Part shown: in pieces, positions 1 to 64,000 of the stretch
How positions within the stretch are numbered: position 1 is the stretch's first letter
Layout: each line of letters opens with the position of its first letter
Origin: Hypanus sabinus
Taxonomy: Eukaryota
Assembly: GCF_030144855.1 (NCBI RefSeq)
Contig: NC_082712.1
Span: forward strand, 13,330,001 to 13,394,000
Direction of reading: 5' to 3'
Length of the DNA stretch: 64,000 nucleotides
Program-made: the position numbers and the translations under genes
The notes under the pieces: generated by a model
Database searches by the model: none
Seen by the model: only the letters and a program-made list of their open reading frames with translations
What the model was told of the DNA's origin: nothing

Positions 1-238
1 GTTGTATGAACGTATGTGTCCTTTTTGTCCAGGTGGATTAGGGCCAGGTGGAGGGTGATGGCAATGATGTCGTCTGTCGAGCGGTTGGGACGGTCCACAA
101 ACTGCAGGGGGTTCAGTGAGGGGGGCAGCAGGATTTTGATACGCCTCATGACAAGCCTCTCAAAACACTTCATGATAATGGACATGAGTGCAACAGGACA
201 GTAGCCCTTTAGGCAGGACACTGAACACTTCTTTGGCA
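1..238 (-). mobile_element. Rex1/Babar-type non-LTR retrotransposon RT fragment
   Basis: The minus strand reads [34 protein letters not shown]...[13 protein letters not shown], the Rex1 RT pre-motif (RPVALT...[20 protein letters not shown]). Confidence 0.8.
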
Positions 239-619
239 AATATTCAGCAATATGCACCTATTGGGCTGGAATGGGCTGCATAGATAGGCAACAGGTTGTC
301 ATGCACGTTGTGGGCCCACAGGATAATTTCTTCACTGAACAGAATGCCTACAATTCTTAAGAGAAGTTTGGATACGTACATAGATGAAAGGGGTATGGAG
401 GACAATGGACCATGTGTGGATCGATGGGCCAAGCCCAAATAGTTTGGTGTGTACTCGATGGATCAAAGGGTCAGTTTTTGTGCTGACACTTTCAGACTCT
501 ACAACTGTAGTGATAAGTTAATCTATTTCCATTGTTTCGCTTGGAAGCACCTACTTAAACACTGGGAACATCTTACCAAAACCATCCATAACAGTTACTA
601 TGTTTGTCTTTTTAATGTT

Positions 620-1200
620 TCTCTTATCAACCACCTTCGTTCCATCCAAAAATCCCCATTCCCATTCGGACACGTTGGTCCATGGTCCCACCTGCTGCCA
701 CAATGAGGCCACTCTCAATTTGAGGAGCAGCACACCATATTCAGTTTGGATGGCTTTCAAGCTGAAAGCAATAACATCGATATTTCCAACTTCTGCTAAT
801 CCCCCTCCCCATCCCTCTTCTTCAATTCCCCACACTGCCCCCTTAGCTCTTTTCATCCCATCCCCTGCCTATAAACTGCCCCGGAGCCCTCCTAATGACC
901 TTCCCCATTTCCCATCTTCCATTATAATTTCCTATAAGATCCTTTCTTCTCCAGCCCCTTGGTTTTTCTACTTATCATCTCCCTACTTCTTACATCAACC
1001 CCCCTCCCCAACCCACTGGCTTCAATTATTTCCTTCTAATTTGTACTCATTTTACTCCCTGTATTGTTTATTCAGGCTTCTCTCCATCCTTTGCAGTCCT
1101 GATGAAGGGATTTGGCCTGAAATGTCGAATGTTTATTCCTGTAGATGATGGCTGACCTGCTGAGTTCCTCCAGAATTTTGTGTGTGTTATATTGAATTGT
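620..1200 (+). mobile_element. Penelope-like element 3' end (GIY-YIG C-terminus, pyrimidine-rich 3' region, hammerhead-bearing terminal repeat)
   Basis: A frameshifted HSHSD..VHG..CHNEATL / EEQH.IF motif is followed by CAGTC-CTGATGA-AGGG...GAAATGTCG at 1094-1131. Confidence 0.75.
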
Positions 1201-2639
1201 TCAGCTCTATCTACAGACGGTACTTGAAATCAAGAACTGTTTGGTATTGCTTATTACTCCAAGGGAGACCATCCAGCCATTGGACTATGCTGGCTCCCAG
1301 CAGAGTGGTCCCAGTTGTTCCATTCCCTCTTTATTTTCTTGTACCCCAATTGTCTCTCATAAATGCCCATTAACTGCCTCCAAAACGCACTCAGGATAAT
1401 TTATTAACCAATCATCCCATGCATCCTTTGTGCATCGGAAAGGAAACAGAACACGCATGGGATACCCACAGCCACAGGGACAACATGCAAACAGCAGTGC
1501 CAGCGACTACCCACCACTGTCTGTAATAAGTCTGTATGCTCATCCCAAGACTGCATGGATTCCTTCTGGGTGGACCAGTTACCTCCCACATTCCAAAGAT
1601 GTATGGGTTGAGAGGGCAATTAGTCACTTTTGTGTATGTAAGCGCCACAGGTTTGTTACTGTGCTGTATCTTTATATAATAACATGAATAAAGTTTCCTC
1701 TATTAGTAAGACAGTTGTCTTCTATGTAAATTATAGAGCATGGTTTCTCAACCTGGGGTCCATGGACCCCTTGCTTAATGTTAACGGCCCATGGCATAAA
1801 TTCCAACCCAGCACGAGAGTCATTAGTTTCTTTCAGGCATGTTCATGAGCCTGGGATTAACCAAAGATAAGTGTAGGTGTTTGAAGCAGCAGAGTACCTG
1901 TGATTGAAGGCCCTTCGTCTGATCTATGGGATTGAGAGACATGTGGCTGTAGTGTGAAATGTTAATGAGTTTGCTCAAATTCAATTGTCATTCACCGGTG
2001 CACTTGAAAACAATCAAATGAAACAGTGTTCCTCTGGGTCCAAGGTGCAAAGCGCACCTGTTGACAGTCTTGCCTGACAGTGTATTGTCTCCTTGCAATG
2101 TCCCTACCAAGATGTAAAACCCCACATTTATCTGAGTTAAACTCCATCTGCGATTTCTTTGTCCAGACCTACTACTGATATATATCGTATTGTATTCTTT
2201 GCCAGTCTGCTACACAATCCACAATCCACTAATCTTAGTGTCATCTACAAACTTAATAACCCACCAATCTGCATTTGTATCCAGGTCATTTACGTACATC
2301 ACAAACAGCAGAGGTCCCAGCACAAAACCCTATGAAACATCCCTAATTACAGACCTCCAGCTCAATTAATCCCCTTCAAACACTCATGTGGCAGCAGCCC
2401 AATGCAGAGATGTTTGAAAGGTTCAATTGTTGCTCAGAACAAATTCAGAATGGGGAAGACGTGATCTAAATGCCTTTGACTGTGAAATGTTTGATTATCT
2501 GGCACTTTCATGTCTGTGGTACATCTTCCCCTATATGGAAGTGTGTATGATCGGGTATTGTCATGTTCTTGTCTGTGTGTTACATTACTTAATTTGCAGT
2601 GAGTTTGTAAAGGCTTTTGTAGTTAAGACCATAACACAC

Positions 2640-3110
2640 AAGAGAATAATTCGGCCATTCGACCCATCGACTATCCCCTGCTATGCCATCATGATTATTT
2701 TATTATCCCAATGTATCCCTCTCTTCTGCCTTCTTCCCCTAACCTTTGACGCCCTGATACCAATAACCTATCTTCCTCAACTTTAAATGTACTCAATGAT
2801 TTAGCATACACAGCCGTTAGTGCCAATGAATTCCACAATTCATTGCCACCTGCCAAACCATATTCCTCCTCAGCTCTGTTCTAAATGGAAATCACTCAAT
2901 TCTGATTCATGCCCTCTGGTCCTAGACTCATCCACATTAAAAACATCCTCCCCACTTCAACTCTATCTCAGGCTTTCAATATTCAACAGGATTCAGTGAG
3001 ATGTCCCCTCATTCTTCTAAGCTGCAGCGAGGACAGGCCCAGAGCTGTCAAACGATTCTCATGTGTTAACCATTTCACTCCTGGAATCTTTCTTCTCACC
3101 CTCCTCTGCC
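2640..3110 (-). mobile_element. CR1 LINE 3' fragment
   Basis: It is the reverse complement of the CR1 ORF2 end (LGLSSLQLRRMRGHLTE, similar to LGLFSLE.RR.RGDL.E) plus 3' UTR. Confidence 0.6.
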
Positions 3111-3814
3111 CCCCCCCACCCCCAATGCCAGCACATCTTTCATCAGAGAAGGAGAACAAACTGTTCCCAAACTGCTCCATTGCTACAAATAGCACAAGCA
3201 CTACCTTAAGCTTTGTGTATGTGTGTTGGTTGGGGAGGGTGTGCACTTTAAAGGGCAGGGCAGGTTTGTTTTACACAGGATATGGTGAGTGCATTGAGGC
3301 ACACTTTGCAGTTGTTCCCTTAAGTTCTTAGAATAATTTTCCCCTCTGTTCGACCTCTTCTTCTTTTGAGTGGTCAGCATTGTGGTTCTTGTGAGTCGTA
3401 AGAACAGTTTGACAGTTCCTCAATATCCTACAGCAACTGAAAAAAGGTCAGTATTTCAGGGTCAGGAAGTAAAGTGCAGTGAGTGAGAAGTCCAAAGCAC
3501 TGAGGAGTGGGTGAAGGACTCTAGGGTTGTCTTTGCAGTTTCCTGTAGTTAGTGTCAGGGTGGGGTACCAATAGCAGATTCATCCTTCACTTTAGTTGTT
3601 CATACTCAATGTGATGTCCAAGACCTCTGGCCACAGCCATGGGACACACATGGTACCACACCGAAGACACTTTAAATTTCCCTATCTCCAAGTGAAGTGA
3701 ACATTACAGAATTGTCTCCAGCATCGAATGCAGAGGCGGCCGACTCCCAAAATATTTTCAAGTAGCAACAATTTTATGATGCCAAATCATAAATAAAGGG
3801 AGTCTGGAAATCTA

Positions 3815-3950
3815 GAGCAACACATACAAATTCTGGTGGATCCCAGCAAGTCTCGCAGCATCAATGGAAAGAAATAAGCAGTTGAGTCATGATGAAATAT
3901 CTTGGCCCAAAACGTCGACTTCCTTTCATAGATGCTGCCTGACTTGCTGA
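3815..3950. repeat. Inverted pair of Penelope terminal-repeat fragments
   Basis: A minus-oriented caacacatacaaattctggtgga...cagca piece is joined to a plus-oriented gtcatgatgaa...cccaaaacgtcgact...gatgctgcctgacttgctga piece. Confidence 0.55.
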
Positions 3951-4244
3951 TTCAATGGTTTAATGGTTGAATTTAATATCAGAGAATGTATTCCACATAT
4001 AATAGAGGGCTATGGGTAACCCGAGTAATTTCTACATTAGCAACATGGTCAGGACAACTTTGTGGGCTGAAGAGCCTGTATTGTGCTGCAAGTTTTCTAT
4101 GTTTCTATCCAACCTGAAATTCTTACTCTTTGCAGACGTCCATGACGCAGAAAGAAAGCCTCCAAAGAATGAAAATCCCAGAGTCCCAAAGACCCCCACT
4201 GCCCACTCACTCAGAGGCAACAACAAAAGCATCATCCAACCAGT

Positions 4245-6930
4245 GTGCTAAGCACACACCCCTGAGGTGCACCAGTAGTGAATGTGAGCGAGGAGGATAT
4301 GTTGTCACCAACCCACGCTGATTGTGGTCTTCTGGTTAGAAAGTCGAGGATCTAATTGCAGAGGGAGGTACAGAGGCCCAGGTTCGGCAGCGTCTCAATC
4401 AGGAGTGTTGAAATGATGGTGTTAAATGCTGAGCTGTAGTTGATGAACAGCAAACTGACTTCGGTGTTTGTATTGTCCAAGTGGTCTAAGGCCGTATGAA
4501 GAGCCATTGAGATTGCATCTGCTGTTGACCTATTGTAGTGATAGGCAAATTGCAATGGGTCCAGTTCCTTGCTGAGGCAGGAGTTCAGTCGAGTCATGAC
4601 CAACCTCTCAATGCATTTCTTCACTGCTGATGTGAGTGCTACTGGGCAATAGTCATTAAGGCAGCTCACATTATTCTTCTTAGGCACCGGTATAATTGTT
4701 GCCTTTTTGAAGCAAGTGGGAACTTCCGCCTGTAGCAGTGAGAGTTTGAAAATGTCCTTGAATGCTCCCGACCTTCCGCCTTGCGAGGTTTCAACCTCTT
4801 TAAAGGTAGCCTAATACTGGTCTCCGAGTCAGAGGTCACAGGGTCATCCGGTGCAGCAGGGATCATCACAGCTGTCGTTGTGTTCTCCCTTTCAAAGTGG
4901 GCCTAGAAGGTGTTGAGTTCATCTGGTACTGAGGCATCGTGGCCATTCATGCTATTTGGGTTTCGCTTTGTAGGAAGTAATGTCTTGCATACCCTGCCAG
5001 AATTGCTGTGCATCCAATGTCACCTCCAACTTCATTCAAAATTGTCTCTTTGCCCTTAAAATAGCCCTCCGCGAGTCAGAACTGGTTTTGTTGGTACAGA
5101 TCTCTGTCTCCAGTCCAGAATGTCACAGATCCAGCCTTCAGCAAATGATGTACCTCCTGGTTCATCCACAGCGTTTGGTTTGCGAATGTAAAGCGAGTCT
5201 TTGCAGNNNNNNNNNNNNNNNNNNNNNNNNNNNNNNNNNNNNNNNNNNNNNNNNNNNNNNNNNNNNNNNNNNNNNNNNNNNNNNNNNNNNNNNNNNNNNN
5301 NNNNNNNNNNNNNNNNNNNNNNNNNNNNNNNNNNNNNNNNNNNNNNNNNNNNNNNNNNNNNNNNNNNNNNNNNNNNNNNNNNNNNNNNNNNNNNNNNNNN
5401 NNNNNNNNNNNNNNNNNNNNNNNNNNNNNNNNNNNNNNNNNNNNNNNNNNNNNNNNNNNNNNNNNNNNNNNNNNNNNNNNNNNNNNNNNNNNNNNNNNNN
5501 NNNNNNNNNNNNNNNNNNNNNNNNNNNNNNNNNNNNNNNNNNNNNNNNNNNNNNNNNNNNNNNNNNNNNNNNNNNNNNNNNNNNNNNNNNNNNNNNNNNN
5601 NNNNNNNNNNNNNNNNNNNNNNNNNNNNNNNNNNNNNNNNNNNNNNNNNNNNNNNNNNNNNNNNNNNNNNNNNNNNNNNNNNNNNNNNNNNNNNNNNNNN
5701 NNNNNNNNNNNNNNNNNNNNNNNNNNNNNNNNNNNNNNNNNNNNNNNNNNNNNNNNNNNNNNNNNNNNNNNNNNNNNNNNNNNNNNNNNNNNNNNNNNNN
5801 NNNNNNNNNNNNNNNNNNNNNNNNNNNNNNNNNNNNNNNNNNNNNNNNNNNNNNNNNNNNNNNNNNNNNNNNNNNNNNNNNNNNNNNNNNNNNNNNNNNN
5901 NNNNNNNNNNNNNNNNNNNNNNNNNNNNNNNNNNNNNNNNNNNNNNNNNNNNNNNNNNNNNNNNNNNNNNNNNNNNNNNNNNNNNNNNNNNNNNNNNNNN
6001 NNNNNNNNNNNNNNNNNNNNNNNNNNNNNNNNNNNNNNNNNNNNNNNNNNNNNNNNNNNNNNNNNNNNNNNNNNNNNNNNNNNNNNNNNNNNNNNNNNNN
6101 NNNNAATGGATACATACTCATCCAGATTCCAAGATGAATCCCTGAATACAGTCCAGTCCACTGATTCAAAGCAGTGCTACAAAAGCTTCTGTGCTTCCCT
6201 TGACCGTACCTTCTTGGTCCTCACTACTGGTGCAGCCGTCTTCAGCCTCTGCCTGTACTCAGGGAGTCGTAGTACAGCCAGGTGATCAGACTTCCTGAAG
6301 TGAGGGCATGGAATAACACTGTAACCATTCTTGATGGTGGTGTAACAATGGTCCAGTGTGTTGTTTCCTCTGGTATTGCAAGTGATCTGTTGATGGTTAT
6401 TGTTTAGTGTTTTTTTTAGACTGGCCTGGTTAAAATCCCCCAAAACGATGGTGAAGGTGTGCTGTTTAATGCATGTTAATCCCATGCCCAGATCATCTAA
6501 AGCCTGATTGACAATGGCCTGAGGTGGAATGTATACTGCTAACTAAATGACCCAGGAGAACTCCTGTGGTAACTAAAATGGACGACACTTAACCACTAGA
6601 TATTCCGGGTCTGGTGAGCAGAATTGGGACAGCACTGATATATTTGTGTACCAAGAGGAGTTCATCATGAGGCATACTCCTCCACCTCTGCTTTTGAGAC
6701 ACTCTACAGATCTATCCTGACAGTGTATAGTAAACCCATCAATCAGGATCGCTGCATCCAGTACGGAAAGGGTTAACCAGGATTCTGTGAAACAAAGGAC
6801 ACACACGATCCTAATGTCCCTCTGATTCAGTACCCTAACTCTGAGATCATCGATTTTATTCACCAGAGACTGCACGTTCACCAGCAAGATGGTCTGTATA
6901 GGGAGTTTCCTTTCTGCTGCCTTCCTCCTT
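4245..6930 (-). mobile_element. Rex1/Babar LINE (APE endonuclease plus RT, decayed, interrupted by assembly gap)
   Basis: ORFs 6573-6887 (NVQSLVNK...LCFTESWL), 6177-6485 (GDFNQA, TLDHCYT) and 4352-4687 ([29 protein letters not shown]). Confidence 0.85.
5207..6104. other. Assembly gap (898 N)
   Basis: Run of N characters. Confidence 1.
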
Positions 6931-6934
6931 TCTT

Positions 6935-8590
6935 AAAGAGTGTAGTGACATTTGCATTTTTCCAGTCCTCTGGCACCATGCCAGTCCAATCATTGATTTG
7001 AAAGATCCTTATAAATTCCTCCAGAATCTCGACTGTTACCACTTTCAGAACCCTAGGGTGCAGTTCATCTGGTCCAGGTGACTAATATACCCTTAGGTCT
7101 TTCAGCTTTTTGAGCAAGTTCTCCCTTGTAATAGTAACTGCACCCACTTCTTTTCCCTCACACCCTTCAACATCTGGAACACTGTGAGTGTCTTTCACAG
7201 TGAAGCCTGATGATTCATCAATCATCTCCTTAGCCCTCGTTATTATTTCTCCAGCCTCATTTTCTAGCGGTCCTAAATCTACTCTCATCTCTCTTTTAAT
7301 TTTTACATATTTGAAAAAGCTTTCACTATCCACCTTGATATTGTTTGCTTGCCTGCTTTCACATTTCATCTTTTCCCTCCTAACTATTCTTTCAGTTGAT
7401 CTTGGTAGGGTTTTAAAAGCTTCCCCATCTTCTGCCTTCCCACACATTTTTGCTTTGTTGTATGTCCTCTCTTTTGCTTTTATATTAGCTTTGACTTCCC
7501 TTGTCAGCCATGTTTGTACTATTTCTCCATTTGAGTATTTCTTCATTTTTGGAATACATCTATCCTGCTCCTTCCTCATTTTTCCAGGAACTCCCACCAT
7601 TGCGGCTCTGCTGTCATTCCTGCTAGCAAATTCTTTAACTTTACTTTGGCCCACTCCTCTCTCATACCACTGTAATTTACTTTACTCCACTGAAAGACTG
7701 CTACATCAGACTTTACTTTCTCCCTATCAAATGTCAAGTTCAACTTAATGATATTGTAATTACTGTCTCCGAGGAGTTCTTTTACCTTAAACGCCCTTAT
7801 CACCTCCAGTTCATTACAAAACATCAAGTTCAGTATAACTGATCCCCTATTAGGCTCAATGACAAACTGATCTAAAAAGCCATCTCTTAGGTGTTCAACG
7901 AATTCACTTTCTTGAGATCCATGACCAACCTGATTTTCCCAATCGACCTGCAAGTTGAAATCTCCCATGATAAACATAACATTACTGTTTTGACGTACTC
8001 TTTCTATTTCCCATTGTAATCTGTTGTCCACCTCCAAGCTCCTGTTGGGAAACTTGTATGTAAGTACCATCAGGGTCCTTTTACCCTTGCAGTTTCTTAA
8101 CTCAACCCACAAGGATTCAAATTCTTCTGATCTGATTTCACATCTTTCTACTGATTTGATGCCATTCTTTACCAGCAGAGCCACACCACCCCCTCTGCCT
8201 ACCTTCCTATCTGTCTGATACAATGTGTAGTCTTGGTCCAGATTTAATCCAGAAATCCAGATTTCTAACCTAGCTCTCTAAATTTTCTTTTCAGGACCTC
8301 CTCTTCACATTTTGTTCCTATGCCATTGGTACCAATATGTACCAAGACATCTGGCTGCTCTCCCTCCCCCTCCAAAATGTTGCGGACGCAATCTAAGATG
8401 TCCCTGACCCTGGCACCTGGGAGACAACGTACAATTCAGGCATCCCGTTCACATCCACAGAATGTTCTACCTGTTCACCTGACCAATGAGTCCCCTATCA
8501 CTACTGCTGTCCTCTTCTTCCTCTTTCCTGTGCAACCCGTCTCTTTTGAACAGGTCATACCTCCCCCAGAAGAGATCCCAATGATCCAAG
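6935..8590 (-). mobile_element. CR1 LINE, internally deleted (ORF1 fragment, endonuclease, ORF2 middle)
   Basis: ORF 7576-8223 (GRGGGVALLVK, LWVELRN, IMGDFN) and ORF 7082-7654 (FFKYVKIKR, KLKDLR); ORF1 esterase piece (VVIGDSLVR) near 8500. Confidence 0.85.
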
Positions 8591-8594
8591 AACA

Positions 8595-9290
8595 TGAAAC
8601 ATCAAAGGGAGGCAATGGGCAGGCAAGGAGATGAGGTGAGGCAAGGAAAAGGGGATGGGTAATAGTGAAGGAGGGGGTAGGTGGGAGCCACTGCACAATG
8701 TTCATGCTATCAGGTCGGGGACTATACAACCAGAATATAAGGTGTTGTTCCTCCAATCTAGGTGTGGTCTCATTGCAATAGTGGAGGAGGTCATGGATGG
8801 ACACAGTGGAATTAAAGTAAGTGGTCACTGTGAGATCCTGCTTTTTCTGGTAGATGGAGCATAGGTGCTCGGCAAAGCGGACTCCCAGTCTACATCAGGT
8901 TATATAGGGGGCCACATCAGGAGCAGCAAACACCGTATATGACCCCAACAGACTCACAGTTGCCTCACCTGGAAGGGCTGTTTCGGGCCCTGAATGGTAG
9001 TGAGGGAGGAAGTGTAGGGACAGGTGTAACACTGCTTCTGCTTGTAAGGATAAGTGTCAGGAGGGAGATCGTGGGGATGGATGAATTGACAATGGAGTCA
9101 TGCAGGGATTGATCCCTTTGGATAGTGGGGGGGATGGGGAGAGGGAAAAGTATGTTTGGTTGTGGGATCCTGTTGGAGGTGGCAGAAGTTCCAGAGAATT
9201 ATATGCTGGATGCAGAGGCTGGTGGGGTGGTAGGTGAGGACAAGAGGAACCCTATCCCTGATAAGGTGGCTGCAGGATAGAGTAAGAGCC
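8595..9290 (-). mobile_element. Penelope-like element fragment (RT C-terminus / GIY-YIG)
   Basis: DRVPLVLTYHP (9098-9301) and LLHYCNETTPRLEEQHLIFWL...PDSMNI (8475-8828). Confidence 0.8.
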
Positions 9291-9399
9291 CAAAATGTCA
9301 ACTGGACTGTTTTTCATTGAAGCTGCCTGTCCTGCTGAGTTCCTCCACCATTTTGAGAGCATTTCTTGGATTTCTAGCATCTGCAGATTTTCTCTTGTT

Positions 9400-10190
9400 C
9401 GAGAGTTATAGGGAAGTAGCCACCCCTCGATTGCAGGAAGTGAGTAGTTGGGTGACTGTCAGGAGAAATGGAAATGTGAATAGGCAGTTGGTGCAGAGCA
9501 CCCCTGTGGCCATTCCCCTCAATAGTAAGTACACTGTTTTGGATTCTGTCATGGCACAGGACTTCCCAGGGAATGCCACAGAGACCGGGTTACTGGCACT
9601 GAGCATAGGTCTGTGGTGCAGAAGGGAAAGAGGGCAGCGGTAGTGATAGGGGACTCATTAGTCAGGAGAACAGGTAGAACATTCTGTGGATGTGAACGGG
9701 ATGCCTGAATGGTACGTTGTCTCCCAGGTGCCAGGGTCAGGGACATCTTAGATTGCGTCCGCAACATTTTGGAGGGGGAGGGAGAGCAGCCAGATGTCTT
9801 GGTACATATTGGTACCAATGGCATAGGAACAAAATGCAAAGTTGTCCTGAAAAGGGAATTTAGAGAGCGAGGTAGAAGCTGAGAAGCAGGACATCCCGGG
9901 TAATAATTTCTGGATTGCTTCCTGTGCCATGCACCAGTGAGGGTAGAAACATGATGTTTTGGCAAATTAATGTGTGGCTGAGAAGCGGGTGCAGGGGGCA
10001 GGACGAGGTTCTGAGGTCATTGGGATCTCCTCTGGGGGAGGCAGGACCTCCATAAAATTGATGAGTTCACCTGAACTCGAACGGGACCAATATTCTCATG
10101 GGCAGGTTCGTTAGAGCCGTTGGGGAGGGTTTAAACTAACTTGATAGGGGAGTGGGAACTGGATTAAAGGGACCCAGGAAAGGATGGATG
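9400..10190 (+). mobile_element. CR1 ORF1 (SGNH esterase-like) fragment
   Basis: SWVTVRR, VAIPLNSKY, gtagtgataggggactcattagtcagg (VVIGDSLVR) and VHIGTN motifs. Confidence 0.8.
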
Positions 10191-10254
10191 GTAAAAAAGG
10201 AAAGATGGGAGTGGGACAAACAGTCCATAAGGAATGTATATTTATAACTCACAG

Positions 10255-10647
10255 AAGATCGCCTGTCCTTCCCTCAACTCCCAATGAGAGTGTCTCTGTG
10301 ATGACTGGAACCGAGGGAGCTTCGGCCACGTTACCCTGTGTGTACACACGGCCTCGGCAGAGCCTCACCGCACACACGGTGATGTGGATGAGGAAGGATC
10401 CCTACCAATACATCGTCACCTTCAGGCACTGAGGAAATGGATCGTGGGCAGCAGAAAACGACTGACTCAGTACAAGCTCGTCAGGGACCCAGAGGGAGGA
10501 AACATCTTGATCAGGATAAAGCAGCTGAGTGAGGGAGACAGTCACAGCCACCTGCGTCTGGCTGAATTCGGGAAAGGGAAGCATGATTACTTATCCTACG
10601 TCAAACCCCCATTTAACCATGTGATCCAGAGTGAGATCCGACTGCAG
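10255..10647 (+). pseudogene. Pseudogenised Ig V-set exon (Siglec-15/MAG-like family)
   Basis: It reads EGASATLPCVYTRP...VMW, then TGA at 10430-10432 and a frameshift, then YKLVRDPEGGNILIRIKQLSEGDSHSHLRLAEF...EIRLQV. The F-strand Y-x-C appears as H-L-R. There is an acag acceptor at 10253-54 and CAG|GTAAGA at 10647/8. Confidence 0.7.
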
Positions 10648-11169
10648 GTAAGAGACCATAGACACGTTCTGGAGGGGATGGGGTGGGTTTTGGGGGCAGC
10701 AAGTGAACCCTGTTACCATTATCCTTTCTCTAATCAACCCTCACTCCTGGGTTTATCTGTCTGTCCCCGAGTGAGATCTGACTGTAGATCAGACCCAGAA
10801 AAGAACCCGTCGCCACATTCAAGTTCAAGTTTAATTGTCAATCAGTGACACGTGCAGCCAACAAAACACAACAGCGTTCCTCCAGGGCCTTGCCTGAGCC
10901 TGGGAGGAATGAGTGGAGTTCTAATGGAGGATCAGGAAGCTTCCCAGAGAAGTTGCACACTCAGCGTTTCAGGAAGAGCTTCTTCCTTTCTGCCGTCAGA
11001 TTTCTGAATGGACAATCAGAAAAGTGAGGACCAGCTCACTTTGTTTCCTTTCTTCCCTCTTCTTGTGATATTTATTTAATTTAAAATTATACATGGTGGC
11101 ATATATTTCTTTTGAAATTTACAGTTTTTAATTAATATGTATTGCAATGTATAACGGGGTGTCAGGGTG

Positions 11170-11485
11170 AAGATACGTCTTTACCAAAGGAGGTGTAAGA
11201 CACTCCTTCCCTCCACTAGTCTTCACTTTACCCTTGGGCGAGGTGTAGCCCCTGCTTCGCCCCTGATCAGGGTCACGTGAACCCATGGGATCAGGTGGTG
11301 GATGGTTGTATGAGCAGCTGGTGCAGATCACAAATTCTGGTTATGCGACCACTGACACCAGGCAGACAATCTCTGAAGAGTATTGACAATGGCTGGGCTC
11401 ACCCATCCTGTACAGACACTGCTCAGAAGAAGGTGATGGAAACCACTTTTGTAGAAAAATTGCCAAGAACAATCATGGTCATAAA
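11170..11485 (+). mobile_element. RTE-clade LINE 5' region / RTE-derived SINE
   Basis: agaaggtgatggaaaccactt resembles the conserved RTE 5' motif agaaggcaatggcaa(a/c)ccact, recognised from memory only. Confidence 0.4.
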
Positions 11486-11924
11486 CAGGAGAAATTCTGC
11501 CATTGCTGGAAATCCAGAGCAACACACACAAAATACTGGAGGAACTCAGCAGGTCGGGCAGCGTCTATGGGGAAAGGATCAAAGGTTCATTTTATTGTCC
11601 AAGTTTGCACGTGGAATACAACTCTGATATTCACTTTCTCCAGATAACCCTGATATCCAGAAATACCATGGGATTCATTACTAGAATAGTTATCAATACC
11701 CCCACATGAAAAGGAAATGGAAGAATCTCGCAAACCACAAACCTCACTCCCCGCCCCCCACCTCCCTCCCTCGCACAAAAGCCAACAGATCGCCCACCTG
11801 GAAGACGATCGTCAGAAGATCAAAAGCCCCAAGACCCCAACCCCCTCCCTCTCAAAAAATACAGTGCTGACAGCACCAAACCCAACACCCTCTCCCCAAA
11901 CAGATTTAATGCAACCCGACCTTT

Positions 11925-12945
11925 TTGTACAGGTCACACCTGCCCCAAAAGAGGTCCCAATGATCCTGAACTCTGAATCACTGCCCCCTGCTCCAATCCC
12001 TCAGCCACGCATTTATCCTCCACCTCACTCTATTCCTGTACTCGGTGTCACATGGCACAGGCAGTAATCCCGAGATGTGGTCCTGCTTCTCAACTTCCTT
12101 CCTAACTCTCTGTTGTCTGCTTTCAGGACCTCCTCCCTTTTCCTACCAGTGTCGTTGGTACCAATATGTACTACGACCTCTGGCTGTTCACCGTCCCACT
12201 TCAGGATATCGTGGACGTGACCAGAAACATCCTGGACCCTGGCACCATCGAGGCAAACTACCATCCGCGTTTCTTTCCTGCATCCACAGAATCGCCTATC
12301 TGACCCCCTAACTATGGAGTCCCCTATCACTGCTGCCATCCTCTTCCTTTCCCTACCCTTCTGAGCCACAGGGCCAGACTCTGTGCCAGAGACGTGACCA
12401 CGGTTGCTTCCCCCTGTAGGCTGTTCCTCCCAACAGTCCTCAAACAGGAGTACTTACTGTTAAGGGGGACAGCCACAAGGGTACTGTCTGGCATCTGACT
12501 CGTCCTTCCCTCTCCTGACTGTTACCCATTTACCTAACTCCCGAGGCCCCGGTGTAACTACCTGCCTATAGCTCCTCTCTATCACCTCCTTGTTCTCCCT
12601 GACCATGCGAAGTTCATTGAGCTGCAGATCCAGTTCCCTAACATGGTTCCTAAGAAGCTGCAGCTCGACACACCAGGTGCAGATGTGGCCGTCCAAGAGG
12701 CTGGGAGTCATCTGACACCGAGCACAGACATTCTTCCTGTCTGTATTCTACACAGATAACCTACCTGGCCTCGACCTGTTACCGCCGAAGCCCTGTTGAG
12801 CCAAAGCCTTCCTCGTCTGTTTCCCTCTACTATAGTGCCTGCTCTGTAAAGCTGTCTCCTTTTAAACTCTTCCCATGGTTCTCACTGGCTGACGTCCACG
12901 CGCTTGCGCAGTCATGCCCCGATCAAACCGCTGAAGAAATTGATT
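11925..12945 (-). mobile_element. CR1 5' end (5' UTR plus ORF1)
   Basis: ORF 12460-12711 (CTWCVELQLL, zinc-ribbon/coiled region) and ORF 12025-12369 (AVIGDSIVRG, VVVHIGTND). Confidence 0.8.
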
Positions 12946-12949
12946 TAAT

Positions 12950-13245
12950 GCTGGATTTGTTCTGATGGGAGATTGGAGGGACTGGGTGTGTTCTGAGTGG
13001 AGATCGCAGACACTATTTTTTCTGAGGAAAGATTGGTCGGACTGGGTCTGTTCTGATGGGAGATTAGAGAGTCTGGGTTTATTCTGAGGTGAGATCAGAG
13101 ATAATTTCTGTTTTTTATGGTAGATTAGAGAGATTGGATTTGTTCTGAGTGGAGATTAGAGAGACTGGCTTTGTTCTGAGGGGAGATTCAAGAGTCTGGC
13201 TTTGTTCTGATGAGTGGTTGGACAGACTGGGCTTGTCCTGAGGAA
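12950..13245 (-). repeat. Degenerate 30/31-bp minisatellite (same family as 17731-20076)
   Basis: About 9 diverged units of gactgggtttgttctgaggggagatt. Confidence 0.7.
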
Positions 13246-13389
13246 AGTGTGTTGGAAACATAGGAAGATAGAAAATCTACAGTGCATTACAGGCCATTCA
13301 GCCCACAATGTTGTGCTGACCATGTAAACTACTTTAGGCACTGCCTGGAATTCCCCTTCCACATAGCGCTCTCTTTTTCTGAGGAAGAA

Positions 13390-14250
13390 GTGAAGTGACA
13401 TTGGAGAATCAGGGTCTACTCTGCGGACTGTTACACAAAGCACCACTTGTAATGATGAGCAACTTCACAACTGAAAAGAATGTGGGTTCTCCAACGAACT
13501 ACGTATGTGCACCCTACTGGAATCCCTGACCCTCCATGAATAGTGAATGAAGAAGAAAGCGATTATCTGGGAAATGAGTCCACACTGGCTAGGTGTTCCT
13601 CATGGTCTCGATCTCCACATGTCCTCCTTATCCCTGATGGTTGTTCTCTGACTGCGGGAGAGTTATGGCTCCTACGTATTTGGAGCTCCTGAATTTTATA
13701 CTGTTCCTCATCAATTGAACTGGTGGATCTCCATCCCTTTGACTCAAGGTCACCTGACCTACCTGGGTCACCTTCTCATTGCTCATTATACAGGGCAACA
13801 ACCCACATTGTTTCCTGGTCCTGCCCACCCCAGACTTGTGTATTTGAGTCTTTCAACTCTGACTGGTCCAAACCCATTAAACTTGGTGACCCAGACAGAG
13901 TCTAACGAGAATACAGATTGATTCTTTGGTAGGTCTGGCATTTTACATAATAAGTAGCTCCTCCTCCGAGAATGGGCTCAGGTTTAGCAGGTCCTTCGGG
14001 TCCTGAAGTTTCTCATGTCCACTTTCAGTTGCTCTGATTAGATTATCCAAGAGCATGAATATAGTTCAGAATCCACAAAATGGGGGTGTGAGGGAACAAA
14101 GACAACTGGTCTGTCTCCTTCCCCTGAACTTGATTCATCAAATCCACTAATTGTAGACTGTAGATTCTTCTGGCCAACATCTTCCTCCTCTTCATCCAAA
14201 GATATTTATCCTGAGATCATTATCCTCCTCTCATTCAGATGACTGCCCAT
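13390..14250 (-). pseudogene. ERV post-env region, possible accessory ORF(s)
   Basis: It lies directly 3' of env on the proviral strand, matches no repeat I recognise, and has long open stretches (DEEEEDVG...; KMPDLPKNQSVFSLDSVWVTKFNGFGP...GCCP). Confidence 0.35.
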
Positions 14251-14369
14251 AGGACTGCCTTGTAGGTGTGTAACACTTACATTCTATAAATAATTTTAAC
14301 ATTTACTAACTAACTTCACCCACTTTATACTGACAATCGTCTCTGCTTTTTCATGAAAACCTTATCCTC

Positions 14370-16290
14370 CATTTTTTTTCCATTATTGCGTCTTCTCAGT
14401 TGATATACCTCAGGGGGCATAAAATTAGTACTGCAGCGGTATGTGATACTATTCTTACCCATGGATGTATTTGAACATTTGTCCTCCAATTCCAAAACTT
14501 ACTCCAAAAGCCTGGTGACTCAATATTTCATTTGCTTCTGCAGCGTGTGTTTTAATTACTTTAGTGTGTTTAGTCCATCGATGGATTATCTCCGTTTTCT
14601 CTGCCACAACACGTGTCCAGTCTGCAGTCAAGTGAGGAAGTGGTGGCAACTCAGTAACAACACAGTCCCACAGATATTGATCTGTATCTGTGCATCGAGT
14701 CTTGAAGTTCTCCCCCTGGCTGAGGCAAAGTTCATCCTCCAATGGCCAGGTCTAAAGTCACGTTCCCTCTCATGATATTGTGACTTTCCAAAAGGGCATT
14801 GTTTCCATCCCTTGGTATAACTTGTGGGCCCTGTTGCTATGTAATACGTCTGTCCCACCAATGCATATTGTAAGAAAGCCTAGTTATTCACAGGCAAAAT
14901 GGACAATGAATAATTTTCACAAGTACAGGTTTTAAGCTTCTGCTTTGTCATTCCTTCTGGACAAGATCAGTTGTCTCCCTCTTGATGGCATCTTGATAAA
15001 TCGCTCCCTTTCCCAGTACCATTCATAACAGTAGCATATATCAGTGGGTTACTTAAGGATATCTATGTATTCTGATGATACTTTCCAACATTGTGAACAT
15101 CTTTTCAAAATGTAGGTTGAATTATTTCCATATGGGGAAAATATGGAATACCACTCTGACATAAAAAAAACCTTCCTTTACCATCATCACGGGTATCGAG
15201 TTCTCTGTTGGTTACTGTAAGGCTTCTGATATGATACAATGGCACCCTTTCTCCAACCCATTCTTTCAGATGCTCATCTGAGACCCAGTTTGCTCCTTGA
15301 TGTGCATCAAGTTGCAACAGATTAGTGCCAGTCATGGTGAGCAACCAACTAGCATACGGAGCACGGATCTCAGTTTTCTGCATTTCCTTAGACGTGAGGT
15401 CTATGTGGTCAGTAATCGGATTTGTTGTATCATGAAGGGGCTACAGAAATTTACCAGTAACAGGGTTACCCGGATGCATCTCAACCAATCTGATTAGTTT
15501 GTACCCAATCTCTGTAATTCTCTCCAGTAATATCCCTTATTTTCTGCTGGAGGGACTGTGTCTGGTTTTCTAATTCTGCTACATCGAGGCTGTTGACTGT
15601 TGCTGCCCCTGATGCATAACCTACTCCCACTAATTCCAGTAGTCCTCTTTTCCTACTGACTTGACAGGCCTAACCTCGCTCTGCTTCGTTGTCTCTCACA
15701 AGGGTGAGCAAATAATTGTTTTGTTGTAGGTGAGCACTATTCAGGCACCATTATTTCAGTTAAATTAAAAATTATCTAGGAGTGCTCGTACCCTGGTGCC
15801 AAAGTGTCAAATTCCCTTGTATCTCCTAACACTAAGCCTGTCCCATTTGTGTTACGCTGGGTCTCACTACATTTAGGCTCTGGTATAGTTTCCATCACCT
15901 GTGGGTATGGAGTAGTGATTTTTCTAATAGTTTTGAAAACCTGGAAAGGGCCTGGCCACTGACAAAAACTGTAATATTTAAGGATAATATCCGCTCTTAC
16001 TTCCAGTTTAAATCTTAAATTATTTTGTGCATATTTTCTACTTGTTTTTCTAGACAAACCAGTCCAGACTCCCAGTTGTCTTTGGATTCAAGGCATCCAT
16101 TTTTCCTCACCCAATTTTGTTTTTAGATAGGAGAGACAAACACTGGCATATCTTCCTTTCCGTTTGATTTTTTTGACAAAATTCCCCTGTTTCTCAGGAT
16201 GTGGAAAATAAAAATCACCTCCTTGAGTGGGCAGGTTCCCATCTTCTTGGAACAGTTGCTCCATCCTCAAGTCCCCCAAATCAGGACTAC
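14370..16290 (-). pseudogene. env: ERV env, class I fusion protein resembling pneumo/paramyxovirus F (lokiretrovirus-like), with stops and frameshifts
   Basis: A hydrophobic LMYMVVLIWG leader; SRKR|GLLELVGVGYASGAATVNSLDVAELENQTQSLQQK at 15654-15541; Cys-rich GSDLSRCHQEGDN*SCP...TCTC; membrane-proximal HPWVRIVSHTAAVLIL. Confidence 0.75.
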
Positions 16291-16329
16291 CATGTACATC
16301 AATTGTTATGTCCTGATGGTGATAACATT

Positions 16330-16790
16330 CCTGTTTCTCCCCCACCAATTTCAGCTGGTTGATATGGTACCACCCACTTTTATCGTGAGAAGTCAGCACT
16401 GTGCACTAAAGGGTTTGCTTTGTCTATAATTTCATAGGGCCCTGCGAACCTTGGATTTAACAATGAGTGGGTTGGTGTTTCTAATCATCACTCATTGTCC
16501 TGGGTTTAATTCCATGGGACTGACTTTTGAGTCAAAGCCGAATTTACTCTGTTGCTTCTTCTTTCCTATTTGGTAGGCTGCCACATAACTGGCCTCTTTC
16601 ACTGCCTCTACTAATTGCTGTACCACTTTTCTGAAACAAACCCATTGATATCAAGTTCTGACAAATCTAATCCTAACAACTCCTCCTTTCATATCCCTTC
16701 CGGTCATGAATTTATACGGGATATAACCAGTTGAAGACACCACTGTATTCCTTATTGTCATCAAGGTACAAGGAAAATCTAATTCTAACT
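16330..16790 (-). pseudogene. pol: ERV integrase C-terminal part (HHCC and DDE core deleted)
   Basis: LMTIRNTVVSSTGYIPYKFMTGRDM (end of IN core), GPYEIIDK (GPY/F motif) and GWYHINQLK. Confidence 0.8.
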
Positions 16791-16914
16791 GCTCTAATCC
16801 TCTAATGTCCTTTCTGCTCAACCCTTGCGGAGTCCTCTGTTAAATCCATAACAATCTGTTTTCCCTTCTGCCTTCCAGACTCCCAACTTGTAGCTGCCAT
16901 TTCTGCCCAATTCA

Positions 16915-17090
16915 CAGTTGCACCTTGCTTCGCCAATTTATCAGCTTTTCTATTTCCCTCAGGAGATGATTTAGAGTGAGACTTCACCTTTATGACTCCA
17001 TATTATTTTCACTTTGCAACTCCAAATATATATTGTAATAAATCAGCAGATGGGAGGGGCCTGCATTAGCTGAAACAAACCCCCTGTTGT
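16915..17090 (-). pseudogene. pol: ERV RNase H C-terminus
   Basis: GFVSAN...PSADLLQYIF...VIKVKSHSKSSPEGNRKADKLAKQGA matches the retroviral RNase H K.H...GN..AD..AK motif. Confidence 0.8.
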
Positions 17091-17149
17091 GTTCACTTTC
17101 TGTTTCTCTTGTTTTCCATCTCAACCCCATTCTCCTCCCTTCTCCCCAC

Positions 17150-17460
17150 AACCTTTAACTCCTTGACTAAACAGGAACCTATGAAGTTCTGCTTTAAATA
17201 TGGTCAATGACTTGGCCTCCACAGCTGCCTGTGGAAATGAATTCCACAGATTCACCACTCCCTGGCTAAAGAAATTCCTCCTCATCTCTGTTCTAAATTG
17301 CCGTCCATCTATACTGAGGCTGTGCCCTCAGTTCCAAGACTTCCCCAAAATTGGAAACATTCTCTCCAGGTCTCTCAGTATTGTATGGGTTTCAGTGAGA
17401 TCCGCTGCAGCCCCCAACATTCTTCTAAACTTCAGTGAGTAGAAGACCAGAGTTATCAAA
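17150..17460 (-). mobile_element. CR1 3' fragment
   Basis: DLERMFPILGKS and ggaaatgaattccacagattcaccact, typical of a reverse CR1 3' end. Confidence 0.6.
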
Positions 17461-17730
17461 CACCATAGACAGCACCCTGTCTGGGTGCATCTCGGCTCGA
17501 TGTGGTCCATCTCTGTCTGTGACACAAGAAGCTATTTATTTTGATGAATGTGTGACAGATAAAGCCAACCTGTAACTTTATCTTGCACAAGTCACTGATA
17601 GTTCTGTGTTGTTTTTCCTACCGCAATGAAAGAGGAGATATTTCCAGCTACTTCCTCACTTACCACATCCCTAAAAGAAAAGTTCAGTCTTTTCAACTGT
17701 GAAATTATTTGGCATTATTTTTATCAACAC

Positions 17731-20076
17731 TCAGACCAAACACAGTCTGTCCGATCTCCCCTCAGACCAAACCCAGTCTGTCCGATCTCCCTCAGACCAA
17801 ACCCAGTCTGTCCAATCTCCCCTCAGATCAAACCCAGTCTGTCCGATCTCCCCTCAGACCAAACCCAGTCTGTCCGATCTCCCTCAGACCAAACCCAGTC
17901 TGTCCAATCTCCCCTCAGACCAAACCCAGTCTGTCCGATCTCCCCTCAGACCAAACCCAGTCTGTCCGATCTCCCCTCAGACCAAACCCAGTCTGACTGA
18001 TCTCCCCTCAGACCAAACCCAGTCTGTCCGATCTCCCTCAAACCAAACCCAATCTGTCTGATCTCCCCTCAGACCAAACCCAGTCTGTCCGATCTCCCTC
18101 AGACCAAACCCAGTCTGTCCGATCTCCCTCAGACCAAACCCAGTCTGTCCAATCTCCCCTCAGATCAAACCCAGTCTGTCCGATCTCCCCTCAGACCAAA
18201 CCCAGTCTGTCCGATCTCCCTCAGACCAAACCCAGTCTGTCCGATCTCCCCTCAGACCAAACCCAGTCTGTCCGATCTCCCCTCAGACCAAACCCAGTCT
18301 GTCCGATCTCCCTCAAACCAAACCCAATCTGTCTGATCTCCCCTCAGACCAAACCCAGTCTGTCCGATCTCCCTCAGACCAAACCCAGTCTGTCCGATCT
18401 CCCTCAGACCAAACCCAGTCTGTCCAATCTCCCCTCAGATCAAACCCAGTCTGTCCGATCTCCCCTCAGACCAAACCCAGTCTGTCCGATCTCCCTCAGA
18501 CCAAACCCAGTCTGTCCGATCTCCCCTCAGACCAAACCCAGTCTGTCCGATCTCCCCTCAGACCAAACCCAGTCTGTCCAATCTCCCCTCAGACCAAACC
18601 CAGTCTGTCCGATCTCACCTCAGATCAAACCCAGTCTGTCCGATCTCCCCTCAGACCAAACCCAGTCTGTCCGATCTCCTCAGACCAAACCCAATCTGTC
18701 CAATCTCCCCTCAGACCAAACCCAGTCTGTCCGATCTCCCCTCAGACCAAACCCAGTCTGTCCGATCTCCCCTCAGACCAAACCCAGTCTGACTGATCTC
18801 CCCTCAGACCAAACCCAGTCTGTCCGATCTCCCTCAAACCAAACCCAATCTGTCTGATCTCCCCTCAGACCAAACCCAGTCTGTCCGATCTCCCTCAGAC
18901 CAAACCCAGTCTGTCCGATCTCCCTCAGACCAAACCCAGTCTGTCCAATCTCCCCTCAGATCAAACCCAGTCTGTCCGATCTCCCCTCAGACCAAACCCA
19001 GTCTGTCCGATCTCCCTCAGACCAAACCCAGTCTGTCCGATCTCCCCTCAGACCAAACCCAGTCTGTCCGATCTCCCCTCAGACCAAACCCAGTCTGTCC
19101 AATCTCCCCTCAGACCAAACCCAGTCTGTCCGATCTCCCCTCAGACCAAACCCAGTCTGTCCGATCTCCCCTCAGACCAAACACAGTCTGACTGATCTCC
19201 CCTCAGACCAAACCCAGTCTGTCCGATCTCCCTCAAACCAAACCCAATCTGTAGGATCTCCCCTCAGACCAAACCCAGTTTGTCCGATCTCCCCTCAGAC
19301 CAAACCCAGTCTGTCCGATCTCCCCTCAGACCAAACCCAGTCTGTCCGATCTCCCCTCAGACCAAACCCAGTCTGTCCGATCTCCCCTCAGACCAAACCC
19401 AGTCTGTCCGATCTCCCCTCAGACCAAACCCAGTCTGTCTGATCTCCCCTCAGACCAAACACAGTCTGACTGATCTCCCCTCAGACCAAACCCAGTCTGT
19501 CCGATCTCCCTCAAACCAAACCCAATCTGTAGGATCTCCCCTCAGACCAAACCCAGTTTGTCCGATCTCCCCTCAGACCAAACCCAGTCTGTCCGATCTC
19601 CCCTCAGACCAAACCCAGTCTGTCCGATCTCCCCTCAGACCAAACACAGTCTGACTGATCTCCCCTCAGACCAAACCCAGTCTGTCCGATCTCCCTCAAA
19701 CCAAACCCAATCTGTAGGATCTCCCCTCAGACCAAACCCAGTTTGTCCGATCTCCCCTCAGACCAAACCCAGTCTGTCCGATCTCCCCTCAGACCAAACC
19801 CAGTCTGTCCGATCTCCCCTCAGACCAAACCCAGTCTGTCCGATCTCCCCTCAGACCAAACCCAGTCTGTCTGATCTCCTCTCAGATCAAACCCAGTCTG
19901 TTCGATCTCCCTCAGACCAAACCCAGTCTGTCCGATCTTCACTCAGAATAAACCCAGCCTTTGTGATCTCTCCACAGTCTCTCATCAGTACAAACTCACT
20001 CTCTGAAAGCACCTCAGTCACTCCAGAAAACAAAGCCAGTCTCTGTCTGATCTCTCCTCAGAGCAAACCCAGTCCC
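17731..20076 (+). repeat. 30/31-bp minisatellite, about 70 regular units plus degenerate 3' units
   Basis: Unit TCAGACCAAACCCAGTCTGTCCGATCTCCC(C), head-to-tail with no spacers. Confidence 0.97.
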
Positions 20077-21138
20077 AAGGGGGGAGGGCGGGATGTGAAT
20101 ATGGAGGTAGTGATTGGCATGATTTAGCAGATGAAGCTACTAGATATGGTTATGATAATTATAAAATACCATTTCCTGAGGAATTCCCACCGACTCCCTA
20201 CCATAGGGGGTCAGTGCTACTGTCTGCACGATTGGCACCCCTCATTACTCTCAGAGAGGAGGGAGCATGACAGCAAATCAAACTCAGACTGTAACATACA
20301 CCACACTGTTCGGTGTACAGCAACTTAAAGATATTGCTGAGGATATCAGGACAAGTGTGCTCAGAGACGATACTCAAGAGCTTTTCCAGGCAACTAGCCA
20401 TCAGAGAGAACTTCAAGGAAAGGAGATTGATTATAATGTGTCCATCCAAATATGCACTCGGCTTTGCCGAATCTACAGTGAGATGGTGGGGGACTGAAGA
20501 ACGCAATATTGACTGCTATGGGTGTTAACAGAGGGGACCCAGTCAACGCACTAAACACATTTTACCGGAGGAGAGGTGAACATCCCACTGCATTTGCAAC
20601 CCATTTATGGACTGTGTTCCAAGGAGTGTAGGAACAGCAGTAGAGTGTGGCCATTTAGACGGTTGTGGATACTGGCATCTCACTATACCGTTGAATCTAA
20701 AAAGGCACTGGAAATGTTTGATCCTTCTGAACCGACACATACTGAGGCACGGTCACTGAGGAAAATATGTAGAGCGAGGGAAAAGGAGATACAGAGACCA
20801 TCTAAACTCCCTAATGGGAAGGTAATGCCTGTTAAATTCAGGCACCTGAATGGAGAATTAATGGTAGGGGACACACCCCAAGGGCCTCCCTGCCACACCA
20901 TCAAGGGGCAAGGAAGGGCAGAGGAAATGGAACAGGGCCAGGAACAGGGAGAACTGAAGGTGGAGTAATTAAATGCTATAACTGTGGCCAAGAGGGACAG
21001 ATGAAGAGAGAATGTCCAAACCTGAGACAGGAAAGAGCAGAACAATGCAGTTTGTCTTTGGAGGGGCCAGAAAGATGGAGCCCACAGAATAACATGGTGG
21101 AGACACCATCCAGGGAATTGTACCCTGAGTCTGAGTGA
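20077..21138 (+). pseudogene. gag: ERV gag, inverted duplicate copy
   Basis: TVTYTTLFGVQQLKDIA...; KCYNCGQEGQMKREC zinc knuckle at 20974-21015 (His replaced by Gln); TGA at 21136-38. Confidence 0.75.
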
Positions 21139-21678
21139 TGGTGTCAGGCCTCACCAACATGGGTGTGACACAAGGTGGAATGAAACCAGAAGACCTTGAG
21201 TGATTGGTAGGGTCGGAGGCTGTCCTGTTACCTTTTTATGGGACACTGGATGATCCTGAACGACCGTCAACACCACTAATGTAAATAACGTAAATTGGGA
21301 GATTCAAGGTAGTGTTATTCTCATTGGATTGTCAGACATCCACAAGTGGGACGTGTGAGTGTGCCATTGGAATTAAGGATAGGAGACATAGCATCGAAAC
21401 ATTCAACAGTGCTGGTGGAATTACCCAGGGAGCAGGAACATATACTGGGGACTGATTACCTGGCCAAAGTGGGACTTTGTTTTGATCCAGTTAATTGTAT
21501 GATTCCCATAATTGTATTGCTCCATAATTCCCCATCTATATTTCACCAGCGCTTAGAGAAAGGTTTAAATGATTTTCAAATCCTGAGTGCTTGATACAGT
21601 ACATAGAAGATCTATTCCTGCAGATTGAAACTAAGCAGGAATATTATCAGCTATTGACAGAACTGCTGCAATTATTAG
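21139..21678 (+). pseudogene. pol: ERV protease plus deleted RT, inverted duplicate copy
   Basis: PVTFLWDTG (21239-50), HILGTDYL, then a jump to HNSPSIFHQRL and IQYIEDLF (YxDD decayed). Confidence 0.8.
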
Positions 21679-22130
21679 CAACACAAACAAAATGCTGGAG
21701 GAACTCAGCAGGCCAGGCAGCATCTTATGGGAAAGAGTACAGTCAACATTTCAGTCCAAAACCCTTCAGTGCGACTGGAGGGAAAAAGCTGAGGAGTAGA
21801 TTTAAAAGGTGGGGGGAGAGAGAAACACCGGGTGCAACCTGGAGGGGAAGGGATGAAGTAAAGAGCTGGGGAGTTGATTGGTGAAAGAGACAGTCTGCCA
21901 TGGAAGAAAGAAAAAGGGGAAGAAGCACCAAGGGGAGGCAATGGGTGGGAAAGGAGATATCATGAGAGAGGGAAAAGGGTTGGGAAATGTTGAAGGGGCG
22001 GAGGTGGGGGGTATTACTGAAACTTTGAGAAATCGATGTGCATGCCATCAGGTTGGAGGTGTTAAGGTGTTACTCTTTTCCATAGATACTAACTGGCCTG
22101 CTGACTTCCTCCAGCATTTTGTGTGTGTTC
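21679..22130. mobile_element. Penelope-derived segment with inverted termini at the centre of the large palindrome
   Basis: caacacaaacaaaatgctggaggaactcagcagg at the left end and its reverse complement cctgctgacttcctccagcattttgtgtgtgtt at the right end, with a purine-rich reverse Penelope 3' region between. Confidence 0.7.
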
Positions 22131-22250
22131 CTAATAATTGCAGCAGTTCTGTCAATAACTGATAAAGTTCCTGCTTAGTTCACTCTGCAGGAGTAGATCA
22201 CATATGTACTGAATCAAACACTCGGGTTTTGAAAACCGTTTAAACCTTTC
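22131..22250 (-). pseudogene. pol: ERV RT motif C region, main copy, left of hAT insertion
   Basis: The reverse complement aligns with 21550-21678 at roughly 88% by eye. Confidence 0.8.
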
Positions 22251-22258
22251 CCCTAAGC

Positions 22259-24932
22259 CAGGGGTCGGCAACCCGCGGCTCCAGACCCGCATGCGGCTCT
22301 TTCATCTCTGTGCTGCGGCTCCTTGTGGCTTTGGAAAATAAATGATGAGTATTTAATTAAAATGTATTTTATGTTAGTTTGTTAGTTTTTGAAATGTAAT
22401 TCTAAATTTGAAGATTATGGTGATCTTGTACAATCTAAATAAAACGTGTTTTTTGTCGCTATTAATATATGTCACCACTACCAATGCCTGACACCCGCCA
22501 GTGCGTGATTTCTTTAATTTTTCGATCCAAGTTAGGCGAACTATGGAGAATTCTAAAAGAAGAAAAGTGACTGAAGAAAACAGAACTTTTAATGATACGT
22601 GGGCAGATTCATTTGCTTTCACTGTTGACGAGACTGGTTTACCGGTATGCTTAATATGCAATGAGAAACTAGCAACCAGCAAAAAGTCAAAAGTCGCAAG
22701 ACATTTCCAGCAAACACGCAGGCTTTGCTCAAAAATATCCAGATGGAGATGAGAGAAAAAAAGCCGTTTCGGAAATGATGCGGAAGGTTGAGCTGAGCAA
22801 AAATCATTTCAAGAAGTGGATGAAGTCTGGAAAATCAACTACATATGCTAGTTTTGTTGCCGCTCAGGAAATAGTCAGGCACGGGAAGCAGTTTACAGAT
22901 GGTGAATATATAAAATAATCTTTCATTAAGATTTCAGAATATCTATTCACGGACTTTCAAAATAAAAGTGAAATTGTGCAGAAAATCAGGAATATGCCCC
23001 TCTTTGCAAAGACTGTCAAAGACAGAACCATAAAAATGGCAGAAGACATCACAAGACAGCAAATTAAAGACATCAATTCAGCTGTGGCCTACTCGATTGC
23101 CTGTGACGAGTCTAAAGACAAAGGTGATATTGAACAAATAGCGCTGTTCTGCTGGTATGTAAACTCTGCCTGGCCACAGGAAGAAATGATTGAGTTGATA
23201 CCTCTAAAAGGCCAAACACAGGGGGAGGACATCTATGAGGCTGTCTTGAATTGTTTAAGAGCCAAAGTACTAACGACCACCCACCTGGTGTCAGTAGCTA
23301 CTGATGGGGCACCAAGTATGACAGGAGCGTACAAGGGATTTGTGGCTTTACTGCAGAAGTCGCTGGGCAGAAAGCTGCTGACTTTTCACTGCATCTTGCA
23401 CCAAGAGGCTTTGTGCACTCAAACATTTCCTCCGGAATGCACAGGTAATGGATGTTGTCATTCAGATTGTCAATAAAATAATGGCAAAAAGTTTAAAACA
23501 CCGTCAATTCAGTTTGTTACTGGACGAGCTGGAAAGCGCATATCCAGATCTCCTGCTGCACAACAAAGTCCAGTGGCTGTCAAGAGGGGAGGTGCTGAAA
23601 CGATTTGTCGCGTGTCTGGAAGAAGTGAAAACTTTCCTGGGCAGCAAAGGGCTCACCTTTCCTGAGCTGGAACAGCCAGAGTGGCTGTAAAAGCTACACT
23701 TCATGGTAGACATGACAGCGCACCTGAACACGCTGAACACAGCTCTTCAGGGGAAAGGACGCACAGCCCTGCACATGTTGGAGGATGTTTTGGCATTTGA
23801 GCGCAAGTTGACAGTGCTTGCCAGAGATTTACAGAAAGGCACATTGTCTCACTTCCCCAATTTGAGAGAGTTCAAACAAGCTCACAACATGATAAATTCA
23901 GAGTATTGACATTCTGCAATCATCGCAATGCCGCATCATTTGGGAAATGCTTCTGTGAGTTCAGAGAAGGAAAAAACACATTATCCTTCCCGGTCACTCC
24001 CCTAAGCATCGATCCATCCCTACTGAATACGACTGCATTGGCAGGTGTGAGTCAACCTGATCTTGAGATGGAACTGGCCGACATAGCCGACAATGGGTGT
24101 CCAAGTTTAGACGCTTGACAGCAGACCTTGAAGATGTTGCCGGTCAGAAGGCCGTTCTTGCTCAGAATCATAAATGGAGTGATATTGAAAACCTCCCCAA
24201 TCCGGACAAACTTGTGTTGGAAACATGGAATGCTATCCCTGACATTTATGTAAACATTAAAAAGTATGCGCTTGGAGTCCTGTCGATCTTTGGATCCACA
24301 TATGTATGTGAGCAGGTGTTCTCCTACATGAACTTTATTAAAAACAAACATCGCGCACGCCTCACAGATGACAGCTTGCGATCCTGTGTAAAGATGAAGG
24401 TGACGTCATAAAGCCCTGATGTGCAGACGCTGTGCGCTGAGGTCCAGGAGCAGAGATCCCATTAACCAAGAATGATAAGTATTTTAATTGCCTATTATTT
24501 TATGTATATTCAATTTTTTTCATTTTTCAGTGAAATAGTACTTTTATTTTCAGGTTGACAGCTGGCTGACGCTATTTTTGGTTTGCTGCTGGCGGACAAT
24601 TTAAGTTTGGCGTTTTTCATAAATACAAGAAGGACTCAAATAGATTGAGTATTTTACTTAAAAGTAACCTTCAACCCAACGTCTTTTTTTCGGAGTTCAA
24701 AATGTTTTTGTTGCATGCAGAAATGTAATTTTGTTTTCTCTGCAGGAGTTCATCGATTACATAAATGCAACACATTATAGTTTGTTTATACATAGCATAA
24801 AGGCAAAAAAACCGTTGTATGCAGTGTTATGTCATTTTAAATGTCAAACGGGTTTTGTGGCTCCCAGTGTTTTCTTTTCTGTGGGAAACAGGTCCAAATG
24901 GCTCTTTCAGTGGTAAAGGTTGCCGGCCCCTG
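22259..24932 (+). mobile_element. Complete hAT DNA transposon (Charlie/Buster/SPIN-like)
   Basis: TIRs CAGGGGTCGGCAACC (22259-73) and GGTTGCCGGCCCCTG (24918-32); perfect 8-bp TSD CCCTAAGC at 22251-58 and 24933-40. Confidence 0.93.
22543..24411 (+). pseudogene. hAT transposase (GTF2IRD2/SPIN-like), frameshifted with stops
   Basis: PVCLIC (BED finger), IACDESKD, VATDGAPSM, CILHQEALC, FGSTYVCEQVFS and hATC end; split over several ORFs. Confidence 0.9.
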
Positions 24933-25915
24933 CCCTAAGCGCTGGTGAAATATAGATGGGGAATTATGGAACCCCTGTGGTAGGGTAGTCCACGTACACT
25001 GCTGTCTCTGAAGGGCAAGTGCAAACTTGACCATGACCAAAACCCATTATTTATGTTTAAAACTGAACCATTGTGCTCTTTCATTCTGTTTGAACATTGT
25101 TTCTGGGTTAGTTGCTACAGTTGGGGCTGTTAACCGAGTCACTTTATTTACCTCTCGATAATCAACCTCCAACTACCATCTGGTTCCCTCACGGGCAATA
25201 TGGGTGAGCTATTTGTGGAGGTTACTGGCCTCAGTACCCCTTGTTGCACCAAACTCTGTATTCCCTTGCCTACATCTTCCTCTGCTTTTTTGGAAACTCA
25301 TTTTAGTTCGGTGCTTTGGGGTCTGGACCTTGGATGCACACTCTGCCGGCCATCTTTCCACAGTCATGCTTGTGTCTTGCAAATGCCCCCGAGTTCTGTG
25401 CAATAATTTACTGCACCATCTGATCATTGCTCATCTCCCCCGGTTTTATCCACATTTCGTCCATTGTGCAGATTCTATCCAATATTCTCCTGTATATTCT
25501 CCAGGATCTGTATGTGGTGTATGTTATTCATGACAGTTAGCATCTGCCAAATCATACAATTAACTGGATCAAAGCAAAGCCCCACTTTGGCCAAGTAATC
25601 AGTCCCCAGTATGTGTTCCTGCTCCCTGGGTAATTCCACCAGCACTGTTGAATGTTTCGATGCTATGTCTCCTATCCTTAATTCCAAAGTCACACTCACA
25701 CGTCCCACTGGTGGATGTCCGAGAATCCAATGAGGATAACTCTACCTTGTATCTCCCAATTTACGTTATTTACATTAGTGGTGTTGACGGTGGTTCGGGA
25801 TCCTCCAGTGTCCCATAAAAAGGTAACAGGGTGGCCTCCAACCCTACCAATCACTGGAGGTCTTCCGGTTTCATCCCACCTTGTCTCACACCCATGTTGG
25901 TGAGGCCTGACACCA
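24933..25915 (-). pseudogene. pol: ERV protease and RT, main copy
   Basis: VTFLWDTGGSRTT (WDTG at 25804-15), HILGTDYL, a frameshifted QQGVLRPVTSTNSSPILPV..PDGSWRL, and TWTTLPQGFHNSPSIFHQRL. Confidence 0.82.
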
Positions 25916-28560
25916 TCATTCAGGCTCAGGGTACAATTCCCTGGATGGTGCTGTCTCTACCATGTTATTTTGTGGGCTCCATCTTTCTGGCCCCTCCAAG
26001 TGCAAACTGCATTGCTCTGCTCTTTCTCATCTCAGGTTTGGACACTCTCTCTCCCACAGTTTCAGAGAGACAGACAGACAGACATACTTTATTGATCCCG
26101 AGGAAAATTGGGTTTCGTTACAGTCACACCAACCAAGAACAGTGAAGAAATATAGCAATATAAAACCATAAATAATGAAATAAAAATAAGTTAATTATGC
26201 CAAGTGGAAATAAGTCCAGCACCAGCCTATTGGCTCAGGGTGTCTGACACTCTGAGAGAGGAGGTGTAAAGTTTGATGGCCACAGGCAGGAATGACTTCC
26301 TATGACGCTCAGTGTTACATCTCGGTGGAATGAGTCTCTAGCTGAATGTACTCCTGTGCCTAACCAGTACATTATGGAGTGGATGGGAGTCATTGTCCAA
26401 GATGGCATGCAACTTGGATAGCATCCTCTTTTCAGACACTACCGTCAGAGAGTCCAGTTCCACCCCCACAACATCACTGGCCTTACGAATGAGTTTGTTG
26501 ATTCTGTTGGTGTCTTCTACCCACAGTCTGCTCTCTCAGCATACAACAGCAAACATGATAGCACTGGCCACCACAGACTCGTAGAACATCCTCAGCATCG
26601 TCCAGCAGATGTTAAAGGACCTCAGTCTCCTCAGGAAATAGAGACGGCTCTGACACTTCTTGTAGACAGTCTTAGTGTTCTTTGACCAGTCCTGTTTATT
26701 GTCCATTCGTATCCCCAGGTATTTGTAATCCTCCACTATGTCCACACTGTCCCCTTGAATGGAAACAGGGGTCACCGGTGCCTTAGCCCTCCTCAGGTCC
26801 ACCACCAGCTCCCTAGTCTTTTTCACATTAAGCTACAGATTATTCTGCTCACACCACATGACAAAGTTTCCCACTGTCGCCCTGTACTCAGCCTCATCTC
26901 CCTTGCTGAATCATCCAACTATGGCAGAGTCATCAGAAAACTTCTGAAGATGGCAAGACTCTGTGTTGTAGTTGAAGTCCAAGGTGTAGATGGTGAAGAG
27001 AAAGGGAGACAGGACAGTCCCTTGTGGAGCCCCAGTGCTGCTGACCACTCTGTCTGACACACAGTGTTGCAAGTACTGTGGTCTGCCAGTCAGGTAATCA
27101 ATAATCCATGACACCAGGGAAGCATCCACTTGCATCACTGTCAGCTTCTCACCCAGCAGAGCAGGGCGGATGGTGTTGAACAAACTGGAGAAGTCAAAAA
27201 ACATGACCCTCACAGTGCTCGCCGGCTTGTCCAGGTGGACGTAGACATGGTTCAGCACGTAGATGATGGCATCCTCAACTCCTAGTCGGAGCTGAGAGGC
27301 GAACTGGAGGGGGTCTAAGTAGGCCGGAGCTGCTCTGGAACAAGTCTCTCCATGATGTGGGAGGTCAATGCCACCGGTCTATAGTCATTGGAGCCACTGG
27401 GGTGCGGCATCTTCGGTACAGGAACTAGGCAGGACATCTTCCTCTGGAGACTCAGGCTCAGGTTGAAGACATGGTGAAGTACTCCACATAGCTGGGGGCA
27501 CAGGCTTTGAGAACCCTGGGGCTGAAACCATGCGGGCCTGCAGCCTTGCTTGGATGGAGACGATTCAGCTGTCTTCTCACCTGTTCAGCTGTGAAGCCCA
27601 CCATGGTGCTTTCAGGTGAGGGAGGGGTATAGTCATTAGAGCAGGGTGGGGGGCTGTGAGGAGGGGTAGGAGGGGTATAGCATTTGAATATTCCACCTTC
27701 AGTTCTCCCTGTTCCATTTCCAATGCCTTTCCTTGCCCCTTGATAGGGTGGCAGGGAAGCCTTCGAGGTGTGTCCCCCACCCTCATTTCTCTAGACAGGT
27801 GCCCGACTTTTAACAAGCATCACCTTCCCATTAGGGAGTTCAGATGGTCTCTGTATCTCCTTTTCCCTCGCTCTACACATTTTCCTCAGTGACTGTGCCT
27901 CAGTATGTGTGGGTTCAGAAGGATCAAACATTTCCAGTGCCTTTTTAGATTCAACGGTATATTGAGACGCCAGTATCCACAACCATCTAAATGGCCGCAC
28001 TCTACTGCTGTTCCTACACTCCTTGGAACACAGTCCATAAATGGGAAGCAAATGCAGTGGGATGTTCCCCTCTTCTCCGGTAAAATCTGTCCAGTGCGTT
28101 GACTGGGTCCCCTCTGTTAACACCCTTAGCAGTCAATATTGCGTTCTTCTGTTCCCCACCATCTCACTGTAGATCCGGCAAAGCCGAGTGCATATTTGGA
28201 TGGGACACATTATAATCAATCTCCTTTCCTTGAAGTTCTCTCTGATGGCTAATTGCTTAGAAAAGATCTTGAGTATCGTCTCTGAGCACACGTGTCCTGA
28301 TATCCTCAGCAATATCTTTAAGTTGCTGTACACTGAACAGTGTGGTGTATGTTACAGTCTGAGTTTGATTTGCTGTCCTGCTCCCTCCTCTCTGATAGTA
28401 ACGAGGGGTGCCAATCGTGCAGACAGTAGCACCGGCTCCCGTTGGGAGGGTGTCGGTGGGAGTTCCTTGGGAAATGTTGTTTTGTAATTATCGTAACTGT
28501 ACCCAGTAGCTTCTCCAGCTAAATCATGCCAATCACTATGTCCATATTCATGTTCCCCCC
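25916..28560 (-). pseudogene. gag: ERV gag, main copy, split by a Rex1 insertion in the zinc knuckle
   Basis: ORFs 27791-28123 and 28133-28487 mirror the gag ORFs at 20198-20968; TGA at 25916-18. Confidence 0.75.
26066..27675 (-). mobile_element. Rex1/Babar LINE, 5'-truncated, inserted in gag
   Basis: VRVMFFDFSSLFNTI, GAPQGTVLSPFLF, LQKFSDD, KTRELVVDLR, YKYLG; (GTCT)n tail near 26070. Confidence 0.88.
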
Positions 28561-28564
28561 GTTG

Positions 28565-28915
28565 GGACTGGGTTTGCTCTGAGGTGAGATCAGAGGGAGA
28601 CTGGCTTTGTTTTCTGGAGTGACTGAGGTGTGATCGGAGAGTTAGGTTGTACTGATGAGAGACTGTGGAGAGATCACAGAGACTGGGTTTGTTCTGAATG
28701 AAGATCGGACAGACTGGGTTTGGTCTGAGGAGAGATCGGACAGACTGTGTTTGGTCTGAGGGGAGATCAGACAGACTGGGTTTGGTCTGAGGGAGATCGG
28801 ACAGATAGGGTTTGGTCTGAGGGGAGATCAGACGGACTGGGTTTGGTCTGAGGGAGATCGGACAGACTGGGGTTGGTCTGAGGGAGATCGGACAGACTGG
28901 GTTTGGTCTGAGGGG
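28565..28915 (-). repeat. 30/31-bp minisatellite, short copy (about 7 regular units plus degenerate units)
   Basis: Units of gactgggtttggtctgagg(g)gagatcggaca. Confidence 0.9.
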
Positions 28916-29334
28916 AGATAATGATAATGACCAATTCGTTTCACAGCTGAAAAGACTGAACTTGCCTTTTGGGGATGTGGTAAATGAGGAAGTAGCTGGA
29001 AATATCTCCTCTTTTATAGTGGTAGGAAGAACAACACAGAACTATCAGTGACTTGGGCAGGATTATGCTACAGATTCGCTTTAACTGTCAGATATTCATC
29101 GAAATAAAGAGTTTCTTGTGTCACAGACAGAGATATACCACATCGAGCCGAGATGCACCCAGACAGGGTGCTGTCTATGGTGTTTGATAACTCTGGCCTT
29201 GTACTCACTGCAGTTTAGAAGAACGTTGGTGGGGTGCAGGGAATCTCATTGAAACCTATGCAATACTGAGAGGCTTGGATAGATTTGACATGGAGAGGGT
29301 GTTTCTGATTGTGGGGAATTCTTGATGATTGAGC

Positions 29335-29759
29335 TGTGAACAATAACTTTATTAACAGACTGTAAAATAACAAGCCACGGGGGTGGGGGCACAAAACGAG
29401 TGAGACTGAAACTGAACACAACAGGCAACAAGGTCAACTTTAGGCAGGTAGATTGAGGACTGGGAGCAACTATTTGAGGTCAGCTCGTTCGATGAGTGAA
29501 CAAGGAGTGTGGAAGGGAGCTGGGTTGAAATAGGCTGCCGGTGACGATTCTGGAACGATCGGCAGGTGAATCCTATTGGCTGGGTAGAGATGCGAAGTGC
29601 CTGAATGTGCAGGCTGGGGTTGTCAATGTGAGTGAGCCTGATACTTTGATCTGCCCTAAACTTGTTGGTCACCCAGAGAAACGAGATGTTCAGTACCTCA
29701 GTTGGAGGGCTGTCCGGTGGGGAAGCCCCTTGAACAGCCTCGAGGCCACTTACATGACA
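29335..29759 (-). mobile_element. Solo-LTR-like sequence
   Basis: TG...CA ends and AATAAA near the minus-strand 3' end; no TSD found. Confidence 0.35.
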
Positions 29760-30064
29760 GTGGTGGTATAATTGCTAAAGATTGGTGAACACTAATTAAT
29801 GACCTGAATATAAAGATTTTGTAGCTTCCTTGTTTGTATATATTTTTAATACGTATGAGGGATCTCAAAAGGGTTTTGAAAACCACCTATATGTCTACAT
29901 GTGTGTGGGGTGTTTCTAATGATTATGTTAACCTGTTGATCTTCTTTGCAATTCAGGGCATTGCAAGAGGGGAGATCAACAGATCGATGTTTCAACCTTA
30001 CAATTTGAAACGATGCTTATTCAAGCTCACCCAATTCAAGAACCACCAGACCCTCTGCCCACCT

Positions 30065-30068
<4 letters not shown>

Positions 30069-30126
<58 letters not shown>
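30069..30126. repeat. (GA)n microsatellite
   Basis: About 29 AG units. Confidence 0.98.
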
Positions 30127-30129
<3 letters not shown>

Positions 30130-30544
30130 AAGGGAGAGAAAGAGAGTGTAGTGCAAAGGCCTTCACCAGCCACACCCCCTGACTCAATGTTTCAATCTTT
30201 TGCAACGGTTCAGTTGGTGACACTGCCAAGAAACCCAGTCCACAGGAGCTGTGCAAGACCACAGCCCAAAGATACATGTCTTTCAGGCCACTCCTGGAGA
30301 TATCAAAAATGGGCAGTCAGCAAGCTCTGGGAGCTGGAACCCACTGCCGTGAAGAACTGCAGTTTGAGTGCAGTCGGAGATCATGGACTCCGACAGGACT
30401 CCTTCACCCTTGAAAAGGGAAAAAAGAGACTGGAATTTGAGCTCTTTTGCAGACAAGCTCAAAGAAGTCATTCTCTGGCACCATCTAAGTTCCTCTTTCT
30501 GGTTGTCACTATTGTAACCAATATTGTAACATGAACGTGTGATC

Positions 30545-31160
30545 TCTGGTGTGACTAACTTCTGTAATTCACAGTGGAGAGTATGTGGACTGGTCACATC
30601 ATGACCTGGTATGGAAACCCCAATGCCCAAGAACCAAAAATCCTACAAAGAGAGCTGGGTACAGCCCCGTCCATCACAGGAGGTGCCCTCCCCACCATTG
30701 AACACATCTACAAGGAGCGCTGCCACAAGAAAGCAGCTTCCATCATCAAGGACCCCCAACATCCAGACCATGCTCACCTCTCACTGCTGCCATCAGGCAA
30801 GAGGTACAGGAGCCTGAGGACCCACACCACCAGGTTCAGGGACAGTTATGACCTCTCAACGATCAGGCTCCTGAACCAGAGTGGAATGCTTCACTCACCT
30901 CAACTTTGAACTGATTCGACAACTATAGACTCACTTTCAAGGAATCTGTAACTCATGTTCTCAGTATTACTTAACTCATTTTTTTGCCCAGTTTGTCTTT
31001 TTTTGCATATTGGTTGTATGTGTCTTTGTTTGTGTGTAGTTTTTCATTGATTCTATTGATTTCTTTGTTCTACTGTAAATGCCTGGAAGAAAATGAATCT
31101 CAGGGTAGCGTCTGGCCACATATTCGTACTTCGACAATAAATTCACTTTGAACTTTGAAC
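30545..31160 (+). mobile_element. Rex1 3' end with UTR and (TGAACT)n tail
   Basis: KKAASIIKDP.HP.HA.LSLLPSGKRYRSLRTHTTRFRDS; aataaattcactttgaactttgaac. Confidence 0.8.
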
Positions 31161-31589
31161 CTCTAAGGAAGAGATCGATCAGTTAGGACGTGAAAGGACC
31201 TGTTGACAAAGTTAATGAGCAAATGAGTTGTCTGGCTTGTGACTTGCAAATAACAAAAATACCAATAAAAACCAGGCCGATTACAAATAATCAGAAGGGA
31301 ACTGAAAATCAGAAGAGAGACAGTAAGAGTTTACAGTATTCTTACTCTTCACAGACATCCATGAAAAAAACAGAAGAAGGAAATTTTGTAAAATGTTTGC
31401 CCCCAAAGCCCCCCACCCCCTCTACTCCAAAGCAGCCACAAAACATCAACCCTTCCCCCTGTCACTTGTTCCAACAGGAAGGAGCAGCCCTCAACAGTGA
31501 ACAATTAACCTACTAAATGTGTGTCTTTAGAGTGTGGGAGGAAACTGGAGGAAACCCCCGCGGTCACGAGGCCAACGCAGAGTGGGAAG

Positions 31590-33684
31590 CGTTGCTCTGT
31601 TGTAAAAAGTGAAACAAAATCATTAGAAAGAGGTGACAGAGGGTCGGAAGGTGTTGAATCATTGTGGATAGAACTAAGGAACTGCAAGGTTCAAAACGGC
31701 CTGATGGCAGTTGTATACAGACGCCCAAACAAAGGTAAGGACATGGCCTACAAATTACACTGGGAGTTAGAAAATGAATGCCAAAAGGGCAATGTTACAA
31801 TAGTTATGAGGGAGTTTAATATGCTAATAGAGTGAGAAAATCAGGTTGGTGCTGGATTCCAGGAGGAGGGATTTCCAGGGTGCCTACGAGATGGCTTTTT
31901 ACATCAGCTTGTCGCTGAGCCCACCAGAGGATCATCTATTCTGGATTAGGTATTGTGCAATGAACCAGAATTGATTGAGAGCTTAAGGTAGAAGAACCCT
32001 AAGGTACAAGTGATCATAATATAATCAAATTCACCCTGAAATTTGAGAAGAAGAGGTGGAAGCCAGATGTATCAGTATTCCAGTGGAGCAAAGGGGATTA
32101 CAGAGGCATGAGTAAGGAGATGGTCAGATTTGATCGGAAGGAGCTTAAGAAGGAAATTAGGAGAGCCAGAAGGGGCCATCAGAAGGCCTTAGTGGGAAGG
32201 ATTAAGGAAAACCCCAAGGCATTCTACAAGTATGTGGAGAGCAAGAGGATAAGACGTGAAAGAAAAGGACCTATCAAGTGTGACAGTGGGGAATTGTGTA
32301 TGGATCCAGAGGAAATAGCAGAAATACTTAATGAATACTTCAGTGTTTACTATGGAAAAGGATCTTAGTGATTGTAGTGATGACATGCAGCAGACTGAAA
32401 TGCTTGAGCATGTAGATATTAAGAAAGAGGATGTGCTGGAGCTTTTGGAAAGCATCAAGTTGGATAAGTCGCTGCGACCAGACAAAATGTACCCCAGGCT
32501 ACTGTGGGAGGCAAGGGAGGTGATTGCTGAGCCTCTGGCAATGATCTTTCAATCATAAATGAGGATGGGAGAGCTTCTAGAGGATTGGAGGGTTGCAGAT
32601 GTAGTTCCTTTATTCAAGAAAGCGAGCAGAGATACCACAGGAAATTATAGACCAGTGAGTCTTGGATCAGTGGTTGGTAAGCTGATGGAGAAGATCCTGA
32701 GAGGCAGTATTTATGAACATTTTTATAAGTGACCTGGATGAGGAAGTGGAGGGGAGGGTTAGTAAATTTGCTGATGACTCAAAGGTTGGGGGTGTTGTGG
32801 ATAGTATGGAGGGCTGTCAGATGTTACAGTGGGACATTGATAGGATGCAAAACTGGGCTGAAAATGGCAGATGGAGTTCAACCCAGATAAGTGTGAGGTG
32901 GTTCATTTTGGTAGGTCAAACATGATTGCAGAATTTAGTATTAATGGTAAGACTCTTGGCAGTGTGGAGGATCAGAGGGATCTTGGGGTCCGAGTCCATA
33001 GGAAGCTCAAAGCAGCTGCGCAGGCCGACTCTGTTGTTAAGAAGGCGTATGGTGTATTGGCCTTCATCAGTCATGGAAGTGAATTTAGGAGCCGAGAGGT
33101 AATTTTGCAGCTATATAGGACCCTGGTCAGACCCCACTTGGAGTACTGTGCTCAGTTCTGGCCGCCTCACTACAGGAAGGATGTGGGTACCATAGAAATG
33201 CTGCAGAGGAGATTTACAAGATTCTTACCTGGATTGGGGAGCATGCCTTATGAGAATAGGTTGAGTGAACTCAGCCTTTTCTCCTTGGAGCAACGGAGGA
33301 TGAGAGGTGACCTGATAGAGGTGTACAAGATGATGAGAAGCATTGATCGTGTGTGTGGGTAGTTAGAGGCTGTTTCCCAGGGCTGAAATGGTCGCCACAA
33401 GAGGACACAGGTTTAAGGTGCTGGGGAGTAGGTACCACGGAGATGTCAGGGGTAAGTTTTTTGCTCAGAGAGTGGTGAGTGTGTGGAATGGGCTGCCAGC
33501 AACTGTGGTGGAGGCTGATATGATAGGGTATTTGAAGAGGCTTTTAGATAGGTACAAGGAGCTTAGTAAAATAGAGGGCTATAGGTAAGCCTAGTAATTT
33601 CTAAGGTAGGGATATGTTCGGCACAACTTTGTGGGCTGAAGGGCCTGTATTGTGCTGTAGGTTTTCTATGTTTCTATGTTTCTA
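31590..33684 (+). mobile_element. CR1 ORF2 (EN plus RT, deleted and frameshifted) with 3' tail
   Basis: ESLWIELRN, NPKAFYKYV, SKFADDSKVGG, LVRPHLEYCAQFW; (TTTCTATG)n tail. Confidence 0.88.
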
Positions 33685-33699
33685 CAATTAGAAAATAAG

Positions 33700-35600
33700 A
33701 CCATAAGACATTGGAACAGAATTAGGCCATTCTGCCCATTGCGTCTGCTCCATCATTCAATCATGGTTGATACTTCTTGTTCCCTCTTCAGCACTTCTAC
33801 CCAGCCTTCTCCCAGTAATCTTTCATGTCATGGTGAATGAAGAACCCACCAATCACCGTCTTAAATACATCCAACATCCTGGTCAGCACAGCTACCTGTG
33901 GTTATAAATAACACAAATTCATGATCCTCTGGCTGAAGAAATTTCTCTGCACATCTGCTTTAGATGGACACACATCTATCCTGAGGATGTGCCCTCTTGT
34001 CCTAGACTCCCCCACCATGGGAAACATCCTTTCCACATCTACTCTGTCTAGGGCTTTCAACATACTAAAGGTTTCGGTGAGATTCCCCTCATCCTTTTTA
34101 AATTCCAGCGAATACAAGCCCAGAGTCATCAAATGTTCCTCATATGATAACCACTTCATTCCAAGAATCATCCTTGTGAACCTCCTCTGAAGAGTCCCCA
34201 ATGCCTGCACATCTTTTCTTAGATAGGGAGCCCAGAGCTATTCATAATACTCAAGGAGAGGCCTCACCAGTGCCTTATAAAGCCTCAGCATCACATCCCT
34301 GCTCTTGTATTTTAGACCTTTTGAAATGAATGCTAACATTGCATTTGCCTTCCTCACCACTGTCTCTACCTGCAGGTTAACCTTTAGGGTGTTCTGCACA
34401 ATGACTCCCAAGTCTCTTTGCATCTCAGATTTTTGAATTTTCTCCCTGTTTAGAAAATAGTCTGCACATTTATTTCTTTTACCATGCCCATACATTTACC
34501 AACATTGTATTTCATTTGCCAATTTCTTGCCAGTTTTCCTAACCTGTCTAAATCCTTCTGCAGCCTTCCTGTTTCCTCAGCACTATCTGTCCCTACACCA
34601 ATCTTCATATCATCTGCAAATTTAGCAACACAGCCACTATTCCATCATCTAAATCATTTATATACAGCATAAAAGGAAGCAGTCCCAAATCCAACCCCTG
34701 TGGAACACCACTAGTCACTGGTAGCCAACAAATAAAGAATCTTTAATTTCCACTCTCTTCCTCCTACCAATCAGCCAATGCCCTAAACATGTCAATAGCT
34801 TCCCTGTAATACCATGGCTCTTAACTTGGTAAGCAGTCTCACGTGTGACACCTTGTCAAAGGCCTTCTGAAAATCCAAATATACAATATCTACTGCATCC
34901 ACTTTATCTATCCTACATCTAATCTCCTCAAAGAATTCCAAAAGGTTTGTCAGGCAAGATTTTCCCTGAAGGAAACCATGCTGACTTTGTCCTATCTTGT
35001 CCTGTGTCACCAAGTACTGCATAAGCTCATCCTTAACAATTGACTCCAACATCTTCCCAACCACTGAGGTGACGATAAATTGTCTATTGTTTCCTTTCTG
35101 CTGACTCCCTCCTTTCTTAAAGAGTGGAGTGACATTTGCAATTTTACAGTCTTCCAGAACCATGCCAGAAATATCATTACAAATGCCTCTGCAATCTTTA
35201 CCATTACCTTTCAGAACCCTTGAGTGCAGTTCATCTGGTCCACGTGACATATGTATCTTTAGGTCTCTCAGCTTTTTGAGCATCTTCTCCCTGATAATAG
35301 TAATTGCACTCGCTTCTCTTCCCTCACACTATCCAACACCTGGCTCAATGCTAGTGTCTTCCAAAATACTCATTTAGTTCACCTGCCATCTCCTTACTAT
35401 CTCTCTGGCCTCATTTTCTAGTGGTCCTGTATCTACTCTCATCTCTCTCTTATGTTTTGTGTACTTGAAAACAGCTTTTTCTATCCACCTTGATACTGTT
35501 TGCTAGCTTGCTTTATATTTCATCTTTAACCCCTGATGACTTTTTTAGGTATTTAAAAGCTTCCCAATCCTCTATCTTCCTGCTCATTTTTGCTTTCTTG
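33700..35600 (-). mobile_element. CR1 ORF2 3' half
   Basis: ANVTPLFKKG, QHGFLQGKSCLTNLLEFFE, YLDFQKAFDKV, LYKALVRP. Confidence 0.88.
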
Positions 35601-35809
35601 TATAAGGTAACACTTAATTTATCCCAAAGGAAATTATTGTTGCAAGGTTGCTCAGTCAGAAATATAATCTTAAAATACAAAATGTAAGCATTGGGATATT
35701 AAAAAATACAAAATGTGCATTAAAAATTAACAGCGGAAAATACAGATGAACAATGCAGCCAGATACTAATATAGTTAAGGAGCTGGATTTGTAGAGACTT
35801 AGAGCCAGA

Positions 35810-36410
35810 GGGAGAAAGGATCTCCTGTGGCATTCAGTGATTCACCTCGGTGGAATCACTCTGTTACTAAAGGACCTCCTTTCTTTGTCCCATATGTCAT
35901 GGAGGGGTGAGAGGGATTGTCCATAATGCTCCGTAGCTTCAGCATAATCCTCCTCTCAGACAGCCACCAGGGGATCCAGTTCCACACACAGAACAGAACC
36001 AGCCTTCCTAGCAAGCTTATCGATCTTCTAAGCATCAGCTGCTCTCACCCTGCTGCCCCAGCGACCACAATGCAGAGTAGAATGCTGGCCACCACTGAGT
36101 TGTAGAAGATCTGCAGCAGAGGACTGTAGACGTTGAATGACTGGAGCCTCCTGGGGAAGTATAGTCGGCTCTGTCCCTTCTTGTACTGAGCTACTGTAGT
36201 TTTAGTCCAGTCCAGTTTATTGTCCATGTGAGTTCGCAGGAATCTGTAGTCTTGGACGACCTCCACACCTGTTCCCCTGATGGAGATGGGGATGCAGGGT
36301 GCTTTCGCCTTCCTGAACTCCACCACCAACTCCTTTGTCTTGGTGATGTTGAGCCCACACCACTCAACAAAGTTGTCCACCACTCCTCTGTACTCAGCCT
36401 CTTGCCCTCT
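35810..36410 (-). mobile_element. Rex1 RT 3' fragment
   Basis: LNITKTKELVVEFRK, KKGQSRLYF.RRL.SF. Confidence 0.8.
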
Positions 36411-36414
36411 CTTT

Positions 36415-37085
36415 TGCTTTTACATTCGCTTTGACTTCCCTTGTCAACCACAATTGTATATTTTGCCATTTGAGATTTGCTTTGTTTTTGGAATGCATCT
36501 ACCCTGCACCTTCCTCACTTTGCACTGAAACTCATGTCATTGTTGCTCTGCTGTCATCCCTGCCAGCTTCTCCTTCCAATTTACTTTGGCTAACTTCTCT
36601 CTCATACCACAATAATTTCCTTTACACCACTGAAATACTGCTACATCAGACTTTACTTTCTCCCTCTCAGATTTCAAGATGAACTCTCAATCATATTGTG
36701 ATCACTGTTTCCTCAGGGTTCTTTTACCTTAAGCTCCCTAATCACCTCCAGTTCATTAAATAACACCCAATCCAGTAGAGCTGATTCTCTAGTCAGCTCA
36801 ATGACAAACTGCTCTAAAAAGCCATCACTCAGGTATTCAACAAACTCACTCTCTTGAGATCCATTACCAAACTGATTTTCCCGATTGACCTGCATGTTAA
36901 AATCTCCCATGACTATCATAAAATGGCCTTTTGACATGCTTTTTCTTTTTTCTTTTGTAATCTGTATTCCAAATTCCAACTACTGTTTGGAGGCCTGTAT
37001 TTAACTGCCATCAGGGTCCTTTTACCTTTGCAGTTTCATAACTAAACCCACAAGGACTCAACATCTTCTGAACCAATGTCACATC
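36415..37085 (-). mobile_element. CR1 endonuclease fragment
   Basis: IVMGDFN, FLEQFVIELTRESALLD. Confidence 0.75.
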
Positions 37086-37087
37086 TT

Positions 37088-40000
37088 ACAACCATATAAC
37101 CATATAACAATTACAGCATGGAAACAGGCCATCTCAGCCTGTCTAGTCCTTGCTGAATGTTACTCTCACCTTGTCCCACTGACCTGCACTCAGCCCATAA
37201 CCCTCCATTCCTTTCCTGTTCATTTACCTGTCCCATTGTACTTTAAATGACAATATTGAACCTGCCTCTACCTCTTCTACTGGAAGCTCACACAGCTACC
37301 CACTCAATGAATAAAGAAGTTCCTCCTCGTGTTACCCCTAAACGTTTGCCCACTAACTCTCAGCTCATGTGTTTTTGTTTGAATCTCCCCTACTCTCAAT
37401 GGAAAAAGCCTATCCACGTCAACTCTATCTATCCCTCTCGTAATTTTAAATACCTCTGTCAAGACCCCCCTCAATCTTCTACGCTCCAAAGAATAAAGAC
37501 CTAACTTGTTCAACCTTTCTCCATATCTTAGGTGCTGAAACCCAGGCAACATTCTAGTAAATCTTCTTTGTACTTTCTCTATTTTGTTGACATCTTTCCT
37601 ATAATTTGGTGACCAGAACTGTACATAGTACTCCAAATTTGGCCTTACCAATGCCTTGTACAATTTTAACATTACATCCCAACTCCTATACTCAATGCTC
37701 TGATTTATAAAGGCCAGCATATCAAAAGCTTTCTTCACCACCCTATCCACATGAGATTCCACCTTCAGGGAACTATGCACCATTATTCCTGGATCACTCT
37801 ATTCTACTGCATTCTTCAATGCCCTACCATTTACCATGTATGTCCTATTTTGACCTGTCCTACAAAAATGTAGAACCTCACACTTATCAGCATTAAACAC
37901 CATCTGCCATCTTTCAGCCCTCTCTTCTAATTAGCCTAAATCTATCTGCAAGCTTTGAAAACCTACTTCATTATCCACAACACCACCTATCTTAGTATCA
38001 TCTGCATACTTACTAATCCAATTTACCACCCCATCATCCAGATCATTAATGTAGATGACAAACAACATTGGACCCTGTACAGATCCCTGAGACACACCAC
38101 TAGTCCCCGGCCTCCAACGTGACAAACAGTTATCCACCACTACTCTCTGGCATCTCCCATCCAGCCACTGTTGAATCCATTTTACTACTTCAATATTAAT
38201 ACCTACTGATTGAACCTTCCTAACTAACTTTCCATGTGGAATCTTGTCAAAGGCCTTACTGAAGTCCATGTAGACAACATCCACTGCTTTACCCTCGTCA
38301 ACTTTCTTAGTAACCTCTTCAAAAAATTCAATAAGATTTGTCAAACATGACCTTCCACGCACAAATCCATGTTGACTGTTCCTAATCAGACCCTGTCTAT
38401 CCAGAAAATTATATATACCATCTCTAAAAATATTTTCCGTTAATTTACCCACCACTGACATCAAACTTACAGGCCTATAATTGCTAGGTTTACTCTTAGA
38501 ATCCTTTTGAAACAATGGAACAACATGAGCAATACACCATTCCTCCAGCGCCAAACCCATTTCTAAAGACATTTGAAATATTCCTGTCAGAGCCACTGCT
38601 ATTTCTACACGAACCTCCCTGAAGGTCCTAGGGAAACATCCTGTCAGGATCTGGAGATTTATCCAATTTTATATTCCTTAAAAACACCAGTACTTCCTCC
38701 TCTTTAATCATCATTGTTTCCATAACTCCCCTACTTGTTTCCCTTACCTTACACAATTCAATATCCTTCTCCTTAGTGAATACCGATGAAAAGAAATTGT
38801 TCAATTTCGCACACTAGCTGTCCACTGATTCTCTAAGGGACCAATTTTATCCCTCACTATCCTTTTGCTATTAATATAAGTGTAGAAACTCTTTGGATTT
38901 ATTTTCACCTTATTGTCAAAGCAACCTCGTACCTTCTTTTAGCTTTTCTAATTTGTTTCTTCAGATTCTTTTTACATTCTTTATATTCCTCAAGCACCTC
39001 ATTTACTCCATGCTGCCTATATTTATTGTAGATATCTCTCTTTTTCCAAACAAAGTTTTCAATATCCCTTGAAAACCATGGCTCTCTCAAACTTTTAACC
39101 TAACAAGAACATAAAGATTCTGTACCCTCAGAATTTCACCTTAAATAACCTCCATTTCTCTATTACATCCTTCCCATAAAAAATTGTCCCGACCCACTCT
39201 TTCTAAATCCTTTTGCATCTCCTCAAAGTTAGCCTTTCTCTAATCAAAAATCTCAACCCTGGGTCCAGTCCTAACCTTCTCCATAATTATATTGAAACTA
39301 ATGGCATTGTGATCACTGGACCTGAAGTGCTTCCCAACACGTACCTCCGTCACCTGACCTATCTCATTCCCGAACAGGAGATCCAACACTGCCCCTTCTC
39401 TAGTTGGTACTGCTAGGACTAAACTGTCCTGCACACATTTTACAAACTCCAAACCATCCAGCCCTTTTACAGAATGGGCTTCCCAGTCTATGTGTGGAAA
39501 ATCAAAAGCTCCCACAATCACAACCTCATGCTTACTATAAATATCTGCTATCTCCATACAAATTTGCTCCTCCAATTCTTGCTCCCCATTAGGTGGTCTA
39601 TAATACACCCCTATGAGTGTTACTACACCTTTCCATTCCTCAATTCCACCCAAATAGTCTCCCGAGACAAGCCCTCTAATCCATCCTGCCAGAGCACTGC
39701 TGTAATATTTTCTCTGACATGCAATGCAACACCTCCCCCTCTTGTCCCTCCGATTCTATCACACCTGAAGCATGAAATCCAGGAATATTTAGTTGCCAAT
39801 CACACTCCTACTGCAACCATGTTTCACTAATATGTACAACATCATATTTCCAGGTATCAATCCATGCTCTAAGCTCATCCAACTTTCTTACAATGCTCCT
39901 AGCATTAAAATAAATACATTTAAGAAATTGTCCACCTCCTCCTCTCTGTTTATCTCTTAAAGTACAAAGAACTTTACTGTCTCCTTTTTCTTGCTCTCCC

Positions 40001-41440
40001 ATACATCTGTTCCTACACTCTGGTTCCCCTCCCGCCTCATATCTAGTTTTAATCCACTGGAGCCTCTCTCACAAACCTACCTGCAAGAATATTTGTTACC
40101 CTCCAGTTCAGATGTAAACCATCCTGCTGGAACAGGTTCCACCTTCTCTGGAAGACTTCCCAATATCTATAAATCTGAAGCCCTCCCTCTTGCACCATGT
40201 CTTCAGCCGCATGTTGATCTGCGCTATCTTACTATTTCTAAACCCGCCTGCACGTGGCACTGGTAGGAATCCTGAGATTGCTATCCTGGAGGTCCTGTCC
40301 TTTAACTTGGTGCCTAACCCCCTTGTCACGTAGCCCGTGATGGGTTAAAGAACCAGCAGAAATAGGAAACACCGTGGTCTGGTACTGCTACAAACCAAAG
40401 CTATTTATTAGTAACTACACAATACAGAGATATAAATGCAGATATATCAAACGGGTTAACAATGATTATATATTTTATATTATATTTATATTATATTATA
40501 TTATATTATATTTTTATCACAGCTTTTCTGCACTGCGAGAGTCACTGATCAATTTCCCCGAATCGATCCTCCAAAAACCCACCTTGCTGTGGGCACAACA
40601 AGCTCATCCAGTGTCCAAAACTGTGTGTGTCCGAGTCCAGCAGCTGACCTGGTATTTAATTCAGCAGGCCGAACACCAGCTGTCCATCAAACTGCTCTGC
40701 CCTTCTCTCTCTGTCAGAACGTACAAGCAGCCACTGTCCTTGTGGAAATGAAAACAAACTGCCGAGAAACCATAACATCAATCTTCCGAGCACTCTTCAC
40801 TTCTCTCTCTCTTAATAAAAAGGTCTCTGCATTGGACACCTCCCTCTATCTCTTTCTTTTTAAGAGCATAGTTCATAGGGTCAATTCAGGACCCAGTCAC
40901 ACCCTAAAGTCACCTTTCAGGACGTCCTCACTCTTCCTATCCACATCATTGGTCCCTACATGGACCACAACATCCAGCTGCTCACCCTCCCTCTTGAGAA
41001 TACTGAGAACTCGTTCCTAGATATCGCGGACCTTGGCACTCGGGAGGCAACAGACCATCCAGGATTCTCAATCTCTCCCACAGAACCTCTTATCTGTCCC
41101 CCTAATTATCAAATCCCCTATCACTGCAGCTCTCCTCTTTTCTCTCCTTGCCTTCTGAGCTGAGGGTCCAGTCTCGGTGCCAGAGATGCAACCACTGCAA
41201 CTTGTCCCTGGTCGGTCATCCCCACCATTTGTATCCAAAATGGTACACTTATTATTGAGGAGAACAGGCACAGGGGTGCTCTGCTCATTCTGTCTAACCT
41301 TCCCTCTCCTGACAGTCACCCAGCTACCTGTCTCCTGACTCTTAGGGGTGACGATCTCCCTGTAACTCCTGTTTACTTCTGCCTCTGCCTCCCAAATGAT
41401 CCGAAGTTCATTCAGCTCCAGCTCCAGTTCCCTAATCTTT
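37088..41440 (-). mobile_element. Near full-length decayed CR1 (ORF1 plus ORF2), interrupted at about 40324-40777
   Basis: ORF1 (AVIGDLIIRG, RIAISGFLPVP), EN (YFNARSIVRK, GVYYRPP), RT 37931-38596 (NYRPVSL, QHGF..GRSCLTNL, YMDFSKAFD, QGSVQGP, SKYADD); (ACCATATA)n tail at about 37090. Confidence 0.9.
40324..40777. mobile_element. LTR-like insertion in CR1 ORF1, containing an AT-rich simple repeat
   Basis: TG...CA ends and CR1 ORF1 sequence resumes on both sides; no TSD seen. Confidence 0.4.
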
Positions 41441-42182
41441 CTACTGATTTGATGCCATTCTTTACCAGTAGAGTCACACCACCCCCTCTGCCTACCTTCA
41501 TATCCCTCTGACACAACATGTAACTTTGGACATTCAGCTTCCAACTACAATCATCATTCAGTCATGATTCAGTGATAGACACAACATCAAACCTGACAAT
41601 CTGTAATTGTGCAACAAGATCATCCACCTCATTTCTTATTCTCAGTACATTGTGATATAACACTTTGAGTACTGTATTTGCTTTTCAGACAGGTGGGGCT
41701 CATCAGCCTTGGACGGCAGCCTGCCGAGGACAAGGAAAACTCTGATTTTAGGCCTTCATTACTTGTGGCCGTACCCATCTATGGGAAAGGCTTCGGGAGT
41801 AAACCCTGAGGAAGAAATCCGTAGCCGGGGTCCTTAAAGCAGTTTGATGTTGTTTACAACTTCACTCTGGCAACCCCAGCGATGACACTGGTGCCAACCT
41901 GTATCGGTGTTTGCCCTTCCCTTGGACTCCATCAGTGACGTGGAGATGGGGAACCCGCTGCATTGGCAACAGCTGATTCTTCAAATCTTCCCACCCAGGC
42001 TTACACCCTGGAGAAGACACAGTCCACCAGAGGCACAGACCCATGATCCCCTGGGATTGACGGCTGCCTACTGTATTTGCTACCCTTTTTGATTCTGCAC
42101 CCCTAATGCACTGACACTCACCCTGATGGCTGCCTGCCCTTCCTGACAATCTGACTGCATGCAATCTTTGCTTTTTTACCAT

Positions 42183-42378
42183 TGTGGTAAACTATGTGTA
42201 TACCTGTCTGGACACGCCCCTCTGCTGACTGCTCCTGTGGCTCCTCCCACAGACCCTTGTATAAAGGATATTGGAGGCACTGCTCCTCCCTCAGTCTCCG
42301 AGATGTCGTGGTCATGTTTTCAGCTAATAAAAGCCTATCTTTTGCCTCCCGTCTCCGAGAGTTATTGATGTTGCATCA
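42183..42378 (+). mobile_element. Solo LTR (196 bp)
   Basis: TGTGGT...GCATCA ends, TATAAA and AATAAA, 5-bp TSD ACCAT on both sides. Confidence 0.85.
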
Positions 42379-42419
42379 ACCATCCATCCTATCCTGAGTC
42401 CCTGAACTCCAGTTCCTAT

Positions 42420-43290
42420 CCCCCTGCCAAATTAGTTTAAACTCTCCCCTACAACTCTAACAAACATGCCCGTGAGAATATTGATTTCCCTTGAGTTCAG
42501 GTGAAACCCGTCACTTTTGAACAGTGTCATACCTCCCCCAGAAGAGATCCCAATAATCCAAAACCAAAGCCCTGCCCCCTGCCCCAGCTTCTCAGCCACA
42601 CATTGATCTACCAAATCATCCTGTTTCTACCATCACTGCCGCGTGGCACAGGCAGCAATCCAGAGATTACTACCCTGGAGGTCCTGCTTCTCAGCTTTCT
42701 ACCGAGCTGTCTAAATTCTCTCTTTGCTTTTCTTTCCGATGTCATTGGTACCAATATGTATCAAAATGTCTGGCTGCTCTCCCTCCCTCTACATAAAGCT
42801 GAGGACGTGATCCGTGATGCCCCTGACTCTGGCACCTGGGAGGCAACATAGCATCTGGGTGTCCTGTTCACATCCACAGAATCTTCTGTTTGTTCCTCTG
42901 AATATCGGAAGCAGTTTTGGGCCCCTTATCTTAGAAAGGATGTGCTGAAACTGGAGAGGGTTCAAAGGAGGCTCACGAAAATGATTCCAGGATTGAATGG
43001 CTTGTCACATTCAGAGTGGTTGATGTCTCTGGGCCTGTATTCACCAGAATTCATTAGAATGAGGAGTGACCTCATTGAAACCTATCGAATGGTGAAAGGC
43101 CTCGATAGAGTAGATGTGGAGAGGATGTTTCCTATGGTGGGGAGTCTAAGACCAGAGGACACAGCCTCAGAATAGAGGGGCATCCTTTTAGAACAGAGAT
43201 GAGGAGGAAATTCTTTAGCCAGAGAGTGGTGAATCTCTAGAGTTTGTTGCCGTAGGCAGCTATGGAGGCCTAGTCATTATGTATATTTAA
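42420..43290. mobile_element. CR1 ORF1 fragment (minus) joined to CR1 3' fragment (plus)
   Basis: Reverse ORF1 (GDRFCIIG/DGLHLN-type sequence) then LERVQRRLTKMIPG...DRVDVERMFP. Confidence 0.75.
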
Positions 43291-43496
43291 GAGGGGTGTC
43301 GTTCCCCCTCTCCAAGCATCTGATGAACCCAAAGGAATGGCAGAGACTGGTACAGTTTGGCACCAGTTGCATCGAGGAGTTGCCAGTCAGTGTTGAACTT
43401 AATGTAGATCTGCCTGATGGACTCCAGCTCCAGAATTTCATCTTGGGGGTTTACTCCCGAAGCCTTCCTCATGAGTGAGTACAGTCACAAAGGGTG

Positions 43497-43710
43497 TGAT
43501 GCACCATCAATAACTCACACTGAGACGAAAGGCGAGATATCGGCTTTTATTGACTGGAAGAAGGAACCAGGAGTGAGTGTCCATCATACCATGTCCTGGA
43601 GACTGAGGCCGAGCGAAAGGCCTCAGATCGCCTTTATACAGGGGCCTGTGGGAGGAGCCACAGGAGCAGTCAGCGGGGGGCGTGTCCAGACAGGCACATA
43701 GTTCACCACA
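43497..43710 (-). mobile_element. Solo LTR (214 bp), same family as 42183-42378, opposite orientation
   Basis: Reverse complement TGTGGT...GCATCA; 5-bp TSD GGGTG on both sides. Confidence 0.85.
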
Positions 43711-43979
43711 GGGTGGAGATTTGAGATCAGAGTTTTCCCTCTCCTAGATGAGCTGCCAACCACGGCTGACAAGCCCCATCTGCCCAAAGCAACTGGTTTT
43801 AAAGTGTCAGTAACCCACATATGCCCCTTCACCTGTCATTAGAAACGGTTCCTCTGGGTTTAGTAGCTGAGCCACACGTGATGGCCAGGAGCTGGACTTC
43901 GTTGTCAGAGGCCATTTGAGGCACACGCCATTGGGAGCATTTAATAGGTAGTGGGAGCTTGTCCGTATTACCACTCTCA

Positions 43980-44510
43980 GCTATAACAACAGTAACCCTT
44001 TACAACGGGTAGTCAAAACTGCCCAACGCATTGCTGGCAGCAGCCTACCCAGCATCAAACTCATATATACACAGAAATGTGCCAATAAAGACCAGGTAAC
44101 ACCATGAATGATCTCACACCCACCCACCCCTCGCTCATGGACTGTTTGTCCCACTCCCATCAGCACCACACTGGGACCACCAGACTCTAAAACAGTTACT
44201 TTCCCCAAGCAGCAAGTCTGATCAACCCCTCCCCTCTCCACACCCCCACCACCACCTCTTCATTATTTCCTGACATCTCCTTATGTACACACACTCCTAT
44301 GCCTCGTGTCACTTTATGGACACACAACCGATCTGTGTATAGAAACTATCTTATGCGTTTATACTTATTTTGTGTATTTTTTGTATTATTGTGTTCTTTA
44401 TCTCAGTGTTTTTTCGTGTTGCTTCGAACCCAGTGTGACAGTTATTTCATTCTCCTTTACACTTGTCTACTGGAAATGATATGAAACAATTTGAATGTTG
44501 AATGTTGAAT
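43980..44510 (+). mobile_element. Rex1 3' end and UTR
   Basis: LQRVVKTAQRI-like coding sequence and an (AATGTTG)n tail. Confidence 0.65.
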
Positions 44511-45339
44511 CCGGGGTTCCTGCGGTGCATTTTGTTTCCAGCATCTGCAGTCTCCTGTGCCCCCATGATGATGGTCACACTGCCTTCGGTGAAACCCCGG
44601 ACACTAACTCCGCCTGTGTCCAGTTATCTGCAGGACCTCTTCCTCCTGGTCAGTTCTCCCCCTCCAGTCCCTTGCTTTATGGTTTCTTTCCCATTGACCT
44701 CACCCACTAATTTCAATTGCCAGATCCATGTATCTTATCCATGTTCACTCTAGGAATTGGACTGTAAGGTCAGAAGATATAGGAGCAGAATTAGGCCATT
44801 CGGTCCATTGAGTCTGTTCCCCCATTCCATTATGTCTGATTTAGTTTCCCCCTCAACCCCATGTTCCTGCCCTCTCTCTGTAACCTTTGATACACTTCCT
44901 AATGAAGAAACTATCAGACTCCGTTTCAAATATACGCAGTGACTTGGCTTCCCACAGTCGTCTGTGGCAATGAATTTCACAGAATCACGACTGTCTGGCT
45001 GAAGAATGTCTGATACCAGAGGGTGTGTGATTCAGCTGGGAGGGGGTAAGTTCAAAGGGGGTGTGGGGACAAATTTATCTTTACAGAGAGAGTGGTGGGT
45101 GTGCAGAACACACTGCCGGGGTTGGGGGGGGGGAGACAGATTCCGTAGAGGCGTTTAAGAGACTCTTGGACTGATGCATGAATTGTGGTTTGGGATATAG
45201 ACTTTGTGTAGCAGAAGCAGTTAGTTTAGTTAAGCATTCAATTACGAGTTTAAGTAGTTTGTGGACCGAAATGTCTTTTCCCGTGCTATCCTGTTCTATG
45301 ACTTTCTATCCAGCCCCCTGCAGAATTCTCTGGAAATTC

Positions 45340-45412
45340 TACAGTTCCGTGCAAAAGTCTTAGACACCTATATATAGCTGGGGTGCCAAAGACTTCTGTA
45401 TTTGTCAACGTG
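45340..45412. mobile_element. Short palindromic Tc1-like MITE
   Basis: gtgcaaaagtcttagacacc-tatatata-ggtgccaaagactt, an imperfect palindrome. Confidence 0.5.
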
Positions 45413-46039
45413 GAGCGGAGAGAGAGTTTGTAAATCTGGTGGAAGCAAAAGCTGTTGGGAATGGTGAGGATGAAGTGTGGGACGGGGGCAGAGAAGGAGT
45501 GCTGGGGCAAGGGATGGTGTGGGTGCAGACACCCCCAGACCTGAGACGCCAAGATCATCTGATTCCAAACAACTGTTTTACCGATCACTACACGATGTCT
45601 CTCTGGTGTTTCCCGCTCCCTTCCCCTTTTCCCAGCCATGATTGCCCCCTCCCTGTCCCCTTTCCCACTCTCAGTCCACAATCGAGTCCCCTATCAGCAT
45701 CAGGTTTATCATCACTCACAAATGCCACAGAACAGAGAACATTGAAGAGTACAGTGAAGGAACAGGCCATTCGGCCCATAATGTTCACTGAACCAACTAA
45801 AAAGTAAATCAACCCCCCCACCACCATCTCTCCACCTTCCTCACACCCATGCGCCTATCCAAACGTCTCTTAAAAGCCTCCAATGTATTTGCCTTCACCA
45901 CCCTACCAGGGGGGACATTCCAGGCATCCATCACACTCGGAGTAAAAAACTTACCCCTTACGGCCCCCTTGAGCCTACCCCCCTTTCACCTTCAATGCCC
46001 TCTGGTATTGGACATTTCAACCCTCATCTTAACCCTAAT

Positions 46040-46215
46040 GTCGGCAGATCAAGCAGCATCTAGTGACAAGAGCCCAGAGTCAAAGTTTCGAGCCGAGACC
46101 CTTCTTCAGGATGGAAATGAAAGGGTCTCAGCCTGAAACATCGACTGTTCACTCCCCTCCTGCCCGACCTGCTGAGTGCCTCCAGCATTTTGTGTGTGTT
46201 GCTCTGGACTTGCAG
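46040..46215. repeat. Head-to-head Penelope terminal-repeat pair with decayed hammerhead cores
   Basis: Minus copy 46077-46112 (CTGAAGA-AGGGTCTCGGCTC-GAAAC) abuts plus copy 46118-46147 (AGGGTCTCAGCCT-GAAAC-ATCGACTG). Confidence 0.7.
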
Positions 46216-46235
46216 AATCTGGTGTTTGCAAATTA

Positions 46236-46310
46236 CTGCAGGACTGTGCAAAAGTCTTTGGCACCAAGCTATATATATGTAAGTGCCTAAGACTTTCCCA
46301 CAGCATCGTA
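46236..46310. mobile_element. Short palindromic Tc1-like MITE, second copy
   Basis: ctgtgcaaaagtctttggcac...gtgcctaagactttcccacag. Confidence 0.5.
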
Positions 46311-46384
46311 CTTGCATAAAATTTGCTTCCAGTAAATGCGAAGAGTTTGTAACTACCGTCATGAGAAAGTGCACTGTGTTTGAA

Positions 46385-46445
46385 ATGACTTCCTGCCAGC
46401 TACTAACTTCGACAGTGGCTGAGAATTTTTTTTTGAGGAAGTGAA
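46385..46445 (+). promoter_or_regulatory. Candidate ETS/PU.1 sites upstream of putative leader exon
   Basis: ACTTCCTG at 46388-95 and GAGGAAGTG at 46435-43, 90-140 bp before the ATG, in non-repeat CpG-retaining sequence. Confidence 0.3.
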
Positions 46446-46531
46446 GCAGCAAATCGAGCAGCTTCTGTATTTCAGCGAGAGAATGAAGAAAGAACTGAAG
46501 TGTGAGAGGACTCCACACTGAAGCGCTGGAA

Positions 46532-46592
46532 ATGCTCTCTCTCCGGGTTTGTCTCTGCACGGTCCTGTTGTCCGTCTCAGTCCGGGGATACA
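46532..46592 (+). CDS. Candidate signal-peptide exon of the Siglec-15-like gene
   Basis: ggaaATG start; MLSLRVCLCTVLLSVSVRGY with a hydrophobic core and V-R-G cleavage motif; phase-1 donor A|GTAGGT compatible with the phase-1 V exon at 58656. Confidence 0.5.
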
Positions 46593-46851
46593 GTAGGTGT
46601 TTTCCATTGTCCCCTATCTCCCCGTTGTCTCTCTCCTAAAGGCTCGTTTTACTTTGTGGCGCAGCGCGATCTATTTGGACGTTGGTTCTGCCAGTGGAGG
46701 GTTGGCGTTGGGACCCTGTCCTTCCCTGAGTGCTGGGGTGGACTGCCTTCCGGTGACGATGAACCCCAGTACTATTGGGAAGAGACGTCCAAGTTTGATC
46801 CCAGTTAAAGGCCGGGCACAATTCCAAGCCTGGGTGGTGATGAATTTGGAG

Positions 46852-48380
46852 CGAAGCTGTAGTGTGGTGGTTAGCGTGATGCTTTACATTCCCTGTGACC
46901 CAGGTTCAATTCTCGCCGCTGTCTGTACGTTCTTCAGTTCTCAATGCTATTTGCTTATTTTTATTGTTTTCACGATCTTTCCCCTTTGCACATTGGCTGT
47001 TCGACGGCCTTCAGAATCAGAATCAAGCTTAATATCACCGACATATGTTGTGAAACTTGTTGACTTTGTGGCGGCAGTACGATGCAATACCTAATAACAG
47101 AGAAAAACTGAATCACAGTAAGTGTATATATGTGTATAAAGTAGTTAAATAATAGCACCAAAACAGAAATAAAAAAGTAATGAGGTAGTATTCAGGGTTC
47201 ATTGTTCATTCAGAAATCGGATGGCAGAGGGAAGAAGCTGTTCCGGAATCGCTGAGTGTGTGTCTTCAGGCTCCTGTACCTCCTGCCTGGAGGGAGCAAT
47301 AGGGCATGTCCTGGGTGATGGGGGTCCTTAATGATGGATGCTGCCTTTCTGAGGCACCACTCCTCGAAGATGTGTTGGAAACTACGGAGGCTCGAGCCCA
47401 CGATGGCGCCGAGTAATTTTACAACTCTCTGCAGATTCCTTCCATCTTATGCTGTAGCCCCCCACCCCCCATCCCCCATTCCAGGCGGTGATGCAGCCAG
47501 TCAGAATGCTCCCCACCGTACGTCTGTAGAGATGGGCGAGTCTTTTACGTGACATACCAAATCTCCTCAAACTCCTGGTGAAATATAACCGCTGTCGTAC
47601 CTTCTTTGTAATCACATCAACATGTTGGGACCAGGTTCAGTCCTCCGATGTTTTGAAACACCCAGGAATTTGAAACTGCTCACTCTCTCCACTTCTGATC
47701 CCTTGATGAGGATTGGTTTGTGTTCCCTCGTCTTACCCTTCTGAAGTCCACGGTCAGCTCTTTGGTCTTACTGACGTTGAGTGCAAGGTTGTTGCTGCGA
47801 CACCACTCCACTAATCGGCATATCTCACTCCTGTACGCCCTCTCATCACTACCCGAGATTCTACCAACAATGGTGGTATTGTCAGCAAATTTATAGATGG
47901 TGTTTGAGCCAGACAGTCATGGGTGTAGAGAGACTTGAGCAGTGGCTAAGCACACAGCCTTGAGGTGCACCAGTGTTGATTGTCAGTGAGATGGAGATGT
48001 TATTAGCAATCTGCACAGATTGTGACATTCCGGTTAGGAATTCGAGGATCCAGTTGAAGAGGGAAGTACTGAGGCCCAGTTTCTGTAACTAATCAATCAG
48101 GACTGTAGTAATGATGGGTTCTTTTGGGTTTCTTTGTTCTGTGGCTGCCTGTAAGGAGAGAAATCACAAGGTTGTATAATCCATATATACATTGAACTCT
48201 GAACTCTGAACTCACTGTGACCTCATGGGTTTCCTCCAGGTGCTCTGGTTTTCTCCCACAATCTACTGGTTGGTGGGTTAACTGGTCATTGTGAATTGTC
48301 CCGTGATTAGGCTCGGGTTGTTAGGCATCACGGCTCAAAAGGCCGGAGGGGGCCTATTCTGTATTGTGTCTCAGTAAATG
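46852..48380 (+). mobile_element. tRNA-derived V-SINE (HE1-like) split by Rex1 insertions
   Basis: Head with A/B boxes (gtggtggttagcgtg, ggttcaattc) at about 46860-46915; V-domain gggtttcctccaggtgctctggttttctccca resumes at about 48225. Confidence 0.6.
47010..48130 (-). mobile_element. Rex1 RT 3' part
   Basis: TKKVRQRLYF.RSLRRFGM, ILTGCITAW, LRKAASIIKDPHHPGHALL; (TTCTGA)n tail. Confidence 0.82.
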
Positions 48381-50409
48381 AATATACTTGGGAGGGGTGC
48401 CTGCGGGTGGTGGTGTTCACATCCACCCGATACCCTGATGTGGAGAGGTGGTGGCTGCTGGAATAGCAGGGCGAGTAACTGCGTTGCGTGTTGTAGACGG
48501 CGCACACCGCGGCCACTGTGCGCTGGCGGTGGAAGGAGGGAGTACTGACTGGGTGCTCAAGTGGTCACTGTTGTCCTGGGTTGTGTGATGTTGTAGTTGT
48601 ACAAGATGTTGGTGAAGACATATTGAGTACAGAGTTGGGATATTATATTGAAGTTGAGAAGAATAACATAATAATTTATAATACTAAAGAACACAATAAG
48701 TATTAGTACATTAGACAGCTTATATACGTGGATTGATTGTATATACATAAAGTTCCATATGAATGACAACTTTATCATTTCCTGTCAGTCACCTGAAGTA
48801 CAGACACTCCTGAGCCTGGAGTCACTTTATGGACATAAAGTCTATCTGTCAATCTATATATCAATCTATGTATAGAAACTATCATATGTACAGTATTTAT
48901 ATTTATTGTGTTATTATTATTGGCTCTTTATTTTATTGTATTTTTGTGCTGCATTGGATCCAGAGTAACAATGGTTTTTTTCTGCTTCACACTTGTGGCC
49001 ATCTATTGAATACCAAAAGGACGCAGAGAACACTGGACGGTCCAGCACAGTACAGTCCCTTCAGCTCTCAATGTTGCTCCAATCTTTTATCCTGCCCCAA
49101 GATCAATCTAACCCTTCCCTCCCACATAACCCTCCATTTCTCTTCCATCAGTGTGTCTATCTAAGTGTCCCTAATGTCTCAGCCTCTACGACCACCAGGA
49201 CGTTCCACACACCCACCACTCTCAGTCGAAAACTTACTCCCTATACTTTCACCAGTCACCTTAAAATTAGACCCTCTCATATTAGCCAGTTCTGCTCTGG
49301 GTATGTAAGTAACTCTGTCTTGTTGGACATGGTCATAGTTTGACCCCCATCTCAACCTCCCAATGAAGCCGTGTTGTTGATAGAGTCATTCCAGTCTCAC
49401 CACCTTCTGAGTTCCTCTTAAAATTTTCACCTTTCACCCTCTACCCGTGACCTCTGTTTGTAGTCCCACCCATCCTCAGTGGAAAAAGCCTGCTTGCATT
49501 TACCCTATCTGTAAAGGATGCAAGAACTGCATTAGGATCTCAGCTTGAAATGTTGACAGTTTATTCCTCTCCATTGGTGCTGCCTGATTTGCTGAGTTCC
49601 TCCAGAATTTTGTGTTTGTTGCTCGAGATTTCCAGCTTTTGTTTATTGCTTGCCAGAAGCTTTACAAGTTCAATAATCTACCTGACAATAATGGACATTT
49701 TGATCGAGTGCTCTATTGGATTGCTGTTTGCAAAACTGTCACAGGTTCCACTGAAGTGCATTGAAGTGAGAGGTTTTACTGCTTGATGGCATTGAGCACT
49801 GGTTGTAGCCCTTTTAAAAGGCCATTCTGCCCATTGACCTCAGGCTGGCTCCATGCAAAAGCACAAACAGGAAAGATTTGGCAGATGCTGGAAATTCAGA
49901 GCCACATAAAATGCTGGAGAAACAGCAGGTCAGGCAGAATCTATGGAGGGGAATAAACTGTTGAGGTTTTGAGACAAGACCTTTCATCAAATTCCATACA
50001 GGCAACTGTGGGAATTGAACCCAGGTTGCTGGTTCTGTAACAGCATAACTGTAACCACTGTACACTGTAACCACTGTAGCAACTCGCAATTTTAGAAGGA
50101 TTTATTATCCTTCTTCACCCCATTTTCCTGCCTTCTCCACATAACCTTTGATGCCTTTAGAAGTCAAAAACCTATCAACCTCTGCATTAAGTACACCCAA
50201 TGACGGTCTCCACAAACTTCTGTGGCGATAAATTCCACAGATTCAACCCCTTCTGGCTAAAGACATCCCTCCTCATCTCCATTCTAAAGGTACGTCCCTC
50301 TAAGCTGAAGCTGTGCACTATGGAGTAACACACAGGAAATGGTGGAGGAATTCAGCAGATCAGCCATCAACTACTGAGAGGAATATACAGTCATCGTTTT
50401 GGGCTGGAA

Positions 50410-53400
50410 AGGATGGGGACAGTCCACAATATCCTGAAATGGGAGGGTGAGCAGCCAGAGGTTGTGGTACATATTGGTACCAACGACAAAGGCAGAAAAA
50501 GGGTGGATGTCCTAAAGACAGAATACAGGGAGATCGGAAGGAAGCTGGGAAGCAGGAGCTCGAAGATAGTAATCTCGGGATTGCTGCCTGTGCCACACGA
50601 CAGTGAGTATAGGAATAGAATGAGATGGAGAATCAATGTGTGACTGAAGGATTTTTGGATCATTGGGACCTGTTCTGGGGCAGGTATGACCTGTACAAAG
50701 AGGACGGGTTGCACTTGAATCTGAGGGGGACCAATATCCTTGCGGGGAGGTTTGCTAAGGCTGTTGGGGAGGGTTTAAACTAGAATTGCAGGGTGTGGGA
50801 ACCGAAGTGAAAAGGCAGAAGATGGGGAGGTTGGAGCACAAGTAGAGACAGTAGTGAGTTTGTGAGGAGGGATGGGCAGATGTTAGAGCGAAGTTGCACT
50901 CAGCCTTTTGGTTTGAGATGTGTCTATTTTCATGCAAGGAGTATCATAAACAAGACTGATTAACTTAGAGCGTGGATCAATACATTGACGTTGTGGTCAT
51001 TACAGAGACTTGGATGCCTCAGGAATAGGAATGGCTGCTGATTATGCCTGGCTTCAGAGGTTTCAAAAAGAACAGAGAGGGAGGCAAAAGAGCTGGGGGC
51101 ATGACATCGCTAATTAGGGATAGTGTCATGGCTGCAGAAAAGGAGGAAGTCATGGAGGGATGGTCTACTGAGTTAGTGTGGGTGGAGGTCACAAACAGAA
51201 AGGGGTAATAACTCTACTGGGTGTTTTTACAGACCCTGCAATAGTAATGTGGATACCGAGGAGTAGATAGGGAGACAGATTATTCTAATAATAGGGTTGT
51301 TGTGATTGGTGATTTTAACTGTCCTACTATTGACTGGAATCTCCCTAGAGAGAGGGGTTTAATGGGGTGGAGTTTGTTAGGTGTGTTCAGGAAGGCTTTC
51401 TGACACAATATGTAGATAAGCCAACAAGAGGAGAGGCTGTACTCGATCTGGTATTGGGAAATGAACCTGGTCATGTGTCAGATCTCTCTGTGGGAGAACA
51501 TTTTGGAGGTAATGAGCACAACTCTGTCTTCTTCACCATAGCTCTGGAGAGGGATAGGAGCGGACAATTTGGGAAAACACGTAATTGGGGTCGGGGGAAA
51601 TATGATGCTGTTAGGCAGTGTGATGAACCCCTAGGTCTATCTTGCTGTGGACTGTCATTTTAAGAGAGAATGCCTGAGTGACGTCAGCCACCAGCTTTCT
51701 CAGCTCCTGTTTGATTCTCACTAAGAGAGAGAGAGGGGCAGAACTGTTCACCTCTGCAGCTTGTTTTGATTTAAGCAAGGACACTCACTCACACACAGTC
51801 AGTCGCAGTTGGAGTCGGACAAGGGAAGGAAGCCAGTGACTAAGGGGTCATGGTTGGAACTTCCGAGTGCCCACAAGGGTGGGTTGAGCATTGACCCAGC
51901 ACGTTGATAAGTGGCTATCACGTTGTGTGAATGGGGGCAATCTTGTGGAATCTACCTATGTGTTAACCCTTGCCTGGGTGGTAGTTCCATTTGTAGTTCC
52001 CTTATCCTTGTGATAAGCTACTATTGGTGATAATCTGTAAAAGGATTTGAAAAACAACGGATAAATCCTATGGCAATTGTTATCTTGTTTTACCACCATG
52101 GAACTTGTGGAATACGACATAAATGCCCTCTCTCGACATTCACCTTGGATTACAAATCTCTCTCTCACATCATTTAATCTGAGGATGAACTGAACTTTCA
52201 TACCTCACCATCTCACGATTTTAAGCCTGGAGCCCCCCCGCCCCCCGAGCTCAGTAGTTTGGGAGTTATATTTACACATATGGATACTCATAACACTGTT
52301 AACTTTTGATTATTCTTGTTTACACTGCTATGTTAAGTAGATACTAATAAAGATAGTGGTTTCAACATCAAATCCAGACTACAGGCGTGGTCTATTGCTG
52401 CTGGCTCATTTAAACCATTATGGGTACGTAACAAACAGGAACTTAGGAGAATAAATTGGGAGATGTTCTCAATGAAATGCACGGCCAAAATGTGTCAAAT
52501 ATTCAGGGAAGATTTGCATGGAGTTCTGCATAGGTATGTTCCATTGAGGCAAGGAAAGGTTGGTAGGGTTAATGAACCATGGTGTACAAAGGATGTAGAA
52601 AATCTAGTTAAGCAGAAAAGAAAAGCGTACAAAAGGTTCAAGAAACTAGGTACTGTTAGAGCTCTAGAAACTTCCAAGGTTGCTAAGAAGGAGCTTAAGA
52701 ATGGAATTAGGAGAGCCAGAAGGGGCCATGAGAAGGTCTTGGTGAGCAGGATTAAGGAAAACCCTAAACATTCTACAAGTATGTGAAGAGCACGAGGGTG
52801 ACCCGTGTGAGAATAGGACCCATTAGGTGCGATGGTGGAAACGTGTGCATGGAGAGAGAATGTGCCAGACCTTTCGAAAAGCATAAAGTTAGATAGTTCA
52901 CTGGGACTGGATGAGATATAGCCCAGGGTACTGTGGGAAGTGAGGGAGGAGATTGCTGAGCCTCTTGCAATGATCGTTGCATCATCGATAGGAATGGGAG
53001 AAGTACCAGAGTATTGGAAGTTTACAAATGTTGTTCCCTTGATCAAGAAAGGGAGTAGAGATAACCCAGGAAAGTATGGACCAGAGAGTCTGACTTCAGT
53101 GGTGGGCAATTTCCTGGACAATATCCTGAAAGGCAGGATTTATGAGTATTTGGAGAGACATCATCTGATTAGGGATAATCAGCATGGCTTTGTCAAGGGC
53201 AGGTCGTGCCTTACGAGCCTGATTGAAGTCCCTGAGGATGTAACAAAACACATGGATGAAGGTAAATCAGCTGATGTAGTGAATATGGATTTCATTTGGG
53301 CATTCCATAAGGTTTCCCATGCAAGGCTCCTTCGGAAAGTCAGGAGGCATGGGATCCAAGGAGACCTTGATTTGTGGATCCAGAATTGGCTTGACCACAG

Positions 53401-54430
53401 AAGACAAAGGGTGACGTAGATGGTCCATGTTCTGCATGGAGGTCGGTGGACTGTGGAGTTTCGCCAGGATCTGTACTGGTTTCCGTCCTCGTTGTAATTT
53501 TTAAGTGACCTGGATGAAGAAGTAGAAGGATGGGTTAGAAAGTTTGCTGATGACACAAAGATTGGAGGTGTTTTGGATAGTGTGGAGGGCTGTCAGAGGC
53601 TACAGTGGGAAATTGATAGGATGCAGAACTGGGCTGAGAAGTGGCATATGGACTTCAACCTGGATAAGTGTGAAGTGGTTCATTTTGCTAGGTCAAATAT
53701 GATGGCAGAATATAGTATTAATGGTAAGTCTTGGCAGTGTGGAGGATCAAAGAGATCATTGGGTCTGTGTTCATAGGACACTCAAAGCTGCTGCACAGGT
53801 TGACAGTGTTGTTAAGAAGGTATATGGTGTGTTGGCATTTATCAGTTGTCGGATTGAGTTCAAGAGCCAAGAGGTAATGTTACAGCGATATAAGACCCTG
53901 GTCAGACCCTACTTGGAGTACTGTGCTTAGTTCTGGTCACTTCACTACAGGAAGAATGTGGATACTATAGAGAGTGCGAAGAGGAGATTTACGAGGATGT
54001 TGCCTGGATTGGGGAGCATACCTTATGAGAATAGGTTGAGTGATCTTGGCCTTTTCTCCTTGGAGTGACGGAGGATGAGAGGTGACCTGATAGGGGTGTA
54101 TAAGATGACGAGGGGCATTGATCATGTTGATACCCAGAGGCTTTTTCCCAGGGCTGAAATGGCTAAAATGAGGGGGAATAGTTTGAAGGTGCTTGGAAAT
54201 AGGTACCGAGGTGATGTCAGGAGTAAGTTTTTCACAAGTGAGTGCGTGGAATGCACTGTCAGTGGCGGTGATGAAAGTGTATAATAGGGTCTTTTAAGAG
54301 CCCGCAAGAGTACGTGGAGCTTAGAAAAGTAGAGAACTATGCGCTAGGGAAATTCTAGGCCGTTTTTAGAGCAGGTTTCCATGGTTGGTACAACATTATG
54401 CTACGAAGCACCTGCAATGTTCTGTAAATT
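50410..54430 (+). mobile_element. Decayed CR1 (ORF1 end plus ORF2) with an LTR inserted
   Basis: VVVHIGTND, FLTQYVDKPTRGEAVLDLVL, QHGFVKGRSCLTSL, KFADDTKIGG, LVRPYLEYC; 3' tail at about 54420-54448. Confidence 0.88.
51619..52433 (+). mobile_element. Solo-LTR-like insertion (about 815 bp)
   Basis: TGTGATG...GTAACA ends, AATAAA near the 3' end; CR1 frame resumes on both sides (ttaggcag|...|aacaggaactt); TSD only imperfect. Confidence 0.6.
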
Positions 54431-54459
54431 TCTATATTCTGTGTTCTAAGACAATATAC

Positions 54460-54830
54460 AAAGGTGGGGGGGAGGGGATGGAGTACAAGATGGTGGTGAG
54501 AGAAGAGACCAGGTGAGAGAGAGGGTGTCTGGGTAGGGCAGTGGAATGAAGTAAGAAGCTAGGAGGTGATAGGTGGAAAAGGTAAAGTGCTGAAGAAGAA
54601 GGGATCTGATAGGATAGGAGAGTAGACCATGGGAGGAAAGGATGGAGAAGGGGAATCAGAGGGAGGTGATAGGCAGGTAAGGAGAAAAGGAGGGCGTATC
54701 AGAGAGAAGGGAGAAGGGAGGAGAAATTACCACAACTTGGAGAAATCGATGCTGATGCTTTCAGGATGGAGGACCCCCCCCCCCCCCCCGATGGAATCTG
54801 AGATGTTCTTCCACCAAATGACTATAGGAA
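54460..54830 (-). mobile_element. Penelope 3' region fragment
   Basis: Reverse of EEQHL.F.L / MNIDFSNF plus a purine-rich reverse UTR. Confidence 0.55.
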
Positions 54831-55029
54831 AGATGTTCTCCAAATCCACTCTACCCAGGCCTATCAATACTCAAACCGACTACAGGAACAATCCTCTCCA
54901 CATACACTCTATCTAGGCCTATAAATATTCAGGTTACCTATCAGGTTGCAAAGAGATCCCCCCTCAATGACTATAACCTCTTGATTCTTATTCTCGGTGT
55001 CCTTTCCCCTTCTCCACCCAGGCTAAAGT

Positions 55030-55585
55030 CATGAAGTTTTGTTACAGCCTTATAAAACTCTAGCTAGGCCACATCTGGAGTATTGTGTACAGTTCTGGTC
55101 ACCCCACTGTAGGAGGTATGTTGAGGCTTTGGAGAGGGTACAGACGAGGTTCACCAGGATGATGCCTGGATTAGAGGGCATGTGCTATATGTTTTCTCTG
55201 GAGCGACGGAGTCTGAGGGGAGATTTGATAGAGTTTGTAAGATTATGAGAGGCACAGAGAGAGCAGACAGAGAGTATCTTCCTCCCAGGGTTGAAATGTC
55301 TAACACCAAAGGCCTGCGTTGAAGGTGAAAGGGGTTTAGAGGGGATGTGAGGGGTAAATGTTTTACACAGACAGTGCCGGGTGACTGGAATGCTCTGCCT
55401 GGGGAGGTGTTACAGGCAGATACATTAGTGGCTTTTAAGAGACATTTTGATCAGCACATGAACAGACATTGGACATTGAAATGGACATTGTGTAGGCAGA
55501 GGGGTTAGTTTAGTAGGTCACTAATTTAATTGGTTTAGCACAACATTGTGGGCTGAAGGGCCTGTGCCTGTGCTCTACTGCTCTG
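55030..55585 (+). mobile_element. CR1 3' end
   Basis: LARPHLEYCVQFWSP, FSLERRSLRGDLIE, 3' tail. Confidence 0.8.
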
Positions 55586-56174
55586 TGTTGTATGTTCTCA
55601 TGTTAAATACAGTAAATCTATGATCATCTGCTACTGAGAAATCCCGGTTGTTGCCTCCCTGGCTCACCAGGTGCCTGTGGTTCACGGAGCCATTCTGTTT
55701 CCCATTATCAGGTAATAAAAATGAACTTCTGACATCACGATCGACCACAACGTGAGTAACACACAAAATGCTGGAGGATCTCAGCAGCTCAGGCAGCTTC
55801 TATGGAGGGGAATAAACAGTCAATATTTTGGCCTGGGACCCTTCACCAGGACTGGAAAGGAAGGTGAAAGATGCCAGAATCTGGTGGTGAGGGGAGGGGG
55901 AATGGCTGGGTTGTTCTTACACAGGGCCAGTATGAACTCAATGGGCTGAATGTCCTCCTGAATGCTACAACTGTTCCGTCACTCCGTGCTAATTCCAAGA
56001 GCTCTCCTCTCCGTAACCGGTGCCCCCGATTCTCCAAACACTTCCCCACCTGAAAATGAAGTGGCAGGATTGTAAAAGCCATCGGCCCCGGGGAACAGAC
56101 GAGAATGACAAACCCCCGAAACCCTGACTCGACCCCAGCCTGTAACGCTCTATATTTCAATAAGAGTCTGAGGT

Positions 56175-56730
56175 GAACTGGTTTGTCACCAGAGACACTG
56201 GCAAATTTCTACAGAGATACCTGGGGAGCGTTCTAACTGGCTGCATCACCGTCTGGTCTGGTGGGGCCACTGCTCAGGATCAGAAAGACCAGCAGAAAGT
56301 TATAAACTCAATCAGCTCCATCGTGAGCACTGGTGTCCCCAGCACCCAGGACACCTTCAAAATGCAACGCCTCAAAAAGGTGGCATCCATCATTACGGAC
56401 CCAGCACCCAGGACATGCCCTCTTCTCATTGCCACCATCAGGGAGGAGGAACAGGAGCCTGAAGACACACACTTACCAATTCAGGAACAGCTTCTTCCCC
56501 TCCACCATCAGATTTCTGAATGGTCAATGAATCCATGAGCTCTTCCTCAGAATTTTTCCACTCTTTTTGCCCAACTTGTTTATTTCCTTTCCTTAGTTTA
56601 TATGCACTGACTGCAATTTATAGGTTTTATTATTATACATTGCCTTGAACTGCTGCCGCAAAACAACAAATTTCATGACATACGCCAGTGATGCAATCTC
56701 GTTGTCTATTCTATTGTTTCTATATTAAAT
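56175..56730 (+). mobile_element. Rex1 3' end
   Basis: VLTGCITVW, KKVASII; (TCTGAT)n tail. Confidence 0.75.
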
Positions 56731-56959
56731 CTGATTCTGATTCTGACGTAACCCCCACTCCGGTCTCTACAGCACCAACTGCAGCGTGTAGCCCACTCCT
56801 GAGTATCCATTATTGCACATGTAAACCCCCCAGCCTGGACCCTCCTATGGATCACAGCCTGTTCCCAGTCCTGGATATCCATTACTGATCATTTAGTTGT
56901 CAGGCCCTGCTGGTGTATCTGGAAGATCGCTGAAATCCTGTGTCAATCAACTGTTGGGA

Positions 56960-57270
56960 AAGATGAAGGATGTCTTCAATCCTTCACTGCTGCAGTCAGA
57001 AGCCCCACCTGCTTCAAAAGGGTAACATCAGACCGGTCGATGCCCAGGCAGAGCAGGGTGAGCTGCCTTAACGACCATCACCCAGTGGCACTCACATCTA
57101 CTGCCATGAAATGCCTTGAGAGGTTGGTCTTGGCTGGAATCCACTCCTGCCTCAGGAAGAGCCTGGGCCCATGGCAATTTGCCCGTCACCACAACAGGTC
57201 TACAGTAGATGCAATCTCACTGGCTTCTCACGTGGCCTTGGCTCACCCGGACAACAGCAAAACCTTTGCA
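56960..57270 (+). mobile_element. Rex1 RT fragment
   Basis: SCLNDHHPVALTSTAMKCLERLV, HNRSTVDAI. Confidence 0.8.
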
Positions 57271-57299
57271 CTGCTTATCAAATTGAACTTTTATATATA

Positions 57300-57870
57300 T
57301 TTATTGTAAAGTTGGAGGTGAAGTTAATGAAGTCGACGAGCTCAGCATGTGTGCAGGAAGCAGCGCCGATGCAGTCGTCGATATAACGTAAGAAAAGAGG
57401 AGAACAGATACCGGTGTAGGCTTGGAACATAGATTGCTCCACATGGCTGACAAAAAGGCAGGCATAGCTAGGACCCATGCGGGTGCCCATGGCTACAGCT
57501 TTAGTTTGGAGGAAGTGGGAGGAGCCAAGGAGAAATTGTTAAGCGTGACGACTAATTCCGCAAGGCGGAGAAGAGTGGTGGTAGAGGGTGACTGACTGGG
57601 TCTGGAATCCAGGAAGAAACGGAGAGCTCGGAGACCTTCCTGGTGGGGGATAGAGGTATATAGGGACTGGACGTCCATGTTGAAAATGAGGTGGTGGGGG
57701 CCAGGAAACTTGAAATCTTTGAAGAGATGTAAAGCATGGGAAGAATCACGGACATAGGTGGGAAGGGTTTGAACAAGGGGAGATAAAACAGAGTCGAGAT
57801 AGGCAGAAATGAGTTCAGTGGGGCAGGAGCAAGCAGAGACAATGGGTCTGCCTGGACAGGCAGGTTTGTG
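57300..57870 (-). mobile_element. Penelope-like RT fragment
   Basis: IHKP.CPGRPIVS, MDVQSLYTSIP, MGTRMGPSYACLF, FLRYIDD. Confidence 0.9.
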
Positions 57871-58469
57871 AATCTCCATGTCTGTTTCCCAGATTTTTCA
57901 CCCACTTTCCCCACCTTCCCCACGCTTGACCCGGTTCCACCTGCCAGACGCATCTCCCCCAGTGGGTCCCATTCTCATCTCAGAGTATCAGGCTGGAGAG
58001 TGAGTCCTTGGTGGTCCTCCCTCAAACAACTGATTACAATCACCTCTCTCCATCTGAATCTCCTTTCCTTCCCTCTTCTCCATCTGTCACCACTTACCAC
58101 ATCTCCCATCCCCCTTCCCCTCCCTACCCAGCACAACCTGCCCTTAACCTCACACCCCACCTCAATCACCTCAGACCCGTCTCACCCCACCTCAATCCTC
58201 AATCACCTGATACTCCTGTCCCACCCTCCTCAATCTATCAATCACCTCAGTATCCTGTCCCACCCCTCCTCTATCACCTCTGACTCCTCTCTCACCCCTC
58301 CTCTGTCCATCAATCACCTCAGATTCCAGTTTCACTTCCCCTTTCCCTCTGGCCATTCGACATTCCTCTAACAGTCCCGATGCAAACCAAGACTTCAACG
58401 TCTTTTCACACCCACAGATGCAGCTCGACCGGCTGAATTCCTTCAGCAGATTGTTGTTCAAATATCGTC

Positions 58470-58655
58470 CTCTATCTCTCTCTCTCACTCAATTTCTCAC
58501 TCACTCTCTCTATCACTGCCTCTCTCTCTCTTTCACTGTCTCTCTCTATCTCACTCTCTCTCATTCACTCTCTCACTCTCACTCATTCACTATCTCTCTC
58601 TCTGACTCTCTCATTCACTCACTCACATACACTCTCACTATCTCTCTGTCCCCAG
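58470..58655 (+). repeat. (CT/CTCA)n low-complexity tract forming the splice acceptor region
   Basis: Pyrimidine-rich repeat ending in cccag at 58651-55. Confidence 0.85.
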
Positions 58656-59039
58656 ACTATTCGATATATGGTTGGTCAATTTCCGGCGCTGATGTGGTCT
58701 CGGCAGTGGAAGGAGCCTCCGCCGTGTTACCGTGTACTTTCACCCACCCACCTCCTGATGTCGCCCTGAACGGCTCCGTGATCTGGTACAAGACCGAACC
58801 AGGTGCTACAAAACCGGTGTTTAAGTGCACACATCCCGGTTCCGGCCCCTCCGGGTGCGATACAACGACACAGGAGGCTGGAGGAGGGCGGTTCCGATTC
58901 GTGGGGAACCTCAGTCGGAGAGATGCCTCGATAATGGTGGATCGACTGAACCGGAGTGACGGTGGTCGGTATCGGTGCCGGGTGGAGCTCAATGTTGACA
59001 GCTTTCAAACGGTGGTTCTAACAAATCTGTCTGTGAGAG
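58656..59039 (+). CDS. SIGLEC15: Intact Ig V-set exon, sialic acid-binding Ig-like lectin 15-like (paralog or ortholog not resolved)
   Basis: 384-nt phase 1-1 exon (cccag| ... G|gtgagg) with no stops. It encodes VLPCTFTHP, IW..EP, VFKC...GC, GRFR..GN and YRCRVE, matching my recollection of SIGLEC15 including the essential Arg after the F-strand Cys and the extra Cys pair. Confidence 0.85.
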
Positions 59040-60180
59040 GTGAGGACCGATGTTTAAGCATTGAGTTGTAAATCTACACTAATCATTTCACATTTCATCT
59101 CACTGAAAGCTCATTTTATTCATAATGTACAAGTATATTTTGCAGGACGATCATGTCAAATAGATGTGATTGTCATGTGCACTAGCACATAGAACAACAG
59201 CACTGTACAGGCCCTTCAGCCCACAATGTTGTGCTGACCCTTAAACCTGCTCCAAGATCAATTTCTCCCCCTTGCCTCCCACATGCCCTCCATTTTTACA
59301 TCATCCGTGTCTCTAAGAGTCTCTCTCCCTCTCCCCTCCCTCTCCCCCCCCCCCCCACTCTCCGCCCTCCCCCTCTTCCCCTCCCCCTCCCTCTCCCCTC
59401 CCTCTCCCCCTCCCTCTCCCCTCCCTCTCTCTCCCTCCCCCTCTCTCCCCGGTCCGTGACGCTGCTGCCATTTCAGTCAGCAATGAAGGGCCTCCATCTC
59501 TGGCAGCATTCGGGGCTTCCTTCATCGTGTCAGTAGCTTCCTCTCGGTTTTCACTGCTGTCAGTCATACAATTCCCGAGTGGGACTCAGGAATACCGTCA
59601 CACTCAGATGTCGAAGGATTCTCCATTGCAGTTTCCATAACAACATTGTTTTACCCGTCAGGGTTGTTACCCTGAGCTGAACCCCCGAACCTGGAGGATC
59701 AGTGATCCTCTCTTACAGAGAATATAGAAACAGAAATCTACAGCACATTACAGGCCATTCGGCCCACAATGCTGTACTGACCATGTAACCTACTCTAGAG
59801 AGATTACCTCTTTCTTTTTCAATCTTTTTATTAGTTTTTATAAAAAAACATAATATTATATTAAATAGGTTATGAATACAATAGATTTGAAATTAAATTA
59901 GTAACAAGATAAAAATATCTTATTAAACTATCAGCGAAAAAAGATCGTACAATAATCAATCTAATCTACATTGATTATACATGAAAAAGATTAAAAATAA
60001 TCATCAAAAGAAAAAAAAGTATAAAATACAAGAAAAAATGTATATTTAAGAAAATAATGAAAAAAAACTAAACTAACATGGGCAGTAATAATAGTTTATA
60101 TGTATATGATAGTGTCAAAAAACTCCGGAACTCCATACCAGAACAAGAATAATAAGAATAAAGGTCCGGAAGAAGCCAAA

Positions 60181-60987
60181 TTAATTCATATGAAAGTGTC
60201 GAATGAATGGTCCCCAAGTTTCTTCAAATTTAATTGATGAATCAAAAATAGTACTTCTAATTTTCTCTAAACTTAAACAAGAAATAGTTTGAGAGAACCA
60301 CTGAAATGTGGTAGGAGGATTTATTTCTTTCCAATTTTGTAATATAGATCTCCTGGCCATTAATGTTACAAAGGCAATCATTCGTCTAATTGAAGGGGAG
60401 AATCGACTATCATCTTCATTTGGTATACCAAAAATTGCAGTGATAAAATGAGGTTGTAAATCAATATTCCAAATTGAGGAAATGGTAGCAAATATGTCCT
60501 TCCAATAATTATGTAAAGTAGGACATGACCAAAACATGTGGGTCAATGAAGCCACATCTAAATGACATCTGTCACATTGAGGGTTAACATGAGAATAAAA
60601 CCGAGCAAGCTTATCTTTAGACATATGAGCTCTATGTACAACCTTAAATTGTATTAAAGCATGTTTAGCACATATAGAAGAAGAATTAACCATTTGTAAA
60701 ATTTTTTCCCATTTTTCCGTTGAAATATTGTATTGAAGTTCTTTTTCCCATTCCTGTTTAATTCTACCCGATACCTCTGGTTGTATTTTCATAATCATAT
60801 TATAAATAAGAGCCACTAATCTCTTCTGACAGGGATTTAAAGTAAAAATCATATCTGAAAAATCTATCAAAGCTGAATTAGGAAAGGATGGTAAAACTTT
60901 ATGCAAAAAGTTTCTAATTTGTAAATATCTAAAAAAATTAGATTTAGGTAATTTAAATTTGTTAGAAAGTTGATCAAAAGACATCAA
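60181..60987 (-). CDS. L1 ORF2 C-terminal domain (separated by about two frameshifts near 61000-61150)
   Basis: CDRC...HMFWSC zinc-knuckle motif and WGPF end. Confidence 0.88.
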   Translation of the reverse strand: MMSFDQLSNKFKLPKSNFFRYLQIRNFLHKVLPSFPNSALIDFSDMIFTLNPCQKRLVALIYNMIMKIQPEVSGRIKQEWEKELQYNISTEKWEKILQMVNSSSICAKHALIQFKVVHRAHMSKDKLARFYSHVNPQCDRCHLDVASLTHMFWSCPTLHNYWKDIFATISSIWNIDLQPHFITAIFGIPNEDDSRFSPSIRRMIAFVTLMARRSILQNWKEINPPTTFQWFSQTISCLSLEKIRSTIFDSSIKFEETWGPFIRHFHMN

Positions 60988-61111
60988 ACTACCTTCAGAA
61001 AAAAGATCACGAAAACATATTATACCTTTCCTTTTCCATATGCTAAAAGCTTGATCTATTAAAGAAGGTTTAAAGAAAAAATTAAGATAGGGCTATCAAG
61101 AACGAAGTTTT

Positions 61112-63013
61112 TTAGAGTAAAAAATTTACGAAATTGAAACCAAATTCGTATGTATGTTTGACAATAGGGTTAGATATCTGTTTATTAAGTTTAACTAAAT
61201 CAACAGGGAGAGAAGAACCAAGAACAGAAAATAGAGAATATCCTTGTGTATCATTACATTCTAAATTTACCCACTGTGGGCACAATGGTAAATCTAAATC
61301 TAATTTCCAGTATAATAAATTCCGAATATTATTCGCCCAATAGTAAAATCTAAAATTGGGTAAAGCTAAACCACCATCTTTTTTAGATTTCTGTAACTGT
61401 CTTTTACTTAATCTGGGGTTTTTATTTTGCCACACAAATGAGGAAATTTTTGAATCAATGCTATCAAAAAAAGACTTAGGAATAAAAATTGGTAAGGCTT
61501 GAAATAAATATAAAAATTTCGGTAAAATCATCATTTTAACAGCATTGATCCGACCAAACAATGATAAGGATAAAGGAGACCATCTAGTAGTAAGTTGTTG
61601 AATTTGATGAAGCATAGGTAAAAAATTCAATCTGAATAAATCTTTATATTTCTTGGTAATTTTTATACCTAAATAAATAAAATTGTCAGTAACAATTTTA
61701 AATGGTATCCTGTCATTCAGTAAAGTTTGTGCATTTAAAGGGAAGAGTTCACTCTTATCCAAATTTAATTTGTAACCAGAAAAACTACCAAATTGAACCA
61801 ACAAGGATAGAATAGCGGGAATAGAATTATCAGGATCAGAAATATATAACAACAAGTCATCAGCATAGAGCGATAACTTGTATAATTTCTCATTACGGGT
61901 AATACCAAAAATATTAGGGGATTCACGAATAGCAATGGCTAAAGGTTCTAATGCAATATTAAATAATAAAGGACTTAAGGGACAACCTTGTCTCGTACCA
62001 CGAGATAATTGAAAAAAAGAGGATCTATAATTATTCGTAAGGACAGAAGCAACAGGTTTATAATATATTAATTTAATCCATGATATAAAATTAGAACTAA
62101 AGTTAAAATGTTTCAAGGCATTAAATAAGTATATCCATTCAACTCTATCAAAAGCTTTTTCAGCATCTAATGAAATAACACATTCTGGGGTTGTGGGTGA
62201 GGAAGTGTAAATTATATTGATCAATTTTCTAACATTAAAAAAGGAGTATCGGTTCCTAATGAAACCAGTTTGATCTCCTGAAATAATCTGTGATAGTACC
62301 TTTTCTAACCTAACAGCTAAAATTTTTGTAAGAATCTTAGAGTCTACATTTAGTAACGATATAGGGCGATAAGATGCACATAAAGTAGGATCTTTATCTT
62401 TTTTAAGAATTAAAGAAATAGTAGCTTCATAAAAAGACTGGGGTAGTCTCTTCTTAATAAATGCATCATTAAAGATTTCACATAACCAAGGGGAAAGCAA
62501 AGAAGAAAAAGTTTTAAAAAATTCTATAATATAACCATCGGGGCCAGGAGCTTTCCCTGAATTCATCGATGAAATAGCTTCTCCTACCTCCGCCATAGAA
62601 ATAGGAGCATCAAATAAACTTCGATCTTCATCTGTCAGTTTGGGAATATTCAAATTGTTAAAAAAATTATCCATCATAGACATATCACCATCAAATTCTG
62701 ATTGATATAAAGATTTATAAAAATCTTGGAAAGTATTATTAATTTCTTTATGATCAGTAGTCAGATTACCGTCTTGTTTACAAATTTTAATAATTTGTCG
62801 CTTAGTCGAAATAGCTTTTAATTGATTAGCTAACAATTTACCAGTTCGATCACTATGAATATAAAATTGAGCCCTGGTCTTAATTAATTGATTCTCAATT
62901 GAAGAAGATAACAGTAAGCTATGTTCCATTTGCAGCTCAACTCTCTTCTTATAAAGTTCCTTGGTAGGAGTAACGGAATAAATCTTATCAATTTCTTTAA
63001 TTTTATCCACCAA
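61112..63013 (-). CDS. L1 ORF2 reverse transcriptase domain (633 aa open; part of frameshifted ORF2)
   Basis: KAPGPDG, YRPISLLNVDSK, DQTGF, SLDAEKAFD, GTRQGCPLSPLLF, YADD, YLGI. Confidence 0.93.
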   Translation of the reverse strand: MVDKIKEIDKIYSVTPTKELYKKRVELQMEHSLLLSSSIENQLIKTRAQFYIHSDRTGKLLANQLKAISTKRQIIKICKQDGNLTTDHKEINNTFQDFYKSLYQSEFDGDMSMMDNFFNNLNIPKLTDEDRSLFDAPISMAEVGEAISSMNSGKAPGPDGYIIEFFKTFSSLLSPWLCEIFNDAFIKKRLPQSFYEATISLILKKDKDPTLCASYRPISLLNVDSKILTKILAVRLEKVLSQIISGDQTGFIRNRYSFFNVRKLINIIYTSSPTTPECVISLDAEKAFDRVEWIYLFNALKHFNFSSNFISWIKLIYYKPVASVLTNNYRSSFFQLSRGTRQGCPLSPLLFNIALEPLAIAIRESPNIFGITRNEKLYKLSLYADDLLLYISDPDNSIPAILSLLVQFGSFSGYKLNLDKSELFPLNAQTLLNDRIPFKIVTDNFIYLGIKITKKYKDLFRLNFLPMLHQIQQLTTRWSPLSLSLFGRINAVKMMILPKFLYLFQALPIFIPKSFFDSIDSKISSFVWQNKNPRLSKRQLQKSKKDGGLALPNFRFYYWANNIRNLLYWKLDLDLPLCPQWVNLECNDTQGYSLFSVLGSSLPVDLVKLNKQISNPIVKHTYEFGFNFVNFLL

Positions 63014-63142
63014 TAAAGCTATATCTAAATATCTTTGTTTTCTTTTCCCAGCAGAATATGAGATAATTTGTCCATGAATAAAAGCCTTAAAAGAGTCCCA
63101 AAGTATTCCTCTGTCAATCTCTTCGGTATAGTTTGTTGAAAA

Positions 63143-63660
63143 AGAGAGATTACCTCAGGGCTCTTGAACTCAATCCCACAGCTGACGAATGCCAGTACAC
63201 CAGACACCTTCTTAACACCACTGTCAACCTGTGCAGCAGCTTTGAGTGTCCTATGGACAGAGTCCCCAAGATCCAGCTCATCCTCCACACTGCCACCAGT
63301 CTTACCATTCATATATTCTGTATTCAAATTTGACCTACCAGAATGAATCACTTCACACTTATCTGGGTTGAACTCCATCTGTTCTACACACCCTCCACTC
63401 TGTGTGTAATGAACCTGCCTCTGACCTCTGACATCCCCCCAATACTTTCCAGGAAAAGTCTCTGGCTGTCTGCTCGATTATGCCTCTTATCATCTTGTTC
63501 ACCTCTATCAAGTCACCTCTCATCTTTCTTCACTCCCAAGAGAAATTCTCCAGCTCGCTCAACCTTTCCTCATTAAACATCCTCTCTGGTCCAGGCAGCA
63601 TCCTGGTAGATCTCCTCTACATCCTCACGAAAGCTTCCTCATCCTTCCTGTAATGAGGTG
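63143..63660 (-). mobile_element. CR1 3' fragment (target of the L1; remainder at about 59720-59810)
   Basis: MEFNPDKCEVIH, LKAAAQVDS, GIEFKS. Confidence 0.75.
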
Positions 63661-63884
63661 AGTGGAACTGAACTTACTTGCTGCTGCAGGGATGATTTTC
63701 ATTGCATGTCTGCCTACGTGTCTGCACAGGTACAGTGAAAATCCAGTTGCCGTAGCAACACAGGCACAGAGCGTTGCATCAGAAAAGCAGCAATCAAGGT
63801 CAAGTTTATTGCCATCTGACTGTACACAGATACAGAACGTCAAGGTGTCTTGTACATCAGTCAATGAAAGTAAGCATGCAGGTA

Positions 63885-64000
63885 CAGCAGGCAGTGAAGA
63901 AAGCTAATGACATGCTGGCTTTTATAACAAGAGGAATTGAGTATAGGAGTAAAGAGGTCCTTCTGCAGTTGTACAGGGCCCTGGTGAGACCTCACCTGGA
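63885..64000 (+). mobile_element. CR1 RT fragment running off the window
   Basis: AVKKAN.MLAFI.RGIEYRSKEV.LQLYRALVRPHL. Confidence 0.8.

Follow-up and report, generated by a model that had tools for sequence, protein, structure and literature searches.

The 64-kb stretch of DNA analysed here (the window) carries remains of a retrovirus on its minus strand, and raises the question of which lineage left them; the initial annotation had proposed a lokiretrovirus (Loki) or a sister lineage in a cartilaginous fish. In our reading, the element is quite probably a defunct and rearranged member of an ancient cartilaginous-fish family of endogenous retroviruses (ERVs), with a canonical, non-foamy reverse transcriptase (RT) likely in or next to the group of snakehead retrovirus (SnRV), and with an Env likely to resemble paramyxovirus F.

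A rearranged provirus on the minus strand

Motifs and Pfam searches of the 64-kb window showed that the fragment order gag, protease, RT, RNase H, integrase (IN) and env is real on the minus strand (Table 1). The gag-to-env order, the WDTG protease and the LPQGF.NSP RT motif described initially were thus confirmed by located motifs, and the view of a decayed provirus was supported: the element is a dead, long-decayed retrovirus fossil in a cartilaginous-fish genome. Missing from this copy are the 5′ LTR, the primer site, the gag N-terminus, the tether, the IN core and about 0.57 kb of env, the last through an internal deletion within the surface subunit. No 5′ LTR or primer site was found upstream of the window gag, nor any second LTR match in the window. 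Pfam matches from the window alone were weak (E 0.001-0.06); a dispersed copy from this family matched RVT_1 (1e-28), the tether (6e-21), RNase_H (3e-7), H2C2 (5e-13), rve (4e-13) and zf-CCHC (3e-7). Window and dispersed copies shared 79-82% DNA identity in the protease-RT region. Landmarks of env on the minus strand were a fusion-peptide-like GLLELVG (15645-15625), DLSRCHQEG (15002-14976, with DLSRC at 15002-14988) and a membrane-anchor region from 14470.

Table 1. Features of the provirus, its insertions and adjoining repeats (positions in the window)
Feature	Position	Strand	Details
gag capsid region	27676..28560	-	5′-truncated; 71-77% identity to gag of dispersed copies
gag C-terminus, protease, RT N-terminal half	24941..26052	-	W-D-T-G 25815-25805; LPQGFHNSP 24983-24957
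RT middle fragment, minus-strand copy	22125..22258	-	motif and self-comparison of window
RNase H C-terminal part	16900..17090	-	Pfam RNase_H E 0.0013; NRKADKLAK 16954-16928
Integrase C-terminal part	16340..16780	-	GPYEI 16442-16428; zinc finger and catalytic core deleted
env	14330..16290	-	frameshifted; 5′ limit uncertain
Polypurine tract	14180..14192	-	AAGAGGAGGAAGA immediately ahead of LTR
3′ LTR, 751 bp, TGTT...AACA	13429..14179	-	same sequence flanks dispersed copies (upstream of gag, downstream of env); termini aligned
LINE (non-LTR retrotransposon) inside Gag zinc knuckle	26060..27675	-	Pfam RVT_1 2e-15, ALKBH8_N 3e-11; junctions
hAT DNA transposon inside RT	22259..24932	+	Pfam Dimer_Tnp_hAT, zf-C2H2_12, DUF4371
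Inverted duplicate	17361..21690	+	host flank, minisatellite, gag, protease, part of RT
SINE-like spacer	21690..22125		meeting point of two opposed RT fragments
LINE 3′ fragment, presumably CR1-like, between inverted block and RNase H	17110..17360	-	repeat shared with other window sites
Host 31-bp minisatellite	28680..28919		abuts truncated 5′ end of provirus

Several boundaries had to be redrawn. The 0.9 kb left unexplained after env consists of a short 3′ UTR, the polypurine tract and the 3′ LTR. The span first assigned to gag (28560-25916) does hold gag at 28560-27676, but also the 1.6-kb LINE that splits the zinc knuckle; likewise, the RT pieces reported at 25500-22131 are real, but this span contains the 2.67-kb hAT transposon, flanked by an 8-bp target duplication (GCTTAGGG, at 24933-24940 and 22251-22258). 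The Gag knuckle is upheld by the zf-CCHC match of the dispersed copy, but the minus-strand knuckle of the window is the one split by the LINE, and the knuckle recognised there by Pfam (E 7e-4) belongs to a second gag copy, on the plus strand (20974-21015). The inverted duplicate, overlooked in the first reading, is 85-92% identical to 29283-25550 and 22258-22071 and contains the 31-bp minisatellite (17730-19957, 72.5 copies), WDTG (21239-21249) and the RT middle part (21597-21614). A diverged array of the same 31-bp unit lies beyond the 3′ LTR (12951-13243). Taking the arrays at both ends for LTRs was rejected, because they are absent from the dispersed copies and vary in copy number among paralogues.

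Age of the family and its host segment

Dispersed copies have two LTRs of about 0.75-0.8 kb (TG...CA) and a polypurine tract, and encode a Gag with a CCHC knuckle and a Pol that comprises protease, RT, tether, RNase H and integrase. A coiled-coil-like frame found 5′ of gag in two of them is read as the Gag N-terminus; some lokiretroviruses have an smc-like gene. Their LTR pairs are about 20% apart (K2P 0.205 and 0.207) and the primer site matched host tRNA-Asn within 4 edits in four of eight stretches; the family is therefore old and dead. The proposed search for relatives with LTRs and a primer site accordingly recovered both, but from a dead family.

About 14 copies of the locus lie on one contig through segmental duplication, with the nested architecture common to eight of 10 neighbouring paralogues; the locus is an ordinary dead ERV, amplified passively along with a host gene cluster. 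An AChE exon scored 935 bits against database entries which we take to be from Torpedo, compared with 780 and 675-682 for the next groups, in support of the cartilaginous-fish host noted initially; this places the host to class, and it is probably a ray.

From these features a history may be proposed. The family would have replicated as an ordinary retrovirus, with Pol probably made by read-on from gag in the same frame, as in SnRV, and would have entered cells via a furin-cleaved Env with a long surface subunit, fusion peptide, heptad repeat, beta-rich domain and membrane anchor. Invasion of the germ line may be tens of millions of years old, or older still, with decay thereafter. The window copy would then have lost its 5′ end, gained a partial inverted duplicate and received the LINE and hAT insertions, and a host segment of about 100 kb with an Ig V-set gene would have been duplicated about 14 times, carrying the provirus passively.

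Position of RT and the other Gag and Pol domains

RT trees were built from the dispersed copies and not from the window copy, with a panel that held one certain foamy virus and was without alpha-, beta-, delta- or lentiviruses, an identified Odin element, CmiFLERV and XtrFLERV. In a tree of 85 rows obtained with the careful method, Loki (100/99), canonical retroviruses (100/94) and non-foamy retroviruses (97/94) were recovered, and our copies grouped with frog and coelacanth ERVs and SnRV (86/88), apart from the foamy pair (98/90, one certain foamy row) and from gypsy (100/99). The 56-row careful tree also placed the RT inside canonical retroviruses (97/93), and AU tests rejected the joining of our copies with Loki (p=0.0025) and with foamy viruses (p=0.031). 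Hence, in the RT-placement test set beforehand, the RT fell inside canonical retroviruses and outside Loki; it is among canonical non-foamy retroviruses. Membership in Ty3/gypsy was likewise rejected on the position of RT outside the gypsy clade and on the dual RNase H (tether and RNase H) of a dispersed copy, compared with the single one of Ty3/gypsy. Dual RNase H is not diagnostic of Loki, because it is shared with all retroviruses.

The best database RT matches, at 52-53% identity, were frog and coelacanth Pols annotated "protein NYNRIN-like" (P0001 Rhinophrynus, P0062 Aquarana/Lithobates, P0063 Xenopus and P0002 Latimeria). Together with the unnamed P0004 (51-53% over the set), they share the domain order and RT group, and tether, RNase H and IN also scored highest against them; in frogs these elements are intact and present in several copies, whereas the ray family is dead. 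Among 12 viral records SnRV was the nearest (RT 44%, E 5e-65; next viral record 33-35%). This record, L075, has 10,688 nt like published SnRV, and its RT is identical to P0071. SnRV joined the group of our copies in three RT trees (FastTree, the 85-row tree, and another with 91 SH); it stood in a polytomy in the 56-row careful tree, and the SnRV group appeared in 16% of 200 bootstrap trees. Groups of ray, frog and coelacanth ERVs reached 80/93 with 12 rows and no SnRV (56-row tree) and 92/94 with 16 rows (85-row tree). A placement near SnRV is thus the most likely one and is moderately supported.

The Loki clade was anchored by P0157, compared by eye with the Loki-Lro text and the RCPFG motif in part of the Loki supplement (PMC7947760). 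In that part, Loki-Lch RT reads RCPFG where the ray element reads LPQG, a string with 0 matches there, and comparison with it overturned a FastTree reading of the coelacanth/frog clade as Loki.

IN and tether reached 118-124 and 65-79 bits against Loki, but no more than 60 and 34 bits against SnRV; SnRV is long-branched, so low scores against it are expected. The RNase H of our copies fell outside a Loki plus foamy group (86) in a quick tree of 133 columns, a weak test. Loki IN is close to CGIN1/NYNRIN, and the relatives of our copies are annotated NYNRIN-like; the IN tree, from a panel that lacked mammalian NYNRIN, gave no resolution. Gag similarity to SnRV Gag was not significant (z 0.3-0.4). 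The best PDB matches of the RT were foamy RTs (E 9e-40), and no Spuma_A9PTase match was obtained by Pfam in the window or the dispersed copy. A metagenome scan for loci of the same RT group kept 80 loci, all of them at 36% identity or below and without a matching Env.

The envelope and the rival explanations

The likeness of Env to a Mononegavirales F protein, claimed initially, is borne out indirectly, via SnRV Env and the Loki motif order, but not by a PF00523, PDB or fold match. The longest Env fragment and SnRV Env gave a collinear alignment of about 260 residues that spans the cleavage site (z about 4, with 1 of 500 shuffles as high); for the three dispersed-copy fragments z was 4.1, 2.6 and -0.3, clear in one of three. 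Comparison with SnRV Env by hhalign gave E 0.15 and 0.01, and by profile search 0 bits; three other retroviral Envs gave no signal. The SnRV fusion subunit itself maps to the Baculo_F and Fusion_gly clusters of the Atlas, with a low recognition value (1527 vs 2300), and SnRV Env has no PF00523 match. Pfam assigned our Env frames and fragments, which are broken, to no F family, PF00523 included; word-based homologue searches with our Env and with SnRV Env returned nothing, and PDB profile searches with Env alignments gave coiled-coil noise only. AlphaFold2 models of two Env fragments had mean pLDDT values of 36 and 41, and the second, a low-pLDDT fragment, had no Foldseek match at E<=0.001, which is evidence neither way. 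By eye, the order of Env motifs lines up with Loki Env. The cleavage site is preceded by a surface subunit of about 300 aa or more, compared with about 120 aa for the short, F2-like N-terminal subunit of Loki Envs. Taken from its motifs and alignments, Env is likely a paramyxovirus-F-like fusion protein.

The preferred reading draws on what the ray family shares with SnRV besides RT: the LPQG motif, a Gag with one knuckle and a coiled-coil region, a common reading frame for gag and pol, a long surface subunit, a basic cleavage site followed by GL-x-E-L, a long fusion subunit and the weak collinear Env alignment. Unlike SnRV, whose primer is Arg, the ray family is primed by tRNA-Asn. Between the end of its env and the LTR lie about 150-190 bp, with no room for an SnRV-type 3′ ORF, a feature that other members of the ERV clade may lack; IN and tether are distant from SnRV by score, Gag similarity is not significant and the grouping is moderately supported. 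The primer and the lack of 3′ ORF space favour a separate, unnamed basal canonical lineage that would unite the "NYNRIN-like" ERVs of frogs, coelacanth and ray apart from SnRV proper, its integrase being Loki-like and its Env F-like, as do the 12-row and 16-row groups and the IN and tether scores nearer Loki. We consider it unlikely, given the long branch of SnRV and its entry into the group in three trees. Moreover, clade Huo, the ERV clade to which SnRV belongs, extends widely, through every major vertebrate group (Xu et al., 2018; PMC6001957), so such a lineage probably already lies within it.

A lokiretrovirus or Loki sister lineage would account for the dual RNase H, the mix of WDTG and LPQG, the by-eye match of Env motifs to Loki Env and the good IN scores; it is refuted on RT, the defining character, by the position outside the Loki clade and the AU test, and the RCPFG motif, the short Loki surface subunit and RNase H in the quick tree also stand against it, which leaves it highly improbable. 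Only slightly less improbable is a recombinant, in which a virus with a canonical RT took env, and possibly IN as well, from a lokiretrovirus: both proteins resemble their Loki counterparts, and replacement of RNase H and IN domains is documented in the literature, but the Env layout, with its long surface subunit and GL-x-E-L fusion peptide, is nearer SnRV, the IN tree gives no resolution, and Loki was reported from none of six chondrichthyan genomes in Fig. S1 of Wang & Han (2021; PMC7947760). On this last point the initial annotation was correct. A foamy-like ERV akin to those of chimaera and Xenopus has the least to be said for it, although foamy RTs were the top PDB matches, tRNA-Asn also primes a newt FLERV, Xenopus Pols belong to the same RT group and XtrFLERV clusters with CmiFLERV; foamy viruses and the ray family may also share F-type fusion machinery, predicted for the ray Env. 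Against it stand the AU test (from a panel without CmiFLERV and XtrFLERV), the RT outside the foamy pair, an ordinary retropepsin-type protease without a Spuma_A9PTase match and the CCHC knuckle. Foamy Gag is not known to carry such a knuckle.

Since a chimaera, the elephant shark, has previously yielded SnRV-like ERVs (lineage I CmiERV; Han, 2015; PMC4422223), the host-range novelty expected initially is lost together with Loki membership. An F-like Env alone does not identify a lokiretrovirus. Foamy Env was found F-like by cryo-EM (Fernandez et al., 2024; PMC11468914), in a paper where Loki and snakehead do not come up. The SnRV-like branch seemingly is a third retroviral branch with an F-type fusion protein, beside Loki and foamy viruses. 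If confirmed, this bears on the origin of retroviral Env. Tentatively, and at somewhat less than even chances, SnRV-like viruses, the ray family included, may form a grade at the orthoretrovirus base with an F-type (class Ib) Env homologous to those of Loki and foamy viruses; in that case retroviral envelopes would originally have been F-type, and other orthoretroviruses would have exchanged theirs later for the gamma/beta-type Env. Such an order corresponds to scenario 3 of Wang & Han (PMC7947760) and goes against the published split, which places all orthoretrovirus Envs in class Ia. Our literature search, with subscription journals outside it, found no paper calling SnRV Env F-like. As SnRV is intact and grown in culture, this reading of Env origin can be tested.

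The provirus and its duplicated locus

The element in the window is a genuine, old and dead endogenous retrovirus (ERV) of a cartilaginous fish. A chondrichthyan host, as proposed in the initial annotation, was supported by a large AChE exon of this genome (4.04 Gb in 2989 contigs; window G000:C25:13330001-13394000), which scored 935 bits against 2W6C, 1ACJ, 1EA5 and 1EVE, with 4QWW following at 780 and the next group at 675-682. We take these entries, in that order of score, to be Torpedo, snake and mouse/human; on this reading the host belongs to Chondrichthyes and is probably a ray. RAG1 was found as a single frame of 1045 aa. Regions L170-L171 (contig C2152), L168 and L169 comprise a 17.8-kb mitochondrial contig together with cytochrome b copies on nuclear contigs.

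Six-frame reading and Pfam searches recovered the retroviral fragments on the minus strand in the proviral order described initially, but the locus is more broken than that description. The Gag knuckle is interrupted by a LINE (Pfam RVT_1 2e-15) and RT by a hAT transposon, which is flanked by an 8-bp target duplication, and part of the element recurs as an inverted second copy. Set against the dispersed copies elsewhere in the genome, the window copy is without its 5' LTR and primer site; the N-terminus of gag, the tether, the core of IN and some 0.57 kb of env are also missing.

Features of the window, its paralogues and the dispersed family
Feature	Position	Strand	Basis or description
Run of N	window 5207-6104		898 N
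Inverted second copy (flank, minisatellite, gag, pro, part of RT)	window 17361-21690		85-92% identity to first copy
31-bp minisatellite	window 17730-19957		inner array ~16 to 86 copies across paralogues
Ig V-set exon	window 58760-59050	+	Pfam V-set E 7e-8
LINE ORF2 fragments	window 60181-63154	-	680 and 303 aa, AT-rich, fairly intact
Paralogue L066-L067	C25:12.67-12.69 Mb		without LINE and hAT insertions; extra inverted RH-IN-env block
Local cluster L011-L015	C27:111.32-111.37 Mb		at least 4 partly inverted family copies, ~94% alike
Ty3/gypsy-type element	L034:3200-8200		adjoins one family copy

Between 11.58 and 13.45 Mb of C25, 14 env matches of 95-100% lie about 100 kb apart, on the plus strand up to 12.69 Mb and on the minus strand from 13.05 Mb, and form a large inverted segmental-duplication array. 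The full nested architecture was present in eight of ten neighbouring paralogues, a different rearrangement in one, and one stretch missed most of the element. Since eight paralogues share this architecture and the window holds a V-set exon, the C25 copies derive from segmental duplication and not from viral activity. The exon, presumably Siglec-like by its resemblance, probably belongs to a host gene whose ~100-kb unit repeats along C25 11.6-13.45 Mb and carried the provirus along. The paralogue L066-L067 may preserve the locus as it was at an earlier stage.

Dispersed copies, LTRs and age

Of 691 first-look candidates in the env search, 40 were scored, so that its counts are lower bounds: at least 58 matches, 16 at 95-100% (14 on C25 including the window, two on C2488) and 42 at 75-89% in other places. 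Eighteen dispersed regions were fetched. In several of them the sequence following env was found again ahead of gag, and it is therefore the LTR; in the LTR search 40 of 2055 candidates were scored, which gives no total copy number. The LTRs end in TGTT...AACA, a polypurine tract precedes the 3' copy, and the primer site after the 5' copy came within 4 edits of host tRNA-Asn in four of eight element-sense stretches. The initial proposal to look for other copies in the host assembly yielded LTRs and a primer site. Long open frames were absent from all copies; the longest Env stretches in a single frame were 363 aa (one stop) and 351 aa (three stops). Gag and protease share one frame at six of ten junctions, four of these six from one local cluster, a likeness to snakehead retrovirus (SnRV).

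Divergence (K2P) was 0.205 and 0.207 in two long LTR pairs, both with a tentative 4-bp target duplication bearing one mismatch by eye, and 0.16 and 0.21 in two short pairs. The mammalian rate used by Wang & Han (PMC7947760) gives ~47 My and the shark rate assumed by Han (PMC4422223) a tenfold greater age; with rates ten times apart, the family is therefore tens of millions of years old or older. In four public runs from four organisms, one possibly the assembly's own source, contigs at ≥85% covered 30 of 30 bins of the 3' half, and the best exact-word share among public runs was 0.27.

Placement by RT, RNase H and IN

The RT query was a single-frame RT from dispersed copy L043, with two stops read as X; its top matches, at 52-53%, were frog and coelacanth Pols annotated as NYNRIN-like. 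The best 150 representatives and the L043 matches yielded 167 rows with a length of 150 aa or more, out of 208 proteins. Foamy, gamma/epsilon and ERV-L rows were labelled by Pfam, and the lokiretrovirus (Loki) clade was anchored by eye on protein P0157, which matches the Loki-Lro text and whose clade has RCPFG and other Loki-Lch motifs. An 85-row subset, picked to represent each FastTree clade, resolved gypsy (100/99), Loki (100/99), canonical retroviruses (100/94), a foamy pair (98/90) and the remainder (97/94).

This tree reproduced the topology of Wang & Han and set the element among the canonical retroviruses, so the Loki membership initially suggested is not upheld. On a 39-row quick tree, with groups named after seeing a first tree, AU tests rejected a grouping of the family's own copies with Loki (p=0.0025) and with foamy viruses (p=0.031). 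In the RNase H quick tree the element's copies fell outside Loki+foamy; IN scored higher against Loki than against SnRV, and its quick tree leaves the branching without resolution. The initial statement that Loki was not reported from sharks and rays agrees with PMC7947760 (0 of 6 chondrichthyan genomes).

Among 12 retroviruses returned by a viral-contig scan, the nearest was L075, a 10,688-nt record of the same length as the published SnRV genome, with an RT identical to protein P0071. SnRV joined the element's group at 86/88 in the 85-row tree and takes no resolved place in a 56-row careful tree. In the literature, lineage I CmiERVs cluster with SnRV (PMC4422223), the SnRV-related clade Huo is present in every major vertebrate group (PMC6001957), SnRV is an unclassified orthoretrovirus having an ERV clade (PMC12193657), and chondrichthyan ERV RTs belong mostly to clade III (PMC11089739); FLERVs are treated in PMC5512871, and further comparison literature comprises PMC9040795, PMC12440569 and two bioRxiv preprints. 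The element is best assigned to the SnRV-like grade (clade Huo, class III), of which it would be a new member; support for this label is moderate.

Envelope type

In its workings the element is a retrovirus, and its envelope is probably F-type. In the dispersed copies, a surface subunit of at least ~300 aa leads to a cleavage region, KNRRKR followed by GLLELVGAGYASGVATV; next come a heptad-repeat helix, a part rich in beta structure that closes with IDLSRC...WSCP, and a membrane anchor. The beta-rich part, by eye, echoes both LKSVLNVG...PNLxxC...IHWxCP of Loki Env and VDLSKC...IYCN of SnRV Env. Over a stretch spanning the cleavage site, the 363-aa Env fragment and SnRV Env are collinear, with an alignment score of 81 against a mean of 53 for shuffles, 1 of 500 reaching as high a score; z was 2.6 for one further fragment and -0.3 for another, and no signal came from three other retroviral Envs. 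In the Atlas, the SnRV fusion subunit goes to Baculo_F and Fusion_gly clusters (0.91-0.95, of low recognition value).

The F-like Env of the initial annotation is thus favoured by motifs and a modest SnRV alignment, but Pfam, PDB and fold-library searches of this Env returned no F-type match and its structure models were of low confidence; because these direct tests were blank and the computed support modest, the F-type reading is graded only as likely. According to PMC11468914, foamy Env is F-like and orthoretrovirus Env is assigned to another subclass. The locus itself is ordinary; the question it poses about the envelope is a real one, and intact relatives offer a way to test it. The family of the ranid frog Pol P0062 would allow a direct reading of the env type. 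Ranid frogs carry, in the P0062 cluster, many intact ~1218-aa Pols of the element's RT group, annotated 'protein NYNRIN-like', and this family is young.

Follow-up and report, generated by a model that had tools for sequence, protein, structure and literature searches.

A decayed snakehead-retrovirus-like provirus with an envelope of predicted F-type fold in the stingray Hypanus sabinus, and an open, probably captured relative of its env gene

Background

Envelope (Env) proteins resembling the fusion (F) proteins have been described in print for three kinds of retroelement, namely lokiretroviruses, foamy viruses and the errantiviruses of invertebrates (10.1101/2023.10.26.564294). The lokiretrovirus Env is reported to resemble the F family PF00523 (PMC7947760, Wang and Han 2020). 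Paramyxovirus and pneumovirus F and the foamy Env are treated as class Ib fusogens in PMC11468914, which places the Env of orthoretroviruses in class Ia. Endogenous retroviruses (ERVs) similar to the snakehead retrovirus (SnRV) are already known from cartilaginous fish (PMC4422223, PMC6001957), and lineage I CmiERV of the elephant shark is a class III relative (PMC4422223). A 2026 survey of 40 chondrichthyan genomes for env genes required CKS17 together with CX5-7C (PMC12813294).

The present analysis concerns an env remnant in the genome of the stingray Hypanus sabinus. We put at roughly 85% the probability that it belongs to the inactive 3' end of an old class III (SnRV-like) provirus, whose Env is predicted to have had the F fold and to have fused membranes after furin cleavage.

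Methods

The window is the whole stretch of DNA analysed, 64,000 nucleotides of the forward strand of NC_082712.1 (assembly GCF_030144855.1, positions 13,330,001 to 13,394,000), and positions are counted from its first letter. Copies of the window element were sought by DNA search of the H. sabinus genome, in which 40 of 738 candidates were scored, and Env relatives by a protein search of the same species (150 of 588 candidates scored). The reverse transcriptase (RT), which the window copy lacks, was taken from fuller copies of the family. The IMG/VR record L078 (10,688 nt) was taken as SnRV on the basis of its RT sequence and its length, which equals the published SnRV length (PMC12193657). 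An AlphaFold model of the open relative of the window env was built from a 37-row alignment (mean pLDDT 61, pTM 0.44, residues 7-202 mostly below 50). Statements about the publications cited concern the parts of each that are drawn on here.

Results and discussion

Anatomy and decay of the window element

The element lies on the minus strand at about 17086-13465 and consists of a pol remnant, env, a polypurine tract and a 3' LTR. An isolated piece of the RNase H region (16833..17086, minus strand) matches the dispersed copies L021, L025, L027 and L013 at 76-79% by blastn; no remaining pol, gag or 5' LTR was found adjoining it. The C-terminal part of the integrase follows with the pol tail in broken form (16088..16781, minus strand; GPY motif at 16442, pol stop at about 16088), and the same tail occurs in the pol frames of copies L054 and L061. 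The preliminary description had assigned the whole of 14370..16290 to env; about the first 200 bases of that range, 16290-16088, are the integrase tail and fall outside the gene.

The remnant of env itself, which encoded a predicted F-type (class Ib) fusogen, occupies 14325..15968 (minus strand). It was delimited by tblastn with P0004, the open relative on contig C28 described below, which it matches in six pieces over residues 220-708 with 41-57% identity, 8 stops and 5 frame changes (E 5.6e-86). Such a value over six pieces with an open natural relative means that the match is not due to chance. In comparison with the dispersed copies, some 580 bp are absent at about 15968, taking with them the env start, a signal-peptide-like stretch and the N-terminal domain; the junction (15965..15970, minus strand) is marked by split blastn matches in L013, L021, L023, L025 and L027.

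Downstream of the junction, all on the minus strand, an F2-like piece (15704..15871, 45% identical to P0004 residues 220-275) carries two Cys residues at conserved places, 15871 and 15736, and not the single one noted earlier. The basic cleavage site, the fusion peptide and the first heptad repeat follow at 15484..15657. Here the preliminary description was correct: SRKR at 15657, the fusion-peptide-like GLLELVG at 15645 and the heptad-like AELENQ at 15579 share one frame. A frame change sits directly before the basic site of the window copy, and the P4 Arg is absent; this residue is present in 4 of the 7 other readable copies, including the open C28 gene. The F1 core, with helical bundle, beta sheet and Cys-rich domains, lies at 14717..15449 (41-44% to P0004 361-605), and the corresponding part of the open relative's model aligns to F proteins. 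A second frame begins at 15440, has 4 stops in 252 codons, and contains GSDLSRC (15008), a stop, SCP (14966) and CTC, the Cys-rich stretch spanning 15008-14920. Thus, the Cys-rich reading frame reported earlier is present, but env as a whole is not a single frame. The second heptad repeat, the membrane-proximal region and the start of the transmembrane helix occupy 14420..14691 (45-57% to P0004 618-708). A polypurine tract (14180..14193) of identical layout to that of copy L061 leads into the 3' LTR (13465..14179), which starts with TG at 14179 and whose end is set by blastn only. Its main aligned pieces differ from the LTRs of dispersed copies by K2P 0.19-0.24.

The reported absence of the gamma-type Env signatures CKS-17 and CX6CC was confirmed by motif search in all three minus-strand frames of the window env, and both are lacking also in P0004. 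Structure prediction of the window env piece with X at the stops gave an unusable model (pLDDT 49). With its stops, frame changes and lost start the window copy cannot make a fusogen; it is an inert fossil and produces no Env protein. The locus is thus the decayed and deleted env of an old SnRV-like provirus, a class III status and a state of decay that the preliminary description had missed.

Copies of the family and their surroundings

Among the 40 scored of 738 candidates, 12 full copies at 96-100% identity were recorded, the window included, 11 of them on contig C25 and one on C2488. The array copies are mostly about 100 kb apart, all carry the deletion, and their longest frames do not exceed 177 aa, which indicates that an already dead fragment was copied along with its surroundings. 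The window fragment would have multiplied passively within a duplication array of roughly 100-kb units on C25. Dispersed copies in the same scored set are 77-84% identical over longer pieces, and the window env differs from dispersed copies of its own subfamily by K2P 0.18-0.21.

The fuller copies have paired TG...CA LTRs of about 830 nt that are 93% alike and a primer site in which 16 of 18 bases agree with tRNA-Asn. Their Gag has a long, by inspection coiled-coil-like, N-terminus and one CCHC knuckle (zf-CCHC E 1.3e-8), an in-frame TGA follows gag in four of the five copies with a readable junction, and Pol is ordered PR-RT-tether-RNaseH-IN, with a tether and a second RNase H. A younger subfamily (L061:641-9530 and L060) has paired LTRs at K2P 0.05-0.08 and genes that are broken or deleted.

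Other features of the region were also recorded. In the array of about 100-kb units at about 11.2-13.5 Mb of C25, a V-set Ig exon (Pfam E 3.7e-10, L066:4389-5063) is repeated many times; window positions 10262-10887 match such an exon at 82%, and the ORF at 10288-10845 has no Pfam match. Tandem arrays of 30-31-nt repeats occur at 17700-20000, 28640-28920 and 12940-13240 of the window, and frames of LINE-type reverse transcriptase/endonuclease at 60181-63477, 37931-38668 and 7576-8277, all on the minus strand.

Retroviral affiliation

The best viral match of the ray RT is L078 (E 4e-69), with 106 of 206 residues identical (51%). In a 28-row RT tree, which included neither Loki nor labelled foamy RT, the ray RTs group with amphibian and coelacanth 'NYNRIN-like' Pols (97/96), and the enclosing clade with SnRV and ERV-L-like rows has support of 95/97. 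The comparison with SnRV, clade Huo and the class III ERVs (PMC6001957, PMC4422223) extends to other features, since the ray family has in common with SnRV, besides the RT, an in-frame stop between gag and pol, a Gag coiled coil with one knuckle, and the tether with a second RNase H. It differs in its stop after gag (UGA in the ray family, UAG in SnRV), in its tRNA-Asn primer site, unlike that of SnRV, and in its Env, which is about 730 aa long against 1134 aa in SnRV and very distant from it (4 bits).

Two other retroviral origins were weighed against the class III reading. A lokiretrovirus new to cartilaginous fish was the first lead, given the dual RNase H, the coiled-coil Gag N-terminus and the NYNRIN-like nearest proteins, and the profile of shark, ray and frog Env does find the Loki-type Env P0044 (69 bits against 8.4 for the best shuffle; hhalign 96.6). 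The lead was dropped on the RT evidence, that is, the tree without Loki RT, in which the ray RT falls with SnRV and the ERV-L-like rows, and a hand count on the alignment of PMC7947760, which gave about 100 of 192 residues identical to SnRV (about 52%) and about 64 of 192 to Loki-Str (about 33%). In that alignment the ray RT lacks the Loki stretches and carries those of SnRV, and in the part of the same paper drawn on here none of three chondrichthyan genomes was positive. A lokiretroviral origin is thus improbable. A foamy-like ERV, for which the F fold would simply be the known fold of foamy Env, appears slightly less credible still. Foamy RTs are the best PDB sequence matches of the ray RT (141 bits, against 106 for MLV and 79 for Ty3), and foamy Env is among the top fold matches; SnRV RT was, however, not among the PDB matches listed, so that the foamy-first ranking is no test of SnRV. 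The ray Gag carries a zinc knuckle, a feature absent from spumaviruses (PMC2717909), gag and pol are in one frame, and the extra Env domain is N-terminal, whereas foamy Env has its insert between the subunits (PMC11468914). The class III assignment is therefore preferred for the window provirus.

Relatives and fold of the envelope

In a library of 1.84 billion proteins 36 Env relatives were found; ten were looked up, of which eight come from five shark genera and one from a frog, the remaining one being P0044. P0044 was the sole match to PF00523 (E 4.7e-6) among 35 relatives scanned, and by eye it matches the published Loki Env. The open ray Env finds the Loki-type Env by phmmer (E 1.4e-5). 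The profile score of P0044 given above was obtained with 25 relatives without P0044 itself, and the same profile gives SnRV Env 4 bits (best shuffle of SnRV Env 0.4). The hhalign probability for SnRV Env, 92.6, comes from a different alignment from that of P0044, and the SnRV Env alignment covers the cleavage site, the fusion peptide and the Cys-rich part. By sequence comparison, lokiretrovirus Env is a much nearer relative of the ray Env family than SnRV Env is, and the profile scores indicate that a class III RT is paired with an Env nearer to that of Loki. The mismatch could have arisen by an Env swap or by fast divergence of SnRV Env. In the Env tree P0044 and SnRV Env sit on long, weakly placed branches, and the window Env clusters with that of the open C28 gene (95/93). 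With the lokiretrovirus Env (PMC7947760) the ray Env has in common the signal peptide, an RXKR-type site, fusion peptide, coiled coil and transmembrane helix; it differs in the RT of another lineage that accompanies it and in an extra N-terminal domain of about 180 aa.

The inference of an F-like class I fusogen on a retroelement, made in the preliminary description, is supported by the model of the open relative. By Foldseek the model matches the F proteins of a henipavirus (Langya), RSV and hPIV3 (E 3e-10 to 9e-9, TM-scores 0.3-0.5). In VIA, with 48,161 chains, each of the 12 best rows is an F protein or a foamy Env (Z 7.3-10.4, residues ~215-596). Baculovirus F, glycoproteins of lispi- and chuviruses, and the Env of WEHV1, WDSV and feline foamy virus are further matches in BFVD. 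The scores are moderate and come from a predicted model, yet the three libraries give a consistent picture, and the Env family is predicted to fold like the class Ib fusogens of paramyxoviruses, pneumoviruses and foamy viruses (PMC11468914), the likeness being a predicted F core at residues ~215-596. A class III retrovirus with a Ib fold departs, at the level of prediction only, from the class Ia placement of orthoretrovirus Env in that work. The pneumovirus flavour suggested earlier gained no support: paramyxo- and pneumovirus F matches are interleaved within about 2 Z units, with foamy matches tied with them, and the model does not favour a pneumovirus-type over a paramyxovirus-type F.

Sequence profiles, the other comparison proposed in the preliminary description, gave no PF00523 match for the window pieces or the open relative (GP41 at a non-significant E 0.27), and phmmer of the open Env against PDB gave 0 matches. 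A profile match to an hPIV3-type F0 (E 0.0011) depended on the Loki-type row and was rejected, as it was lost without it; the PDB profile search without that row, with a smaller F1-core alignment, gave no F match. At the sequence level the link of the ray Env to F thus appears only through the Loki bridge. ESM Atlas searches gave only scores under the bar, none of which identified the N-terminal domain. A recent acquisition of the gene from a pneumovirus or paramyxovirus, which the look of the fusion peptide and the top fold matches might suggest, is hardly credible in view of the 8-15% identity in structural alignments, the lack of a sequence match to F without the Loki bridge, and the occurrence of relatives in five shark genera and a frog.

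Several observations touch on the wider distribution of such envelopes. SnRV Env (L078:6131-9532) has no significant Pfam family and is likely F-type too. Two epsilonretroviruses, WEHV1 and WDSV, have predicted Env proteins that match the model at E 7.6e-9 and 7.3e-7, so that an F-type Env may be widespread among retroviruses of fish. Chordate clusters of 874 aa resemble the open relative's model in ESM Atlas, under the bar; zebra finch Ovex1 ORF3 also has 874 aa (PMC2717909), and its identity with these clusters is a guess. Two predicted proteins, P0023 (ankyrin/ion-channel) and P0039 (F-box), contain short Env-like pieces and are probably gene-model artefacts over ERV fragments.

The mode of action of the ancestral Env can be proposed from what is described for class Ib fusogens (PMC11468914). 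After a signal peptide, a variable N-terminal attachment domain would probably have bound the receptor; this domain differs between the window subfamily and the C28 protein, which are alignable only from residue ~204. The F2-like piece would have been tied to F1 by a disulfide, and furin cleavage at R-x-K/R-R would have released the fusion peptide. The first heptad repeat would then extend around the core sheet and the second pack back against it into a six-helix bundle, by which the membranes would be merged, one transmembrane helix anchoring the refolded bundle.

An open relative on contig C28

A search for an intact or co-opted copy, as proposed in the preliminary description, led to LOC132401028 on C28 (XP_059838750.1), a two-exon gene for 745 aa that stands beside a decayed pol. 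Its long exon lies at C28:118004210-118006423 on the minus strand (L043:3211-5433), with an open frame of 741 codons in the protein search and of 733 codons in the two-exon gene, and an AG acceptor just before it. The short first exon (L044:876) ends in GT about 6.4 kb upstream, some 1.7 kb beyond a 5' LTR-like remnant and inside another old repeat, and the intron contains the pol remnant. The protein has a hydrophobic N-terminus, the basic site, a fusion peptide, nine sequons and one transmembrane helix. In Hemitrygon akajei the protein, likewise of 745 aa, differs at 29 positions (96% identical), the first exon is the same and the R-x-R-R site is intact; two-exon RefSeq models exist in both species. 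As in known captured env genes (syncytins, percomORF and Sebastes env, PMC12813294; chicken Ovex1 ORF3, PMC2717909), the env is open, spliced, kept across species and placed beside a decayed provirus. The genes of PMC12813294 were required to carry CKS17 and CX5-7C, whereas the C28 gene is without CKS17 and CX6CC; among the 26 H. sabinus entries in Data S1 of that paper, none is at the C28 place.

Sequencing runs from 11 organisms, the source species included, hold at least a fifth of the C28 env words. In the four runs compared, the listed contigs over env are mostly free of gaps and those over the pol remnant have indels; the exceptions over env (X14 record 2, X17 record 10 and X19 record 19) are much more diverged or run on past the acceptor. 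One run, RNA by guess only, has a depth of 25-30 in the exon against about 4 in the intron, and its contig leaves the sequence at the acceptor; contigs of two runs of unstated kind likewise end there.

Taken together, the C28 env is likely a captured host gene with a putative function: in a related subfamily one locus would have kept its env open while pol and the LTRs decayed. An unlikely, though not negligible, alternative is a provirus that is recent or has by luck so far escaped damage to its env frame. Six of the seven C28 paralogues (117.66-118.40 Mb) are broken, and pN/pS of the open copy against the paralogues alone is 0.55-1.18, not clearly below 1 and by itself no demonstration of selection; its private changes are 4 synonymous and 9 non-synonymous (ratio 0.64). 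Against mere luck, however, pol at the same locus is heavily decayed, with at least five stops and one frame change within about 1 kb; among 60 scored candidates, the nearest relatives outside the array have disrupted frames and reach no more than 77% identity; a second genus retains the frame in full length; and the position of the first exon, beyond the LTR-like remnant and in another old repeat, argues in the same direction. In a neutral simulation the frame stayed open in 26 of 2000 runs at 0.05 changes per site and in 0 of 2000 at 0.10. The LTR-like pair at the locus differs by K2P 0.28 over 318 sites and may represent two separate insertions; its absolute dating with the shark rate in PMC4422223 gave an implausible age of about 630 My and was abandoned.

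A fusogenic role of the C28 env in the host is a tentative suggestion, less probable than not, the main alternative being receptor blocking, a role known for captured env genes. It is equally speculative that stingrays captured an F-type (class Ib) retroviral Env that now works as a fusogen of the host, comparable to a 'syncytin' of non-gamma type in a live-bearing cartilaginous fish, and that its source, a class III lineage with a Loki-related Env, would link Loki, foamy and paramyxovirus F and imply an F fold for the ancestral envelope of retroviruses.

Conclusion

Our search of the open-access literature turned up no description of SnRV-like ERVs with an F-type Env, and none of rays with a captured env of this type. 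The value of the present findings lies in the Env family and the open stingray gene, not in the window copy. The whole class of F-type Env escapes surveys in which CKS-17 and CX6CC serve as filters. A class III ERV with a Loki-related Env and a foamy-like predicted fold makes the evolutionary scenarios testable by a tree of RT versus Env, and the open, conserved stingray gene is an immediate candidate for either a captured fusogen or a restriction factor that blocks receptors.
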